From NCBI GenBank assembly GCA_963664225.1, contig OY760937.1, positions 4,320,001-4,384,000 of the forward strand: a DNA stretch of 64,000 bases, in the 5' to 3' direction. A model generated the notes under the pieces. It searched no databases and had not been told where the DNA came from. It saw only the letters and a list, made by a program, of their open reading frames with translations. This document shows positions 1-64,000 of the stretch, piece after piece. How positions within the stretch are numbered: the first letter of the stretch is position 1; every line of letters starts with the position of its first letter. The translations under genes and the position numbers were made by a program. Source of the stretch: Verrucomicrobiia bacterium. Lineage in GTDB: Bacteria; Verrucomicrobiota; Verrucomicrobiia; Limisphaerales; UBA1319.

Positions 1-1
1 G

Positions 2-1621
2 GTGTTCACGGGCGCGTATGCCATCAACCCGGTGAACAACGAGCGGATTCCCATCTGGATTGCCGACTACGTGCTGGCCACCTATGGAACCGGAGCGATC
101 ATGGCCGTGCCCGCGCACGACAGCCGCGACCTGGAGTTTGCCCAAAAATTCAACCTGCCGGTGCGCATCGTCGTGCAGGCGCCTGATCCCGATAAATCGA
201 TCGGTTTCGTGGACGACGGCACAGCGGTCAATTCGGGTTTTCTCAATGGACTGCCGACGCCCCAGGCCACAAAGAAAATGATCGCCTGGCTCGAGGAGCA
301 CAAATGCGGTGCATTGCGTGTGAATTTCAAACTGCGCGACTGGCTTTTCAGCCGTCAACGCTACTGGGGCGAGCCGTTTCCCATTGTCTGGAAAAACGGC
401 GGGCACCAGGCACTCGATGAAAAGGCCCTGCCGTTAATGCCCCCGGTTCTGGACGATTACAAGCCGACCACGGATGGTCAGCCACCGCTGGCGCGCGCGA
501 CGGATTGGGTGAAGCTGCCGGATGGCGCCGTGCGGGAAACCAATACCATGCCGCAATGGGCGGGCAGTTGCTGGTATTATCTGCGTTATCTGGATGCCAC
601 CAATGCGACGGCATTCTGCGGGACGGAGGCGGAACGCTACTGGATGGGCACCAATTCCAACCCCAAGGCCAGCGCCGCAGTGATGGTCACGCCTGGAGTG
701 GATTTGTATGTGGGCGGCACGGAGCACGCCGTGTTGCATCTGCTTTACGCGCGTTTCTGGCACAAGGTGTTGTTCGATTGCGGATTGGTCTCCACACCGG
801 AACCGTTTTTCAAGCTGGTCAACCAGGGTTTGATCCTGGGCGAGGACGGCCAGAAGATGTCCAAGTCCCGTGGAAACGTCATCAACCCGGATGTGGTCGT
901 CGAGGAATTCGGCGCGGACGCCTTCCGGTTGTACGAGATGTTCATGGGACCGTTGGAGATGGTCAAACCCTGGAGCACGCGCGGTGTCAAAGGCGTGTAT
1001 GGATTCCTGGGACGCGTCTGGCGGCTTTTTGTGGACGAGGGGAGCGAACGGGATTTCGAGGAAGCCCAAACCCTGGGCGCGGCGAGCGATCCGACCATAC
1101 TTGAGAAACTCGAGCTCAGAACCGATATCCGGGACGTTCCGCCAAGCCCCGAGCAACTCAAGACGCTCCACATCTGCATCAAGAAAGTGACCGAGGACAT
1201 GGAGGCGCTGCGGTTCAATACGGCGATCTCCGCCCTGATGATGTTTGTGAACGAAGCGATTGCGTGGCCGGTGAAACCGCGCTCCACAATGCGCACCTTC
1301 CTGGTATTGCTCCAACCGCTGGCCCCGCACCTGGCCGAGGAACTCAACGCCCTGATGGCTGGAGATCTACAGCCCGGGACATTGGCCTACGAACCCTGGC
1401 CCAAATTCGATGCGGCCCTGATGGTGGAGGACGTGGTGGAAATACCGGTGCAGGTCAATGGCAAATTGCGGGGCCGCATCTCGGTACCCGCCAATGCGGA
1501 CAATGCGCAGATCGAAGCCGCCGCGCTGGCCAACGAGTCGGTCAAACCGTTCATCGATGGCAAGACCGTCAAGAAAGTGATCGTGGTTCCCAAAAAGATC
1601 GTGAATATTGCGGTGGCTTGA
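2..1621 (+). CDS. leuS: Leucyl-tRNA synthetase, 5'-truncated by the window
   Basis: YGTGAIMAVPAHD editing motif, LRDWLFSRQRYWGEP, GGTEHAVLHLLYARF, KMSKS, and C-terminal VQVNGKLRG. Confidence 0.97.
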   Translation: MFTGAYAINPVNNERIPIWIADYVLATYGTGAIMAVPAHDSRDLEFAQKFNLPVRIVVQAPDPDKSIGFVDDGTAVNSGFLNGLPTPQATKKMIAWLEEHKCGALRVNFKLRDWLFSRQRYWGEPFPIVWKNGGHQALDEKALPLMPPVLDDYKPTTDGQPPLARATDWVKLPDGAVRETNTMPQWAGSCWYYLRYLDATNATAFCGTEAERYWMGTNSNPKASAAVMVTPGVDLYVGGTEHAVLHLLYARFWHKVLFDCGLVSTPEPFFKLVNQGLILGEDGQKMSKSRGNVINPDVVVEEFGADAFRLYEMFMGPLEMVKPWSTRGVKGVYGFLGRVWRLFVDEGSERDFEEAQTLGAASDPTILEKLELRTDIRDVPPSPEQLKTLHICIKKVTEDMEALRFNTAISALMMFVNEAIAWPVKPRSTMRTFLVLLQPLAPHLAEELNALMAGDLQPGTLAYEPWPKFDAALMVEDVVEIPVQVNGKLRGRISVPANADNAQIEAAALANESVKPFIDGKTVKKVIVVPKKIVNIAVA

Positions 1622-1663
1622 GAATATCAAGCGTTTAGTATGGGCTCGGTCTGGGCCATTGAG

Positions 1664-1795
1664 ATGTCACATCTAACCAAACAAGAAGTATGGGTGCTGG
1701 TCACCGTGCTGTCCCTGCTGCTGTTGGGGTTGGCGGTCAAGACCTACCGCCTCTCTCATCCACCGACGCCCAGCGGAATCGTGGCCAAACCATAG
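1664..1795 (+). CDS. Small 43-aa single-TM protein (not in the ORF track)
   Basis: MSHLTKQEVWVLVTVLSLLLLGLAVKTYRLSHPPTPSGIVAKP*; its TAG (1793-1795) abuts the next ATG at 1796. Confidence 0.55.
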   Translation: MSHLTKQEVWVLVTVLSLLLLGLAVKTYRLSHPPTPSGIVAKP

Positions 1796-2218
1796 ATGCC
1801 CATGGAAGAACTCAATTTCAACGAAGTGCTGGATAAGATTGTGGCTGCGGATCCGCGTTACCGTCGTGAGGCCTACGACTTTGTGAGGGAGGCATTGGAT
1901 TTCACCCAGAAGGTTGTGGCCCAAAGTGCAAAAGGCGCAAAACGGCATGTCAAAGGCCAGGAATTGCTGGCAGGCATACGCGATTTCGCCCTGGCCCAAT
2001 ATGGCCCGATGGCCCTGACCGTTCTTGAGGAATGGGGCATCCGCCGCTGCGAGGATTTTGGCGAGATTGTTTTTAATCTCATCGAGATCGGCATTCTGAG
2101 CAAAACCCCCGAAGACAGCAGGGACGATTTCAAAGATGGCTACGATTTCATCAAGGCCTTCAAGGAACCATTTTTACCCAGGGTTAAAATAACGACCCCT
2201 TCGAAGGGCGCGGAGTAA
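1796..2218 (+). CDS. Minf_1886-type (Verrucomicrobia/Planctomycetes-restricted) protein
   Basis: DPRYRREAYDFV, RHVKGQELL, YGPMALTVLEEWGI, DFGEIVFNL pattern, recognised by eye. Confidence 0.8.
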   Translation: MPMEELNFNEVLDKIVAADPRYRREAYDFVREALDFTQKVVAQSAKGAKRHVKGQELLAGIRDFALAQYGPMALTVLEEWGIRRCEDFGEIVFNLIEIGILSKTPEDSRDDFKDGYDFIKAFKEPFLPRVKITTPSKGAE

Positions 2219-2236
2219 ATTTTCATCGGAGATCGT

Positions 2237-3505
2237 GTGCCAGTCATTGAAATCATCAACACGGGGACGGAGCTGTTGCTGGGGCGGGTGCTCAATACGC
2301 ACCATCAGTGGTTGTGCCGTCAATTAACCAGACTGGGCTACGAAATCAGCCGTCAGACGACGATTGCCGACACCGGGTTGGCGATCCAGCAAGCCGTTCG
2401 TGAATCGTTGGGGCGCGCGGAGGTGGTCATAGTCACCGGCGGATTGGGGCCGACTTCGGATGACCTGACGCGTGACTATATCGCAAAGCTTCTGGGGCTG
2501 TCGCTGCGCATGGATGATTCTGTTCTGGCGGCCATCGAGGGATTCTACAGGACGCTGGATCGTCCCATGCCGCCCACCACGCGTGTGCAGGCCATGGTCC
2601 CGGAAGGGGCGCTTGTGCTGGCCAACGACGCTGGGACTGCGCCAGGCCTGGCCATCGATGTGGCCTCCGGGATGTTTCGTTCGGAGCCGCGCCCGTCCTT
2701 GTTGATTTTGCTGCCCGGGCCGCCGCGCGAATTGTATCCCATGTTCACCGGGAAGGCCCTTCCCGTGATTCTGAAAAAATACCCCCTGTGCGCGCCGTTT
2801 CATTCAGTGACGCTCAAAACGGCTTGCATGGGCGAATCGGCCATCGAAGAGCTGCTGGGACAGAGCCTTGATGGATTGGTCGCGCAGGGTTTGGAAGTGG
2901 GCTATTGCGCCAGAATCGGCGAGGTGGAAGTGCGTTTGGGGGCAGGTGGTTCTGAGGCCACAGCCTTGGTGGACCGCGCGGTGGAAATCGTTCGTGGAGA
3001 ATTACCGCCCTGCATATTTGGAACCGGCGACGACCGTTTGGAGGAAGTGGTGGTTCGGCTGTTGACAGAACGCAAGCAAACGCTCGCCACAGCAGAATCC
3101 TGCACAGGCGGACTGGTGAGCCACCGGATTACGAATGTCCCCGGTGCTTCCGCAGTGCTGATGTGCGGTTTGGTGACTTACAGTAACGAGTCCAAGGTGC
3201 GGTTATTGGGGGTTCCGTCAGAAACCATCGAAGCGCATGGCGCGGTGAGCGAAGCGACCGCGCGGGCGATGGCGGAGGGTGCGCGTCAGCATTACGGTGT
3301 GGATTATTCCGTGGCGGTGACGGGCATCGCGGGTCCGGGTGGCGGTTCCGTGGAGAAACCCGTGGGCACGGTGTTTATTGCGGTTGGTTCCGCCAGCGGC
3401 ACGACGGTCTGGCATCGGATGAACCGCTGGGACCGTGAGACTTTCAAACAAGCCGCCTCGCAGCAGGCGTTGGAGCTCCTGAGACAGACGCTTTTGCGGC
3501 ATTAA
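2237..3505 (+). CDS. cinA: Competence/damage-inducible protein CinA (MoCF domain + NMN deamidase PncC)
   Basis: GTELLLGRVLNT, TGGLGPTSDDLTR, AESCTGG, GAVSE, TGIAGPGGG, KPVGTV. Confidence 0.93.
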   Translation: MPVIEIINTGTELLLGRVLNTHHQWLCRQLTRLGYEISRQTTIADTGLAIQQAVRESLGRAEVVIVTGGLGPTSDDLTRDYIAKLLGLSLRMDDSVLAAIEGFYRTLDRPMPPTTRVQAMVPEGALVLANDAGTAPGLAIDVASGMFRSEPRPSLLILLPGPPRELYPMFTGKALPVILKKYPLCAPFHSVTLKTACMGESAIEELLGQSLDGLVAQGLEVGYCARIGEVEVRLGAGGSEATALVDRAVEIVRGELPPCIFGTGDDRLEEVVVRLLTERKQTLATAESCTGGLVSHRITNVPGASAVLMCGLVTYSNESKVRLLGVPSETIEAHGAVSEATARAMAEGARQHYGVDYSVAVTGIAGPGGGSVEKPVGTVFIAVGSASGTTVWHRMNRWDRETFKQAASQQALELLRQTLLRH

Positions 3506-3563
3506 AAATCCGGGAAATTACTGGACCCAAAAGCGCAGTCTGGACTATTACTGAGTCACAGAC

Positions 3564-4982
3564 ATGAACACAGAAGCGCTTTACCAGGAACGCCTCAACC
3601 GGTATCTCACGGCCATGAGGAACGAAAAGCCGGATCGCATTCCCATCCGCCCATTCGTCGCCGAGTTTACAGCCAAATACGCGGGGTATTCCTGCCAGGA
3701 GGTTGTTCATGATTATGAAAAGGCCTTTTCGGCGGCGCGTAAATGCGCGGCGGATTACGATTGGGATGCCGTGGTTTCCAACATGGTGTATGTGTGGACC
3801 GGCCTTTCGCAGGCCATTGGCCTTCGCTATTATGGAATTCCGGGCATCGGTGTGCCGCCCAACATGGGATTCCAATACATCGAACCGCCCGAGGACAAGG
3901 CGTTCATGCGACCCGACGAGTATGATCATCTGATCGACGATCCCACCGATTTTCTCTTCAACGTCTGGCTGCCCCGTGTTTCCACGGAGGTCTGCGGCAT
4001 TGGCGAGCCCTCCACCTACCGCAACAACCTGTCGTTCCTCAAAGGCGGCATGGCGATGATGTCCTATTTCAACGCCTTTGGCCGGCAGAATGCCTTGTTG
4101 CGTTCAGAGTCGGGAACGGTTTCTGCAATTGCGGGAATCTTCAAGGCGCCCTTTGACATTATCGCGGACAAGATGCGCGGGTATGTGGGGTTGACGATGG
4201 ATATGTTCGAGCGGCCCGAAAAGGTTCTCGCCGCCTGCGAGGCGCTCATGCCCCATTTGTTGAATGTGGCCATGACGAGCGCTGATCCCGCCAGACAGGT
4301 GCCGATTGGTTACTGGATGCACCGGGGCTGTGTTCCCTTCGTTTCGCGCAAGACTTTCGACACGCATTACTGGCCAACGGTCAAGCCGATCATCGAGGAG
4401 CTTTGGAAGAACGGTCATCAAACCCTTTTCTATTCTGAAGGTGACTGGACGTCGCATCTGGACAGCTTCGCCGAATTGCCGGATTGCAGCATTGTGTATC
4501 ATGTGGACCGGGGAGATATCTTCAAAACCCACCAAAAGCTCGGTCACAAGTTCTGCCTGAGCGGCGGAATTCCCAACATGTTGTTAAGTTACGGGAAACC
4601 GGACGAGGTGCGCGATTACTGCAGGAAGGTCATCGACGGCGTGGCCGCGGACGGAGGCTACATCATGGACGCATCGGCAATCATGCAGAATGACACCAGC
4701 ATTGAAAACCTGCGCGCGATGACAGAATTCACCCGCGAATACGGGGTGTATTCGGACGGACGCTCGCGATCGTTGGCGCCTGCACCGACCACGCTTCCAC
4801 AGGGGATTGGTATGCCCCACACGGCGAACACGAAGAAGCAGCCCGGCGTCTGTATGCCCTGGGAGGAAAAGTGCAGGGAACTGCCCGAGATCACGGGTGA
4901 CCGGGAATTGATGCGGCGCATCTGGCAGGACATCGACAGCCTGGGCAATATGTATATCTGGCAGGTCTTGCTGAGTTTTTGA
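3564..4982 (+). CDS. Uroporphyrinogen decarboxylase / MtaA-like family protein
   Basis: N-terminal KPDRIP, PEKVLAACE, CLSGGIP, GKPDEVRDYCRKVID and GGYIMD, typical of the URO-D TIM barrel. Confidence 0.8.
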   Translation: MNTEALYQERLNRYLTAMRNEKPDRIPIRPFVAEFTAKYAGYSCQEVVHDYEKAFSAARKCAADYDWDAVVSNMVYVWTGLSQAIGLRYYGIPGIGVPPNMGFQYIEPPEDKAFMRPDEYDHLIDDPTDFLFNVWLPRVSTEVCGIGEPSTYRNNLSFLKGGMAMMSYFNAFGRQNALLRSESGTVSAIAGIFKAPFDIIADKMRGYVGLTMDMFERPEKVLAACEALMPHLLNVAMTSADPARQVPIGYWMHRGCVPFVSRKTFDTHYWPTVKPIIEELWKNGHQTLFYSEGDWTSHLDSFAELPDCSIVYHVDRGDIFKTHQKLGHKFCLSGGIPNMLLSYGKPDEVRDYCRKVIDGVAADGGYIMDASAIMQNDTSIENLRAMTEFTREYGVYSDGRSRSLAPAPTTLPQGIGMPHTANTKKQPGVCMPWEEKCRELPEITGDRELMRRIWQDIDSLGNMYIWQVLLSF

Positions 4983-5107
4983 GGGACTGATGCGGTTATT
5001 GGAGAGGGCGAACGACGCAACTGTGTGTGTGCACAATGTCGCGCCTGTCGTGCGGTAACTGGCGCCTGATGGTTCCGGCGAAGCGGGATCAGCCGGTTTC
5101 GACCACG

Positions 5108-5539
5108 TCAGAATCCAAGCTCCACTTTCAGCGCAACCAACGACACGTTCAGGTCCTGGAGAAAGTACAACAACGAAGCTATCAGGGAAACCAGGCACGC
5201 CACGAATAAAACCGCTGCAAGGGTTACAACCTCCACCCGCAAAAATGCGGCGAGAAACAAGGCGATCACAAGGAGCGCAGCCATGAGGACGCTCACGGCG
5301 GCAAAAGCCACCGCTGCCCGAAGCAATCGCGCGCGCCGGAAAAGGATATGGAGCTGAGATTCCATGCGAGCCCGCTCAGGCTCAGGCGCCTCACGCAGCG
5401 CCGCACCCATCTGACGGGACCGGTCCACCACTCTGCCAAAGCGATTGGTGATCGACAGAATCAACAATCCGACACCAGAAATGAGGATCACTGGACTGAC
5501 GGCCGCCTGTAGAATCGATAGTAATTCAGCAAATCGCAT
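5108..5539 (-). CDS. DUF2721-like membrane protein
   Basis: LQAAVSPVILISGVGLLILSITNRFGRVVDRSR; three hydrophobic segments; start placed at MRFAELL. Confidence 0.8.
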   Translation of the reverse strand: MRFAELLSILQAAVSPVILISGVGLLILSITNRFGRVVDRSRQMGAALREAPEPERARMESQLHILFRRARLLRAAVAFAAVSVLMAALLVIALFLAAFLRVEVVTLAAVLFVACLVSLIASLLYFLQDLNVSLVALKVELGF

Positions 5540-5893
5540 ATAGAAAAGCCTGCCGGGCACCCTGCCGCCCATTTTGCCAACACAAAGCACTGACCCAGCT
5601 TATACAATACACGGGTTGCCTGAATATTTCCAGTTGAACCCGAAATCCGAAATAAGAAATACGAATGGTCAAGACGATGCAATGCTTTGAGACAGCCATG
5701 ATTTGCAATCGGCGAAGGTGTATTAAACCAATACTCCACAGCCGGTTTCAAACCATGGATGGCCAAATGATTGCGTCAGATGGGCCGTTCCTATTTCGGG
5801 TTGAAGGCACGTCGTCCCGGATTTGCCGCGTCGCCAGCGAAAGCCATTGACTTGAGCGGGTGCTGCCAATATCAATTTGAAAAACCCTGAGCT

Positions 5894-6910
5894 ATGATCA
5901 TTGTCGAATCCTATCCTATTGCTGTGGCGATGTGCGTCATTACCATGTTGTGCTGGGGTTCCTGGGCCAATACCCAGAAACTGGCCACGAAGGAATGGCG
6001 ATTTCAATTGTTTTACTGGGACTATGCCATCGGCGTGTTTTTGCTGTCGCTGATCCTGGCCTTTACGATGGGCAGCACGGGCGCGGGAGGGCGGGGATTT
6101 CTGGCGGATTTGCAGCAGGCCGATATCCATTGGTTGGGATCGGCATTCCTGGGCGGGGTGATCTTCAATCTGTCGAACATTCTTCTGGTGGCCGCCATTG
6201 ATATTGCGGGAATGGCCGTGGCTTTTCCGGTGGGGGTGGGGTTGGCGCTGGCGCTGGGGGTGATCACGACTTATGTGGCCAAACCCGAGGGCAATTCAAC
6301 CATGCTGGCGGCGGGTGTGGCGGCGGTGGCCGTTGCCATTGTTCTGGACGCGCTGGCTTATAAGAAGCTTGCCTCCGGCAGTCAAAAGACGCCGTTTAAA
6401 GGCATCGCACTGTCGGTCGTGGCGGGCGTTCTCATGGGTTTCTTCTATAGTTTTGTGGCCAATTCGATGGGGAAGTTGACGCCGAATGGCGGTGCAATGC
6501 TGTTGGAAGCCCACAAGCTGAGTCCTTATACGGCGATCGTCGTGTTTTCAACCGGATTGCTCCTCTCGAATGTTCTGTGGAACAGCCTGGTGATGGTAAA
6601 ACCGTTCTCGGGGCCGCCGGTACCTTTCGGTGACTATTTTTCAAAGGGCAGCCTTCGCCTCCACGCGATTGGAATTCTGGGTGGCATGATTTGGAACCTG
6701 GGCATGTCCTTTAGCATCATCGCCTCCACAGCGGCGGGCGCGGCGCTTTCCTACGGGCTGGGGCAGGGGGCGACCATGATCGGAGCCTTCTGGGGAGTCT
6801 TCATTTGGAAGGAATTCAAGGGCGCGCCTGCGGGCACGAACAAGCTCCTCGGCGCCATGTTTGTGTTTTACCTGGTGGGTCTTGCCATTTTGATCAGCTC
6901 GAAGTTGTGA
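5894..6910 (+). CDS. GRP/ureide-permease-like DMT sugar transporter, probably ribose uptake
   Basis: [36 protein letters not shown]; about 10 TM segments; directly upstream of ribokinase. Confidence 0.85.
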
Positions 6911-6951
6911 TCCGTCCAAAAGTGTCTAAAGATTCGAACATCGCATTGCGT

Positions 6952-7869
6952 ATGGCTAACAAACAAATCGTCGTCGTCGGCAGTTCCAACACGGACATGA
7001 TCATCAAGCTGGATCGCATACCGCGACCCGGCGAAACGATTCTGGGCGGCGAATTTGTCATGGCCGCCGGAGGCAAGGGCGCGAACCAGGCGGTCGCGGC
7101 GGCACGGGCGGGCGGTGCGGTTACGCTCGTGGCCAAGGTGGGCGGAGACGTTTTTGGCGCGCAAGCCGTGGAAGGGTTTAAGAAGGACAAGATCGACGTC
7201 CAATACGTGTTCAAAGACAGGCAGGCCCCCTCGGGTGTGGCTTTGATCTTTGTGGCCAAAGACGGCGAAAACAGCATTGCGGTGGCCTCCGGTTCCAACG
7301 GGCGGTTAATGCCCGGAGACTTGAAGAAGGCCAAAGCCGCGATTTCCAGCGCGTCCACATTGGTGATGCAATTGGAAACGCCGTTGGAGACAGTTCGCAC
7401 CGCCGCGGAAATCGCCGCGAAGAAAGGTGTGCGTGTGATCTTGAATCCCGCACCCGCGCGGAAACTCGATGACGCCCTTTTAAAGTTAATCACCATCATC
7501 ACCCCCAACGAGACCGAGGCCGAACTGCTCACTGGCATTCCTGTCAAAGATGAGGCGGGGGCGTCCAAAGCCGCCGCTGCGCTTCTGGCCAAAGGGGTGC
7601 AAACGGTCATCATCACGCTGGGAGCGCGTGGCGCTTTTGTCGCTTCCAGCGAGTTCTATCAGATGGTGACGGGATTCAAGGTCAAACCCGTGGATACCAC
7701 CGCGGCAGGCGATGTCTTTAACGGCGCGCTCGCTGTGGCCCTGACCCAAGGGATGCCGATGCTCGAAGCAGTGCGCTTTGCCAATGCCGCCGGGGCGTTA
7801 TCCACCACCAAATTGGGCGCGCAACCCTCGGCGCCCAAGCGTGGCGAGATTCTCAAAATGCTGAAGTGA
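6952..7869 (+). CDS. rbsK: Ribokinase
   Basis: [47 protein letters not shown] (PfkB signatures); start at MANKQ. Confidence 0.95.
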
Positions 7870-7877
7870 TCGCCGTT

Positions 7878-9203
7878 TCAAACCCGGCGTTGTTTGACGG
7901 GTTTGTCGATCAAGTCGTGCAACACGGTTCCGAGCCGGGCGATGCCTCGGCGTATTTCCATGTCCGAGGCGCTTCCGAAGCTGATGCGCATTTCCGTGTC
8001 CGGGATGCGCCGCGTGGTGTCTTCCGCATAACATAACCGGCCGGGAATATAGAGCACATCCTGTTTTAATGCGGACTGGAACAACCGGCTTTCAGGCCCT
8101 GAAACCAATGGTTTTGGCAGGTTGGCCCAAATGTAGAGGCCGCCGCGCGGTTCCTGCCATTGCACTGTCGCCGGAAAAGTTTTGCGGATGGCCTCCACCA
8201 TGATCTGCGCCTTGGCCTCATAACGGCGGCGCAACACGACGAGGTGCTTTTCATACCGGCCCGAGGCAATTGCGCCGGCCAGGATCTGCTGAATGAGACT
8301 GGCAGTGCCGAAATCATGGTTGCCTTTGAGACGGTTCACCACGGTGAACAGCGGTTCGGGCAGCAGCCCGTAACCCGCGCGCACGCCGGTTGAAAATGGC
8401 TTGCTGAAGGTGCCGGTGTAGATGACGCGTTTGTTCAACTCCGGCACGGCAAGCGCCGAGGCGTCGTCCTTGCCCGCAAACCGCAGTTCCCGGTAAGCCG
8501 CGTCTTCCACAAGATAGATGGGGTGGCCTGCCGCGCGTTCGTAACTCCGCAGAAGTTTCAGTGCGGCGACCTTGGTGCGGAACGGGGTGGAGATGCCGGT
8601 CGGGTTTTGAAAATAGCTGATCGTGTAGAGAAATTTAACCCGGGACAGTTCGCCGGAATTTTTGAGCGATTCGAGCACCGACTTCAACTGGTCGAGGTCC
8701 AGACCTTCGGGCGTCATGCGAACTCCGCGGCAGCGCAATCCATGGGTTTGCACAATGCCGAGATAAACGAAATAAGTTGGATCCTCGACAAGGATGATGT
8801 CGCCTGGATTGCAGAGAGCCTCCGTCACCAGGTAGAGGAATTGCTGGGAGCCGTTGGTGATGATCGCCTGATCCGCCGAATAGCGTGTTTTGGCGGCGGA
8901 TCCCGTCTTGATTTTGGTGCCAGTCGCGGCGGCATCGGCCTGTGCGAGGCGTTCGATGGCGGCCTCGCGCAATTCCGGCAGACCGGCGGTGAATCCATAT
9001 TGCAGCGCGGAACGGGACTGGCGCCCGTTCTCGAGGCGTTCCCGAACAATTTCGATCACCTCGCGCGCAGGCAGTGTTTCATTGTCTGTAAAACCCGCCG
9101 CCAGGGAAATGAGCTGCGGCCGCTGCAAGGCCAGGCGCATTAACCATTCGATGGGCGGCGCATCGCAGCGCGCACCCAGCTCTGACAAACCCGATTTATT
9201 CAT
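7878..9203 (-). CDS. PLP-dependent class I aminotransferase (2-aminoadipate/MocR-like)
   Basis: ALQYG, ITNGSQQ, VEDPTY, FQNPTG, EDAAY, GTFSK, GGLYIW. Confidence 0.88.
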   Translation of the reverse strand: MNKSGLSELGARCDAPPIEWLMRLALQRPQLISLAAGFTDNETLPAREVIEIVRERLENGRQSRSALQYGFTAGLPELREAAIERLAQADAAATGTKIKTGSAAKTRYSADQAIITNGSQQFLYLVTEALCNPGDIILVEDPTYFVYLGIVQTHGLRCRGVRMTPEGLDLDQLKSVLESLKNSGELSRVKFLYTISYFQNPTGISTPFRTKVAALKLLRSYERAAGHPIYLVEDAAYRELRFAGKDDASALAVPELNKRVIYTGTFSKPFSTGVRAGYGLLPEPLFTVVNRLKGNHDFGTASLIQQILAGAIASGRYEKHLVVLRRRYEAKAQIMVEAIRKTFPATVQWQEPRGGLYIWANLPKPLVSGPESRLFQSALKQDVLYIPGRLCYAEDTTRRIPDTEMRISFGSASDMEIRRGIARLGTVLHDLIDKPVKQRRV

Positions 9204-9271
9204 GTCCGGACACCACTAAAGCCTTCCGGCGCGGGTCTGTCGAGCACGGGAAGGATGCCCGGGAGTTCCGC

Positions 9272-11323
9272 CTATTTTGCAGATTCCATTTTTTTGAGGG
9301 CTTCGGCTGAGGCTTGCGGATGTTGCGCCTTGATATCGTTGGCGATTTTCTTCACCGCCAGAGCCGCCTCGGCGCGAACGCCCGGGATGTCCAGGAGAGG
9401 CAGCGCGATCTCCAGGGCTTCGGGTTGCGCGGCCACGGTCAGGGCGCTGAGGACCAGTTTGCGTTCGTCATCGGTGCGAACCCCCGCGAGGATCATTCGG
9501 TAGTGCTCAAAGAGCGCCGGGCTGGGATGGGCGTTTTCCTCGGCCACAAGTCGCACGAGCCCGCGCAGTGCCAGGGTTCGCTGCGAATCGTCCGACGGCT
9601 TTTGATAGAAGCCGACCAGCGCATTCCAGGCTGTGGCATCGGGCCAAGCGGCGATGGCCTCAATGGCGGTGTTACGAATCTGCGGTTGCGCATCCTGAGA
9701 CGCCTTCTGCAGTGCGGCAAAAGCCGTCTGATCCCCGCAGACGGGCAATAAGCGAATCAGGGAACAACGGGTGGCCACAACGGTGTTGGCATCCAGCGCG
9801 GCGCACACGGCTTGCGTGCGTTTGGCGGCATCGGGAGTTTTTTGCAGGATTTGCATCGCCGCGTTCTCCGCGGCCGGGCGCGTATCGTCGGCATGCAACT
9901 GGACCAATGCGTTGATTACTGCGGTCAAATTCTCCGGCTCAGCGGTTTTCTCCAGTCCTTGAAATGCTGCACGGGCGATGATGGCATTGGTTGAGGAGGA
10001 TTCCTCCAATAGGACGGGAACCGCCAGGTGACTGCGGCGTCGGGCCAGCGCGGAAATCAAGGTCGGCTTGGCCGTGCTGATGGCTTTGCGCAGTTCTCCA
10101 ATGATGGAGCGTGTGGCGGTGTCCCCACCGGGCAGACTCGCAATTGCCTGCTCCAAGGCCTGACGCTCCTGTGGACTGGCCTGATTGGCCAGGGCAGTGG
10201 TGAGCAGTGGCAGCACGGAGGAATCACCATACTGTCCCATGGCCGTGATGGCCGCCAGACGCGGTCCGGGTTCCGTCGAGGCAATTTGCCGACCCACGGC
10301 GCGCAGTGAGGGCAAATCCCCTCGTTGTGCAAGGGCCTGGATCATCAGGACCTGATCCTCGGGATTCAATTTGGGCAATTCACTCGCAAAGGCATCGGAC
10401 GCCTCGGCATTGGTAACCGCAGGCACGGCAGCGATCGCTGTCGGGACAAGCCGGGGATCGGCTCCGCGCAAAGAGCGTAATATTCTTTCCTGGCCGCCGT
10501 CCTTGTCCAAGCGGAATAGTGCGATCAACGCTCCGCGCCGGACATGCAGGGGTTGGGACGTGCCCATCAACCCTTCGTAGAGGGATCGGGCGGCATCGGT
10601 CTGGCCTGCGGCGGCAATCTGCGCGGCCTTTCTCAGAAAGGCTTCTGCAACGGCCAGGGACAATTCGGACTTCGATGATTTGCGGATGGAATACAAGGCG
10701 TTGATGGCGTCGTCTCCCGGGATTTTCCCCAATGCCACCACGGCCGCTCCAGCCACGACCATGTCAGCATCCTCCGCGAGATCTTTCAATGCAGTCACGG
10801 AGGCGGTGTCCTGCATGTCTCCGAGTGTGGAGATGATTTGCAGCCGTGCCGCGCCTGTGGATGTCGGCAAGGCCTTGCGAAGGACTTCCCCGGCTTTGGT
10901 CGATGGATGGGACGCCAGGGCCAGGCACGCAATACCAACGGTGTCGTTGTTGCCGAGCAATGTTGCGATGGCCTCCAGCGAAGTATCCGTGCCGATCACC
11001 GCCAGTTGACCGCACACGAAGCGCTTGGCTTCAATGGAGGCCGGGCTTGCGATGAACTTGTCCAGGGAGTTTTCAATCGAAGCCAGTGCGGCAGAGTCGC
11101 CAACGGATTGGCGCACCAGTGTCTCGATCTGGCGCAAGGCGTCCATCGAATCGCCCGATTGGTATTGCGCGGCTTTCGCCAGGGCATCGTTGATGGAGCC
11201 TGGTCCGTTGAACGGAATCGAGAATGCGACGGCCACCATGCAAAGTGCGGGTGCCATCAGTTTGCAGAGCGTTGCGCGCAGGACAGGCATCGTCAAATTG
11301 CGGGTAAAGGATTTAAAATTCAT
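9272..11323 (-). CDS. Secreted HEAT-repeat protein
   Basis: Hydrophobic N-terminus and repeated Ala/Leu-rich helical pairs (AAVVALGKI, AAITAMGQYG). Start uncertain; the track gives 11395. Confidence 0.8.
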   Translation of the reverse strand: MNFKSFTRNLTMPVLRATLCKLMAPALCMVAVAFSIPFNGPGSINDALAKAAQYQSGDSMDALRQIETLVRQSVGDSAALASIENSLDKFIASPASIEAKRFVCGQLAVIGTDTSLEAIATLLGNNDTVGIACLALASHPSTKAGEVLRKALPTSTGAARLQIISTLGDMQDTASVTALKDLAEDADMVVAGAAVVALGKIPGDDAINALYSIRKSSKSELSLAVAEAFLRKAAQIAAAGQTDAARSLYEGLMGTSQPLHVRRGALIALFRLDKDGGQERILRSLRGADPRLVPTAIAAVPAVTNAEASDAFASELPKLNPEDQVLMIQALAQRGDLPSLRAVGRQIASTEPGPRLAAITAMGQYGDSSVLPLLTTALANQASPQERQALEQAIASLPGGDTATRSIIGELRKAISTAKPTLISALARRRSHLAVPVLLEESSSTNAIIARAAFQGLEKTAEPENLTAVINALVQLHADDTRPAAENAAMQILQKTPDAAKRTQAVCAALDANTVVATRCSLIRLLPVCGDQTAFAALQKASQDAQPQIRNTAIEAIAAWPDATAWNALVGFYQKPSDDSQRTLALRGLVRLVAEENAHPSPALFEHYRMILAGVRTDDERKLVLSALTVAAQPEALEIALPLLDIPGVRAEAALAVKKIANDIKAQHPQASAEALKKMESAK

Positions 11324-11382
11324 AACACCTTTTTGCAAAAATCTGGGTTGGTAATGTTTATGATCGGTTCCAGTCGTGGAGT

Positions 11383-12681
11383 TCAGACACGCCACGGTGC
11401 GCGCGGTTCCCGCCAGAGCATGCCGTTGGCCGTTTCGGAATCAAAACGCTCCGCCACTGGGTCCCATTGCAGCTTGAGGCCGAGGCGCAGCGCGATGTTC
11501 CAGGCCTGGCAGATGGTGACGGCCCGGTGCGCGACTTCGGGATGGCACTGGGCCAGCGTGCGGGAGCGGATGGAATCGAGCAAATTGCGGATGTGCGATC
11601 CGGCATTGGCCCAACTCGCGCCGCCGGGCTGCCTCAGGCTGACGATGGATTTGGGTTCTGCGGTGACGACATCGGTCTCGTCGTCCACCTGGATCCAGCC
11701 TTCATCGCCGATGTAGCGGATATAGCGATCCGTGAATCCGGCCCGTTGAAACATGACGCCCTTGACGCCGTTGGCGTATTTGCAAACCGCCTCGGCCGTC
11801 AGCGGGGTGTCGCTCGCGAATTTGGTGGGATCGGGAAACTCGCCCTTGGCTTCAAAGGAAACGGGCCCGGTGTCGTCGGTGCCCAGCAGCCATTGCATCT
11901 GGTCGGTGTAATGACAGCCCATATCGGTGATCATGCCTTCCGCGGTGTCGTAAAAATATTGCCAGCCATTCACGCGGGAGGGGACAAACGGCTGCCATGG
12001 AACCTGACCGAGCCACATGTCATAATTCCAACCTTGCGGCGGCGGCACGGATTTTTCGATGGGGATGCCTGTTCCGGTCCACACCTGCATTTCCACCGTG
12101 TGCAGGCGTCCGATTTTGCCCTGATGCACCATATTCCGGGCGAACTGGTAGGATTCCGTGTCGCGGCGCTGCGTGCCCGCCTGATAGATCGTGCCGAACC
12201 GCTGGCAGGTTTGCACCAGATTGCGGCCTTCACGGATGGTGAGGGAGACGGGTTTTTCGCAGTAAATATCCTTGCCGGCGCGCGCGGCGAACATCGAGGC
12301 CATGGCATGCCAGCGGTTGCCCGTGGCAATCAAGACCGCGTCGATGTCTTTTTGGCCTAGCAGATCCCGGAACTCGGGATAAGTGCGGCAATCCTTGGTC
12401 TGGTAGTGCGCGTTGACGTAATCCCTGGCGGCGAGCATCCGGTCCTCACGACAATCCGAAATCGCGACCCACTGGATTTCCTTGAAGCCTAGAAAATTGG
12501 GCATGATATCCCGCGCACGATTGCCCGCGCCGATCAGGCCAAAGGTGACACGGTTGCTGGGAGCGGGGCGACCGTCCAGGCCAAGGGCCGAGGCCGGGAT
12601 GAAGGTGGGCAGTGCGGCAGCGAGGGCCGCGCCTTTTAGAAATTGCCGCCGGTTGATGGGCTTTGAGTTCATATTTCTCAT
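11383..12681 (-). CDS. Tat-exported Gfo/Idh/MocA oxidoreductase
   Basis: NRRQFLK Tat motif, GLIGAGNR, DAVLIAT, DIYCEKP, QAGTQRR, DMGCH. Confidence 0.92.
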   Translation of the reverse strand: MRNMNSKPINRRQFLKGAALAAALPTFIPASALGLDGRPAPSNRVTFGLIGAGNRARDIMPNFLGFKEIQWVAISDCREDRMLAARDYVNAHYQTKDCRTYPEFRDLLGQKDIDAVLIATGNRWHAMASMFAARAGKDIYCEKPVSLTIREGRNLVQTCQRFGTIYQAGTQRRDTESYQFARNMVHQGKIGRLHTVEMQVWTGTGIPIEKSVPPPQGWNYDMWLGQVPWQPFVPSRVNGWQYFYDTAEGMITDMGCHYTDQMQWLLGTDDTGPVSFEAKGEFPDPTKFASDTPLTAEAVCKYANGVKGVMFQRAGFTDRYIRYIGDEGWIQVDDETDVVTAEPKSIVSLRQPGGASWANAGSHIRNLLDSIRSRTLAQCHPEVAHRAVTICQAWNIALRLGLKLQWDPVAERFDSETANGMLWREPRAPWRV

Positions 12682-12831
12682 GGATCCTCCGACTCGGGTT
12701 TTTAAATGGAATCGCGTGTGGCTGAATTTGACATCAGACGGTCAAAACGGTCAAGTGACGAACCGATCTGAAGAACAATTCTTCCCATTATGAGTTTGCC
12801 TTCTTGCATGGTTTATTGGCATAAGCTCATC

Positions 12832-14304
12832 ATGAATTCCTTATTAAATTCAGCATTCACGGCGCGAGGATTTGCCATGGCAATGTTGGTCGCCCTCTTT
12901 TGTTTATCCAGCAGCCGCGGTAATGCAATCCCCCTGCCTGAACTCTCCAAGGAATCCAGGATGTGCATCGATTGCCATGCGAACGAAACGCGCGGCATTT
13001 ACCAGGAGTGGGGGACCTCCAAACATTTTCGCGGCAATGTGGGTTGCTATGAATGCCACCAGTCGGAGGCAGGCAAGCCCGGCGCGATGGATCACAACGG
13101 ATTCACCATCAGCATCATTGTATCGCCCAAGGACTGCTCCCGCTGCCATCCAACGGAGGTCCGGCAATTCAGCGAAAGTCACCATGCCAAGGCGGCTGAA
13201 ATCCTGGGATCGCTGGACAATTACCTCGCGGACATCGTCGAGGGGGACACGAATTTTCATGGAATGTCCGCTCTAAGCGTGAGTGGTTGCGCGCAGTGCC
13301 ATGGTAGTGTGGTGCAGGCCAACAAGGACGGTTCCCTCAAATCAACCGACTGGCCGAACACGGGAGTGGGCCGCATCAATCCGGATGGCAGCATCGGCGC
13401 GTGCAGCGCCTGCCACCTGCGACACGCATTTTCCGCCGAGCAGGCGCGTCAGCCTGAAAATTGCACGCGCTGTCACCAGGGCCCGGACCATCCACAGAAG
13501 GAAATCTTTGAGGAATCCAAACATGGCATCGCCTATGCCGCGCATAAAAAGGATCTAAAGCTCGATAACGCCAAATGGGTTTTGGGTGAAGATTACACGG
13601 CGGCCCCAACCTGCGCCACCTGCCACATGTCCGCCGTCAAACCGAAAGATGGCGACATCATGCCTGTTAATCACAATGTCGGGTTGCGCATCAGTTGGAA
13701 TAACCGGCCCCAGACATCCATTCGCCCGGAGGTTGCAGACGCCAAACTGGGTCTGGAGAAAATGGCGAAGATGGAATGGAAAACACGCCGCGCTGAAATG
13801 GTCAAGGTTTGCACGGTTTGTCACGCGAGCGGTCAGGTCAATAATTTCTACGAGCAGTATGACGGGGTGGTCGACCTCTACAATTCCAAATTCGGCCAGC
13901 CCGGTGTGAATTTCATGAAACTCCTGTCCGAGAATAAACTCATCACGGATACACAATTTGACGAACCGATCGAGTGGACCTGGTATGAATTGTGGCATCA
14001 TGAAGGACGGCGTGCCCGACATGGCGCCTCGATGATGGGGCCGGATTTCACGCACTGGCACGGCCTTTACGAGGTGGGCAAGCATTGGTACACCGAGTTC
14101 ATTCCGCAGCTTCGGGAAATCTCCGCAAAGAATCTCCACTCCGATGATCCCGCGAAGGTGGAAGGCGCAAAGAAACTGGACACCGCCATCAACGAGCTTC
14201 TGGCCAGACCAGAGCATCGCTGGTTTACCGGGAAAATGTCGTCGGAAGACCTGGAAAAACGCAGGAAAGCCCAGGAAGAATTCAAGCAGCGGTATTCAAA
14301 ATAG
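12832..14304 (+). CDS. Octaheme cytochrome c of the hydroxylamine oxidoreductase family
   Basis: Signal peptide; eight CxxCH motifs (CIDCH, CYECH, CSRCH, CAQCH, CSACH, CTRCH, CATCH, CTVCH); GPDHPQKEIFEESKHG and LWHHEGRRARHGASMMGPDFTHWHG. Confidence 0.88.
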   Translation: MNSLLNSAFTARGFAMAMLVALFCLSSSRGNAIPLPELSKESRMCIDCHANETRGIYQEWGTSKHFRGNVGCYECHQSEAGKPGAMDHNGFTISIIVSPKDCSRCHPTEVRQFSESHHAKAAEILGSLDNYLADIVEGDTNFHGMSALSVSGCAQCHGSVVQANKDGSLKSTDWPNTGVGRINPDGSIGACSACHLRHAFSAEQARQPENCTRCHQGPDHPQKEIFEESKHGIAYAAHKKDLKLDNAKWVLGEDYTAAPTCATCHMSAVKPKDGDIMPVNHNVGLRISWNNRPQTSIRPEVADAKLGLEKMAKMEWKTRRAEMVKVCTVCHASGQVNNFYEQYDGVVDLYNSKFGQPGVNFMKLLSENKLITDTQFDEPIEWTWYELWHHEGRRARHGASMMGPDFTHWHGLYEVGKHWYTEFIPQLREISAKNLHSDDPAKVEGAKKLDTAINELLARPEHRWFTGKMSSEDLEKRRKAQEEFKQRYSK

Positions 14305-14642
14305 TCCGCAGGCGTCGCACGACAAATTACTTAAGAAAGTCCAAAAAGGCTTTAAACGCCATGGAGGTGTGTCCGGGGCTTTGTCATTGTAGCCGGGTGC
14401 CCCCACCCGGCGTCCCCGGCCCGGTGTATCGCAATCAAAAGCTCCATGGCAGACATTGGTTTGCGACCACCGTGACGTTCGTGGTAGGGCGTGCAGTCCT
14501 CTGCGCGCCGTTGGGGGTAACACATTGCAGGCCCGGGCGTCCCCGGCCCGGTGTATCGCAATCAAAAGCTCCATGGCAGACATTGGTTTGCGACCACTGA
14601 GGTTGCTTCGATTTGACGGACACAGGAGCGGAGCGAAACTTA

Positions 14643-14996
14643 ATGAAAAACCGTATGAAGCAATCTGTGATTCCCGATTCCAAGACTCATCCGAAGTATG
14701 ATTCTGCATTTAAGCAGGAAGCCGTGAACCTCTGGAAATCCAGCGGGAAATCGGCAGCCACGGTGGCGGCTGAGTTGGGGATAAAAATGGAGCGGCTCTA
14801 TGCCTGGCGCGCAAAATATGTGCCGCTGCCAACAGGGGAAGGAGCCGAAACAAAGACCCGTGAGCAGTTGCTGGCCGACAATGCCGCTTTGTTGCGCGAA
14901 CTGGACTATGTGCGCCAGCAGCGGGAGATTCTAAAAAAAACGTTGGGAATTCTTTCGGACCCCCAGAGCAACGCTATCAACGGGTTGAAGCGATGA
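14643..14996 (+). CDS. IS3 OrfA (HTH)
   Basis: KYDSAFKQEAV...VAAELGI...LYAWR and EILKK; A8 slippery run at 14933-14940 suits a -1 frameshift. Confidence 0.9.
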   Translation: MKNRMKQSVIPDSKTHPKYDSAFKQEAVNLWKSSGKSAATVAAELGIKMERLYAWRAKYVPLPTGEGAETKTREQLLADNAALLRELDYVRQQREILKKTLGILSDPQSNAINGLKR

Positions 14997-15835
14997 AAGT
15001 CGATCATCCCATCCGCCTGCTCTGTGAGGCCTTTGATGTGTCTTTTAGCGGCTACTATGATTGGTGCCGACGGCAAATCCAGCCTTCGTTGCGTGCCCGT
15101 CAGGACGCCGTATTGAAAGGGACCATCACAACGATTTTCAATGGCAGCCGCAAAACCTATGGCAGCCCGCGCATCCAGATCGCCTTGAAGCACCAGGGGC
15201 ACTGCCATGGTCGCAACCACATCGCCCGTTTAATGCGCCAGGAAGGCCTGCAGGCGCGTTCTAAAAAGCGTTTCAAGGTCCGAACCACCGACAGCAATCA
15301 TGATCAGCCCATTGCCCCCAACCGGCTGGCTCAAGCCGCGCCACCGGACCAACGCAATCAGACTTGGGTCGGGGACATCACCTACATTGCCACCGATGAA
15401 GGCTGGCTCTATCTCGCTGGCATTGAAGACCTTTACAGCCGCCGCATCGTGGGTTGGGGCATGAGCGAGCACATTGACACCGAACTGGTCCTGTCGGCCT
15501 GGAACATGGCCTGCATTCAGCGGCAACCCGAACCCGGATTGCTCTTTCATTCAGACCGGGGAGTCCAGTATGCCAGTCAGGATTATCGCCGGGCGATGGA
15601 AACCTCCGGTGCCCTGGCGAGCATGAGCCGCAGTGGCAACTGCTATGACAACGCGGCCATGGAATCCTTTTGGAGCACCCTTAAACAAGAACTGGTTTAT
15701 CGCCGGGTCTTTGCGACCCGAGCCCAGGCCCGACAGGCCATCTTTGATTACATCGAGACCTTCTATAATCGACAGCGTTTACACAGCACACTCAATTACA
15801 TGTCTCCTGTTGACTTTGAAAATATATCCAAATAA
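14993..15835 (+). CDS. IS3 OrfB DDE transposase
   Basis: YGSPRI, WVGDITYI, DLYSRRIVGW, HSDRGVQY, GNCYDNAAMESFWSTLKQE, YNRQRLHSTL. Confidence 0.95.
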   Translation: MKVDHPIRLLCEAFDVSFSGYYDWCRRQIQPSLRARQDAVLKGTITTIFNGSRKTYGSPRIQIALKHQGHCHGRNHIARLMRQEGLQARSKKRFKVRTTDSNHDQPIAPNRLAQAAPPDQRNQTWVGDITYIATDEGWLYLAGIEDLYSRRIVGWGMSEHIDTELVLSAWNMACIQRQPEPGLLFHSDRGVQYASQDYRRAMETSGALASMSRSGNCYDNAAMESFWSTLKQELVYRRVFATRAQARQAIFDYIETFYNRQRLHSTLNYMSPVDFENISK

Positions 15836-16204
15836 CCTATATGTGTCTTCTGTGTCCGATTTATCGAAGCAAGCCCACACCGTGACGTTCGTGGTAGGGC
15901 GTGCAGTCCTCTGCGCGCCGTTGGGAGTAACACATTGTAGGCCCGGGCGTCCCCGGCCCGGTGTATCGCAATCAAAAGTTTCATGGGTGAGTCGGAGAGA
16001 GTTGTTCTCCATTAATATTCCAGCCATCGGTTTGCGGAAAGGCAATGCACACGCGCGCTGGTGAATGAACCGACCCCGCGATTCTTCTCCCTCTCCTGCG
16101 CCAGCGGGAGAGGGTGCGGGGTGAGGGCGCCCTTTTCATATTCCCGTTCGCTTCCAAAACGAAACCGGCAAGAGCGGAGAGTCAGAGGCAGCTTGTGCCT
16201 TCCC

Positions 16205-17845
16205 TCAATCCTCGCGGAATTTTTGGGCGATGGGAATGCGCCGACCGATGCCGAAGGCCTTGGTGGTCACTTTTAAACCGGGCGCGGCCTGACGGCGTTT
16301 GTATTCGGAAATATTGATCAGCCGCACGATGCGTTGAATCACCGCGGGATCGTAACCCGCGGCGGCCATCTCAGCCTGGGATTTGCCTTGCACGACATAG
16401 GCTTCGAGAATGGCGTCGAGCACTTCGTAAGGCGGCAGTGAATCCTGATCGGTCTGGTTCGGCCGCAACTCCGCTGAAGGCGGTTTGGTAATCGAAGCGG
16501 CGGGAATGATTTCGCGCTCGCGATTGATCCATTGGGACAGGCGATAGACCGTCATTTTGGGAAGGTCATTGATGACTGCCAATCCGCCGCACATGTCCCC
16601 ATACAAGGTGCAATAGCCAACGGCCATTTCGCTTTTGTTTCCCGTGGTCAGGACCAGGGATCCAAACTTGTTGGACATCGCCATGAGTATGACCCCGCGC
16701 AGCCGGGCTTGAATATTCTCCTCGGTGGTGTCTTCGGGGCGGCCCGCAAACACGTCCTTGAGCTGATCTTTTACGGCGAGGAATCCCGGTTGGATGGGAA
16801 TCACATCGTAGCGAATGCCGAGGTTTTTCGCCAGTGAACGCGCGTCGTCCAGGCTGCCTTGGGAGGAGAATTGCGAAGGCAGGGAAATGCCATGCACATT
16901 GTCCGGTCCCAACGCTTCCGCCGCCAGACAGGCCACCAACGCGGAATCGATGCCGCCGCTCAAGCCCAGCACGGCTTTTTTGAAACCGCATTTATGGAGG
17001 TAATCCCGCACGCCAAGCACCAGGGCGTGATAAAGTTTTTCCTCGTTGGCGCTTTGTTCCGGCACGATGGCTGGGGTTTGGGCCTCGGTGTCGAGGACGA
17101 CATAATCCTCCTCAAACAGCCGCCCCTGGGCCGTGAGTTGGCCCTGGGCATTGAAGGCCAGGCTGCCGCCGTCAAAGATGAGCTCGTCATTCCCGCCCAC
17201 GAGGTTGCAGTAAACGACCGGCTTGCCCACCTTGGAAGCAAGGCTGGAAAGCATGTCAAACCGGGTTTTGTTTTTGCCCAGATGCCAGGGCGACGCTGAA
17301 ATATTAAAAAGGATCTGTGCGCCGGCTTCGATGAGTTCGATGGCTGGATTGCGACGGTACCGGCGTTCGGGCCAGAAATCCTCGTCGTTCCAGATGTCTT
17401 CGCAAATGGTCAGTCCGATTTTGACGCCGTTGAACTCGACGGGTTTGTTTTCCACGCCCGGCTCGAAATAGCGGTCCTCGTCAAAAACATCGTAGGTGGG
17501 CAGGAGCGTCTTGGTGCGGGCGGCGAGCAGGCGGCCATCCTGGAGGAGTGCCACGGAATTGAAGGCCTCGCGTCCGGGTCGCTTGGCGTTCTGGCCCACA
17601 TAGCCGACCAGCAGACCCGTTTTGTCCGTGATGGCGGCCAGTCGATGCAGTGCGGCAAGATTCCTCGGGATAAAGGCGTTCTTCAATAGCAAATCCCTCG
17701 GAGGATAGCCCGCAATGGCTAGTTCTGGAAGGACCACCAGATCGACCCCCAGTTCCTGACCGCGACGATAGGCGGCCAGAATGCGGGCTTCGTTGCCTTC
17801 AATGTCGCCAACGGTGGTGTTGATTTGTGCGAGTGCGATTTTCAC
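16205..17845 (-). CDS. nadE: Glutamine-dependent NAD+ synthetase
   Basis: Nitrilase domain (PELAIAGYPPRD, ICEDIW) plus LGLSGGIDSA, ENIQARLRG, TGNKSE, PPSAELRPNQ. Confidence 0.95.
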   Translation of the reverse strand: MKIALAQINTTVGDIEGNEARILAAYRRGQELGVDLVVLPELAIAGYPPRDLLLKNAFIPRNLAALHRLAAITDKTGLLVGYVGQNAKRPGREAFNSVALLQDGRLLAARTKTLLPTYDVFDEDRYFEPGVENKPVEFNGVKIGLTICEDIWNDEDFWPERRYRRNPAIELIEAGAQILFNISASPWHLGKNKTRFDMLSSLASKVGKPVVYCNLVGGNDELIFDGGSLAFNAQGQLTAQGRLFEEDYVVLDTEAQTPAIVPEQSANEEKLYHALVLGVRDYLHKCGFKKAVLGLSGGIDSALVACLAAEALGPDNVHGISLPSQFSSQGSLDDARSLAKNLGIRYDVIPIQPGFLAVKDQLKDVFAGRPEDTTEENIQARLRGVILMAMSNKFGSLVLTTGNKSEMAVGYCTLYGDMCGGLAVINDLPKMTVYRLSQWINREREIIPAASITKPPSAELRPNQTDQDSLPPYEVLDAILEAYVVQGKSQAEMAAAGYDPAVIQRIVRLINISEYKRRQAAPGLKVTTKAFGIGRRIPIAQKFRED

Positions 17846-17848
17846 GTT

Positions 17849-18370
17849 TTATCTCCCGCGGAAAAAGAGATCCGCCAGCGAGGCCCCTTGCGCGCTGACC
17901 ACCATTCCAGTCGTCGCGTTGTTGCGTGCGAACCAGCCTTGAGCCGTTTCAAGGACGTAGCGCACTTGATCCGAATTGGCCTGAACGGATGTTTCGTCGA
18001 GGGGCTTCAAGTCGTGGATTTCCAGGATGACACCGTCGCTGTCGAGGTAGGCGCAGGAAAGGGGAACGGTGGTGTTGCGCATCCAGAAAGCCGCCTGATG
18101 AGGCACAGGAAACACGAAGAGCATGGCTTCGTTCTCGGCAATGCTTTTGCGGAACATCATGCCGGTCTGGAGCTGGATCGATGTGCGCGCCACTTCGGTT
18201 GCCAATTCCTTCGAGCCGATGAAGAGTTTCAGGATCGGCAATTTCGCTTGGGCCGCCGTTGGACTCGAGGAGTCAGTCGCCGGGCCGGTGGTCTTGTCCG
18301 CCTTCTTCTGACAACCCGCGCCGAGGGCGACGGCGAGCAGCACGATCCATAGGGAAGATAAAATCTTCAT
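17849..18370 (-). CDS. DUF192 family lipoprotein
   Basis: Lipobox LGAGC; GMMFRK, MLFVFP, FWMRNTTVPL, YVLE. Confidence 0.88.
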   Translation of the reverse strand: MKILSSLWIVLLAVALGAGCQKKADKTTGPATDSSSPTAAQAKLPILKLFIGSKELATEVARTSIQLQTGMMFRKSIAENEAMLFVFPVPHQAAFWMRNTTVPLSCAYLDSDGVILEIHDLKPLDETSVQANSDQVRYVLETAQGWFARNNATTGMVVSAQGASLADLFFRGR

Positions 18371-18438
18371 GACCAAAGCATGCGGAGGAACGCCGATCTT
18401 TTCAACAGCAGAACGCTCCCCTTGTTTTTCGCGACGTC

Positions 18439-19491
18439 CTAATGCAAATGTTGATCCATCCACGCCTGTAAATTTTCCCACATCACCGGGGTGCAGGCGT
18501 GGCCAATGCCGGGGTAGAGGATGTTTTGAAAGGCTTCCTCCCGGCCATGCAACCGATAGACCGGTTTAACAGCCTCACCGATCGCCACAACGCCATCCGC
18601 AGGCGAACCAGCATCCTGGTCACCGGTCATGAACAACATGGGACGGGGCGCGGCGCAGGCCACCACGGCTTCCGTATCGAAATGACGCAGCATTCCGGGC
18701 ACGAAATAATAGATCCCGTGTGCGGAGAGGGATTCGTGTGCGATGAGGTTCTGGTAACGCGTCATGCAGGCCATGGGCACGCCGGTCCGCGGGCGGTCGT
18801 CCAGGGCCATCATCCACCAGGTGCGCGTGGCGCCCATGCTGATGCCGGTGACTCCAATACGGGCGGGATCCACCTCGGGTCGCGAGCAGAGATAATCCAG
18901 GGCCATCAAATCGTCCCTCACGATCATGCCCCACAAGGTTCGGCCGAGCCAGAGGTTGAATTTGCTCGCGGTGGATTCCCCGTCACAGCCCACCGCTTTG
19001 GAACCGCCCGGTCCCTTGCCATTGCGTTCGCCGAAACAGCAGGCGTCTATCGCCATGACCGCATAGCCGCGCCTGGCGAACATCGGTCCCGGCGCTTCCG
19101 GGGTATGTGCCTTCTGGAAAATCTCCTCCTTGCCAATGGAGTATTCATCGCCGTGCCAATGACAATACAGTATGGCCGGATGCAGTGTCGTGCCTCCCTT
19201 GGGCAGTAATAAATAGCCGGGCACCTGCGCCCCCGCGCCGTTGTCGAACTCGAATTTTTCCACCACGTAATCGCCGCGATCTTCACGCGAGAGCGTCTTG
19301 ATCACGGGCCTGGTGGGACGCGGCGGCAGCGCCCCCAATAGCTCCCACAAACGCGCGCGAATTTCCTTCTTTTGGCTCTCCCACGCGGAGAGGGTGGGTG
19401 GGACAATCAATTGCGGAGTGGCGGTCGTTTTCTCCCATTCGAGTTGCCACGCCGACTTGCCTTCCTGTGCCTGGATGTTTGTGGTGCCCAT
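18439..19491 (-). CDS. Alpha/beta hydrolase (dienelactone hydrolase/acetyl-esterase-like)
   Basis: PAILYCHWHG, LDYLCSRPEVDPARIGVTGISMGA (GxSxG), PRPML, GIGH. The track's longer N-terminus runs through repeat DNA. Confidence 0.85.
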   Translation of the reverse strand: MGTTNIQAQEGKSAWQLEWEKTTATPQLIVPPTLSAWESQKKEIRARLWELLGALPPRPTRPVIKTLSREDRGDYVVEKFEFDNGAGAQVPGYLLLPKGGTTLHPAILYCHWHGDEYSIGKEEIFQKAHTPEAPGPMFARRGYAVMAIDACCFGERNGKGPGGSKAVGCDGESTASKFNLWLGRTLWGMIVRDDLMALDYLCSRPEVDPARIGVTGISMGATRTWWMMALDDRPRTGVPMACMTRYQNLIAHESLSAHGIYYFVPGMLRHFDTEAVVACAAPRPMLFMTGDQDAGSPADGVVAIGEAVKPVYRLHGREEAFQNILYPGIGHACTPVMWENLQAWMDQHLH

Positions 19492-20031
19492 GATCGACGC
19501 GAACGATATCAGACCGGGTAGGTTCTGGATAACAAGTTTTTCATGGCAACACGGTATTTCGCGCAGATGCCACACAATTAATACTAGCTGACTCATTAAA
19601 CAGAATGAGCTAATGAATATGCATTCGCGGTAGGGCGGGCAGTCCTCTGCACGCCGTCGGCGATCTATTCTGCTTCCATGCGTCCAAAAGCCAAAAGCTT
19701 GCGAAACGCGCGATCTTCTCTCTCGCCCCAAACCTGAATTGGCACGAGCGGGCAGAGCCGGAGTGTGTGTTCGGGGCTTTGTCCTTCTAGGCCGGGTGCC
19801 CCCACCCGGCGTCCGGAGAGCGGCCCCACTGAACCGTATAATCCGATCGCGCGATTCTTCTCCCTCTCCTGCGCCAGCGGGAGAGGGTACGGGGTGAGGG
19901 TGCCTCCGAAGATTTTTGTCCTGCACCCGAGTAATAACCGGTCATCTCATTTTTGTTGCAATAAATCGAGCAAGGCGCAATGTGACTGGACATAACTTCG
20001 GGGAATTGGTCCGAAGCTTCGCTCAATAATT

Positions 20032-20649
20032 ATGAAAATTCTAACGTGCTCTCTTTTGGCCATAGTGACATTGTTGACCTCGGTTGTCAGGCTTCATTCA
20101 CAAGGCTATATCGTGCCGAATGGAGTCATTGAATATACGGGTTATCCCGACCCTGGCACTGAAATAGACGTTCTTTACAATCCGACTGCTGTGCCGCCTA
20201 ATACTTCAGATTATACCGGGTTTTTACTGATTCCCCGAAATACAAGCACCTTTGTCTATGACTATTTGATTAATGTGGGTGTTAGAACGTTTTTTGTTTC
20301 TCCGAACGATCCGATCAGTTTTCAAGACATTCAATCCAGTGGTTATGTTGAGTTGATAGCGGGTAACACTTATGTTTTCGATGAAGAGAAAGACTTCTAT
20401 GTGGGGGTTTACACTGGCCATGGTCTTCCTGCAGACGGAGTATTTCCCGATCCTATATTTGCTTGGGCGCACCTTTATAACAACAGCGGCAAAATTGAAT
20501 TGCTCGATGGTGCGCTGGAATATCGCGGTGACGGCATCTATGCCGGAACATTAAACATCATTCAACCGGTTCCAGAGCCCGGCACATGGGCTTTCACTGT
20601 CCTTGGTGGAATGCTCCTGGCCTGGCGGCACCGTGTGAAGGATTTATGA
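20032..20649 (+). CDS. PEP-CTERM sorting-domain protein, paralog 1
   Basis: Signal peptide; C-terminal VPEPGTW, TM segment and basic tail. Confidence 0.9.
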   Translation: MKILTCSLLAIVTLLTSVVRLHSQGYIVPNGVIEYTGYPDPGTEIDVLYNPTAVPPNTSDYTGFLLIPRNTSTFVYDYLINVGVRTFFVSPNDPISFQDIQSSGYVELIAGNTYVFDEEKDFYVGVYTGHGLPADGVFPDPIFAWAHLYNNSGKIELLDGALEYRGDGIYAGTLNIIQPVPEPGTWAFTVLGGMLLAWRHRVKDL

Positions 20650-21251
20650 AACTTACGCTAACAATGCTGATTTGCAGCTTTTTCGCCGCAATTCAACCCG
20701 CCCATTCACAAGGTTATATTGTGCCGAATGGTATCATTGAATTCTCCGGCTACTCTGGTAAAGGGATTGTAATTGACGTTTTGGCTAATCCTCCAGCATT
20801 GCCTCCTGATACACCCTATTATACTGGTTTCTTATTATTCCCCCACGGTGATAATACGTTTTTATATGATTATATTGTGAATATTGGTGTTCGCTCGTTC
20901 TTTGTTTCGCCAAATGATCCAGTCACTTTGGAGGCCATTCAATCGGGCGGCTACACAGAATTAATCTCTGGAGCTGATTACGTGTTTAATAATGGCATTA
21001 CCTTTTATGTCGGGATTTATACAGGCCACGGATTGCCAACGGCAGGTATTTATCCAGACCCGATATTTGGCTGGGCGGAATTGGTAAACAACAGCGGCAA
21101 AATTGAATTGCTCGATGGTGCGCTGGAATATCGCGGTGACGGCATCTATGCCGGAACATTAAACATCATTCAACCGGTTCCAGAGCCCGGCACTTGGGCT
21201 TTGACTGTCCTTGGCGGCATGATCCTTTTTTGGAAAGGCAGTCGTCGGTAA
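20646..21251 (+). CDS. PEP-CTERM sorting-domain protein, paralog 2
   Basis: ATGA overlap with paralog 1; MKLTLT signal peptide; VPEPGTW, TM segment and KGSRR. Confidence 0.9.
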   Translation: MKLTLTMLICSFFAAIQPAHSQGYIVPNGIIEFSGYSGKGIVIDVLANPPALPPDTPYYTGFLLFPHGDNTFLYDYIVNIGVRSFFVSPNDPVTLEAIQSGGYTELISGADYVFNNGITFYVGIYTGHGLPTAGIYPDPIFGWAELVNNSGKIELLDGALEYRGDGIYAGTLNIIQPVPEPGTWALTVLGGMILFWKGSRR

Positions 21252-21285
21252 GGATGTTGCCAAAGACATCGATGCTTCGTGAGCG

Positions 21286-21316
21286 AAAAAAAGGCCGGGA
21301 GAAACTCCCGGCCATT
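21286..21316. terminator. Intrinsic terminator between convergent genes
   Basis: A7-GGCCGGGAG-AAA-CTCCCGGCC-ATTT; the long U-tract falls on the minus strand. Confidence 0.75.
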
Positions 21317-21366
21317 TCGAATTGAATCGAATCGAATTGAACTGAATTGGAAAACGGCTTCCCGTC

Positions 21367-22455
21367 TTACATCTGTTTCATGGCAACGTCCATGGCCGCG
21401 TAAAGCGTCTTCATGGTTGCTTCGGTCTCGTCACCCATGTTCGAAACGCGGAAGGTTTTGCCTTTGATTTTGCCGTAACCGCCGTCGATCAGGAAACCCT
21501 GGTCCTTGACGATTTTCTGGAGCTTGGGCACATCCACAACCCGGCCTGCCGGACGCGCGCCGTTGTTCACGCAGGTGAGCGTGACGGACTCGTAACCGGG
21601 TTCCGGGAAAAACGTGAAGCCGTGGCCTTGGGCCCATTCGCGGGTCATGCGCGATAATTTGGCATGGCGGGCGAAGCGGTTCTCGAGGCCTTCGGCGAAG
21701 ATATCGCCCAGCTTGGATTCCAAGGCATAGACATGGCCGATGCTCGGGGTGCTCGGGGTCATGCTTTGCTCGGCATTCTTGTCGAATTCGAGGAAGTCAA
21801 AATAATAGCCGCGATCGTTCTGCTTCGAGGCGCGTTCCAAAGCGGCCTTCGAGCAAGTGAAGACGGCCAGGCCCGGAGGCATGGCAAATGCTTTTTGAGT
21901 GCCAGCCAGCAAAACGTCGATGCCCAGTTCATCGAAATGAATCGGCGTGGCGCTCATGGAACTGACCGAATCCACGATGAACATGACGTCGGGGTATTTT
22001 TTCTTGAGCGCGGCCAATTCAGCCAGCGGGCTCATGACGCCTGTGGAGGTTTCGTTATGGATGATCGTCACGGCGTCAAACTGACCGGTCGCCAGTTTGG
22101 CATCCAATGCCTCGGCGCGAATGGGACTGCCCCATTCCACCTGGAGCGCCTCGGCCTGTTTGCCGCAGCGTTTGGAGACATCCAGCCATTTATCCGAGAA
22201 AGCGCCGTTCATGCAGCAGAGCACTTTACGGCCGACAAGATTGCGCAACGCCCCCTCCATGATGCCCCAGGCGGAGGAGGTGCAGAGATAAACCCGCTGC
22301 TGGGTGTAGAGCAGGGATTGGAGTTGCGGGTGAATTTTCGCATACAGGTCTTTAAAGCCCTGTCCGCGATGACCGATCATGGGCGAAGCGAACGCCTTGA
22401 ATGTTTTCTCACTGACCTCAACGGGGCCAGGAATGTGCAATTTGACATGTGCCAT
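21367..22455 (-). CDS. Class V aminotransferase (alanine/serine-glyoxylate type)
   Basis: IPGPV, IGHRG, HNETSTGV, VDSVSS, GTQKAFAMPPG, TPSTP. Confidence 0.9.
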   Translation of the reverse strand: MAHVKLHIPGPVEVSEKTFKAFASPMIGHRGQGFKDLYAKIHPQLQSLLYTQQRVYLCTSSAWGIMEGALRNLVGRKVLCCMNGAFSDKWLDVSKRCGKQAEALQVEWGSPIRAEALDAKLATGQFDAVTIIHNETSTGVMSPLAELAALKKKYPDVMFIVDSVSSMSATPIHFDELGIDVLLAGTQKAFAMPPGLAVFTCSKAALERASKQNDRGYYFDFLEFDKNAEQSMTPSTPSIGHVYALESKLGDIFAEGLENRFARHAKLSRMTREWAQGHGFTFFPEPGYESVTLTCVNNGARPAGRVVDVPKLQKIVKDQGFLIDGGYGKIKGKTFRVSNMGDETEATMKTLYAAMDVAMKQM

Positions 22456-22542
22456 AGTCGTCCTTGCATATCATCCCGATAAGCCTCCCGTTGCCAAGTC
22501 CAAAATCCAACCGACGATGAATTCTGGCGCGCCGACTCCGAT

Positions 22543-23304
22543 TTACCAGCGCGCGGTGGCGGCCTGGGATTCGTAATGAACGGCGGAGAGGCAATATAAT
22601 GCGGCGGTTTCAGCGCGCAGAACCCGTTCCCCCAGCGACACTGGCAGCGTTCCAGCTTTTAGGAGAATATCCATTTCTCGTGGTGAAAAGTCGCCTTCGG
22701 GTCCAATCCAGACGCATACAGAACGCGGGAATGGGTGGTTGTCCGAATGCACTCCACGCAGGGTCTCAATCAGCGTCGGAGCCTCTTTTTGCAACGAAGC
22801 CACGATGTTGAGTTCGGCCTGCGCGCCGTTTTTCAAGAAATCGTCCAGGGGCAGGGGACATTCCACGACAGGCAGCCATGGTGTGCCGCACTGTTTCAAT
22901 GTCTCGATGCTCGCCGTGTTCCATTTTCGGGCTTTGGCTTGTGCGGTGGCGGCGTCGAGGTGGATTTCGCTGTGGTCTGAGAAAAGTGGCACGATGCGGC
23001 TGGCGCCCAGTTCCGTGGCCTTTTGGAGCAGCCAGTCCATGGCCTTGGTCTTCGGAAGGCACTGGGCCAGGGTAACGCGGCATGGCGGCGGCGGTTGTTT
23101 ATGCTGTTGAATGACTTGCAACGTAACGGAATTGCGGGTGATATCCACAACTTTGCAGTGATTGATGCCGCCACAGCCATCGAGCACGTCCGCCGCATCC
23201 CCGGGACCAATGCGCAACACGTGGATGGCGTGATGCGCCTCCTGATCTTCCAGGACCAATGTTTGGCCCTGGCATTTTTCGACTGGGAGAAAAAAGCGCG
23301 GCAT
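22543..23304 (-). CDS. rsmE: 16S rRNA m3U1498 methyltransferase
   Basis: HHAIHVLR, QKATELG, IGPEGDF, LGERVLRAETA. Confidence 0.93.
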   Translation of the reverse strand: MPRFFLPVEKCQGQTLVLEDQEAHHAIHVLRIGPGDAADVLDGCGGINHCKVVDITRNSVTLQVIQQHKQPPPPCRVTLAQCLPKTKAMDWLLQKATELGASRIVPLFSDHSEIHLDAATAQAKARKWNTASIETLKQCGTPWLPVVECPLPLDDFLKNGAQAELNIVASLQKEAPTLIETLRGVHSDNHPFPRSVCVWIGPEGDFSPREMDILLKAGTLPVSLGERVLRAETAALYCLSAVHYESQAATARW

Positions 23305-24443
23305 TAACGGAACAGATCCTTGGCTTTTTCGAAAAATCCCTTGCTGATGGGATTTACGTTTTCATCGCATAAGGCGGCAAACTCAACCAGTTTGGCCTTT
23401 TGCGCGCTATTGAGGTGCGCGGGCACTTCAACGTTGACCCGGATATGCAGATCGCCGACCCCGTAATTCTGGACATTGCGCACGCCCTTGCCCTTGAGGC
23501 GGAAGACAGTGCCGGGTTGTGTGCCGGCCGGGACTTTGATTTGCGCATTGCCAGTCAGCGTGGGCACTTCCAATTCAGCGCCCAGGGCAGCCTGGACGAA
23601 GCTGATGGGCACTTCGCAGAGCAAATCGTCGCCGTCGCGCTGGAAGAACTCATGGGCCTTGACGTGCAACACCACGTAAAGGTCTCCAACGGGGCCGCCG
23701 CGCTGGCCGGCCTCTCCGTTGCCCACGGAGCGAAGCCGCGCGCCGGTATCGACACCCGCGGGGATTTTGAGTTTGATCTTGGACGTTTTTTCACGCCGAC
23801 CCGCGCCTGAGCAGGTGCGGCAAGGTTTTTCGATGATGCGTCCGCTGCCTTCGCAGCGGGGACAGGTCTGGGCGATGCTGAAAATGCTGCGCGAGGAAAT
23901 GACCTGGCCGTGGCCGTTGCAAACGGGGCAGGTCTTCGCATGTGAGCCTTTTTCCGCGCCCGATCCCTGGCAGGACTCGCAATTCTCGAGCTTGGAGAGG
24001 GACACTTCCTTCTCGCAACCCAGAGCGGCTTCGACAAAGGAAATCTCCATGTCGTAGCGAAGGTCCGAACCCCGCTGCGGTCCTGTGGGGTCGTGGCGCT
24101 CGCCGCCGCCGCCGAATAGATTCTCAAATATGCTGCCGTTGCCGAAGACCTCGCGGAAGATATCAGAGGGATCATGGAACCCTCCGCCGCGTGATCCACT
24201 GTAACCCCGGTTGCGGGGATCGAACGCCGCGTGGCCGTATTGATCGTAAGCGGCGCGTTTTTGGGGATCGCACAAGGCTTCGTACGCCTCGCCCAGTTCC
24301 TTGAACCGCTCTTCGGAGGTTTTGTCACCCGGATTCTTGTCCGGGTGATATTTCACGGCCATTTTGCGATAGGCTTTCTTTATTTCCTCATCGCTGGCCG
24401 CGCGCTCGACACCCAGAACTTCGTAATAATCGCGTTTGGCCAT
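23304..24443 (-). CDS. dnaJ: Chaperone DnaJ
   Basis: J domain with HPD, G/F-rich linker and four CxxCxGxG repeats. Confidence 0.97.
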
Positions 24444-24445
24444 AC

Positions 24446-25048
24446 TCAGTGACTGGCTGGTTTTTTGGCGACAACGACCGTGGCGGGCCGCAACAGGCGC
24501 TCGCGCAGTTTGTAGCCCTTGCGCAATTGTTGCACCACATGGCCTTCAGGCACTTCGGTCGATTCCTGTTGGGAAACGGCCTCGTGAATATTCGGATCGA
24601 AGACCTGCTGATGGGCGTTGATTTCTTCGAGACCGGATTCCGTGAGGACGGACTTGAGCTGGTTGCAGATCATCTGAACGCCGTCCTTGAAGGAATCGAG
24701 GTTGGCGGGCTGTGCCTCCGAGCCGTTGGCGGCGATGGCCATTTCGAAATGGTCCAGCACGACAATCAGTTTTTCGAGCAGGGCCTGGTTGGCGAATTTC
24801 ACGGCATCCTGCCGTTCGCGTAGCGCGCGCTTTTTGTAATTGTCAAAATCCGCAGCCTGGCGCACCAGGCGCTCCCAGTACTCATCGGCCTTGCCCGCCT
24901 TGACCTGCAAAGCGGCCACTTCCTCGGGTGTCAGCGCCTGTGGCGCCTCCGTAGTTTGATCGCCGCTCGGGGACGCTGGCGCTGGCTCCGCTTGGGGAGT
25001 TTCAGCGGCATGCGTCGGATGTTGATGCTTATCTGATTTATTGCTCAT
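24446..25048 (-). CDS. grpE: Nucleotide exchange factor GrpE
   Basis: [35 protein letters not shown]. Confidence 0.95.
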
Positions 25049-25163
25049 GACCAAAAACCTCTATCTAAAGGAATTAATTCTACAGGAACCGGAGTTCAAG
25101 GGCAATGAACTAAAAACTGAAAAATCCCAACCGACAGATCCTCCATGGCCGCCCTCAAGCGGT

Positions 25164-26675
25164 TCATGTGGCCTGAGTTGCAGGAGCGGCCGGTTCTGGG
25201 GTTTTGGATGCAGCCCGTGGTGGATTCAGGGCCATTCGATAAACTTTGGCATATTCGGCGGCGGTTTTCTTTAACGAAAAATCAGCCTTGATGGCGTTTC
25301 TCTGGAATAGCTTGAGCAATAAAGGTTCGCCATAAAGCGCCAGCGCCTTGCGCATGGCGTGGGCCAGGGCGTGCGCGGAATACTCGATGAATTTAATGCC
25401 GTTGGCCTTTTCCATGGCCTGGGTGATATCGATCACCGAATCGTCCAGACCGCCGGTGGCCCTCACGATGGGGATGGTGCCGTAGCGCAGGCTGTAGAGC
25501 TGGTTCAGGCCGCAGGGCTCGTAGAGCGAAGGCATGAGATAGAAATCGCATCCGGCCTCGATGCGATGCGCCAGGGCCGTGTCATACCCGATATTGACCG
25601 CCACCTGACGGGGATAACGTTGGGCCAAATCCTGCAAGGCCTTTTCAAAAACAGGGGAACCGCTGCCCAGACTTACGAATTGCAGCCGTTCGCTCAGGAG
25701 ATCCTCCAGCGCCTCCAAAAGTATATCGACACCTTTTTGATCGGCCAGTCGCCCCACATTGCCAAAGAGCGGAATTTCCGGGTCCAGCGGCAGCCCCATT
25801 TCTTTTTGGAGATCGAGCTTTTCCAGCCGTTTCCCTTTGAAATGCCGCAAATCGTAATCGTGATGCAAGGCCGGATTATCCACCGTTTTCCACTCGGTGT
25901 AATCGGCGCCATTGAGAATTCCCGACACGCGGTCCTTGCGGCGCAGGAGAACCCCGTCCAATCCATAGCCCATCTCCGGCGTCATCATTTCGATGGCGTA
26001 ACGGGGGCTGACCGTGGTGATCCGGTCCGAGAAATTGATGCCGGCCTTGAGGCAGTTCAGTTGACCGTAAAACTCCGCGCCTTCGGGATTAAAGTAATTC
26101 CAGGGCAGGTTCGTGAGCCTGTATTTAAAGAGCGGGAAGATTCCCTGATACGCCGCGTTGTGAATGGTCAGGCAGGTGGCGGGCGCATCGGTCCAGCCCA
26201 TCGCCGCCTTCTGGTGCGTGATGAATAACGGGGCCAGACCGGCCTGCCAGTCATGCGCATGAACCAGGCCGGGTTTCCAGGGCAGGTAACGCGCCAGGTG
26301 CGCCACCGCCTTGGAAAAAAAGATATACCGCTCGGCGTTGTCCGCGAAGTCCAGCCCGTTTTCCTGATAAAGGGATTTGCGATCGTAGAAACCGGGCTGG
26401 TCGATGAAATAGACGGTGGCCTTGCCGTGGGGCAGGGTCCAAACCTGGGCCGGGTAATGTTCCTCGCCCAGCGGCAGGTCCATCTTCCAATCGAATCGTT
26501 TGATCTTGGGAAAACGATCGCGCACTCCCCTGTAGAGCGGCGTTACAATGCCCACCTGATGCCCCTCCTCGGCCAGTGATTTGGCCAGCGCCCCGACCAT
26601 GTCGGCCAGGCCACCCGTTTTGGAGTAAGGGTGGACCTCCGAACTGGCCAGCAGGATTTTCAGGGGTTGAATCAC
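25164..26675 (-). CDS. glgA: Glycogen synthase
   Basis: KTGGLADMV, HAHDWQ, TIHN, GRLADQKG, PSLYEPCGLNQL. Confidence 0.95.
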   Translation of the reverse strand: MIQPLKILLASSEVHPYSKTGGLADMVGALAKSLAEEGHQVGIVTPLYRGVRDRFPKIKRFDWKMDLPLGEEHYPAQVWTLPHGKATVYFIDQPGFYDRKSLYQENGLDFADNAERYIFFSKAVAHLARYLPWKPGLVHAHDWQAGLAPLFITHQKAAMGWTDAPATCLTIHNAAYQGIFPLFKYRLTNLPWNYFNPEGAEFYGQLNCLKAGINFSDRITTVSPRYAIEMMTPEMGYGLDGVLLRRKDRVSGILNGADYTEWKTVDNPALHHDYDLRHFKGKRLEKLDLQKEMGLPLDPEIPLFGNVGRLADQKGVDILLEALEDLLSERLQFVSLGSGSPVFEKALQDLAQRYPRQVAVNIGYDTALAHRIEAGCDFYLMPSLYEPCGLNQLYSLRYGTIPIVRATGGLDDSVIDITQAMEKANGIKFIEYSAHALAHAMRKALALYGEPLLLKLFQRNAIKADFSLKKTAAEYAKVYRMALNPPRAASKTPEPAAPATQAT

Positions 26676-27973
26676 ACGCTGATGCGGTCCGTCTTCATGT
26701 AAGGTTGCAACGCGGGCGGAATCAGGATGCTGCCGTCGGCCTGCTGCCAGGTCTCGACCAGGGCCACAAAGAGCCGCGCCAAAGCCGTGCCGCTGCCGTT
26801 CAACAAATGCGGCAATTTATTTTCGCCTTTTTCCGTCTTGTAACGCGTGTTCATGCGCCGGGATTGGAAATCCTCGCAATTCGAACAACTGGAAACTTCC
26901 AGATACTGGTTCTGGCCCGGGGCCCAAACTTCGATGTCGTAGGTCTTGGCGCTGGCGAAGCCCATGTCGCCGGTGCAAAGCAGGATCACCCGGTAATGCA
27001 GGCCGAGCTTTTGGAGAACCGCTTCCGCGTTAGCCGTCAATTTTTCCAATTCGTCGTAACTGGTCTCCGGCGAAACGATTTTAATCAGCTCCACCTTGTC
27101 GAACTGGTGGACACGGATCAAACCGCGTGTGCCGACCCCGGCCGCGCCCGCCTCCGCGCGAAAGCACGGGCTGTAGGCGCAATAATAAATCGGCAACTGG
27201 CTTTCCTTGAGAATTTCCTCCCGATGGATATTGGCCACCGGCGCTTCCGCCGTGGGCACCAGATAGAGCTTGCCCAGGGACGAGGCGTCCTCGCCTTCGC
27301 GCACGGCATAAGCCTGGTCCATGAACTTCGGAAATTGGCCCACGCCGGTCATGCAATCCCGCGTGACCATGTACGGCGGGGATACCTCCGTGTATCCATG
27401 GGCGCTGGTATGCAGATCGAGCAGAAACTGAATCAGCGCCCGCTCCAGCCGCGCGCCCCAGTTGGTGTAGAGAATGAAGCCGCTGCCCGATAACTTCGCG
27501 CCGCGGGGAAAATCCACCAGCTTGAGCTTCTCGCACAATTCAACGTGCGTCTTGGGCTTGAAAGTAAATTGCGCCGCCTCGCCAAAGGTCCGCATCACCG
27601 GATTATCCTCGGCGGTTTTGCCAATGGCCACCGATTCATGGGGCAGATTGGGCAGCCGCAGGAGCAACTGGTCGCGGGCCGATTCGACCTCGGCCACCTG
27701 GGCGTCCAGAGTCGAGATTTTATCGCCAATATCGCGCGTCTCTTTTTTGCGTGCTTCGGCCTCTGCGAGCTTTTTCTGGCCCATCAAAGCCCCGATTTCC
27801 TTGGACACGCGATTGCGAATGGATTTGAGGCTCTCCACTTCGCCCACCAACTTGCGTCGTTGCTCATCGAGAGCCAGCACTTCATCCACGCGCGTCTCGT
27901 CCCCGGCGCCGCGCGAAGCGAGCCGCTGGCGCACCTGATCTGCCTGTTCGCGTATCAATTTAATGTCCAACAT
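26672..27973 (-). CDS. serS: Seryl-tRNA synthetase
   Basis: MLDIKLIR, PTAEAP, FRAEAG, RVHQFDKVE, EVSSCSNC, LNGSG. Confidence 0.97.
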   Translation of the reverse strand: MLDIKLIREQADQVRQRLASRGAGDETRVDEVLALDEQRRKLVGEVESLKSIRNRVSKEIGALMGQKKLAEAEARKKETRDIGDKISTLDAQVAEVESARDQLLLRLPNLPHESVAIGKTAEDNPVMRTFGEAAQFTFKPKTHVELCEKLKLVDFPRGAKLSGSGFILYTNWGARLERALIQFLLDLHTSAHGYTEVSPPYMVTRDCMTGVGQFPKFMDQAYAVREGEDASSLGKLYLVPTAEAPVANIHREEILKESQLPIYYCAYSPCFRAEAGAAGVGTRGLIRVHQFDKVELIKIVSPETSYDELEKLTANAEAVLQKLGLHYRVILLCTGDMGFASAKTYDIEVWAPGQNQYLEVSSCSNCEDFQSRRMNTRYKTEKGENKLPHLLNGSGTALARLFVALVETWQQADGSILIPPALQPYMKTDRISV

Positions 27974-28305
27974 GCCCCGCATTATAGGAAGGAACCGTTT
28001 TCCGGCAAGACGGATGTAATCGTCCCTGGCCGGTCACCGAACACCGCGTGGTTTGGAGTCCCGGCTTCAGCCGGTTGGGCTATCGCATCACCAGGCGCGC
28101 CAACTTGCAGACCCGGTGCCTCACCAGGCGTCTTCCATGGATTCGTCCAGTTTTGGCTTTTTCCATCTTCCTGAGTTTTGTCATGCCCCCTGGCCGGCGC
28201 GAATTCCATAAAAGGAGGATGACCGTCTGAACCCAGGCTCAAACGATCCGAAACAGGCGGCCGTGGCCCTGTTAAACGGGGCTGGCGTCAGGGTGAATGG
28301 TAGAA

Positions 28306-28382
28306 TGGTGCGTCGGTCCGGACTTGAACCGGAAACCATTTGATCCGAAGTCAAAAGCTCTATCCAATTGAGCTACCGACGC
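28306..28382 (-). tRNA. tRNA-Arg, anticodon UCG
   Basis: Reverse complement is GCGTCGG-TA-GCTCAATTGGATAGAGC-T-TTTGA-CTTCGGA-TCAAA-TGGTT-TCCGG-TTCAAGT-CCGGA-CCGACGC-ACCA: 77 nt, full cloverleaf, encoded CCA. Confidence 0.95.
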
Positions 28383-28702
28383 ACTCTGACATGGCCTTTT
28401 GACAAGGCGGGATGAGAAGAAAGGCTGTTGTCAACGGCCCATTTTTTTCATCCAGATGAACTGGGGAAATGGTAATGCACCGTGGCGCAAAGTCAACGTT
28501 TCTCGCGCATGGGCGGGGGGGCACGTCAGAATTCTTTGGAACGCCAATTAATGACAGTGGAGAGGGACTGCTGTCTTCGGAGCGCCGGTCTCCTGACCGG
28601 CTTAAGGTGTTCTTAAATCCGACGTTTTCAAATGCGTCGCATGTCCTCACGCAGCCTCCCGGTTCCAGCGGCAGCTACCATGTTCGATCATGTGATTCTG
28701 CA

Positions 28703-29017
28703 GTCGCGGGGCGACCATTGACGGTAGCCCTGGGTTTCAACCCATGGAAAGGATTTCACCCCCGCGTTTAGCATATTTCCCGCTGCCTTTTCGTCGCGTC
28801 GCGACAGTTGAATATCGGGCATCGCTCTGAATTGCAAAATTCCACCTGCCGGTGCCACCCATCCTCGGGGCTACCCGGGACCGCCGTCCCCATCGGAATC
28901 CCCAACGCTGTAGGCGTTGAATCAAACTCACTCCCGCACCTCTCCAAATCGGTTCGCACTGCCAGGACATTTGCGGGTAGGAGGGCGTGCAGTCCTCTGC
29001 GCGCCGCCGACAATCCC
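28703..29017. repeat. ~315-bp direct repeat, copy 1
   Basis: Near-identical to 30905-31218; contains the palindromes GGGTTTCAACCC and GTCGCGTCGCGAC and a GTAG-REP. Confidence 0.85.
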
Positions 29018-29461
29018 ACGCGGCGGCATCTCTCAAACACCCTCCACCCCGCGACTTTCGAAACTTCAATTTCTTCCATTGTCCATTAATCCCTTTCCCC
29101 ATCGGTGTCATCCGTGCAATCCGTGGTTGAAAATCCCCCTTCGAGCTCTTTGATCTTCCAAGTAACAAATCTATAACAATTAGCGGCAATGCATTTTATA
29201 AAAGCGCTAAAAATCACAAAACGGCCTCCGATTCAGCCGGGTTGATTCACCGAACAGTCCCCCGCAGGGCCGGACCTGCCCTGTGCAGGCAAATCCAATA
29301 ATTGGTTAAAAACGAACTTGTCTTTCTGCTTGTTTGTGTCAGGATCGCCACCAATCCAATGTGCAACCTGTTGTGGGTGAAAACCCACTTGGACCGTTGT
29401 TTAAAACAACCTGAGTCATTGCAATGACTGCTTGCGGGATCGTAACGGATGGGAGAACCAA

Positions 29462-30607
29462 ATGAAACCTACCGAAATTCTTTTCGTGAGTTGGCTGTCC
29501 TTCATGGCTTTGGCGTCGGGATGCCCCGCTTTGGCGCAAAGCGTAAGTCTCGAGATCGAGGCCGTTGACTCATCGCCGCACTTGACCATCCACAGCGATC
29601 TGGGAGTGACCAATGTGATCGAATATACAGAGGCGTTGGCGACCAACCAATGGCATGCATTGACCAATCTCATGGTGAACATCAATCCCTATGTGGTGGT
29701 GGACGTGGGAGGATCAGTCGCCCAGCGATTTTATCGGGTGGTGATTCCCGACAACACGAATGCTCCAGCCGGGATGGTCCTGATTCCAGCGGGTTCGTAC
29801 ACCATGGGGGATGCAATCGAGGGGGGATCTGGTGACGAACAGCCGACGCACCCGGTTTATGTCAGCCGGTTTTTTATGGACAGGAACAAAGTCACCAAAG
29901 CGCTATGGGACGAGGTCTATACTTGGGCCACGTTACATGGATACAGCTTTGAGAATGCCGGTTTGGGCAAGGCCGCCAATCACCCGGTGCAGACGGTGAG
30001 TTGGCACGACATGGTCAAGTGGTGCAATGCGCGGAGCGAGAAGGAGGGGCGGGTGGTGGCTTATTACACCGATGCGGCGCAGACAACGATTTATCGCACA
30101 GGCCAGGTGGATCTGCAAAACGATTGGGTGAAGTGGAATGCAGGCTATCGTCTGCCGACGGAGGCGGAGTGGGAAAAGGCCGCAAGGGGTGGAACCACCG
30201 GACACCGATTTTATTGGGGGGACACGATCACTCACAGCCAGGCGAATTATCAAAGCGACGCTTCGTGGGCCTATGACATCAGTCCGACGCGCGGTTTTCA
30301 TCCAAGCTACGACAACGATCCGATGCCTTACACGAGTCCGGTGGGATCCTTTGCCCCCAATGGGTATGGGCTTTATGACATGGCGGGCAATGTGTGGGAT
30401 CGCTGCTGGGACTGGTGGGGTTCGTATTCGAGCGGATCACAAACCGACCCACGTGGACCCACATCGGGATCGATTCACGTTTTCCGTGGAGGCAGTTGGA
30501 TCAACTTCGGCAGCGGCTGCCGGCTTTCGCGCCGCCCCAACAGTTGGCCGGGCAACGTGGTCAATAACAGCGCGATTGGGTTCCGTTGCGCCCTCGGTCG
30601 GCCTTGA
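29462..30607 (+). CDS. Secreted FGE-sulfatase (SUMF1)-domain protein
   Basis: Signal peptide; MVLIPAGSYTMG, HPVQTVSW, YRLPTEAEWEKAARGG, NGYGLYDMAGNVW, RGGSW, IGFR. Confidence 0.9.
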   Translation: MKPTEILFVSWLSFMALASGCPALAQSVSLEIEAVDSSPHLTIHSDLGVTNVIEYTEALATNQWHALTNLMVNINPYVVVDVGGSVAQRFYRVVIPDNTNAPAGMVLIPAGSYTMGDAIEGGSGDEQPTHPVYVSRFFMDRNKVTKALWDEVYTWATLHGYSFENAGLGKAANHPVQTVSWHDMVKWCNARSEKEGRVVAYYTDAAQTTIYRTGQVDLQNDWVKWNAGYRLPTEAEWEKAARGGTTGHRFYWGDTITHSQANYQSDASWAYDISPTRGFHPSYDNDPMPYTSPVGSFAPNGYGLYDMAGNVWDRCWDWWGSYSSGSQTDPRGPTSGSIHVFRGGSWINFGSGCRLSRRPNSWPGNVVNNSAIGFRCALGRP

Positions 30608-30904
30608 GCGGTCCGAAACAGACAGGCGGATTCCGCAGTCGCGGAGAATATGTAAACACGATTCTTGATGTAAGAAATAGGCCATCTTGCGCCGCAGCGA
30701 AATGTAGGCCGCGTGCCCTCACGCGGCGTCCGGGTCCCAGCGGCGGCGACCATGTTCAAACGTGCAATTCCCGGTCGCGGAGAATATGTGAATGCGATTT
30801 TTGATGAACGAAATGGGCCATCTTGCGTCGCAACGAAATGTAGGCCGCGTGCCCTCACGCGGCGTCCGGGTCCCTGCGGACCGTATTCAAACATGCGATT
30901 CCCG

Positions 30905-31218
30905 GTCGCGGAGCGACCATTGACGGTAGCCATGGGTTTCAACCCATGGAAAGGATTTCACCCCCGCGTTTAGCATATTTCCCGCTGCCTTTTCGTCGCG
31001 TCGCGACGCTTGAATTATGGGCATCCCTCTGAATTGCAAAATTCCACCTGCCGGTGCCACCCATCTCCGGGCTACCCGGGACCGCCGTCCCCATCGGAAT
31101 CCCCAACGCTGTAGGCGTTGAATCAAACTCACTCCCGCACCTCTCCAAATCGGTTCGCGACCACCGCGACCTTCGTGGTAGGAGGGAGTGCAGTCCTCTG
31201 CGCGCCGCCGACAATCCC
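30905..31218. repeat. ~315-bp direct repeat, copy 2
   Basis: Matches 28703-29017. Neighbouring ~136-bp tandem duplications start at ~30638/30774 and ~31327/31462. Confidence 0.85.
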
Positions 31219-32028
31219 GCGCGCCGTCAGCGCAGCTTGCCAATCTGCGAACCGTTTCAAACTCACAGTCCCGGCAGGAATCGCAAAACCTTTTCCATGT
31301 AGCGCAGACATCTTGTCTGCCGTATCGCGGATTTCCAATCCGCCAGCCTTCTCAAAAATCCAGGGCACCAAACAAAATTCTCCGGTTCGCGACCGGCATT
31401 CCCTTTCCGCGGCAGGGCGTGCAGTCCTCTGCGCGCCGCCGACAATCCCGCGCGCCGTCACCGCGGATTTCCAATCCGCCAGCCTTCTCAAAAATCCAGG
31501 GCACCAAACAAACTTCTCCGATTCGCGACCGCCATTCCCTTTCCGTGGTAGGTCGTGCAGTCCTCTGCGCGCCGTTGGGAGTATCACATTGTAGGCCCGG
31601 GTGCCCCCACCCGGCGTCCGGAGAACGACCACACTCAACCGAATAACCCAATCGCGCGATTCCTCTCCCTGCGCCAGCGGGAGGGTGGGTCAACCCGGAA
31701 CGGGTTGCATCACTCAGCCCCGGGTCGCGAGGCACGAGCCACCCGGGGTCCCCGTCTCCAAGATTCGCCTACGCTGTAAGCGTTGAATCAAAGCCATGGG
31801 ACGTGCAACCCGCAGCCAATGGTCAATCCATTTGGCGGTCCTGGCCGGACTGGCACGGAGCGGTGGCGTAAGAAAGCGCATCGAGGAAGCGCCAGTCCTC
31901 CGCTGTTTCAAGGCGTAGCTCTTTCAAGTGGAATCGAAACCTCTGATGTCTTGCGCGAGGGGAGGGAATGGTTCGGTCTATTCAATCCTTCAAACATGAA
32001 CGAAACTATGGTCTGCCCCGGTCCTTGT

Positions 32029-32538
32029 TCATGGTTGAATCTTAGCCAATTCAGCATCAGCCCTCCTCTGAATTGCCCCCCCTACAAGCTGAACAAGTTC
32101 CAGACACTGGGCACTGTGGAGTGCCATGCCGCACTGCTTCAGTGACGTGAAACATTTTCGGGCTTCAACAATGTCGTTTTTCAAAACCGCATCGCTCCCG
32201 GCATGTGCTACTTCCACTGCCAGAAGCTTGAATGCGTCAAGCTGAGACAGCATCTCACCTGATTTCGTCGCACGTTCGCCACGCGATAACGCCTGCCACT
32301 GACTTTCGGTGAGGCTCAACGCCGAATCTGGCGTAAACAATGGACGAGCGCTCCAGTCGGCCTCGAGAAAACGGCTGACTGCTGTTGTTTTATCTCCCTG
32401 CTGCCAGGCCATCATGGCTGGCTGCGTAATCGGTATAGCTGCTGACGGCGAAGTGGAACTGGGTTGGGCAGCTTTCTTGCCGCATCCAGCGAATAGAAGC
32501 AAGGCGCCAAGAGCTGCGCACATTGTCATTGTTTTCAT
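32029..32538 (-). CDS. Hypothetical lipoprotein
   Basis: MKTMTMCAALGALLLFAGC lipobox followed by a helical domain; no family recognised. Confidence 0.65.
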   Translation of the reverse strand: MKTMTMCAALGALLLFAGCGKKAAQPSSTSPSAAIPITQPAMMAWQQGDKTTAVSRFLEADWSARPLFTPDSALSLTESQWQALSRGERATKSGEMLSQLDAFKLLAVEVAHAGSDAVLKNDIVEARKCFTSLKQCGMALHSAQCLELVQLVGGAIQRRADAELAKIQP

Positions 32539-33817
32539 GGATTTTGTCGCTAATAAGTATATCTGGGCGTTGGCCATCAGCCATTATAATAGTTTGGCAT
32601 ATTTAGAACGCACGGGGTCAGACGAACGACGCGGTTGCCGGCATAGGCATAGGCAGACATAGGGGTCAAACCATAGTATCGTTCACTTTTGTCAGATTTG
32701 TGCGTTGATGGTTGAGAGGCCATGGTGCGTAATATGTTATAAAAACGCGTTAACCAATGGTTTGCGATATAACGAGGTAAAACGAGCAGGGGCGCGTGCT
32801 CTGAGCCCCAGCTCGCGTGCCCCTGCGGTCGAAATCCCTATTCTCATCGGTTCTTCACCCATATACTCTCGTTTGGACCAATGAATTATCCCCCGCTAAT
32901 TCCGGAAGACCCCTATTTATAAACAACCTTTATGAGTTTTACAAGGTATTCCGATAATTAGAACGTCAGCTCGGAAAATCGACAGGAAAGAGTGAACAAT
33001 CCAAATGGGTGACCCCTTTTCCCGATCTGATTAAAATCGGTTGCGCCTCAATCCCGCCGCCCGTATCACGTTTAGTCATATTGCACGTCTCCTGGTCTAA
33101 CTTGCTTTAGGTCGCATTCCTCCGTTCGCCAACCCCACGCGGCGGCACCTTCTCAATCATCCAATCGCTCCAGAACCGCCCAACACTCCTCCCTCTCCGT
33201 CGCCAGATGGAGAGGGCCGGGGTGAGGCTCTTCGCATATTTTGTTCCTCATCAAGTGTCACTTATCCATTCTTCTCTTTTCCCCATCCTGACCATCCTCC
33301 AACCATGTTCCATCACGCCCATTCCCAGCGCCGGAGACGCGGCATGTTTATAGAACGCCGCCTCCCCATCGAATTTCCAAGCTCAAGCGGAGCGACATGC
33401 TAATTGGCTATCCCCTGAGCCTGCTTCAAAACACCGCAAACTAGGTTGATGAGATTGAACATATCTGGACGGAGAGCCCTGACCATTACGACACCGACCA
33501 TTTAGAAAACGCCTGCCAATGACAAAATGGCGCAATCCTTTTTAATCCGTTTTTACAAAAAACTACCGTTTGCCATGCCAAGCCTGAAGGCAGACGAATA
33601 AGTCCAAGTCCACCAACAAAAAATGTCGGTCGGATTATTAAAGAATTCCAGCGAACTGAAAAAAATCCGCCGATTATTTTGAACGAGTCCGACGATCTGC
33701 TGCTGGGGGAACGGAAAATAACCACGCCCCCAATCGACTTTATTGGGCGTTGTTCTCGCCACCTTAGCACAATGAAGCGGCTCTAGCTGCCTCAAGTCCT
33801 ATTAAGACCTATGGAAA

Positions 33818-34303
33818 TTATGTTTTGCGATTACAAAGCAAAAAGTCTTTTCTATATATTCTGGTAACTTGAAATATAATAGATACTGTATTTAGACCGA
33901 TTAGCAATAATAGTGCTTCGTTTATTCTAGTAACAAGAAGTGGTATTTTCAGTGTAACATTATGGAATGAATTTGAATAATACTTACTTGTGTATGGGAA
34001 CAACCAAGTATCTCCATGATATGGAAGGAACCAGAACTCTCTGGTAACCACGCCTAATATTGTATTATTAGAATGAACTATGGCTACTACACCTAATGAA
34101 CGAAGCTCATCAGGAAGCATGATCAAATATTCAGTCCTAGTTACATATATATCATATCCTTCAATATATCGCAAATATATATTACACGTTCTAATCGAAT
34201 CCTTACATATTATGTACGCGATTATGCACGCTAATAACATTTGTATGTTAATGCACACTAAGTGTCGTTTAACAAACCTTCCTAAGGTTAATAGCATTTT
34301 CAT
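33818..34303 (-). CDS. Hypothetical AT-rich membrane protein
   Basis: Open frame in markedly AT-rich DNA with hydrophobic stretches near both ends; start uncertain. Confidence 0.55.
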   Translation of the reverse strand: MKMLLTLGRFVKRHLVCINIQMLLACIIAYIICKDSIRTCNIYLRYIEGYDIYVTRTEYLIMLPDELRSLGVVAIVHSNNTILGVVTREFWFLPYHGDTWLFPYTSKYYSNSFHNVTLKIPLLVTRINEALLLLIGLNTVSIIFQVTRIYRKDFLLCNRKT

Positions 34304-35903
34304 TAATAAGTCATTCAAAATATGCTTCAGTAAAGGGAGCAAACCAACCATTGTCTCTTTTTCACGTTCCGACTTATCCGCCATCACGCCTCCAGACCTG
34401 CACCTGCCCGAACCAATCAAGCTCAGCCGATCGAATTTTGCCTATCGCTTGGCCGTTCTCATGGCAATCCCATCGTTGAAAACAATCGCAGCCTGCTCCC
34501 CATCAACCGCCTTGGCAACAGGAACTTTGCCGCCCTCTGTTCCCTGATTTGCCTTCCGCGTACTCGCGCCCATTCCTTCGTCCGTCAGCCCCTCGCGGTA
34601 CCAGTTTCCAAATCGTCCAATCGTTCAGAAAACGCGAAAAACTCCTCACTCTCCGCTCTGGGGACCACGTTGCGCGAAGCGCACGTCCATTTTTGGGTAA
34701 CCAACTCGTGGCGGGCTTGGGAAGCCATAGGGTCGGGGTGAGGTGGATTTTCGGGTCCTTCCACACTAATTCTCCGCGTTCTCCTCGTCTCCGCGTGGTG
34801 CATTTTCCCGCCCATTAGCGCCCAAACCATGGTATCGTTCACTTTTCAAATTCTGATTTGTTCAATATCACGCCTTCAGGGCTGTACCCGCCCGAACCGA
34901 TCAAGCTCAGCCGATTGGGCTTATGGCTTGGCCGTTCCCATGGCATCACGTCGTTGACAATAAATGCAGCCTGCTCCCCATAAACCGCCTTGGCAACAGA
35001 AGATCTCGTCCGGTTAATTATCCATCCTGTCCATCCTGCGCATCCATGTAAAAAACGGCCCCCGTTAACCCCACGCGGAGGCACCTTCCAAATCATCCAA
35101 TTGTCCAGGAACCGCGAAAAAGTCCTCCTTCTCCGTCGCCAGATGGAGAAGGCCGGGATGAGGCTCTCTTTTTCTTTCATTCACCCGAAGTCGACCGTAA
35201 GAACCCCGCCACCCGCATCACATCCAATGCATTTCGCACATCTCGTGGCCTGCCATGTTTTCGTTCCACTCCTCCCCACACTCAAGTCCCACGCAGTCCT
35301 CAACCCGGAACGGGTTGCAATCACTCAGCCCCGGGTCGCGAGGCACGAGCAACCCGGGGTTCCCGTCCCCAGAATTCGCCTACGCTGTAGGCGTTGCATC
35401 AAATTCAAACGCTGTCCCCCAATCCCCAGCGCCAACGGCGCGACCCATATCAGCCTCGGCTGGAGCGAGTCCGCGAGCCTAGGTAAATCATCCCCAACAT
35501 CACTAAAAGCCCTGTAGGGGCGTCCCATGCGGTTGCACACTCGTTCCGCAACAAGTTTCCATCCGTATCGCGGACGTCCTCGTCTGTGGGTTATCCGGGC
35601 ATCCTCGGACGGCAATCGGACTCATAATCTCCGTAGCTGAGCAAGTCATCCGCTGTTTCAAGGCGTAGCTCTTTCAAGGGGAATCGAAACCTCGGATGTC
35701 TTGCGCGAGGGGGTTCCGTGCTTGGTGTTATAAGTGCCAAATGCACATTCTGGCACCAGCCACGAAAAAAACTTCAAACTCCTTTTGACACCACGGGAAA
35801 GCGAAAGACGGTCAGGACGGGCGACGGGGTGGTGCCTTCCCGCCATGACGGCACATGGCAGCGCAGGAGGAAAACATTGCGTCACCGCTGATTAGCACAT
35901 TCC

Positions 35904-36410
35904 CTATGGTTTATTTGCCCCTTGGCCATTTGTATTAATGCCTGACGACTCTCCTTTGGCACCAACAAACAGTCCAGCTCTGTCCATCACAGAACTCCAT
36001 GCCGAAATATATTTATCCATGACAGGTGTTATCTTAACAGCTTCGGGTTGGAGGGGCCCGAGGTAGGGCAAAGTCATTTCGGCATCATTTAACTTCTTAA
36101 GTGTGGCATCACGCAAACCGACAGGAAATGGCCCCAACGTTTCCAACTCTTTAGAAATTATTTCAAGGCGGTCTACCAATGGATCCACCTTCGCCAAAAA
36201 GCCGACAGCGTTGGTATTGTTTAACTGAAATACGGCATCTCCAAAATCATGCTCAACGAAAACAATTTCTTTTGCGATTGCTTCTTGTTTCTCGAGCACT
36301 CCATTCTTCCGCGTTCCCGAAAAGTCACCATTTGATAGGCGGGAATTTGTTTGGGATTCGCACGATGTCAAAAACAGCAAGCCAATCAAGGCCAATATCG
36401 AATAATTCAT
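35904..36410 (-). CDS. Hypothetical lipoprotein
   Basis: MNYSILALIGLLFLTSC lipobox; AT-rich relative to the flanking core genes. Confidence 0.65.
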   Translation of the reverse strand: MNYSILALIGLLFLTSCESQTNSRLSNGDFSGTRKNGVLEKQEAIAKEIVFVEHDFGDAVFQLNNTNAVGFLAKVDPLVDRLEIISKELETLGPFPVGLRDATLKKLNDAEMTLPYLGPLQPEAVKITPVMDKYISAWSSVMDRAGLFVGAKGESSGINTNGQGANKP

Positions 36411-37002
36411 AACTTGAAATGGCAATTCACCGATAAACTCCTATTTGGGAAGCTATCCTTCCCCATGCTCCTGTCTCATCAAATTGAGTTCCCCCGTTCC
36501 AAACCACAGTATCGCTCACTTTTCATATTCTGATTTATTCCCAAACCAGCCTCCAGAGTTTTGCCCGTCCGGAACAATCAAGGCCCCCACTAAGATTTGG
36601 CTTATGGTTTGGCCGTCCTCATGGCAATCACATCGTTGACAACAAATGCAGCCTGCTCCCCAAACGCCGCCTTGGCAACAGGAATTATGCCGCCTTCCAC
36701 CCTCCGCCCTTATCTGAGTTTGACGGTGTTAATCTGTGGCCAACTGTTTTCCCCTCTTTTCCACGGGCAAGATTGTGGCGCTCCCTTAGCGCCAATGCCA
36801 CGCTGCCCCGTTGGATGAAAGCGACTGCTGCAATGGGCAAAATGATCAGGAAAAGTGAACCATACTATGGTTTGATTCCTTTACAGAAAAAAACCGAAAA
36901 AGAATAATAATCGGTGCAGAAACGTTTTATTCTTTTGATCCCTGCCCTAATGGGTGACCCCTTTAGAATTGGAAGCCTATTTTTCGACCGGCGGGGTGAC
37001 TC

Positions 37003-37443
37003 TTACTTTGATGGCATGGACGCTTGTTTTTTGTAGGGAGCATCAATGCCAGTGCGCCCCCATAGCCAATCATCACCACCGATTTCAATTTTTCCAAATC
37101 TACGCCGCAATCCGATAATTTGCGGTTTTACGTTTTTAAGGTCATCAAAGTTGGTAACCATTTGGCTGAAACCATTAATTACGACCATAAACGCACTGAA
37201 GTGTAGTGCTCCATTTTTCTCATCAAATCGCCACGTTCCATTTACGATGGCTGTTTTATCATTTTCTTTGATTTTAATTGTTTGTGTATATCGGTTGTCT
37301 GGATTAATGATCAACATGTCCGTCGCAAATCCAAAGTCGGCAATATAGGTTCCAGCCAAATCGGATATTTTTATAGACCCTCCACACCCCGACATAAAAC
37401 CCATCAAGATCACAACGAGCCACCATTTTATTCGTGAGTCCAT
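37003..37443 (-). CDS. Hypothetical lipoprotein, beta-rich
   Basis: WWLVVILMGFMSGC lipobox; DLAGTY...NGTWRF pattern; AT-rich. Confidence 0.65.
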   Translation of the reverse strand: MDSRIKWWLVVILMGFMSGCGGSIKISDLAGTYIADFGFATDMLIINPDNRYTQTIKIKENDKTAIVNGTWRFDEKNGALHFSAFMVVINGFSQMVTNFDDLKNVKPQIIGLRRRFGKIEIGGDDWLWGRTGIDAPYKKQASMPSK

Positions 37444-37876
37444 TATAATAGGAAAAGGGTCACCCAAACCATAGTATCGTTCACTTTTCATGTTCTGATT
37501 TATTCCCAAGCCAGCCTTCTGAGCTGTGCCCGCCCGAACCGATCAAGCTCAGCCGATTGGGCTTATGGCTTGGCCGTTCTCATGGCAATCCCATCGTTGA
37601 AAACAATCGCAGTCTGCTACCCACAAACCGCCATGGCAACAGGAACTTTACCGCCCGCGCCCCGCTTTTTTGACCAAGGACCAAGGACTATGGACGTTTT
37701 TTAGACGACTTCCTCAATTATCCTTTGTCCATTAACCCTTCCGCTCTTTTCCCATCCTGTCCATCCTGACTATCCATGTCGATTTCTCTCTGCCCTCTAC
37801 CCGGATCGCTGTTCGCTGTCGGATGTTCGCTTTTCCTCGATTGCCCATTGTCAAATATCCATTGACTTCGCCCCAT

Positions 37877-39577
37877 TTAATTCGCTTGTCGGCTCCTGAA
37901 ATACTGGGATCGCAAATGGCTATCCAGCGTGTTGGTCACCTGCAGCCGGCCCGCCGTCGCTGTGTTCGTCTGGAAGGGCGCCCATTTGGGCGACATCAGG
38001 TTCGTGGTGCTTTCCCACACATAATTGGATCCAGTCTGGCCCCTGAAACAGAACTTCAACTGGTTGGTCGCATAATGGTGGAGGGTCATCTTGTTGAGTT
38101 GCAGCGGCAGAATCACCACATTCGTGGCCACCGCAACCGAGGAAAATCCGTTTTTGTCCGTCACCATCACCGAGAAAATGCGTGTTCCTGCATCCAGATC
38201 CAGTTCGCTCCAACGGTATGGTTGGAAATCGTAGGCCTCGTGGCTGACCCCAAGAATCGTGGAGCCATCAAAAAACGTGACCGACGCGATCTCCGAGTTC
38301 CCCGGTTGCAGATTGGCGACCATCCTTAAATCGGTGCATGCTGCCAGGGTCGTGTTGTTCGTCGGGTAAACCAGCGTGATTCCCGGCCCGTTGTTCACCA
38401 CCGAAATGTGAACCGGAGCCGACGTCGTCGCATTGCCGCCTCCGTCAAAGGCCACAGCCGTGAAAGCATATTGTCCCGCCAACAAGCTGTCCGCCAGAGT
38501 GCTGTACGAGCCTCCCGATACTGAAGCGAGCAATTTGGTGTCCTGATAAATATCGACCCGCGCAATCGATCCCCCGGGCTGCGTCGCCTCCGCATTCACC
38601 GGAAACGTTGCCGGCGCCGTAAAACTCGAGCCTTCTGCCGGAGCGGTGATGTGAACCTGCGTTTGGCTGACCGACAAGTTTCCAATCAGCACAATGTGCG
38701 GACTGTTCCCGTCGGAGGTGGCCGCCAGAAAATCTCCGGTAATGGGGTCCACCGTGATGCCCGTGACCAGATAATAGTCCGTCAGAAAGTCGCGGAGCGT
38801 GCTGGCGACAGGATCGCCATTGGCATCCACTTCATACGCCACAATGCGATCGTTCTGCATGCTCGCAATCAGCACACTGCTCTTCGCAAAAGCCGGTTTT
38901 CCCGCCTGCACATAGGCCAGTCCCTGCCCGTAATTGACGATCTCGATGTAGTTGCCAACAGGAGCAATGTCATAGGTGCCCCCGCCGTCCGCCGTTACCG
39001 TCGTGTCGTACCAGGAAGAAGACGCCGCGCCGGAAAGCTTGAGCCGCCCCGCGCCGGGAAAACCCGCGGGCACAAACAACAATCCACCGCCACCGCCGTC
39101 CATGCCCAGATCGCTCATCAGCACTTGTTTGCCTGGCGCAGTGCTCCCCGGTTTGATCTGGCTGATCCCGCCCTCGTGCGTGGACGTGTAAAACAGGACC
39201 CCATTGGGCGCATAGTCCATTCCACCGTCAATGCCCCATCCCGAATTCACGCCCGTCGCATCCGCAAAAAACGAGGCCGTCGCGGCAAATCCCGTAATAT
39301 GCTTCTGCGCGTCCCGCGTCACCTTCACCTGATAAATCTTGGCCGCCAGATCGCCCATGCTCCCCGCCACCAACAGAGTCTCAGGATCGCCCGCCTTGAA
39401 CACCACGGCCCCATAAGCTGACGGCACATCCCCCGCGGCGCCAACATCTCGGACGCTGTAAATAGACGAAAAGTCCGGCCCCAGTGTTTGAGCAGGGCCG
39501 CTGAACGTGGAGAGACAAACGAGAAATGCAGCCGGTACAGCCGCAAAATGAGGAATTCTGGGATGAAGCATGCGCAT
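37877..39577 (-). CDS. Secreted protein: propeller-like N-terminal domain, two bacterial Ig-like domains, short C-terminal domain
   Basis: Signal peptide; VHITAPAEGSSFTAPA...IARVDIY...FTAVAFD...TTSAPV repeats; C-terminal YVWESTTNL...QYFRSR. Confidence 0.8.
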   Translation of the reverse strand: MRMLHPRIPHFAAVPAAFLVCLSTFSGPAQTLGPDFSSIYSVRDVGAAGDVPSAYGAVVFKAGDPETLLVAGSMGDLAAKIYQVKVTRDAQKHITGFAATASFFADATGVNSGWGIDGGMDYAPNGVLFYTSTHEGGISQIKPGSTAPGKQVLMSDLGMDGGGGGLLFVPAGFPGAGRLKLSGAASSSWYDTTVTADGGGTYDIAPVGNYIEIVNYGQGLAYVQAGKPAFAKSSVLIASMQNDRIVAYEVDANGDPVASTLRDFLTDYYLVTGITVDPITGDFLAATSDGNSPHIVLIGNLSVSQTQVHITAPAEGSSFTAPATFPVNAEATQPGGSIARVDIYQDTKLLASVSGGSYSTLADSLLAGQYAFTAVAFDGGGNATTSAPVHISVVNNGPGITLVYPTNNTTLAACTDLRMVANLQPGNSEIASVTFFDGSTILGVSHEAYDFQPYRWSELDLDAGTRIFSVMVTDKNGFSSVAVATNVVILPLQLNKMTLHHYATNQLKFCFRGQTGSNYVWESTTNLMSPKWAPFQTNTATAGRLQVTNTLDSHLRSQYFRSRQAN

Positions 39578-39755
39578 GTTGTATCAGCGCAACCTATTCG
39601 TTGCAAGCTATAAATCGTCAGATGTTTAAAGTCTCGATCGCATGACAAAAATCTTCAGTGCCGGGAGAAAACCCGTAAAATCTGGTGAAAGCAATAAGCA
39701 AACATAACAAACGGCATCAATGAAAATAATATCGTAAAAAAATAACGCCGCACAG

Positions 39756-39903
39756 TTGACAGGCGAAAGGGATGCGGTATAAATACGACAATATAGATCG
39801 TATATAAGACCGAAACGATCTGAGTGAATTTTGTGGGTATTCGGCCATGCAATGTCGCATGGCCGTTTATTGGCCTTAAATAACGACTTAAATGGTAGTA
39901 TAT
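39756..39903 (+). promoter_or_regulatory. Putative sigma70 promoter and two similar 25-bp operator-like boxes
   Basis: TTGACA at 39756, 16-bp spacer, TATAAA; boxes at 39781-39805 and 39879-39903. Confidence 0.5.
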
Positions 39904-40180
39904 GTCGCACGCTGAAAAAAACGAACGGACCCAATCGAACCCGGGAATCGAATCCTGGCTCGCCACCGTCCAAAACCGGGTTCACGCCATCCAGTATGGC
40001 GTCGTGCAAATCACCATCCACGAGGGCCGTGTCACCCAGGTCGATGCGACAGAAAAATTGAGGATTCCCTGGGAGGGCGTCCTGTCAGAGAGCCGACCCC
40101 GCACCGGGAGGCCCGATTCAACCAATATCCAACGCCAGCAAACGCCGACCGGACTCCCGGAAGCCAACTGGGGAGAATAA
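39902..40180 (+). CDS. YezD/DUF2292 (OscA-like) small protein
   Basis: IQYGVVQITIHEGRVTQVDATEKLR signature at the head of a sulfur operon. Confidence 0.8.
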   Translation: MSHAEKNERTQSNPGIESWLATVQNRVHAIQYGVVQITIHEGRVTQVDATEKLRIPWEGVLSESRPRTGRPDSTNIQRQQTPTGLPEANWGE

Positions 40181-40183
40181 ATC

Positions 40184-41227
40184 ATGAGCAAGCAGCTATC
40201 GAAAAATCGTTCCATCCAACGCCTGATTGGCGCCGGGCTGGCCGCATTGCCGGCCTTCGCCCTGAGCGTCAACGCCGTTGACCAGCAGTCAACCGGCGGT
40301 CAACCGGTTGACTCCACCAGCACAACCGCCACCGCGGAATCCAAAACGGACTCAAAACCCGTTCCAGCAGAGAAACCTGCACCGCTTCCCTTGCATCAAA
40401 TCGAGGGAAACGGCGGCATCTTCTCGACCCTCTCCGCCTACCTCGTCAATCCCCCCCGCAACGGCGAATTAGTCGGCCGCCCCAGCGTGGGCTTTGCCTA
40501 CGTCGATATTGGGCAAGGCCGTAATCTGGAAGCCTTTACAATTACCGAGAGTCCCTGGAAACGACTCGAGTTGGGGTATGGTTGGGACCGTCTGGACCTG
40601 GCGGATCTGCCCCAGGACGTCGAACGCGCCACAGGAATCCGCCTGCGCAACGACGAGGTTGAACTCCATAATTTCAACGCCCGCTTGAATCTTGTGAAGG
40701 AAGGCGACTTCGATCAGAAATGGGTGCCCGCAGTCACCTTCGGCACGCATTTCAAATACAACGACGGAATAAAACAAATTTCCGACGACCTCAAGCCCGC
40801 CCTCGGTCCAGGCGGTTTGCAGGCACAAGGCATCACCGGTGATAGCGGAACGGATTTTACCCTTTACGCCTCCAAAATGCTCACTTTCCTGCCGCGCCCC
40901 GTTTTGCTGAACGTTGGAGGTCGGGCCACTGAAGCCGCCCATATCGGATTGCTCGGTTTTACCAGTGATTACGAGTTCGTGGCCGAGGCGAACGTGGTGG
41001 TATTTGTGACCGATCAACTGGCGCTGGCGGCGGAATATCGCCAGAAGCCAAACAACTATAAACCGATTGGGGACCTCGTGGGCCGCGAGGACGACTGGTG
41101 GACCATCGATGCGGCCTATGTGGTGAACAAGAATCTCACGCTGGCGGCCGGTTACGGTCATTTCGGGCAGGTGCTCAACCACGAGGCCAACGGCGTCTGG
41201 GGCATCACCACGAAGTGGGAGTTTTAA
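40184..41227 (+). CDS. DUF3034-like outer-membrane beta-barrel
   Basis: Signal peptide, QIEGNGG, AEYRQKPN, terminal aromatic residue (KWEF). Confidence 0.75.
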   Translation: MSKQLSKNRSIQRLIGAGLAALPAFALSVNAVDQQSTGGQPVDSTSTTATAESKTDSKPVPAEKPAPLPLHQIEGNGGIFSTLSAYLVNPPRNGELVGRPSVGFAYVDIGQGRNLEAFTITESPWKRLELGYGWDRLDLADLPQDVERATGIRLRNDEVELHNFNARLNLVKEGDFDQKWVPAVTFGTHFKYNDGIKQISDDLKPALGPGGLQAQGITGDSGTDFTLYASKMLTFLPRPVLLNVGGRATEAAHIGLLGFTSDYEFVAEANVVVFVTDQLALAAEYRQKPNNYKPIGDLVGREDDWWTIDAAYVVNKNLTLAAGYGHFGQVLNHEANGVWGITTKWEF

Positions 41228-41252
41228 ACAACGATTTGAATTCAACAAATAG

Positions 41253-42569
<1,317 letters not shown>

Positions 42570-42769
42570 GCTGTTCCGCATGACGCATTATTAAGAATTA
42601 AATGGCTCGGATCGGCGGGGGTGCCTCTTTAACCATGGCGCTCGCTCCTCCTGCGAAAGCCTCCGCCGTCCGTGCCATGACCTTCCGACCAGTCGACTGG
42701 CGGTTCACACAATAAAACTGAAATGGAAACTGACCGGATCACCGGAAGTTTCATGCCCGAAATAACTAC

Positions 42770-44179
42770 ATGAAACTTAATCGCATACCATGGGTCACCT
42801 TATTGGCGACCGCGCCGGCTTTGACCTTGAGCGCAGTGGCGCAAAGCTCGCCGGACACAATCGAAGCATTGCAACAACAAATCCAGGAACTTGATCAAAA
42901 AGTGCGGGTGCTGGAGCGAAAACGTGAAATCGATCAGGATACCTCCACGGAAAAGGCGAAAACCACACCCGTGATTTCGGCCGGAGCCAACGGATTCTCA
43001 CTGCGCAGTGCCGACACGAATTTTGTTTTGAAAATTCGCGGATACATCCAGGCCGATGCGCGGTTCTATCCCAATGACAACAGGGGCGGCACCAGCAATG
43101 ACTCCTTCCTGATGCGCCGGGTGCGTCCCATCATCGAGGGCACGGTTTACGACAAGTATGATTATCGGGTGATGATGGATTTTGGAACGGGCATCACAAG
43201 CGCCACCGGCAACAATGGATTTCTTCAGGACGCATACGTGAACGCGCGTTTTCTGCCGGAGTTGCAATTGCAGGTCGGCAAGTTCAAGGAACCGGTCGGT
43301 CTGGAGCGACTCCAGTCCGGTGCCAACCTGCTCTTTGTGGAGCGGGCCTATCCCACTCAATTGGTGCCCAACCGGGATGTTGGTGTGCAATTGCAGGGCG
43401 ATATCTCCGACGGAGTGTTGAACTATGCGGCAGGCGTGTTCAACGGCGTCAACGATGGCGGCAGCGATGACATTGAGACCGCAGACGACGAGAAGGATCT
43501 GGCTGCGCGAATCTTTGTCCATCCATTTAAAACGACTTCCTTTGAGCCACTGCAGAAGCTGGGAATTGGCGTTGCCGGCACCTATGGGAACCAGGAGGGC
43601 GCGCTGCGCACTTTTGTAAGCCCAGGCCAGCAGCGCATCTTCGGTTATCGTTCCGGCGCAGGAACAGCAGCAGCACCCAATGTGGTGGCGGATGGCAACC
43701 ATTGGCGGTTGGTGCCCCAGTTCTATTACTACTGGAAATCGCTGGGAGTCTATGGCGAATACGCCATCAGCGAGCAGAAGCTCAGCCGCAACGCGGGAGG
43801 GGCGCCGGTATTTGGAACCATTAATAATCAAGCCTGGGCCTTATCCGCCTCCTACATCCTGACGGGTGAGGAAAACTCCTTCAAACCGCTCGTGCCAAAA
43901 CATCCATTCAGCATCAACGGTGGAGGGTGGGGCGCATGGGAAGTTGCGGCGCAGATCAGCCAGTTGAAGGTGGATGACGGGGCTTTCCCGTTATTTGCGG
44001 ATCGTTCCACATCAGCCTCGAAGGCCACGTCCTGGGGACTCGGACTGAATTGGTATCTCAACAAAAACGTAAAATTCAATCTGGACTACGAGCAAACCGA
44101 TTTCGAGGACGGGCAGAACACGCCTCTGACGGCGAAAGGGGAGCAAGCCATTCTGGGCCGAGTGCAATTATCGTTCTAA
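42770..44179 (+). CDS. OprO/OprP-family anion-selective porin
   Basis: Signal peptide, coiled N-terminus, FLMRRVRP, LQDAY, GKFKEPVGLE, GLNWYLN, terminal F. Confidence 0.85.
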   Translation: MKLNRIPWVTLLATAPALTLSAVAQSSPDTIEALQQQIQELDQKVRVLERKREIDQDTSTEKAKTTPVISAGANGFSLRSADTNFVLKIRGYIQADARFYPNDNRGGTSNDSFLMRRVRPIIEGTVYDKYDYRVMMDFGTGITSATGNNGFLQDAYVNARFLPELQLQVGKFKEPVGLERLQSGANLLFVERAYPTQLVPNRDVGVQLQGDISDGVLNYAAGVFNGVNDGGSDDIETADDEKDLAARIFVHPFKTTSFEPLQKLGIGVAGTYGNQEGALRTFVSPGQQRIFGYRSGAGTAAAPNVVADGNHWRLVPQFYYYWKSLGVYGEYAISEQKLSRNAGGAPVFGTINNQAWALSASYILTGEENSFKPLVPKHPFSINGGGWGAWEVAAQISQLKVDDGAFPLFADRSTSASKATSWGLGLNWYLNKNVKFNLDYEQTDFEDGQNTPLTAKGEQAILGRVQLSF

Positions 44180-44206
44180 ACCACAAACATCAAAAAATAT
44201 CTGAAT

Positions 44207-45217
44207 ATGAAATCCTTCAAAATATCCACGTTAATAGCCGTATTCGCGCTTCTTTGGAGTGTCGCGATTCAAACCGTTGCCAAAGACATCGCCCTATTGA
44301 ATGTTTCGTATGATCCCACCCGGGAATTCTATCAGGACTACAACATGGCATTTGCGGCCTACTACAAACAAAAGACCGGTCAGAATGTGGTCATCAGCCA
44401 GTCCCATGGCGGCTCAGGCAAGCAGGCTCGCGCTGTGATTGATGGTCTCGACGCCGATGTGGTCACGCTGGCACTCGCCTATGATGTGGATGCCATTGCG
44501 GAAAAGGCGGGCATTCTTCCCAAGGATTGGCAGAAGCGTCTTCCCAACAACAGCGCGCCGTATACCTCGACCATTGTGTTCCTGGTGCGCAAGGGCAATC
44601 CCAAGGGGATCAAGGATTGGGACGATCTGGCCAAACCCGGTGTGTCGGTCATCACGCCCAATCCAAAAACTTCCGGCGGCGCGCGATGGAATTATCTCGG
44701 GGCATGGGGTTATGCCCTGGGCAAGTATGGCAATGACGAGGCAAAAGCGCGTGACTTTGTGACGCGCGTATTCAAGAACGTGCCGGTTCTCGACTCCGGC
44801 GCGCGAGGATCCACGACCACGTTTACGGAGCGCGGCATAGGCGATGTGCTGGTGAACTGGGAAAACGAAGCGTATCTGGTGACCAAGGCGGAAGGTGGCG
44901 ACAAGTTTGAAATTGTCACCCCTTCCGTCAGTATCCTGGCCGAGCCTTCAGTGAGCGTAGTGGACAAGGTAGCCAAGCGAAAGGGTACGTTCGAAGCCGC
45001 CCAAGCTTACCTGGAATACCTTTATTCACCGGAAGGTCAGGCCATTGCGGTCAAACATTATTATCGGCCGCGCTCCGAAGAAGCCGCGGCAACCGCGCAG
45101 TTTACGCAATTGAAACTCATTACCATCGATGAAGTCTTCGGCGGCTGGCAGAAAGCCCAGAAAACACACTTCAGCGATGGTGGCGTGTTCGATCAGATCT
45201 ATCTGCCCACCAAGTAA
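44207..45217 (+). CDS. sbp: Sulfate ABC transporter substrate-binding protein
   Basis: [48 protein letters not shown]. Confidence 0.96.
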
Positions 45218-45228
45218 CTTAATTCCTT

Positions 45229-46047
45229 GTGACAACGATATCGCTTACACCCGAAGCCCCGGCTGCTCTCAACAAGCGGTCTGTGGCCGACCTGCTGGCT
45301 CCATTGGACGAAATGGTCCGTCGCACCTCCGTCCAGGTGGACACGAAGACGGGCTTTTTCGAAGACGATGGCCAGACGTGTGTTGTGCCGCGGTATCGTT
45401 TCACGGGTCCCACGGGTGGCCTCGAACATCTGAAGGTTGGCATTTTCGCAGGCATTCACGGTGATGAACCGGAAAGCATTCAGGGCTTGATCCAATTTGC
45501 GCGTCTGCTGGAGCAAAGGCCGGATCTGGCCAAGGGCTATACGTTGTTTCTGTATCCAGTCTGCAATCCCACCGGTTACGAGGATGGCACACGGGAATCG
45601 CGCCGGGGCGTGGATCTCAATCGGGAATTCTGGAAAAACTCATTCGAACCTGAGGTGCAGTTCCTGGAAACGGAACTCCTGTCGAATGGTTTCAATGGGT
45701 TGATTGCCTTGCACGGCGATCGCGATAGCCAGGGCGTTTATGGTTATGCGAGCGGTTCCATATTGAACCAAAACCTGTTGGAACCCGCACTCACTGCCGC
45801 TGAGAAAATCATTCCCCGGGATCTTTCACCCGTGATCGATGGATTTCCCGCGCGCAACGGTATTTTGCGAAAGGGATTTGACGGCATCCTGCGCGCCCCA
45901 AGTCGCCTGCGTCCGCGTCCGTTTGAGATCATCTTCGAGGCGCCTCAAGCCGCGTCGCATTACGCTCAGGTCTCCGTGTTTGCCGTCGCCTTGCGCGCCA
46001 TTCTTGTGGAGTACCAGAAGTTCCTTTCCTACGCGGCGAACATCTAA
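45229..46047 (+). CDS. M14-family Zn carboxypeptidase/deacylase
   Basis: GIHGDE, PVCNPTG, DLNREF, LHGD, FEAP. Confidence 0.82.
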
Positions 46048-46886
46048 TGCGCATACATCGCTTGAAACAAAACAACGTCCTGCCGGGCTTCGGATTGACG
46101 CTGGGTTATACGTTGCTCTATCTCTCGATCATCGTGCTCATCCCATTGTCGGCGGCCTTTCTCAAAACCGCCACGATTGGATGGGCCGAGTTCTGGCACA
46201 CAATCTCCGCACCGCGGGTGGTGGCCTCCTACCGCCTGACATTCACGGTCTCATTTCTGGCCGCGCTGGCGAACATGGGGTTCGGTCTCTTGGTGGCTTG
46301 GGTGCTGGTGCGATACCGGTTTCCCGGGCGCAAACTGTTGGACGCCGTGGTGGATTTGCCTTTTGCGCTCCCTACCGCAGTGGCCGGCATCGCGTTGACG
46401 TCCATCTACGCCAAAGAGGGCCTTGCGGGGCGCTGGCTGGAACCGCTCGGAATCCGGGTGGCGTTCACGCCACTGGGCATCTGGGTGGCGCTGACGTTCA
46501 TAGGACTTCCCTTTGTGGTGCGCACGGTACAGCCGGTCCTCGAGGATTTGGACAAGGAATTGGAGGAAGCCGCCGCAAGTCTGGGAGCCTCGCGTGGTCA
46601 GACCATTCGCCGCGTGATTCTCCCCATGATATGGCCCTCGCTGCTCACGGGCTTTTCGCTCGCCTTTGCCCGTGCGCTCGGCGAATACGGCTCGGTGGTG
46701 TTTATCTCGGGTAACATGCCCATGCGCACGGAAATTACGCCGCTGCTCATCATCACAAAACTCGAGCAATACGATTACACCGGGGCCACGTCCATCGCGG
46801 TGGTCATGCTGGTTGTCTCTTTCGTGTTGCTGCTCTCCATCAATGGCCTGCAGGCGTGGAGCCTGCGCAAACAATCCCTTTCCTGA
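46047..46886 (+). CDS. cysT: Sulfate ABC permease CysT
   Basis: [42 protein letters not shown]. Confidence 0.95.
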
Positions 46887-46897
46887 ACTCTTGTACC

Positions 46898-47785
46898 ATG
46901 TCTGCAATTCAATCCGCCGCCGCACGCGAACAATCCCCGCCGCCCATTCAGGAATCGGGGTGGATGCGTGTGCTTCTAATATTGACCGCAATTTTCGTCA
47001 TGGGCGCATTTTTATTGCTACCGCTCTTCGCCGTTTTCGCGCAGGCGCTGGGTAAGGGATTGAGCGCCTATTTCAAGGCGATTACCGAACCTGCCGCATG
47101 GGCCGCTATCCGGCTTACCTTGATCACCGCGCTCGTTGCCGTGCCCCTCAACACGGTTTTCGGAGTCGCCGCCGCCTGGGCCATCGCCAAGTTTCAATTT
47201 TTCGGACGGAACTTTTTGATCACCCTGATCGATCTGCCCTTTTCCGTTTCGCCGGTGGTCTCGGGATTGATCTACGTGCTGGTCTTTGGACGCCAGGGCT
47301 GGATGGGATCCTGGCTGGATGATCACAACATCAAAATCATTTTCGCGCTGCCGGGCATCGTGCTGGCGACCACCTTTGTCACGTTCCCGTTTGTGGCGCG
47401 CGAATTGATTCCCCTCATGCAGAGCCAGGGGCGGGACGAGGAGGAGGCGGCGCTGGTGCTGGGCGCGGGCGGTTGGAAAACCTTCTGGCGCGTGACACTG
47501 CCCAATATCAAGTGGGGGCTTCTCTATGGAGTCATTTTGTGCAACGCCCGCGCGATGGGCGAATTCGGTGCGGTATCTGTGGTTTCCGGCCATGTGCGCG
47601 GGCTGACCAATACCATGCCGCTGCACATCGAGATTCTTTACAACGAATATCAATTCACCGCAGCCTTTGCGGTGGCGTCGCTGCTGACCCTGTTGGCGCT
47701 GGTGACTCTGGTCTTAAAAACTTTCGTCGAAGCCAAGGCTCGCAGGGAGCATTCCAACACACCAGCGCACGGCGCATCCGTATGA
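46898..47785 (+). CDS. cysW: Sulfate ABC permease CysW
   Basis: [45 protein letters not shown]. Confidence 0.95.
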
Positions 47786-48858
47786 GCATCAAAGTCGAAA
47801 GCATTTCAAAAACATTTGGCGCCTATCAGGCGTTGAACCGGGTGAGCCTGGAGGTCCAGACCGGTGAGTTGGTGGCCTTGCTCGGGCCGTCCGGTTCCGG
47901 CAAGACCACGTTATTGCGCATCATCGCCGGGCTGGAATTCGCGGATCGGGATTCCGGCCATATTGAGATCGAAGGACGCGAGGTGACGGCCTGGCACGCG
48001 CGGGATCGCCAGATCGGCTTTGTCTTTCAACATTACGCGCTGTTCCGTCATCTGACGGTGTTTGAGAATATCGCCTTTGGTTTGCGGGTGCGCCCGCGTG
48101 CGCAGCGGCCCTCCGAGGAGGCGATTCAAAAGAAGGTCGCCGAGTTGCTCAAATTGGTGCAAATCGCGGAATTGGCCCAGCGGTTTCCATCCCAGCTTTC
48201 CGGCGGACAACGTCAGCGTGTGGCTCTGGCGCGATCCCTGGCTGTGGAGCCGCGAGTGCTTTTGCTCGACGAACCCTTTGGCGCATTGGACGCCAAGGTG
48301 CGCAAGGATTTGCGCCGGTGGCTGCGCCGCCTGCATGATGAAATTCATGTCACCAGCCTGTTTGTCACGCATGACCAGGATGAGGCGCTCGAGGTGGCGG
48401 ACCGCGTGGTGGTGATGAACAAGGGACACATCGAGCAAATCGGCACTCCAGCCGAAGTCTATGATCGCCCGGCCAATCCCTTTGTGTATGACTTTCTAGG
48501 CAATGTGAATCTCTTCCGGGGCCGGGTGGAGTCCGGCCGTGTGCATATCGGCCGCGCCGAATACGCCATGCCGGAGCATGAAGCGTCCAAGGACGCACCC
48601 GCCATTGCCTATGTGCGCCCGCACGACATTAAAATCCATCGGCAGATTGCAGGACCGGATTTCATTCCTGCATCAATCAAGTTGATCAATCCAATGGGAT
48701 CCGTCGTGCGCCTTCAACTCGATGCATTGGATGAATCGGGCGCGTTTGAAGTGGAACTGACCCGCGAGGAATGGACGCTCCACAAATACCTGGTGGGCGA
48801 AAACGTCTTCGTGGAATTACGCAATCTTCGTGTCTTTGCGGAGGATTATTCGATTTAG
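47782..48858 (+). CDS. cysA: Sulfate ABC ATP-binding protein CysA
   Basis: [39 protein letters not shown]-terminal TOBE-like region. Confidence 0.95.
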
Positions 48859-48947
48859 GCTGGAATCACAACCGTGAATTGTTGAAGGCGGCTCAAGATT
48901 AAATCTTGATTGCGGAGGTCGCACGTCGGTGCATTGGCGAGCTCTGG

Positions 48948-49346
48948 CTACACACGGCGGTTAAGGCTGTAAAATACATAGGGGGCAACGGCTATCCAGA
49001 GCAACAGGACAATCCATATGCGCCCTTTCAGGATATTATAGTTTCCGAGCAATTCAGTCCATGAATGGCCGCCAACATAGTGAAATACCAGGAATTCAAA
49101 AGCCATGGTCAGAGCCATCCAAAACAAGCCAATTGAGATCGCTTCATGGCCTGAGGATGGCGGATATAACCGCACAAATCCCCAGATGACGATACCCAGC
49201 AATAGACTCCCGATGACGGTGGAGAGTTGATGACCTGCAAGTTCACTGATCCGCTTCCCATAGGTGAAATCCCGTAAGGCGCCGTTTGCCACGGCGATTA
49301 CAAGCATCACAAACCACGCTGCCAAATAGCGCCAAATCATATCCAC
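48948..49346 (-). CDS. Hypothetical 4-TM membrane protein
   Basis: Four hydrophobic segments; ANGALR, HQLST, GRIW. Confidence 0.7.
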   Translation of the reverse strand: MDMIWRYLAAWFVMLVIAVANGALRDFTYGKRISELAGHQLSTVIGSLLLGIVIWGFVRLYPPSSGHEAISIGLFWMALTMAFEFLVFHYVGGHSWTELLGNYNILKGRIWIVLLLWIAVAPYVFYSLNRRV

Positions 49347-49721
49347 TCACCAGAAATTGTTTCGTTTTTTAGTAACGACCCGAACCTCCGATCGTTATAG
49401 GAGAAGAACCATATGTTTTAGAGCGTGATTGGATAATCCGGTCAAGAAGCAAGATGCCATGTTTTGCGTAGCGCTTTTATGCGGTTACTGTAGGACTCCG
49501 CATAATGGGGGGATTCCAGACCCGATTTTTAAACACACCGTTGGATTGATCGACTCGGTTGCGAGGCTCGATTCTTTGCCTTGGTCTTGATCGAGAACTT
49601 TTGGGACTGTTTTTACCTTACATAATTCCACAGGAACGCGTAGGATGGTGACCATGAATGATAATTTAATGGACCGGACGAATGCCGTCGCGCGCCAGGC
49701 CAAGTGGATGGACGGAATTCG

Positions 49722-50867
49722 ATGAATTCGGCGGTTTTTGAACTCGTATCGGGCGTCATTGAGCGGTCCAGCCGGGAGCAACCGTCGGATGCGGTGTTGC
49801 GGGCCAGTTTGCGCGAGGCTCAGGGATTGGAGCCGGAGGATTCCGCGGCGGTGTGCGAAGCGGTGAACGCCTACTTTCGATGGTTCGGTTGGCTGCGGCC
49901 GGAGGACCGGATGCGCCAGAAAATCCAGGAGGCGCTGGATTTGGACCACCGGTTTCATACGAATCGCAATGCATTTACCGATTTGGAATACCGGAAGCGG
50001 TGCGTCCCAGAATGGGTGACGGCAGAGTTGGACGTCACAACGGCTTGGGCGAAGTCCCTCCAGCGTGACACGCGGTTGTGGCTGCGGGCGAAACCGGGCC
50101 GGGCCCCCGTGTTGGCGGAGCTTTTGGGAGATTGCGCGGCCCCGGTATCGGTGTCCCGATTGGATGCTCTGGTGTATCTGGGAATGCGGGATTTATTTCA
50201 AACGTCGGAGTTTCATCGCGGCGAGTTTGAAATTCAGGACTTGAGTTCGCAATGCGTGGGCCTGATTTGCGATCCAACGCCTGGTTCCAAGTGGTGGGAT
50301 GCGTGCGCGGGCGAGGGGGGCAAGACCCTGCATTTGGGTGCGCTCATGCAGAACAAGGGATTGATTGTGGCCAGTGACCGTGCTGCCTGGCGTCTGGAAA
50401 AGCTCAAGCGGCGGACCGCCCGGGCGCAGATGTTCAATTATCGGGCGGCGCAGTGGAACGGCGGCGTGAAGTTGCCGTTCAAAACGCTTTTTGACGGGGT
50501 GCTGGTCGATGCTCCTTGCAGTGGCATCGGCACCTGGCAGCGGAATCCACAGGCCCGCTGGACGACCACCGCGCAGGATGTGGCGGAATTGGCTCAGTGC
50601 CAGTTCGATTTATTGAATCACGCGGCCCACGCGGTGAAACCGGGCGGGAAACTTGTTTATTCGGTTTGCACGCTCACGCGCAAAGAGACGGATATGGTGG
50701 CCGATGCACTGGAAAAAGCACATCCAGAACTTCAGCCTCTGGCTGTGGCTCATCCCTTGAAACCCAAGTCAACAGCAGCCCGGCACTGGTTTTGGCCTGA
50801 GGATCATGGCGCAAATGGCATGTTTGTCGCGGTCTGGAAGCGGGCGGCGGTTGCAGCAGCAACATGA
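49722..50867 (+). CDS. RsmB/NOP2-family RNA m5C methyltransferase
   Basis: FEIQDLSSQ, DACAGEGGKT, LVDAPCSGIG, LVYSVCT. Confidence 0.9.
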   Translation: MNSAVFELVSGVIERSSREQPSDAVLRASLREAQGLEPEDSAAVCEAVNAYFRWFGWLRPEDRMRQKIQEALDLDHRFHTNRNAFTDLEYRKRCVPEWVTAELDVTTAWAKSLQRDTRLWLRAKPGRAPVLAELLGDCAAPVSVSRLDALVYLGMRDLFQTSEFHRGEFEIQDLSSQCVGLICDPTPGSKWWDACAGEGGKTLHLGALMQNKGLIVASDRAAWRLEKLKRRTARAQMFNYRAAQWNGGVKLPFKTLFDGVLVDAPCSGIGTWQRNPQARWTTTAQDVAELAQCQFDLLNHAAHAVKPGGKLVYSVCTLTRKETDMVADALEKAHPELQPLAVAHPLKPKSTAARHWFWPEDHGANGMFVAVWKRAAVAAAT

Positions 50868-50908
50868 TTGCAGTGGTGTTGATTTAGCCCTTTCGAGGGC
50901 ATGAAAAA

Positions 50909-50944
50909 GGGGTCTGTGGCAGACAGTCGTTCGCCACAGATCCC
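50909..50944. terminator. Hairpin between convergent genes
   Basis: GGGTCTGTGGC...GCCACAGATCCC preceded by an A-run. Confidence 0.55.
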
Positions 50945-50965
50945 GTTGCATTTCAAAATCCAGCG

Positions 50966-52636
50966 TCAGCTCAGGAAAAAGATGACCAGAAGTTGGGCGC
51001 ACAGAACGCGCAGGAGCATGGTCAACGGATAGACCGTGGCATAGGAGATGGACGGTGCATCCGAGGCGGCGATGGTATTCGCAAAGGCCAGGGCCGGTGG
51101 ATCGGTCATGCTGCCGGCCAGCACGCCGCACAAGCTCATAAAATTGAGCTTATAGAAGGCGCGTGCCACCAGACCGACGATCAGCAGTGGAATGATGGTG
51201 ATCAGGGCCGCGCAACCCATCCAGTAAAAGCCAGGGCCTTGCAGGAGAGTGGCCACGAATTGATCGCCCGCCTTGAGTCCAACACAGGACAGGAACAACA
51301 CGATCCCCATCTCGCGCAGCATGAAATTCGCGCTCAAGGGCATGTAATAAATCAACGGCCCGATACGGCCGATGCGGCTCAGGATGATGGCGATGACCAG
51401 GGGACCACCGGCCAGGCCCAGTTTCACCGGCGCGGGCATCGAGCCCAGGTGAACCGGCCAACTGCCAAAGATCACGCCCAGCGCGATACCCACGAAAATA
51501 GGCAGAATCTGCGGGTGGTTCAATTGTTTGGGCGAGTTGCCCAGTTCCTTGGCTGCACGATCGATATCCTCGGATTCACCCACCAGCAGAAGGGTGTCGG
51601 CAAATTGAAGACGCAGGCTGGGTGTGGGTGTGAATTCGATTTCGGCGCGGCTCACGCGCGTGGCCGTGACCTCGAAACGGCCTTGGAGATCGAGTTCGTC
51701 AAACGAATGGCCGAGAATGTTCTTCTGTGTCACCAGAACACGACGTGTGGTGATATGGCTGGACAGGGATTTAATATCGACCTCCGCCACATGGCCGATG
51801 ATCATCTTGATGGCGTCGATATCGGCTTGGGCGCCGACCACATGCACGATGTCATTGCTGTGCAATATGGTGTCGGGTGAGGCCACATCCACTTGCTTGC
51901 CCTTAAGGACGCGCGAGATTACGACGCCCGATTCATCGATGCCTGGGATTTTTGAGATGGGCAGGCCGTTGAGGTTTTCGTTTGTGACCACCAGATTTGC
52001 AGTGGTGAGTTTGGATGCGGTGGTTTGCATCTGTTTGGCAAACTCGGAGGCTTCAGTGCCGGGCTGGATGCGGAAAAGGAGGCGCACCAAACCCATGGTC
52101 AGGATGATGCCCAGAATGCCAAAAGGATAGGCCACGGCGTAACCCAGACCCGGCATTTTTCCCATTTGCTCAGTGAAGTCGGGCAGGTTCTTTAGCGCCT
52201 GCTGGGCCGCACCCAACGCCGGGGTGTTTGTCGTGGCGCCCGCGAAGAGACCCACCGCCACGCTCATATCGATGTGTCCCAGCAGAACAATGCCTATGGT
52301 AACGGCCACGCCCAGCAGGACAATGGAGGCGGCCATCAGGTTGAGTGGCAACCCCTGCCTTCGCAATGAGGCCACAAATCCCGGACCCACCTGCATGCCG
52401 ATGGTGTAAACGAAAAGAATCAAACCGAATTCCCGGACAAACTCCAGGACGTGCGGATCCATGGTGTAGTGGAAATGTCCGAACAACAGGCCGGAGAACA
52501 GCACACCGGCAATGCCCAGGCTGATTCCATAAATGCGCAGACTGCCAAGGAACACGCCTGCCGCGGCCACCAAGCTTAGAATTAAAAGAGAATGAGCGAC
52601 TGTTTCGCCCTTTAACAGTTCCGTTAACCAATCCAT
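50966..52636 (-). CDS. YidE/YbjL (AspT-type) transporter with two TrkA-C domains
   Basis: LGIAGVLF, FVYTIGMQVGP, GATTNTPALGA, GGPL, GSMTDPPAL, YATVYP. Confidence 0.9.
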   Translation of the reverse strand: MDWLTELLKGETVAHSLLILSLVAAAGVFLGSLRIYGISLGIAGVLFSGLLFGHFHYTMDPHVLEFVREFGLILFVYTIGMQVGPGFVASLRRQGLPLNLMAASIVLLGVAVTIGIVLLGHIDMSVAVGLFAGATTNTPALGAAQQALKNLPDFTEQMGKMPGLGYAVAYPFGILGIILTMGLVRLLFRIQPGTEASEFAKQMQTTASKLTTANLVVTNENLNGLPISKIPGIDESGVVISRVLKGKQVDVASPDTILHSNDIVHVVGAQADIDAIKMIIGHVAEVDIKSLSSHITTRRVLVTQKNILGHSFDELDLQGRFEVTATRVSRAEIEFTPTPSLRLQFADTLLLVGESEDIDRAAKELGNSPKQLNHPQILPIFVGIALGVIFGSWPVHLGSMPAPVKLGLAGGPLVIAIILSRIGRIGPLIYYMPLSANFMLREMGIVLFLSCVGLKAGDQFVATLLQGPGFYWMGCAALITIIPLLIVGLVARAFYKLNFMSLCGVLAGSMTDPPALAFANTIAASDAPSISYATVYPLTMLLRVLCAQLLVIFFLS

Positions 52637-52900
52637 ACCACTCGTCCTTTTCGATTTATTATTATGTCTAATGTTTTATGAATAAAATCTATAAACATTT
52701 AGAACCGCTTATAAATGCGGTCGCAGACTATTAAGGTAAGCTACTGGGATTAGCAATCTTTTTCGATTTTTCGAACGAAAAAAAGTTCTGTTTCCAAGGT
52801 AAAATTAGAAAAACAAGGGGGCGTGTCATTGGCCCCCACTCGTATAAACCACTCGAAGTTTCTTGTGATCAGATTCTTACGTAACACTTATGAAAGCTCA

Positions 52901-55807
52901 TCAGGCTTCGCAGGTGCAGACCGGGTTGCGGTCACCATACACATTATCAATGCGCGCGCAGGCCGGCCAGAATTTGAATTCGCGCGTCCAGGGCGTGGGA
53001 TAAGCCGCTTGAGTGCGGGTGTAGGGACGATCCCAGGTCTCTGCAGCCACCACAGACGCCGGATGGGGGGCGTTCTTAAGCGGATTGTTGTGGCGGTCTA
53101 TTGCACCCGATTCCACAGCCTGGATTTCGGCGTGAATGGCGATCATGGCGTCACAAAAGCGGTCCAATTCGGCCTTGGATTCGCTCTCCGTAGGCTCGAC
53201 CATGACGGTTCCGCCCACTGGCCAGGAAATCGTGGGAGCGTGGAATCCATAGTCCATCAAGCGCTTGGCCACGTCTTCGACCGTCACAGTGTGGAAGTGG
53301 CGCAAATCAAGAATGCACTCATGGGCTACGAGGTTGCGGGTGCCTTTGTACAATGTCGGGAAGAAGGCGTCGACTTTTCGAGCGATGTAATTGGCGTTGA
53401 GGATGGCGGTTTGCGTCGCGCGAACCAGGCCTTCAGCGCCCATCATGCGAATATACATCCAGGAAATGGGCAAAATACCCGCGCTGCCGTAGAGCGCAGC
53501 GGATACGGCGCCCATGGCCCGACCTTCGGTGGGCGTTACCGTGTGTCCCGGCAGGAACGGAAGCAGATGAGGAGCCACGCAGATGGGTCCCACTCCGGGA
53601 CCACCACCGCCGTGGGGAATGCTAAAGGTCTTGTGGAGGTTCAAGTGGCAGACATCGGCCCCAAAATCGCCCGGTCGGCACAAACCAACCTGGGCATTCA
53701 TATTCGCCCCGTCCATATAGAGCTGTCCGCCGTGTTCGTGCACGATCTGGCAGATTTCCCGGATGCCCTCCTCGAATACTCCGTGGGTGGAGGGGTAGGT
53801 GACCATCATGGCGGCGAGCCGGTCGGAGTGGGTTACAGCCTTCGCACGTAGATCAGCCAGGTCGATGTTGCCCTGGGAATCGCAGGCGACGGGAATCACC
53901 TGGAATCCGGCACTGGCGGCGCTGGCGGGATTGGTGCCGTGGGCGGATTGGGGAATGAGGCAGATCTGGCGTTGGTCTTGCCCCCGGTTCTCATGGAAAC
54001 GTCGAATGACGACGAGTCCCGCGTATTCTCCCTGGGATCCGGCGTTAGGCTGGAGGGAAACTCCGGCAAAACCGGTAATTTCGGCCAGCCACTGTTCGAG
54101 TTGCTTGAATAATTCCGCGTAACCACGGGCCTGATCGGTCGGGGCAAAGGGATGCATCCGGGCAAATTCGGGCCAGGTGATGGGAAGCATTTCCGCAGCG
54201 GCGTTGAGCTTCATGGTGCAGGAGCCCAGCGGAATCATCGAAGTGGTGAGGGATAAATCGCGGGATTCGAGACGTTTGATGTAACGGAGCATTTCCGTCT
54301 CCGAATGGTAACGATTAAAAACACTCTGTTTTAGAAAACCACTCGTGCGGGCCAGGGGTGCGGAAAACTCTGGATTGACCTCACTGGCCAGGCTTGCAGC
54401 GTCAAAGCCCGGATTACGGTCTTCGTTGAAAATGCGCCATAATGTCTCCACATCCTCAGGGGTGGTGGTTTCGTCCAAAGCCACACCGACCGCATGAGGC
54501 CCAAGAACGCGCACATTTATATGGTGACGCAGGGCCAGATTGGTCAGCCAGGTGCTGGACCGGCTTCCCAAATCCACACGCTGGGTATCGAAAAATTCCG
54601 TGGGACCCGGGCGATAGCCTATTTTTTCCAGCCCATGGGCCAGGAGCCGGGCCAGACCGTGCACGCGCCGGGCAATGCGTTGCAGACCCTCGGGACCATG
54701 GTAAACGGCATACATCGAGGCCATGATGGCCAGGAGCACCTGCGCGGTGCAGATGTTGCTGGTGGCCTTTTCACGGCGGATATGCTGCTCGCGCGTCTGA
54801 AGCGCCAGCCGGAGGGCAGGGCGGCCTTGGGCATCCTTGGACACGCCGATGATGCGCCCGGGCATCTGGCGCTTGAATTGATCTTTTGTGGCGAAAAAGG
54901 CGGCATGAGGCCCGCCGTAGGCCATGGGAACCCCGAAACGCTGGCTGGAACCAACGACAATATCCGCCCCCCATTCGCCCGGGGGTTTCAATAGAACGAG
55001 ACTCAACAAATCGGCGGCGACAATTAACACGGCGCCTGCGGCATGAACGCGGTCCGCGAATTCCTTTTCGTCCCGCACGGAGCCGTCTGTGGCGGGGTAT
55101 TGGACAAGCGCGCCAAATATATCCGGCGTAACTTCAAAAGTGCCGTGGTCGCCAATAATGATCTTGATGCCGTGGGGTGTGGCGCGCGTGCGAAGGACGT
55201 CGATTGTCTGGGGGTGGCAGGTGTTCGAAACGAAAAATGAGGTACGGCCCGTGGATTTTTGGATGGCATGGGCCATCGTCATGGCTTCAGCCGCGGCGGT
55301 GGCCTCGTCCAGAAGCGAGGCGTTGGCCACATCCATGGCGGTCAAATCGCAAATCATGGTCTGAAAATTCAACAGGGCTTCAAGGCGGCCCTGGGCGATT
55401 TCGGCCTGGTAAGGGGTGTATTGGGTGTACCAGCCGGGATTTTCGAGTATGTTGCGCAGGATGACCGGCGGCGTGATGCAGTCCGAATACCCCATGCCGA
55501 TGCAGGAACGGTAAACCTGGTTCTTGGAGGCCATTGCCTTCAGCTCAGCCAGTGCCTCGGCTTCTTCCGCAGCGGCAGGCAGTTTTAAAGGGGCGCGGAG
55601 ATGGATGGCGGCGGGCACGGCGGCGTCCGCCAGGGCATCGAGGGATTCGACGCCACAAACCTCGAGCATTTGGCGCAAATCATCCCCCTGCGGTCCATTG
55701 TGCCGCTGGGCAAAGGCAAAAGCCGGTTTCATCCAATCAGGCAGGATCTTTTGAGCTGCCGGGGATGAGTTTTTGGGAATCGTCACCACATTTTTGGGTT
55801 CCAACAT
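52901..55807 (-). CDS. gcvP: Glycine dehydrogenase (glycine cleavage P protein)
   Basis: [52 protein letters not shown]. Confidence 0.97.
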
Positions 55808-56039
55808 GCCAGCACGTTAAAAAGGAATGCCGCCTTTGCAAGAGAGAAAATTTTGATTGAGCGGTGTTTGGGGTTGACCTGCCCGGGATGAGGAATGTGG
55901 CTGTGGTGTTCCGGGTTGGCAATCCTGCATTTTATAACCACCGTCGCACCATAAGGTTAACGTCATACCTGCTTGCGTTCAACGGGCTGCACGCGGGTTG
56001 ACCATTGAACGAGCTGCGCATTCGCTGGTCGAATCCAGA

Positions 56040-56753
56040 ATGAAGGCAATATTTCGTTCCCGCGCCCTCCAATGCTGGCAACAGGAGATTCGTCCTCTCC
56101 TTATTCTGGCGCTCGTTCTTTTTACGATCCGGTCCTCGTTCGCGGATTGGAATGACGTGCCGACAGGCTCCATGAAACCGACGATCCTTGAGGGGGATCG
56201 CATTTTCGTCAACAAACTGGCCTATGACCTGAAGGTCCCGTTCACCACCTGGCATTTGGCGGAGTGGTCGAATCCACAACGCGGGGACATCGTCGTATTC
56301 TTTTCACCCAAGGATAATACGCGCCTGGTCAAGCGTGTGATCGGCTTGCCGGGGGATGTGGTCGAGTTGCAGAACGAACAGCTCGTCCTCAATGGGAAGC
56401 TCGTTGATTACGCGCCCCTGAGCACTCAAATATCGGGTCAGTTGCCCGAATCGGAAAGCCGGCACAGCATCTTTGCCACCGAGAAACTATCCACACATCC
56501 GCATGCCGTAATGTCGATGCCAAATGTTTCAGCCAAACGAACCTTCGGGCCTGTAACGGTGCCAGAGGACCAGTATTTTATGATGGGGGATAATCGTGAC
56601 AACAGTTTCGACTCTCGTTATTTCGGAACGGTTGAGCGGAAACGCATCGTGGGCAAGGCATCCAATATTGTAATATCGCTCAACAGGAAAAATTACTGGC
56701 TCCCTCGTACACAGCGGTTCTTCCAGCCGCTTGACACCCGGGACGTCCAATAG
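56040..56753 (+). CDS. lepB: Signal peptidase I
   Basis: VPTGSMKPT, RGDIVVF, VKRVIGLPGD, GDNRDNSFDSRYFG. Confidence 0.92.
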   Translation: MKAIFRSRALQCWQQEIRPLLILALVLFTIRSSFADWNDVPTGSMKPTILEGDRIFVNKLAYDLKVPFTTWHLAEWSNPQRGDIVVFFSPKDNTRLVKRVIGLPGDVVELQNEQLVLNGKLVDYAPLSTQISGQLPESESRHSIFATEKLSTHPHAVMSMPNVSAKRTFGPVTVPEDQYFMMGDNRDNSFDSRYFGTVERKRIVGKASNIVISLNRKNYWLPRTQRFFQPLDTRDVQ

Positions 56754-56857
56754 ATTCACAGTTCATCACTCCCTGCCGCCGACAGAATAGTGTGGTAAAA
56801 TTCAAATCCCGAGATCGGCCTTTGCGTGCAGTTCGAACACAATCGCCAATGACAGGG

Positions 56858-57778
56858 TTATCTCCAAGTCAGCGCAAGGCGCTGGCCATCCAGGGCCTTG
56901 TTGCCATCGATGGCGTGCAGGATCAGGTCGGCTCCCTTGGCGGTGAAGCGGCCTTCCATCCAGCCAATCGGTTGCTCTGCGGCAAAGCTGTAACCAGTGG
57001 CAGGCAGGTTCACCACGTCCAAATCTTCTATTTTCGTGTGGCTGTAACAATGGGAATGGCCATAGAAAACCGCTTTGACCTGGCGTTTTGGTAACATGAT
57101 TTTCAGAAGACGATCCGTGTCCAGAAGGTCCGTATCCTCGTCGCTTAGGGCGTGATGAAGAAACACGAATACCGGACGTGAATCCTCACCGTCCAAATAG
57201 TGCGCCAGCCATTGGCGTTGGACTTTACCCAGCAGTCCGAGGCTATTGTTGGACTCCACATGCGTATCCAGCACCACGAAACGCAGACCGGCTTTTTCAA
57301 TGACGAGCACGTGCTTGCCTTTGACCGCCTCAACTTTGTCCTTCGGTTCGCCAAAGACCTGGTAATAGTTCTTGAGCAGATCGTGATTCCCCATCGCCAC
57401 ATGCACAGGCATTTTTGCGAAGATGGGCGACATCAACATCTGCCAGTTTTTGTAATCACCCGGATCGCCATTCAACCGGGCCAGATCGCCCGTGACAATG
57501 CATTCCTCGCAGCCGGACTCAGTCACCTGGCGAACCACTTCCTTGAGATGCTCCACCGGGGATTGTTGGTTTTGGGCCTGCCGCCAATCCATATCCGTCG
57601 GGACATGAGTATCGGACATCAGGGCCACTTTAAGGGATGGCACATCCGAGGACGCGGCTGCATCACTCGCAGCCGCAGCATTCAGCGCGCCGGCAAGTCC
57701 CGCCACTGCCAAAATCCGGGCAGATAGATCTAGGAATCGCCGACGATCCATCAAACCGCTTCTTTCTGAGGTCGTCAT
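56858..57778 (-). CDS. Tat-exported metallophosphoesterase (CpdA/Icc-like)
   Basis: DRRRFL; SDTH, TGDL, GNHD, HH, GHSH. Confidence 0.88.
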   Translation of the reverse strand: MTTSERSGLMDRRRFLDLSARILAVAGLAGALNAAAASDAAASSDVPSLKVALMSDTHVPTDMDWRQAQNQQSPVEHLKEVVRQVTESGCEECIVTGDLARLNGDPGDYKNWQMLMSPIFAKMPVHVAMGNHDLLKNYYQVFGEPKDKVEAVKGKHVLVIEKAGLRFVVLDTHVESNNSLGLLGKVQRQWLAHYLDGEDSRPVFVFLHHALSDEDTDLLDTDRLLKIMLPKRQVKAVFYGHSHCYSHTKIEDLDVVNLPATGYSFAAEQPIGWMEGRFTAKGADLILHAIDGNKALDGQRLALTWR

Positions 57779-57849
57779 AGTATTTGGTATCGGTTACAAA
57801 CCAACTGGATCGACCATTGTGCAGGAATCTGCGTTGATCGGATATCGAT

Positions 57850-59004
57850 CTATGGCCCGATCAATTCGATGAAATTGCCATCCGGATCCTGAAACGCGAT
57901 CAGCCGGTTCGCCCCCATGGAAAGCGGGGTTTCACCGATGGTCTTAACGCCGTATTTGGCCAGTCTCTCGAGCGCCTTGTCCGCGCTGCTTACGTAAAGC
58001 GTCAGGTAACGAAATCCAAGGGTCGAGTGAATGAAGCTTTGGTTTGGCACTTTGCCGCCAGCCGTCGGAAAGGACATCATCTTGATCCGTGTCGAGGCAT
58101 CGCCATCGGCGGCAACAAACATGCGGACAGTGGCTGGCATATTGTCGATTAGGCCGATCTTTTTGGCCACATCCGCGGTGACCGAGAATCCCTGAACCTC
58201 AGTCATGCCCAGCGCCTCAGTGTAGAACCTGGCTGATTTCTCGAGATCCGAAACTACAATGCCGATGTCGATCGTTCCCTTTGAAAAAGCAGGCGCCGGC
58301 AGGGGCTTGATCTTCAAATTGCGAAATTCGATCCGGTAGCCCTCACCTTCCAACCCGACATGGCCACTCGGCACACCACAAGCCTCATACTTCGCGGTCA
58401 CCGCGCCGTTGACCCACAGCGACAGCGTGCGTCCGCGCGCCGTGACCTCCATCGTGTTCCATTCGCCCGCCGGTTTGACCCGGTTTTCCTTCACATCCTT
58501 CTGGGTGTTAAAGAACTTTTTGGAGCCATCCACCATGGTCTCGCCAAATAGAAAACCATCCTTCGCATCCCCGAACTGGGCCTGATGCCAGAGCGCCCCA
58601 TCCTTTGAATTGCGAACATACGCCCCGCTATTATAACCGGTCTTGCCCTCGATTTTCGTATAGCAGAACTCGAAATGGAAAATCGCGTCGTCATATTCCG
58701 CGGAGGTCAACAGCATGTCGTGGCCGCCATCGCCGTCGCAAACCAGGACATTGCGAGCCGCATCCACATGCCATTGCTCGCGACCCAGCGTGCCGTTGGG
58801 CGGAACCGTTACGCGATACCAGCATTTAAGCGCATCGCCGGGCAGGATATCCTGCCAGCCTTGCGGATCGGCTTCGAGAGCACTTTTTGTTTCTGCTCCG
58901 GTGCTGACGCTTGCGGTGCCGGCCAGCAACAGGGCAAACATGCAGGAGGAGAGAATCGTCGCGAAAGTTCGCGGCGTTGAACTGATGCCATGGTTTTGTT
59001 TCAT
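57850..59004 (-). CDS. Secreted DUF1080 domain fused to a C-terminal VOC/glyoxalase domain
   Basis: NSGAYVR, GEWNTMEV, GHVGLEGEG.RIEFRNLKIK, then IGIVVSDLEKSARFYTEALG...FQDPDGNFIELI; start at MKQNH. Confidence 0.82.
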   Translation of the reverse strand: MKQNHGISSTPRTFATILSSCMFALLLAGTASVSTGAETKSALEADPQGWQDILPGDALKCWYRVTVPPNGTLGREQWHVDAARNVLVCDGDGGHDMLLTSAEYDDAIFHFEFCYTKIEGKTGYNSGAYVRNSKDGALWHQAQFGDAKDGFLFGETMVDGSKKFFNTQKDVKENRVKPAGEWNTMEVTARGRTLSLWVNGAVTAKYEACGVPSGHVGLEGEGYRIEFRNLKIKPLPAPAFSKGTIDIGIVVSDLEKSARFYTEALGMTEVQGFSVTADVAKKIGLIDNMPATVRMFVAADGDASTRIKMMSFPTAGGKVPNQSFIHSTLGFRYLTLYVSSADKALERLAKYGVKTIGETPLSMGANRLIAFQDPDGNFIELIGP

Positions 59005-59154
59005 GCCCGTATTTTGAACATGCCTTGCGGGAATGCAATCTGGATTCCGCAACCGTGCGCAGATTTCCGGCATATCCGCGATTTCCTCGAAACCATTGAC
59101 CTGTTTCTTAATCTCCATACCATGGCGCTGTATTTCAATGACCCAATCATGCTT

Positions 59155-60117
59155 ATGAATAAAGCATTCCAATTTACGTTCGCCTTCCTGTCGATGGCTC
59201 TCCTCGTCGCAACGACATCGGCCGCAGCGGCGGCGCATGTTCCCGCGAATTGTTATCTCTTTTCCTATTTCCTCGGCAACGGCGAGGATGGGCTTCATCT
59301 GGCGTGGAGTGCCGATGGCCTGAAATGGGAAGCGCTCAAGGATGGCAAATCTTTCCTCACACCCATGGTCGGAAAATCGAAACTGATGCGCGATCCCTGC
59401 ATCACCAGCGGACCAGATGGCACCTTTCACATGGTTTGGACCGATAGTTGGGACAGCACCACCATCGGCTACGCATCCTCCAGGGATCTCATCACATGGT
59501 CCGAGCAACAGTCCATTCCCGTGATGAAGGACGAGCCCACGACGAGAAACTGCTGGGCGCCCGAAATCATTTACGACGCGCCCATGAAACGCTTCATGAT
59601 CTTCTGGGCCTCCACAATTCCCGGCAGATTCCCGGCAACCGAGTTGGAGGGTAAAAACGACAATAACCATCGCATCTACGCGATGACCACGGAGGATTTC
59701 GTCAAGTTCACTCCGACAAAGCTCTTTTTCGATCCCGGATTCAACTGCATCGATTCGACGATCCTGCCTTTTAACGGCAAGGCGGTCATGTTCTTCAAGG
59801 ACGAAACCAAGTATCCAACCGCGATGAAAAACCTGCGGATCGCCACGGCACCTACGATCGCTGGCCCCTACGAGGTGGAAAAAACTCCGATCACCCCTCC
59901 GGGAAGCTGGGCGGAAGGTCCCAGCGCCCTAAAGGTCGGCAACGAAGTGATTCTCTATTACGATGCCTACACGCAGCATCACTATGCGGCGTTATCTTCC
60001 CGCGATTTGCATGAATGGAAGGACGTCACCAGGGAACTATCCATGCCCAAGGGCATCCGACACGGCACCGCCTTTGAGGTTCCGGGCCCAATAGTCAAAG
60101 AGCTTCTGAAAAAATGA
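59155..60117 (+). CDS. GH43-like glycoside hydrolase
   Basis: Signal peptide; GLHLAWSADG, MRDP, WAPE, IDST, EGP. Confidence 0.85.
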   Translation: MNKAFQFTFAFLSMALLVATTSAAAAAHVPANCYLFSYFLGNGEDGLHLAWSADGLKWEALKDGKSFLTPMVGKSKLMRDPCITSGPDGTFHMVWTDSWDSTTIGYASSRDLITWSEQQSIPVMKDEPTTRNCWAPEIIYDAPMKRFMIFWASTIPGRFPATELEGKNDNNHRIYAMTTEDFVKFTPTKLFFDPGFNCIDSTILPFNGKAVMFFKDETKYPTAMKNLRIATAPTIAGPYEVEKTPITPPGSWAEGPSALKVGNEVILYYDAYTQHHYAALSSRDLHEWKDVTRELSMPKGIRHGTAFEVPGPIVKELLKK

Positions 60118-60512
60118 TCCGATACCGGCGATTGGGAGTTTCTTGAATGCCGCGTCTGCACCATTGCTGCCACAGGACTCCGGAAGCGTTCTTTGGCTGG
60201 CACAGACTTGTGGAATTTGATCCATTTGGTAGTTTTGACACTTGTATCACAAGAGATCCTGCCTTAATTTTTTCGGCACAGCAGACACGGGATCGAATAT
60301 GAGTTGAACCTCATCCAAGTGCCCCTGTGAATGGAACTCGAACGATACCATTTCAGGAGGGTGGGGGTGGGCGCCATCAGTCGGGCCAGAATATTGATGA
60401 GGCGCAGTGAAGGTGTTTTCCGATCCGTTGCCTATTCTCACGACGGGTAGGGGATTAGCGGCTCTCACTCTTCGAGTTGGCATGTCGGGGAATACGGCTA
60501 TTTATATGAAAT

Positions 60513-63500
60513 ATGGCTAAACTCGAGACTGCGACGATGCCGGTCACCGGCATGTCCTGCGCCAATTGCGCGGGGAATATCGAGCGCAAGGTGCGCCAGT
60601 TGCCCGGCGTTGGCGAAGCTCGTGTGGATCTTGCCGGCGAAAAGCTTTCAATAACCTTTGACCCGGAACAGACGGATGTTCTGCGTGTCATCACCTGCGT
60701 TCGCGAACTGGGCTTCGGCGTTGCCACGGGCAGGACGGAACTGTTGATCGCTGGACTGCAGGGACGCGCCGATGCCGCGAACCTTTCAAAGCTGCTGGCC
60801 GAACAGCATGGGGTCGTAACCGCCAGCGTGAGCGGCGAAACCGGACGGGCCGCGCTGGAATTCATCCCCGGCATGACCGGCGTCGCCGAAATGGCGGGGG
60901 TGGTGCGTCAGGCGGGATTCGAACTTGTCCAAGACGGCAAGGCTGAAGATTTCGAAGACGTTGAGGCCAGGGCGCGCGCCGCCGAAATCATCCAGCAAAA
61001 GCGCCTGCTTCTCCTGGGCCTGATCTTAACGGTACCTCTGATCGCCTTCAGTATGGCGCGCGATTTTCGCCTGGTGGGATTTCCCCACGATCAATTCGCC
61101 ATGCTGATTCCGGCCACTCTGGTGCAGTTTGTCGTTGGATGGCAGTTCTACGTTGGCGCTTATCGCAGTCTGCGAGGGGGTGCGGCAAACATGGACGTTC
61201 TGATCGTGCTGGGATCCTCGGTCGCCTATTTTTCCAGTCTGGCCGTCACGGTCGGTCTGATCGCCAGCCCCAATGTCTATTTCGAGACCGGCGCGGCCAT
61301 CATCACGCTCATCCGGCTTGGAAAATTTCTGGAAACCCGCGCCAGAGGCAAAACCTCCGAAGCCCTGAAAGCCTTGATGGGTTTGCGGGCCAAAACCGCG
61401 CGGGTGGTTCGGAACGGTGCCGAAGTGGAGATCGGCATCGATGCCGTCTCGGTCGGCGATACCGTTGTTGTGCGCCCCGGTGAAAAAGTTCCTGTGGATG
61501 GCATCATTAGCGACGGTCGCTCGGCATTCGATGAGTCCATGATCACTGGGGAATCAATGCCCGTCAGTAAAGGTCCGGGCGATGAGGTGATTGGCGCGAC
61601 GCTCAACAGGGAAGGCATGATCCAGTTCGAGGCGACGAAGGTCGGGAGGAACACCGCGCTAGCCCGGATCGTGCAACTCGTGCAGGAGGCGCAGGCCGGC
61701 AAAGCGCCGATTCAAAAACTGACGGACGAGATTGGACGGTATTTCGTGCCCATCGTCATCGGCCTGGCGTTATTCACGTTCGTCGGCTGGGTCTGGGTCG
61801 CCCACATTGATTGGATGGGGGCCATGCTGAACGCGGTGGCGGTGGTCGTCATCGCCTGCCCCTGCGCGATCGGCCTGGCAACGCCGACCGCGATCCTGGT
61901 GGGCACGACCAAGGGCGCCGGGCACGGCATCCTCTTCAAAAACAGCGAGGCCTTGGAGCGCGCCGGGCGCGTGAGTGTCGTTTTGCTGGACAAAACCGGA
62001 ACGATTACAAGGGGCGAACCAGAAATGACCGATCTGGTCGCCGCGCCGCACCAGACCATGGACGAAGTTCTGCGCCTGGCCGCCAGTGCCGAACGGGGTT
62101 CCGAACATCCCCTGGGCCGCGTGATCGTGAAGGCTGGACAAGACAAAGGACTGCGCCTCATTGAGCCGAGGAATTTCCAGGCCCTCAGTGGTCTTGGCAT
62201 TCGCGCCACCGTGGGAGATTGCGAGGTCATCATTGGCAATCCACGTTTGATGCGCAACGAAGGCATTGGTCTTGAGGCGCTGGACGAAGATGTCACGCGG
62301 CTCCAAGCCGAAGGTAAGACTGCGATGATCGTGGCGGTGGCCACGACGGGGCGCACGGAGGCCGCGAGGGCGATCGGGGTGGTGGCGGTGGCCGACACGG
62401 TCAAGCCGGGTTCGAAGGAGGCCATTGAGGAGTTGCGCCGGTTGGGCCTCGATGTGGTGATGATCACGGGCGACAACCAGCGCACTGCCGAAGCGATTGC
62501 CAGAGAGGTCGGCATCAAGCGGGTGCTGGCGGAAGTACTGCCCGGAGACAAGGCCGCCGAGGTCAGGAAACTACAATCCGCCGACTCGACGGCCGGCCTG
62601 TCCCGCCCCCTTGTAGCCATGGTGGGCGACGGCATCAACGACGCCCCGGCGCTGGCGCAGGCTGATGTCGGCATTGCCATCGGCACCGGGACGGATGTGG
62701 CCATCGCCGCTGCGGGCATCACGCTGATGAGCGGGGACCTGCGCGGGGTGGGGCGCGCCATTTCGTTGTCGCGCGGCACTCTGGAAACGATCGTGCAGAA
62801 CCTGATCTGGGCTTTCTGTTACAATGTCGCCTTGATTCCCATTGCCGGCTACGGGTTGCTCAGCCCGATGATTGCCGCGGGCGCCATGGCGTTCAGCTCC
62901 ATTTTCGTCGTCACCAACAGCCTGCGTCTGCGCGGCTACAAGGTTCAAACCTTCGCCGCGCCCAAGCCGCTATGGCGGCAGGGCGTTGAGTTGATTCCCC
63001 GCATCCTGGCCCCGGCAGGCGCGCTGGCCATCCTGATCGTCCTGCCCATGGTGACCATGGCGGAAGGGGTGGAAATCCGGGGAGCGATTCCCGGGACCAT
63101 GACTCCACTATTGATGATGACGATGGCGCTTGCGAACGGCGTGATCTCGATCTCCTATTCCTCCATTCCGGTTTTCCTGATCATTTTCATCAGAAAGCGG
63201 AAGGACATCCCGTTTTCGTGGATTTTGGTCATGTTCGGGGCTTTTATTCTGGCCTGTGGCACCACCCATGTCGTTCATATCGTTGGTCTCTGGTGGCCGG
63301 TGGATTGGTGGCAGGCTGCAGTCGATGCCTTTTGTGCCATCATTTCCGTTACGACCGCGATCCTGGTCTGGCCATTATTGCCAAAATTGCTGGCGATTCC
63401 CAGCCCCGCCCAACTGCGTGCGGTCAACCTCGAACTGCAAAACGAGAAAGCGGTCTTGGAGCGCACGCAGAGCGAGTTGCGCAAGGCCTACGCCGAGGTG

Positions 63501-64000
63501 GAGCAGCGCGTGACGGAACGTACCGCAGACCTGGCGCGCGCCAACGCGTCCCTGCAGGCGGAAATCAAGGAGCGCCACCAGGTGGAGGAGAAACTCCGTC
63601 AGGGGAATGCCCAACTCGCCACCGCCGAGGTCGTGGCCCGGATGGGGAGTTGGCAATTGGACCTGGCGTCCGGAAGGGCCAGTTGGTCGGACAACATGTT
63701 CGCGATTTTCGATGTTGACCCGGCGCATTCCGAAGTCACCCAACTAAACTCCTTTCTCGAAACTCTCGTTCATCCCGACGACCGCGAGCGTATGTTGCGG
63801 TCCCTGGAAACGGCGCTGGCTGGCGGCCCGGCTTACGATCTGGAATTTCGCACGCGGCTGCACACGGGGGTGGAACGGATCATTCACGCCCGCGCGGAAA
63901 TCGAACGGGACCCGGCGGGCCGACCGCAGCGGTTGATCGGCATTGTGCAGGACATCACCGAGAGCAAGCAGATCGAGGCGGCCCTGCGTGCGAGCGAGGA
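60513..64000 (+). CDS. Cu(I) P1B-1 ATPase fused to an ethylene-receptor-like TM domain, coiled coil and PAS/PAC; 3'-truncated by the window
   Basis: Translated by hand, no stop in 1162 codons. GMSCANC, TGES, CPC (61857-61865), DKTGT (61989), [24 protein letters not shown], then SYSSIP...[12 protein letters not shown] (C at 63255, H at 63267), [14 protein letters not shown]...VHPDD...GIVQDIT. Confidence 0.92.

Follow-up and report, generated by a model that had tools for sequence, protein, structure and literature searches.

A single gene at the end of the window (the whole 64,000-nucleotide stretch analysed, from a Verrucomicrobiia bacterium) encodes a Cu(I)-type P1B-1 ATPase joined to a membrane domain of the kind that binds ethylene in the plant receptor ETR1 (ethylene-binding-type domain, EBD) and to a histidine kinase. 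The fusion is genuine and is found in many other genomes, and its EBD appears from the aligned residues to represent a new subclass. The reading frame opens with an ATG, a start which agrees with the consensus N-terminus of the family, and runs uninterrupted to the window end, as originally predicted. Followed on the genome, it stops at position 7129 of locus L002 (window-equivalent 65129), giving a protein of 1538 amino acids. This is organised as an HMA domain, the ATPase, an extra helix, a Met-rich periplasmic turn, ETR1_N, a coiled coil, two PAS domains and the kinase (Table 1). The original prediction, made from the window sequence, had recognised the coiled coil and the PAS domain, both recovered here, and had placed a probable kinase output past the window, where HisKA (residues 1312–1376) and HATPase_c (1419–1537) are indeed matched by Pfam, preceded by the second PAS domain (1163–1278). 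Its structural parts (intact Cu(I)-type pump, ETR1-type domain, kinase output and genuine fusion) all hold; its interpretation as a whole is partly supported. An AF2 model of residues 1–1010 (mean pLDDT 69.9, pTM 0.49) was used for helix boundaries alone, and we infer that the product is a 12-helix membrane protein.

Table 1. Features of the fused gene and its downstream neighbour (window coordinates; residues refer to the fused protein)
Feature	Position	Strand	Remarks
Fused gene, first 1162 of 1538 codons	60513..64000	+	L002 2513-7129 in full
HMA metal-binding domain, CxxC (C16, C19)	60537..60716	+	Pfam PF00403 at residues 9-68, E 2e-14
Second ferredoxin-like (HMA-like) fold without cysteines, residues 73-133	60729..60911	+	AF2 beta-alpha-beta-beta-alpha-beta pattern; no Pfam match, weaker
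P1B-1 ATPase core, residues 147-808: helices MA, MB, M1-M6 and A, P, N domains	60951..62936	+	
TGES, residue 345	61545-61556	+	
CPC (M4), residue 449	61857-61865	+	
DKTGT, residue 493	61989-62003	+	
GDGIND, residue 705	62625-62642	+	
YN (M5), residue 770	62820-62825	+	
MxxSS (M6), residue 792	62886-62900	+	
NSLRLR, residues 802-807	62916-62933	+	
Short basic cytoplasmic tether after M6, residues 809-819	62937..62969	+	ungapped, conserved in 120 fused relatives
Ninth membrane helix, residues 820-848, chain back to periplasmic side	62970..63056	+	AF2 model
Periplasmic Met-rich turn, residues 849-864 (M849, M863)	63057..63104	+	
Three-helix ethylene-binding-type domain, residues 865-895, 902-927, 931-952	63105..63398	+	Pfam PF25487 at 867-962
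Coiled-coil signalling helix, residues 965-1040	63405..63632	+	one AF2 helix 965-1009 (model ends 1010)
First PAS domain, residues 1057-1145	63681..63947	+	Pfam PAS_3
Stand-alone CheY-like receiver gene, 14 nt downstream	L002 7143-7589 (window-equivalent 65143-65589)		

Every Cu(I)-type motif previously claimed for the pump could be located: CxxC, TGES, CPC, DKTGT, HP (at residue 532), GDGIND, YN and MxxSS. Three of these, CPC, YN and MxxSS, we take to mark subgroup 1B-1 of the P-type ATPases (Arguello classification). Pfam finds E1-E2_ATPase at residues 291–470 and Hydrolase at 488–718, and the NCBIfam profiles TIGR01511 (copper P1B-1) and TIGR01525 give 568 bits (cut-off 397) and 615 bits (cut-off 346) respectively. 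The E. coli CopA equivalog profile NF007952 gives 545 for a cut-off of 1316, and the protein is therefore not an E. coli CopA equivalog. Comparison with the solved CopA structures yields 581 bits over residues 186–809 for the Archaeoglobus protein (3j09) and 513 bits over residues 156–807 for that of Legionella (3rfu), all motifs being the same. Among 120 fused relatives, YN, MxxSS and GDGxND are present in all 120, CPC in 118, HP in 117 and TGES in 108, with SGES in 5 more; the CxxC of the HMA domain is kept in about 110, the remaining 10 rows being gapped there. DKTGT is also found in 120/120 and was part of the definition of "fused". Judged by this retention, the pump half is under selection; it is classed as a Cu(I) export P1B-1 ATPase of the CopA type, for which transport is predicted.

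The window's genome includes at least three other canonical CopA genes, each scoring above the fused gene on TIGR01511, so that the fused pump is not needed there for bulk export. Carrier genome G403 yielded no P1B-1 pump above the family cut-off besides the fused one, which must therefore do ordinary export there too. Forty-two stand-alone pumps are nested among the fused ones in the ATPase tree, and no residue was found that separates these from the fused pumps; the pump half is thus without sign of specialising as a cofactor loader. A promoter and terminator scan of positions 60050–60600 found nothing.

Misassembly does not account for the fusion. Contigs from two public studies span 62625–64000 without any difference, and the join is one unbroken frame in all of the 15 species genomes with enough upstream DNA as well as in 21 metagenome loci: no stop, frameshift or chimeric join was seen at the junction. 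PF25487, the EBD profile, is present in 120/120 database matches listed. Nor is the fusion confined to this genome, since the named carriers are MAGs of Acidobacteriota, Bacteroidota, Desulfobacterota-type bacteria and Myxococcota. Its distribution is patchy: two of the 201 genomes of the window's order carry it, it was not found in the one same-genus and two same-family genomes searched, and the pump tree shows at least 14 changes of the fused state. Such a pattern might be expected of a fortuitous or decaying fusion devoid of functional coupling. This explanation, like that of an assembly or annotation artefact, is highly improbable and close to refuted: apart from the unbroken frames and the bridging contigs, junction identity is 69–86% between phyla, the linker is without gaps in 120 members and the residues peculiar to the fused form do not vary. 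Pump and EBD were encountered together solely as a fusion. A P1B pump ORF was found near none of the 59 unfused metagenome EBD loci (flanks of up to 8 kb, many contigs being short), and there was no split-gene intermediate among them.

The solved CopA chains end at query residues ~807–811 (the alignment reaches position 714 of 723 in 3j09 and 732 of 736 in 3rfu), in agreement with the earlier statement that CopA proteins normally stop near NSLRLR. They terminate 4–9 residues past the last helix whereas the fused protein continues for 730 more residues. Many stand-alone relatives terminate within the region of the tether (residues 809–819). Around the ninth helix, which follows, P834, L838, P845 and M849 are invariant. 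From the helix count and the charge distribution (positive-inside rule), we infer that this extra helix gives the ETR1-type domain the same orientation as in ETR1. The RKRKD loop between EBD helices 1 and 2 is basic, like the tether after M6, and the sequence of both suits the cytoplasmic side. A docking prediction of the pump core (150–812) against the linker and EBD (813–965), run without controls, gave a score of 0.00, which carries no weight in either direction.

The ETR1_N profile (PF25487) matches at 104 bits (cut-off 27; E 5e-30) over model positions 2–97 of 97, and this is its only match in the window's genome. The original assignment to the ETR1 type stands with respect to the profile and to the copper ligands, C915 and H919 being equivalent to Cys65 and His69 of ETR1, but the domain is not plainly ETR1-like: N875 aligns with D25 and D938 with K91. 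Other key residues are Y882, I885, P886, I912, T918, H922, M868, M869 and M871. In ETR1 numbering, Y32, I62, T68 and H69 are kept in 132/132 fused members and I35, P36 and C65 in 131/132, while the Asp25 position is Asn and the Lys91 position Asp in all 132. The residues required for ETR1 ethylene binding are reportedly (Wang 2006) D25, Y32, I35, P36, I62, C65 and H69; six of the seven are retained here, position 25 being changed. PMC6682694 also puts their number at seven, and PMC6586836 names five of them. According to PMC10266040, Asp25 and Lys91 matter for high-affinity binding, their polar bridge relaying the signal to helix 3; loss of the basic character of Lys91 reduces ETR1 ethylene binding to 1–6%, and ETR1 Asp25Asn shows minimal in-vitro Cu binding yet is still functional in planta. 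In the fused protein this bridge is absent and Asn875/Asp938 provide instead a polar pair of different chemistry. Given both replacements, ethylene binding cannot be assumed, and the Asn/Asp domain may bind ethylene poorly or not at all.

The two positions also co-vary in unfused EBDs, where Asn is paired with Asp in 12/13 cases and Asp with Lys in 51/52. Aligned unfused bacterial EBDs are mostly Asp/Lys (51/65 in one set and 52/59 in another). The fused members thus seem to carry a distinct, previously unrecognised EBD subclass, characterised by the Asn/Asp pair together with four Met and one His at the predicted periplasmic mouth, and with Cys65/His69 kept. The four-Met signature (863, 868, 869 and 871) was found only in fused members or in contig-cut or start-truncated fragments of them. 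In an independent metagenome sample it occurred in 21/21 fused loci, 17 with all four Met and 4 without the first only. His922 is common to most unfused members of the Asn/Asp class as well, and Cys941 is present in 120/144 of this class. The unfused members have their own leading helix and Met-rich periplasmic loop. A sequence search of the Protein Data Bank with residues 821–996 gave no match, and no EBD structure was found. Extra Met and His residues are just as characteristic of proteins which sense or traffic Cu(I) itself, a general feature that speaks against a gas sensor.

What the two halves might do together can be proposed from these residues. We give about an even chance to the idea that a gas or alkene sensor receives its Cu(I) in cis from the pump. 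The pump would pick up cytoplasmic Cu(I) and release it at the periplasmic face, where M849, M863, M868, M869, M871 and H922 would catch it and pass it to the intramembrane C915/H919, a path drawn from residue positions along helices in a part of the model with pLDDT 45–59. The copper-loaded EBD would then bind a small unsaturated or pi-acceptor molecule, with ethylene as the prime candidate, and ligand binding would alter what the kinase passes to the receiver and from there into a phosphorelay. Ethylene from anaerobic metabolism and waterlogged roots reaches levels far above the plant response range, and the carrier lineages are presumably mostly anaerobic, in sediments and soils. The Asn875/Asp938 pair suggests a site weaker than, or tuned differently from, that of plants, which a dedicated copper feed would be expected to help. 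Such a feed is plausible given that ETR1 Asp25Asn combines minimal Cu binding with a functional receptor. RAN1, a P1B pump, is the main copper source of the plant ETRs and interacts with them (PMC6656775).

The domain could instead sense copper, a possibility that we regard as real if rather doubtful. The Cu(I) site of the EBD would then be labile, filled only during export by the attached pump or at high periplasmic Cu(I), and its occupancy rather than a gas would set kinase output; the protein would report its own transport, like flux-sensing transporter-kinase pairs. The changes in the subclass (four Met, His922 and Cys941) are copper-philic, the ETR1 Asp25Asn result suggests a weak and reversible site, and the leading helix and Met-rich loop of the unfused Asn/Asp members are what a periplasmic Cu(I) sensor might have. 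The pump half, moreover, belongs to a clade of ordinary exporters, many of them stand-alone, and no P1B-1 pump but the fused one was found in G403. Against this, six residues of the reported ethylene-binding set and Thr68 are under strong selection, and the EBD proteins described as tested in passages of PMC11819568, PMC6682694 and PMC10266040 all bind ethylene. The gene neighbourhood also argues against copper sensing: in 16 genome loci with neighbours scanned, neither a recurring copper-resistance or homeostasis gene nor an OmpR-type copper regulator was found beside the fused gene, which is accompanied instead by a CheY-like receiver, hybrid kinases and PAS-rich proteins.

The output seems to serve signalling and not copper homeostasis. 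The kinase half has the attributes of a class I (HisKA) sensor histidine kinase with an adjacent receiver, as judged from its domains, and the H-box motif is visible in the translated HisKA. A weak DUF4200 match (974–1037) overlies the coiled coil. In 15/39 fused loci the next gene downstream is an orthologous stand-alone receiver, 4 more loci have internal receivers, and an OmpR-type DNA-binding domain was found in none of the 108 neighbour ORFs scanned. The large unknown proteins initially called downstream in L022, L025 and L028 proved to be spurious antisense frames resulting from the choice of the longest ORF; the true neighbour there is a convergent 955-aa multi-PAS kinase. Coupling might also run in the reverse direction, the sensor domain or kinase regulating the pump so that export is gated by the ligand or by PAS inputs and kinase output is secondary. 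The covalent link through an ungapped conserved tether and a ninth helix would allow for this, and the PAS domains could supply redox or oxygen signals. The complete kinase and the conserved orthologous receiver point, however, to outward signalling, pumps of this clade that stand alone do without a sensor, and nothing in the data favours gating, which we consider unlikely.

The closest parallel is provided by Arabidopsis RAN1 (HMA7) and ETR1, a P1B-1 Cu(I) pump and a receptor with a copper cofactor, from the two protein families that are fused here. There, too, the pump is fed from the cytoplasm and the receptor site lies in the membrane facing the opposite side, with Cys/His copper ligands and a histidine-kinase-type output. 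The plant proteins are nevertheless two and not one chain joined by an extra helix, and ETR1 has Asp25/Lys91 where the fused protein has Asn/Asp, a Met cluster and an extra His; it also has a GAF domain in the place of the PAS domains and N-terminal disulfide cysteines that are absent here. Transporters and histidine kinases form a single sensing unit in CbrA-type SSS-domain kinases and in BceAB-BceS, but there the transporter is of the secondary or ABC type and it is the substrate carried that is sensed. No P-type ATPase with a kinase attached is known to us, nor one with a cofactor-bearing gas-receptor sensor domain. SynEtr1 (Synechocystis slr1212) and AzoEtr1 (Azospirillum brasilense) resemble the fused protein in that PAS or other sensor domains and a histidine kinase come after the EBD, with a response regulator nearby. 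In contrast to it, their EBD is N-terminal and there is no pump (AzoEtr1 has 525 aa compared to 1538). Both control surface behaviour and biofilm (PMC11819568, PMC6682694).

The original prediction knew of no described protein with this architecture, and our full-text literature searches likewise found no description of a pump-EBD fusion, which might be mentioned in surveys of bacterial EBD architectures. Plant hormone biology has long asked how the ethylene receptor is supplied with copper and what structure its binding site has: genetics requires the RAN1 pump, and interaction assays suggest direct contact. That a widespread bacterial family carries both pump and receptor domain in a single polypeptide is evidence, independent and evolutionary, that the two work as a unit, a view which the conserved joining helix and the Met/His set of the fused members favour too. 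We tentatively suggest, on sequence grounds, that the fusion is a natural "Rosetta stone" in which the P1B pump would hand Cu(I) directly to the EBD at the outer face, and the Asn/Asp, four-Met, extra-His domain a distinct copper-based class of bacterial gas or alkene sensors. If this were so, it would offer the first tractable system of pump and receptor at a fixed 1:1 stoichiometry and a route to the architecture and loading of the ethylene-binding site. If the EBD instead reports copper flux, the protein would be the first P-type ATPase known to us with its own activity sensor. The fused family provides a target for bacterial expression in structure and loading studies. The co-varying Asn/Asp in place of Asp25/Lys91 extends a published co-evolution result, and the replacement constitutes a natural experiment on how this pair tunes copper and ligand affinity. 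Fused proteins already have numerous database entries, under the plain name of P-type ATPase.

The reading frame that opens at ATG 60513 and runs uninterrupted to the window end (60513-64000, frame 1; 1162 residues on translation, open at its 3′ end in the ORF list) belongs to a longer gene. The window occupies 4320001-4384000 of a single 5.78-Mb contig, and 18 kb around its end were fetched as locus L002 (L002 coordinate = window coordinate minus 58000), where the frame stops at 7129, giving a protein of 1538 aa. The original prediction of a copper pump joined to an ETR1-type ethylene-binding-type domain (EBD) and, past the window end, to a histidine kinase was borne out: the pump motifs it listed all lie where it placed them, NCBIfam TIGR01511 assigns the pump half to the copper subgroup (568 bits, cut-off 397), and both the EBD and complete kinase domains are recognised by Pfam (Table). 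These parts make up one conserved chain: a Cu(I) pump that is intact, an EBD that retains the copper ligands, and a kinase accompanied by its receiver.

Table. Features of the fused protein (residues numbered along it) and their state in relatives
Feature	Residues	Source	State in relatives
HMA	9-68	Pfam	
N-terminal CxxC			kept in ~110/120 fused relatives
TGES			kept in 108/120 fused relatives, plus 5 SGES
E1-E2_ATPase	291-470	Pfam	
CPC			kept in 118/120 fused relatives
Hydrolase	488-718	Pfam	
HP			kept in 117/120 fused relatives
GDGxND			kept in 120/120 fused relatives
YN			kept in 120/120 fused relatives
MxxSS			kept in 120/120 fused relatives
M5 helix	744-779	AF2 model	
M6 helix	785-808	AF2 model	
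Ninth helix	820-848	AF2 model	
EBD helices 1-3	865-895, 902-927, 931-952	AF2 model	
ETR1_N (PF25487)	867-962	Pfam, 104 bits (cut-off 27)	
Met (Asn/Asp class)	863		Trp in Asp/Lys class
Met (Asn/Asp class)	868		Ile/Val/Leu in Asp/Lys class
Met (Asn/Asp class)	869		Trp in Asp/Lys class
Met (Asn/Asp class)	871		His in Asp/Lys class
His (Asn/Asp class)	922		Ser/Ala/Gly in Asp/Lys class
Gln (Asn/Asp class)	934		Glu/Asp in Asp/Lys class
Cys (Asn/Asp class, 120/144)	941		Thr in Asp/Lys class
Long helix	965-1009	AF2 model	
Two PAS regions	1057-1145, 1163-1278	Pfam	
HisKA	1312-1376	Pfam	
HATPase_c	1419-1537	Pfam	

Logan contigs from runs X1 and X2, which belong to two studies, one possibly the source of the assembly, were placed on 60400-64000. 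All four (60400-62645 and 62627-64000 in X1; 60400-62645 and 62625-64000 in X2) match the window without any difference, and in each run a single contig spans the pump-EBD junction (~62933-63110) with ample margin. The sole break, at 62616-62657, falls in the GDGIND-coding stretch, where depth is 900-14000; the jump arises because words there are common to many paralogous P-type ATPases, and the break reflects this repetition rather than a misjoin. Contigs break or pile up at 62616-62657 in all four short-read runs, with depth up to 14000.

PF25487 is present in 120/120 best database matches to residues 700-1010 (junction identity 69-86%), and nearly all have the ATPase families as well. Species-representative genomes, when scanned, yielded 17 loci with a match; one frame of 1231-1874 aa, starting ~790 codons upstream of the match, was found in 15/15 loci with enough upstream DNA, the remaining two being cut by contig ends. 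An independent metagenome sample of 80 loci, seeded with unfused relatives (EBD proteins without a pump), still contained 21 with EBD and pump in one frame, beside 59 unfused. The fusion is thus not peculiar to this genome; a fusion seen here alone would have counted against the prediction.

Solved CopA chains stop 4-9 residues beyond the point aligned to residue ~807-811, in agreement with the pump end proposed earlier, and a sequence search of solved structures found no chain matching residues 812-1040. An AF2 model of residues 1-1010 from a 55-row alignment (mean pLDDT 69.9, pTM 0.49) was used for helix boundaries alone, because confidence across the EBD is low (pLDDT 45-59). The C-terminus of P1B pumps is cytoplasmic and the first helix of ETR1 begins at the opposite membrane face; one added helix would be exactly what links the two in the right orientation. 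The basic tether that follows M6 and the RKRKD loop joining EBD helices 1 and 2 would both be cytoplasmic in this arrangement, which fits their charge, and the modelled boundaries with this presumed topology support a ninth helix that would correct orientation. Residues 810-870 show no gaps in the 120 fused relatives, with P834, L838, P845 and M849 invariant. In the contig-truncated protein P0267 (792 aa) the pump's last helix runs straight into the coiled coil; lacking the ninth helix and the entire EBD (~820-963 of the window's protein), it looks like a natural deletion variant.

Motif retention in the fused relatives (Table) shows that selection maintains the pump half as a Cu(I) pump. Stand-alone pumps, without an EBD (811-843 aa), share up to 76% identity with it; many terminate within the tether motif, and in a few the ninth helix is still present. 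A FastTree tree was built from 230 pump cores (113 fused, 114 stand-alone, and three paralogues from the window's genome as outgroup), after seven fused, six stand-alone and two paralogue rows with incomplete coverage had been set aside. All fused pumps fall in one 155-row clade (local support 100), with 42 stand-alone pumps nested and the other 72 outside, some stand-alone calls being clearly truncated copies. The fused state changes 19 times on the tree, at least 14 times forced by well-supported branches, which would fit a single fusion event and repeated later losses or truncations; this reading is tentative because of the use of FastTree and outgroup rooting. No residue was found that tells fused pumps from the nested stand-alone ones.

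EBDs were found in 241 database proteins, of which 197 near-complete ones were aligned and 44 partial ones omitted; ETR1 numbers equal those of the window's protein minus 850, valid through helix 2. The spacing of Y882-I885-P886-I912-C915-H919 is exactly that of Y32-I35-P36-I62-C65-H69 in ETR1. Y32, I62, T68 and H69 are retained in 132/132 fused or truncated-fused rows, and I35, P36 and C65 in 131/132. In all 132, ETR1 position 25 is Asn and the helix-3 position of the Lys conserved in unfused proteins is Asp; among the 65 unfused rows, Asp pairs with Lys (51/52) and Asn with Asp (12/13). PMC10266040 describes Asp25 and Lys91 of ETR1 as strongly co-evolving and forming a polar bridge, with Asn in 3.67% of 1221 EBDs; the fused family has the alternative state of this coupled pair. 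According to the same paper, ETR1 Asp25Asn has minimal in-vitro copper binding left, yet is a working receptor in planta; its ethylene binding was undetectable at 0.21 uL/L in yeast, and non-basic Lys91 mutants showed 1-6% of wild-type binding. PMC11971883 puts the Asp25Asn affinity loss at ~100-fold.

Further positions separate the two classes (Table). By helix position, the Met residues and His922 would lie close to where helices 1 and 2 reach the periplasm, above C915/H919 at mid-membrane, and M849 would close the ninth helix at that face too. The fused metagenome loci have Asn/Asp and His922 in 21/21, with all four Met in 17 and the first Met alone missing in four, while the 59 unfused loci comprise 52 Asp/Lys and seven Asn/Asp, two of the latter cut by contig ends. 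Some Asn/Asp members are truly unfused (~600 aa, each with a leading helix of its own and a periplasmic loop rich in Met); the fetched flanks of the unfused metagenome loci held a P1B pump gene in 0/59 cases. Unfused Asp/Lys-class EBDs carry Cys at ETR1-equivalent position 10 (51/51), Trp at 13 (51/51) and His at 21 (38/51), which the fused class lacks; this Cys10 may correspond to the lone N-terminal cysteine through which, according to PMC6682694, cyanobacterial receptors dimerise.

A stand-alone receiver gene (148 aa) begins 14 nt past the fused-gene stop; the rest of its neighbourhood consists of glycoside-hydrolase-like and BNR-repeat genes without a copper link. Orthologous receivers (94-322 bits) lie directly downstream in 15/39 fused loci and ~1.7 kb away in two more, internal receivers detectable with the window's receiver as query occur in four fused proteins, and precomputed family lists give PF00072 in others. 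Further neighbours include hybrid kinases, a GGDEF-EAL regulator, a sigma-54 activator and PAS-rich kinases. Among the 108 scanned neighbour ORFs, OmpR-type regulators were absent and copper-resistance genes did not recur, with single cases in loci L012 and L027 only. In L012, a 407-aa protein with DsbD_2 membrane and cupredoxin-like domains (4136-5359, +) is encoded just before the fused gene, 11 nt away, the only copper-related neighbour directly beside one (1/16 genome loci). In L027, from an Anaeromyxobacteraceae genome, a CusB/HlyD-type membrane-fusion protein (9421-10956, +) and an AcrB/CusA-type RND pump (11771-15052, +), with a putative metal efflux role, lie downstream. A kinase of 955-957 aa with five PAS repeats is convergent to the fused gene in three Acidobacteriota/Holophagales loci (L022 10626-13493, L025 6772-9639, L028 2302-5175; all -).

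Copper released by the pump would be caught by the Met/His set and handed to C915/H919. We give even chances to the loaded site sensing a gas or alkene, with ethylene the first candidate. This is favoured because the named carrier lineages presumably include taxa that are mostly anaerobic and anoxic, sulfidic habitats offer little free copper, because six of seven ethylene-binding residues are kept, because the output wiring resembles behavioural signalling and because a covalent copper feed suits the weaker Asn-type site. In the cited papers, moreover, the EBD proteins tested all bind ethylene. The weak-site argument can also be read the other way and, with the copper-philic residue changes and the ordinary-exporter nature of the pump, points to an EBD that senses copper flux, which we consider less likely. 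Of five carrier genomes besides the window's, four have further P1B-1 pumps over the cut-off; in the fifth, G403, the fused gene is the only one found, which fits such a flux sensor. The window's genome carries at least three additional canonical CopA genes (602-621 bits). The component families are known; a full-text literature search found no description of the covalent pump-EBD combination or its EBD subclass, which appear not to have been described and should be of high interest to researchers on ethylene receptors and copper trafficking.

The 17 genome loci all come from metagenome-assembled genomes, titled Syntrophobacter, Desulfuromonadales, Geobacter, 'delta proteobacterium', Anaeromyxobacteraceae, Bryobacteraceae, Acidobacteriota, Holophagales/Holophagaceae and Bacteroidetes/Bacteroidales/Rikenellaceae. 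In the window's phylum, 25/401 sampled genomes have an EBD, with a frame >1200 aa in the window's genome only; in its order 21/201 genomes match, the fused type being limited to this genome and G423 (1508-aa frame, 67% identity, linker included). The one same-genus genome (93% complete) and the two same-family genomes searched gave no match with this query. With few fused genomes in the order and none among these near relatives, the fused gene is therefore patchy and accessory. Against 1.84 billion cluster representatives, the linker plus EBD gave 6838 matches at E<=0.001, 3920 at E<=1e-10 and 36 at <=1e-30, the linker also matching in ~25 of the best. Fused proteins, where named in databases, are called only 'heavy metal translocating P-type ATPase' or 'Cu+-exporting ATPase'. 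Some carriers may have two fused paralogues, judging from long frames (1309 and 1660 aa) at two pump matches in G405, the Acidobacteriota genome of L022 (C393:80554-82341 and C300:43357-45150). In the window's genome, a P1B-like ATPase match (G000:C1:4300797-4302533, -; 340 bits to TIGR01511, below cut-off) lies ~17.5 kb before the window start, in an unusually long frame of 964 aa that may include an extra domain.
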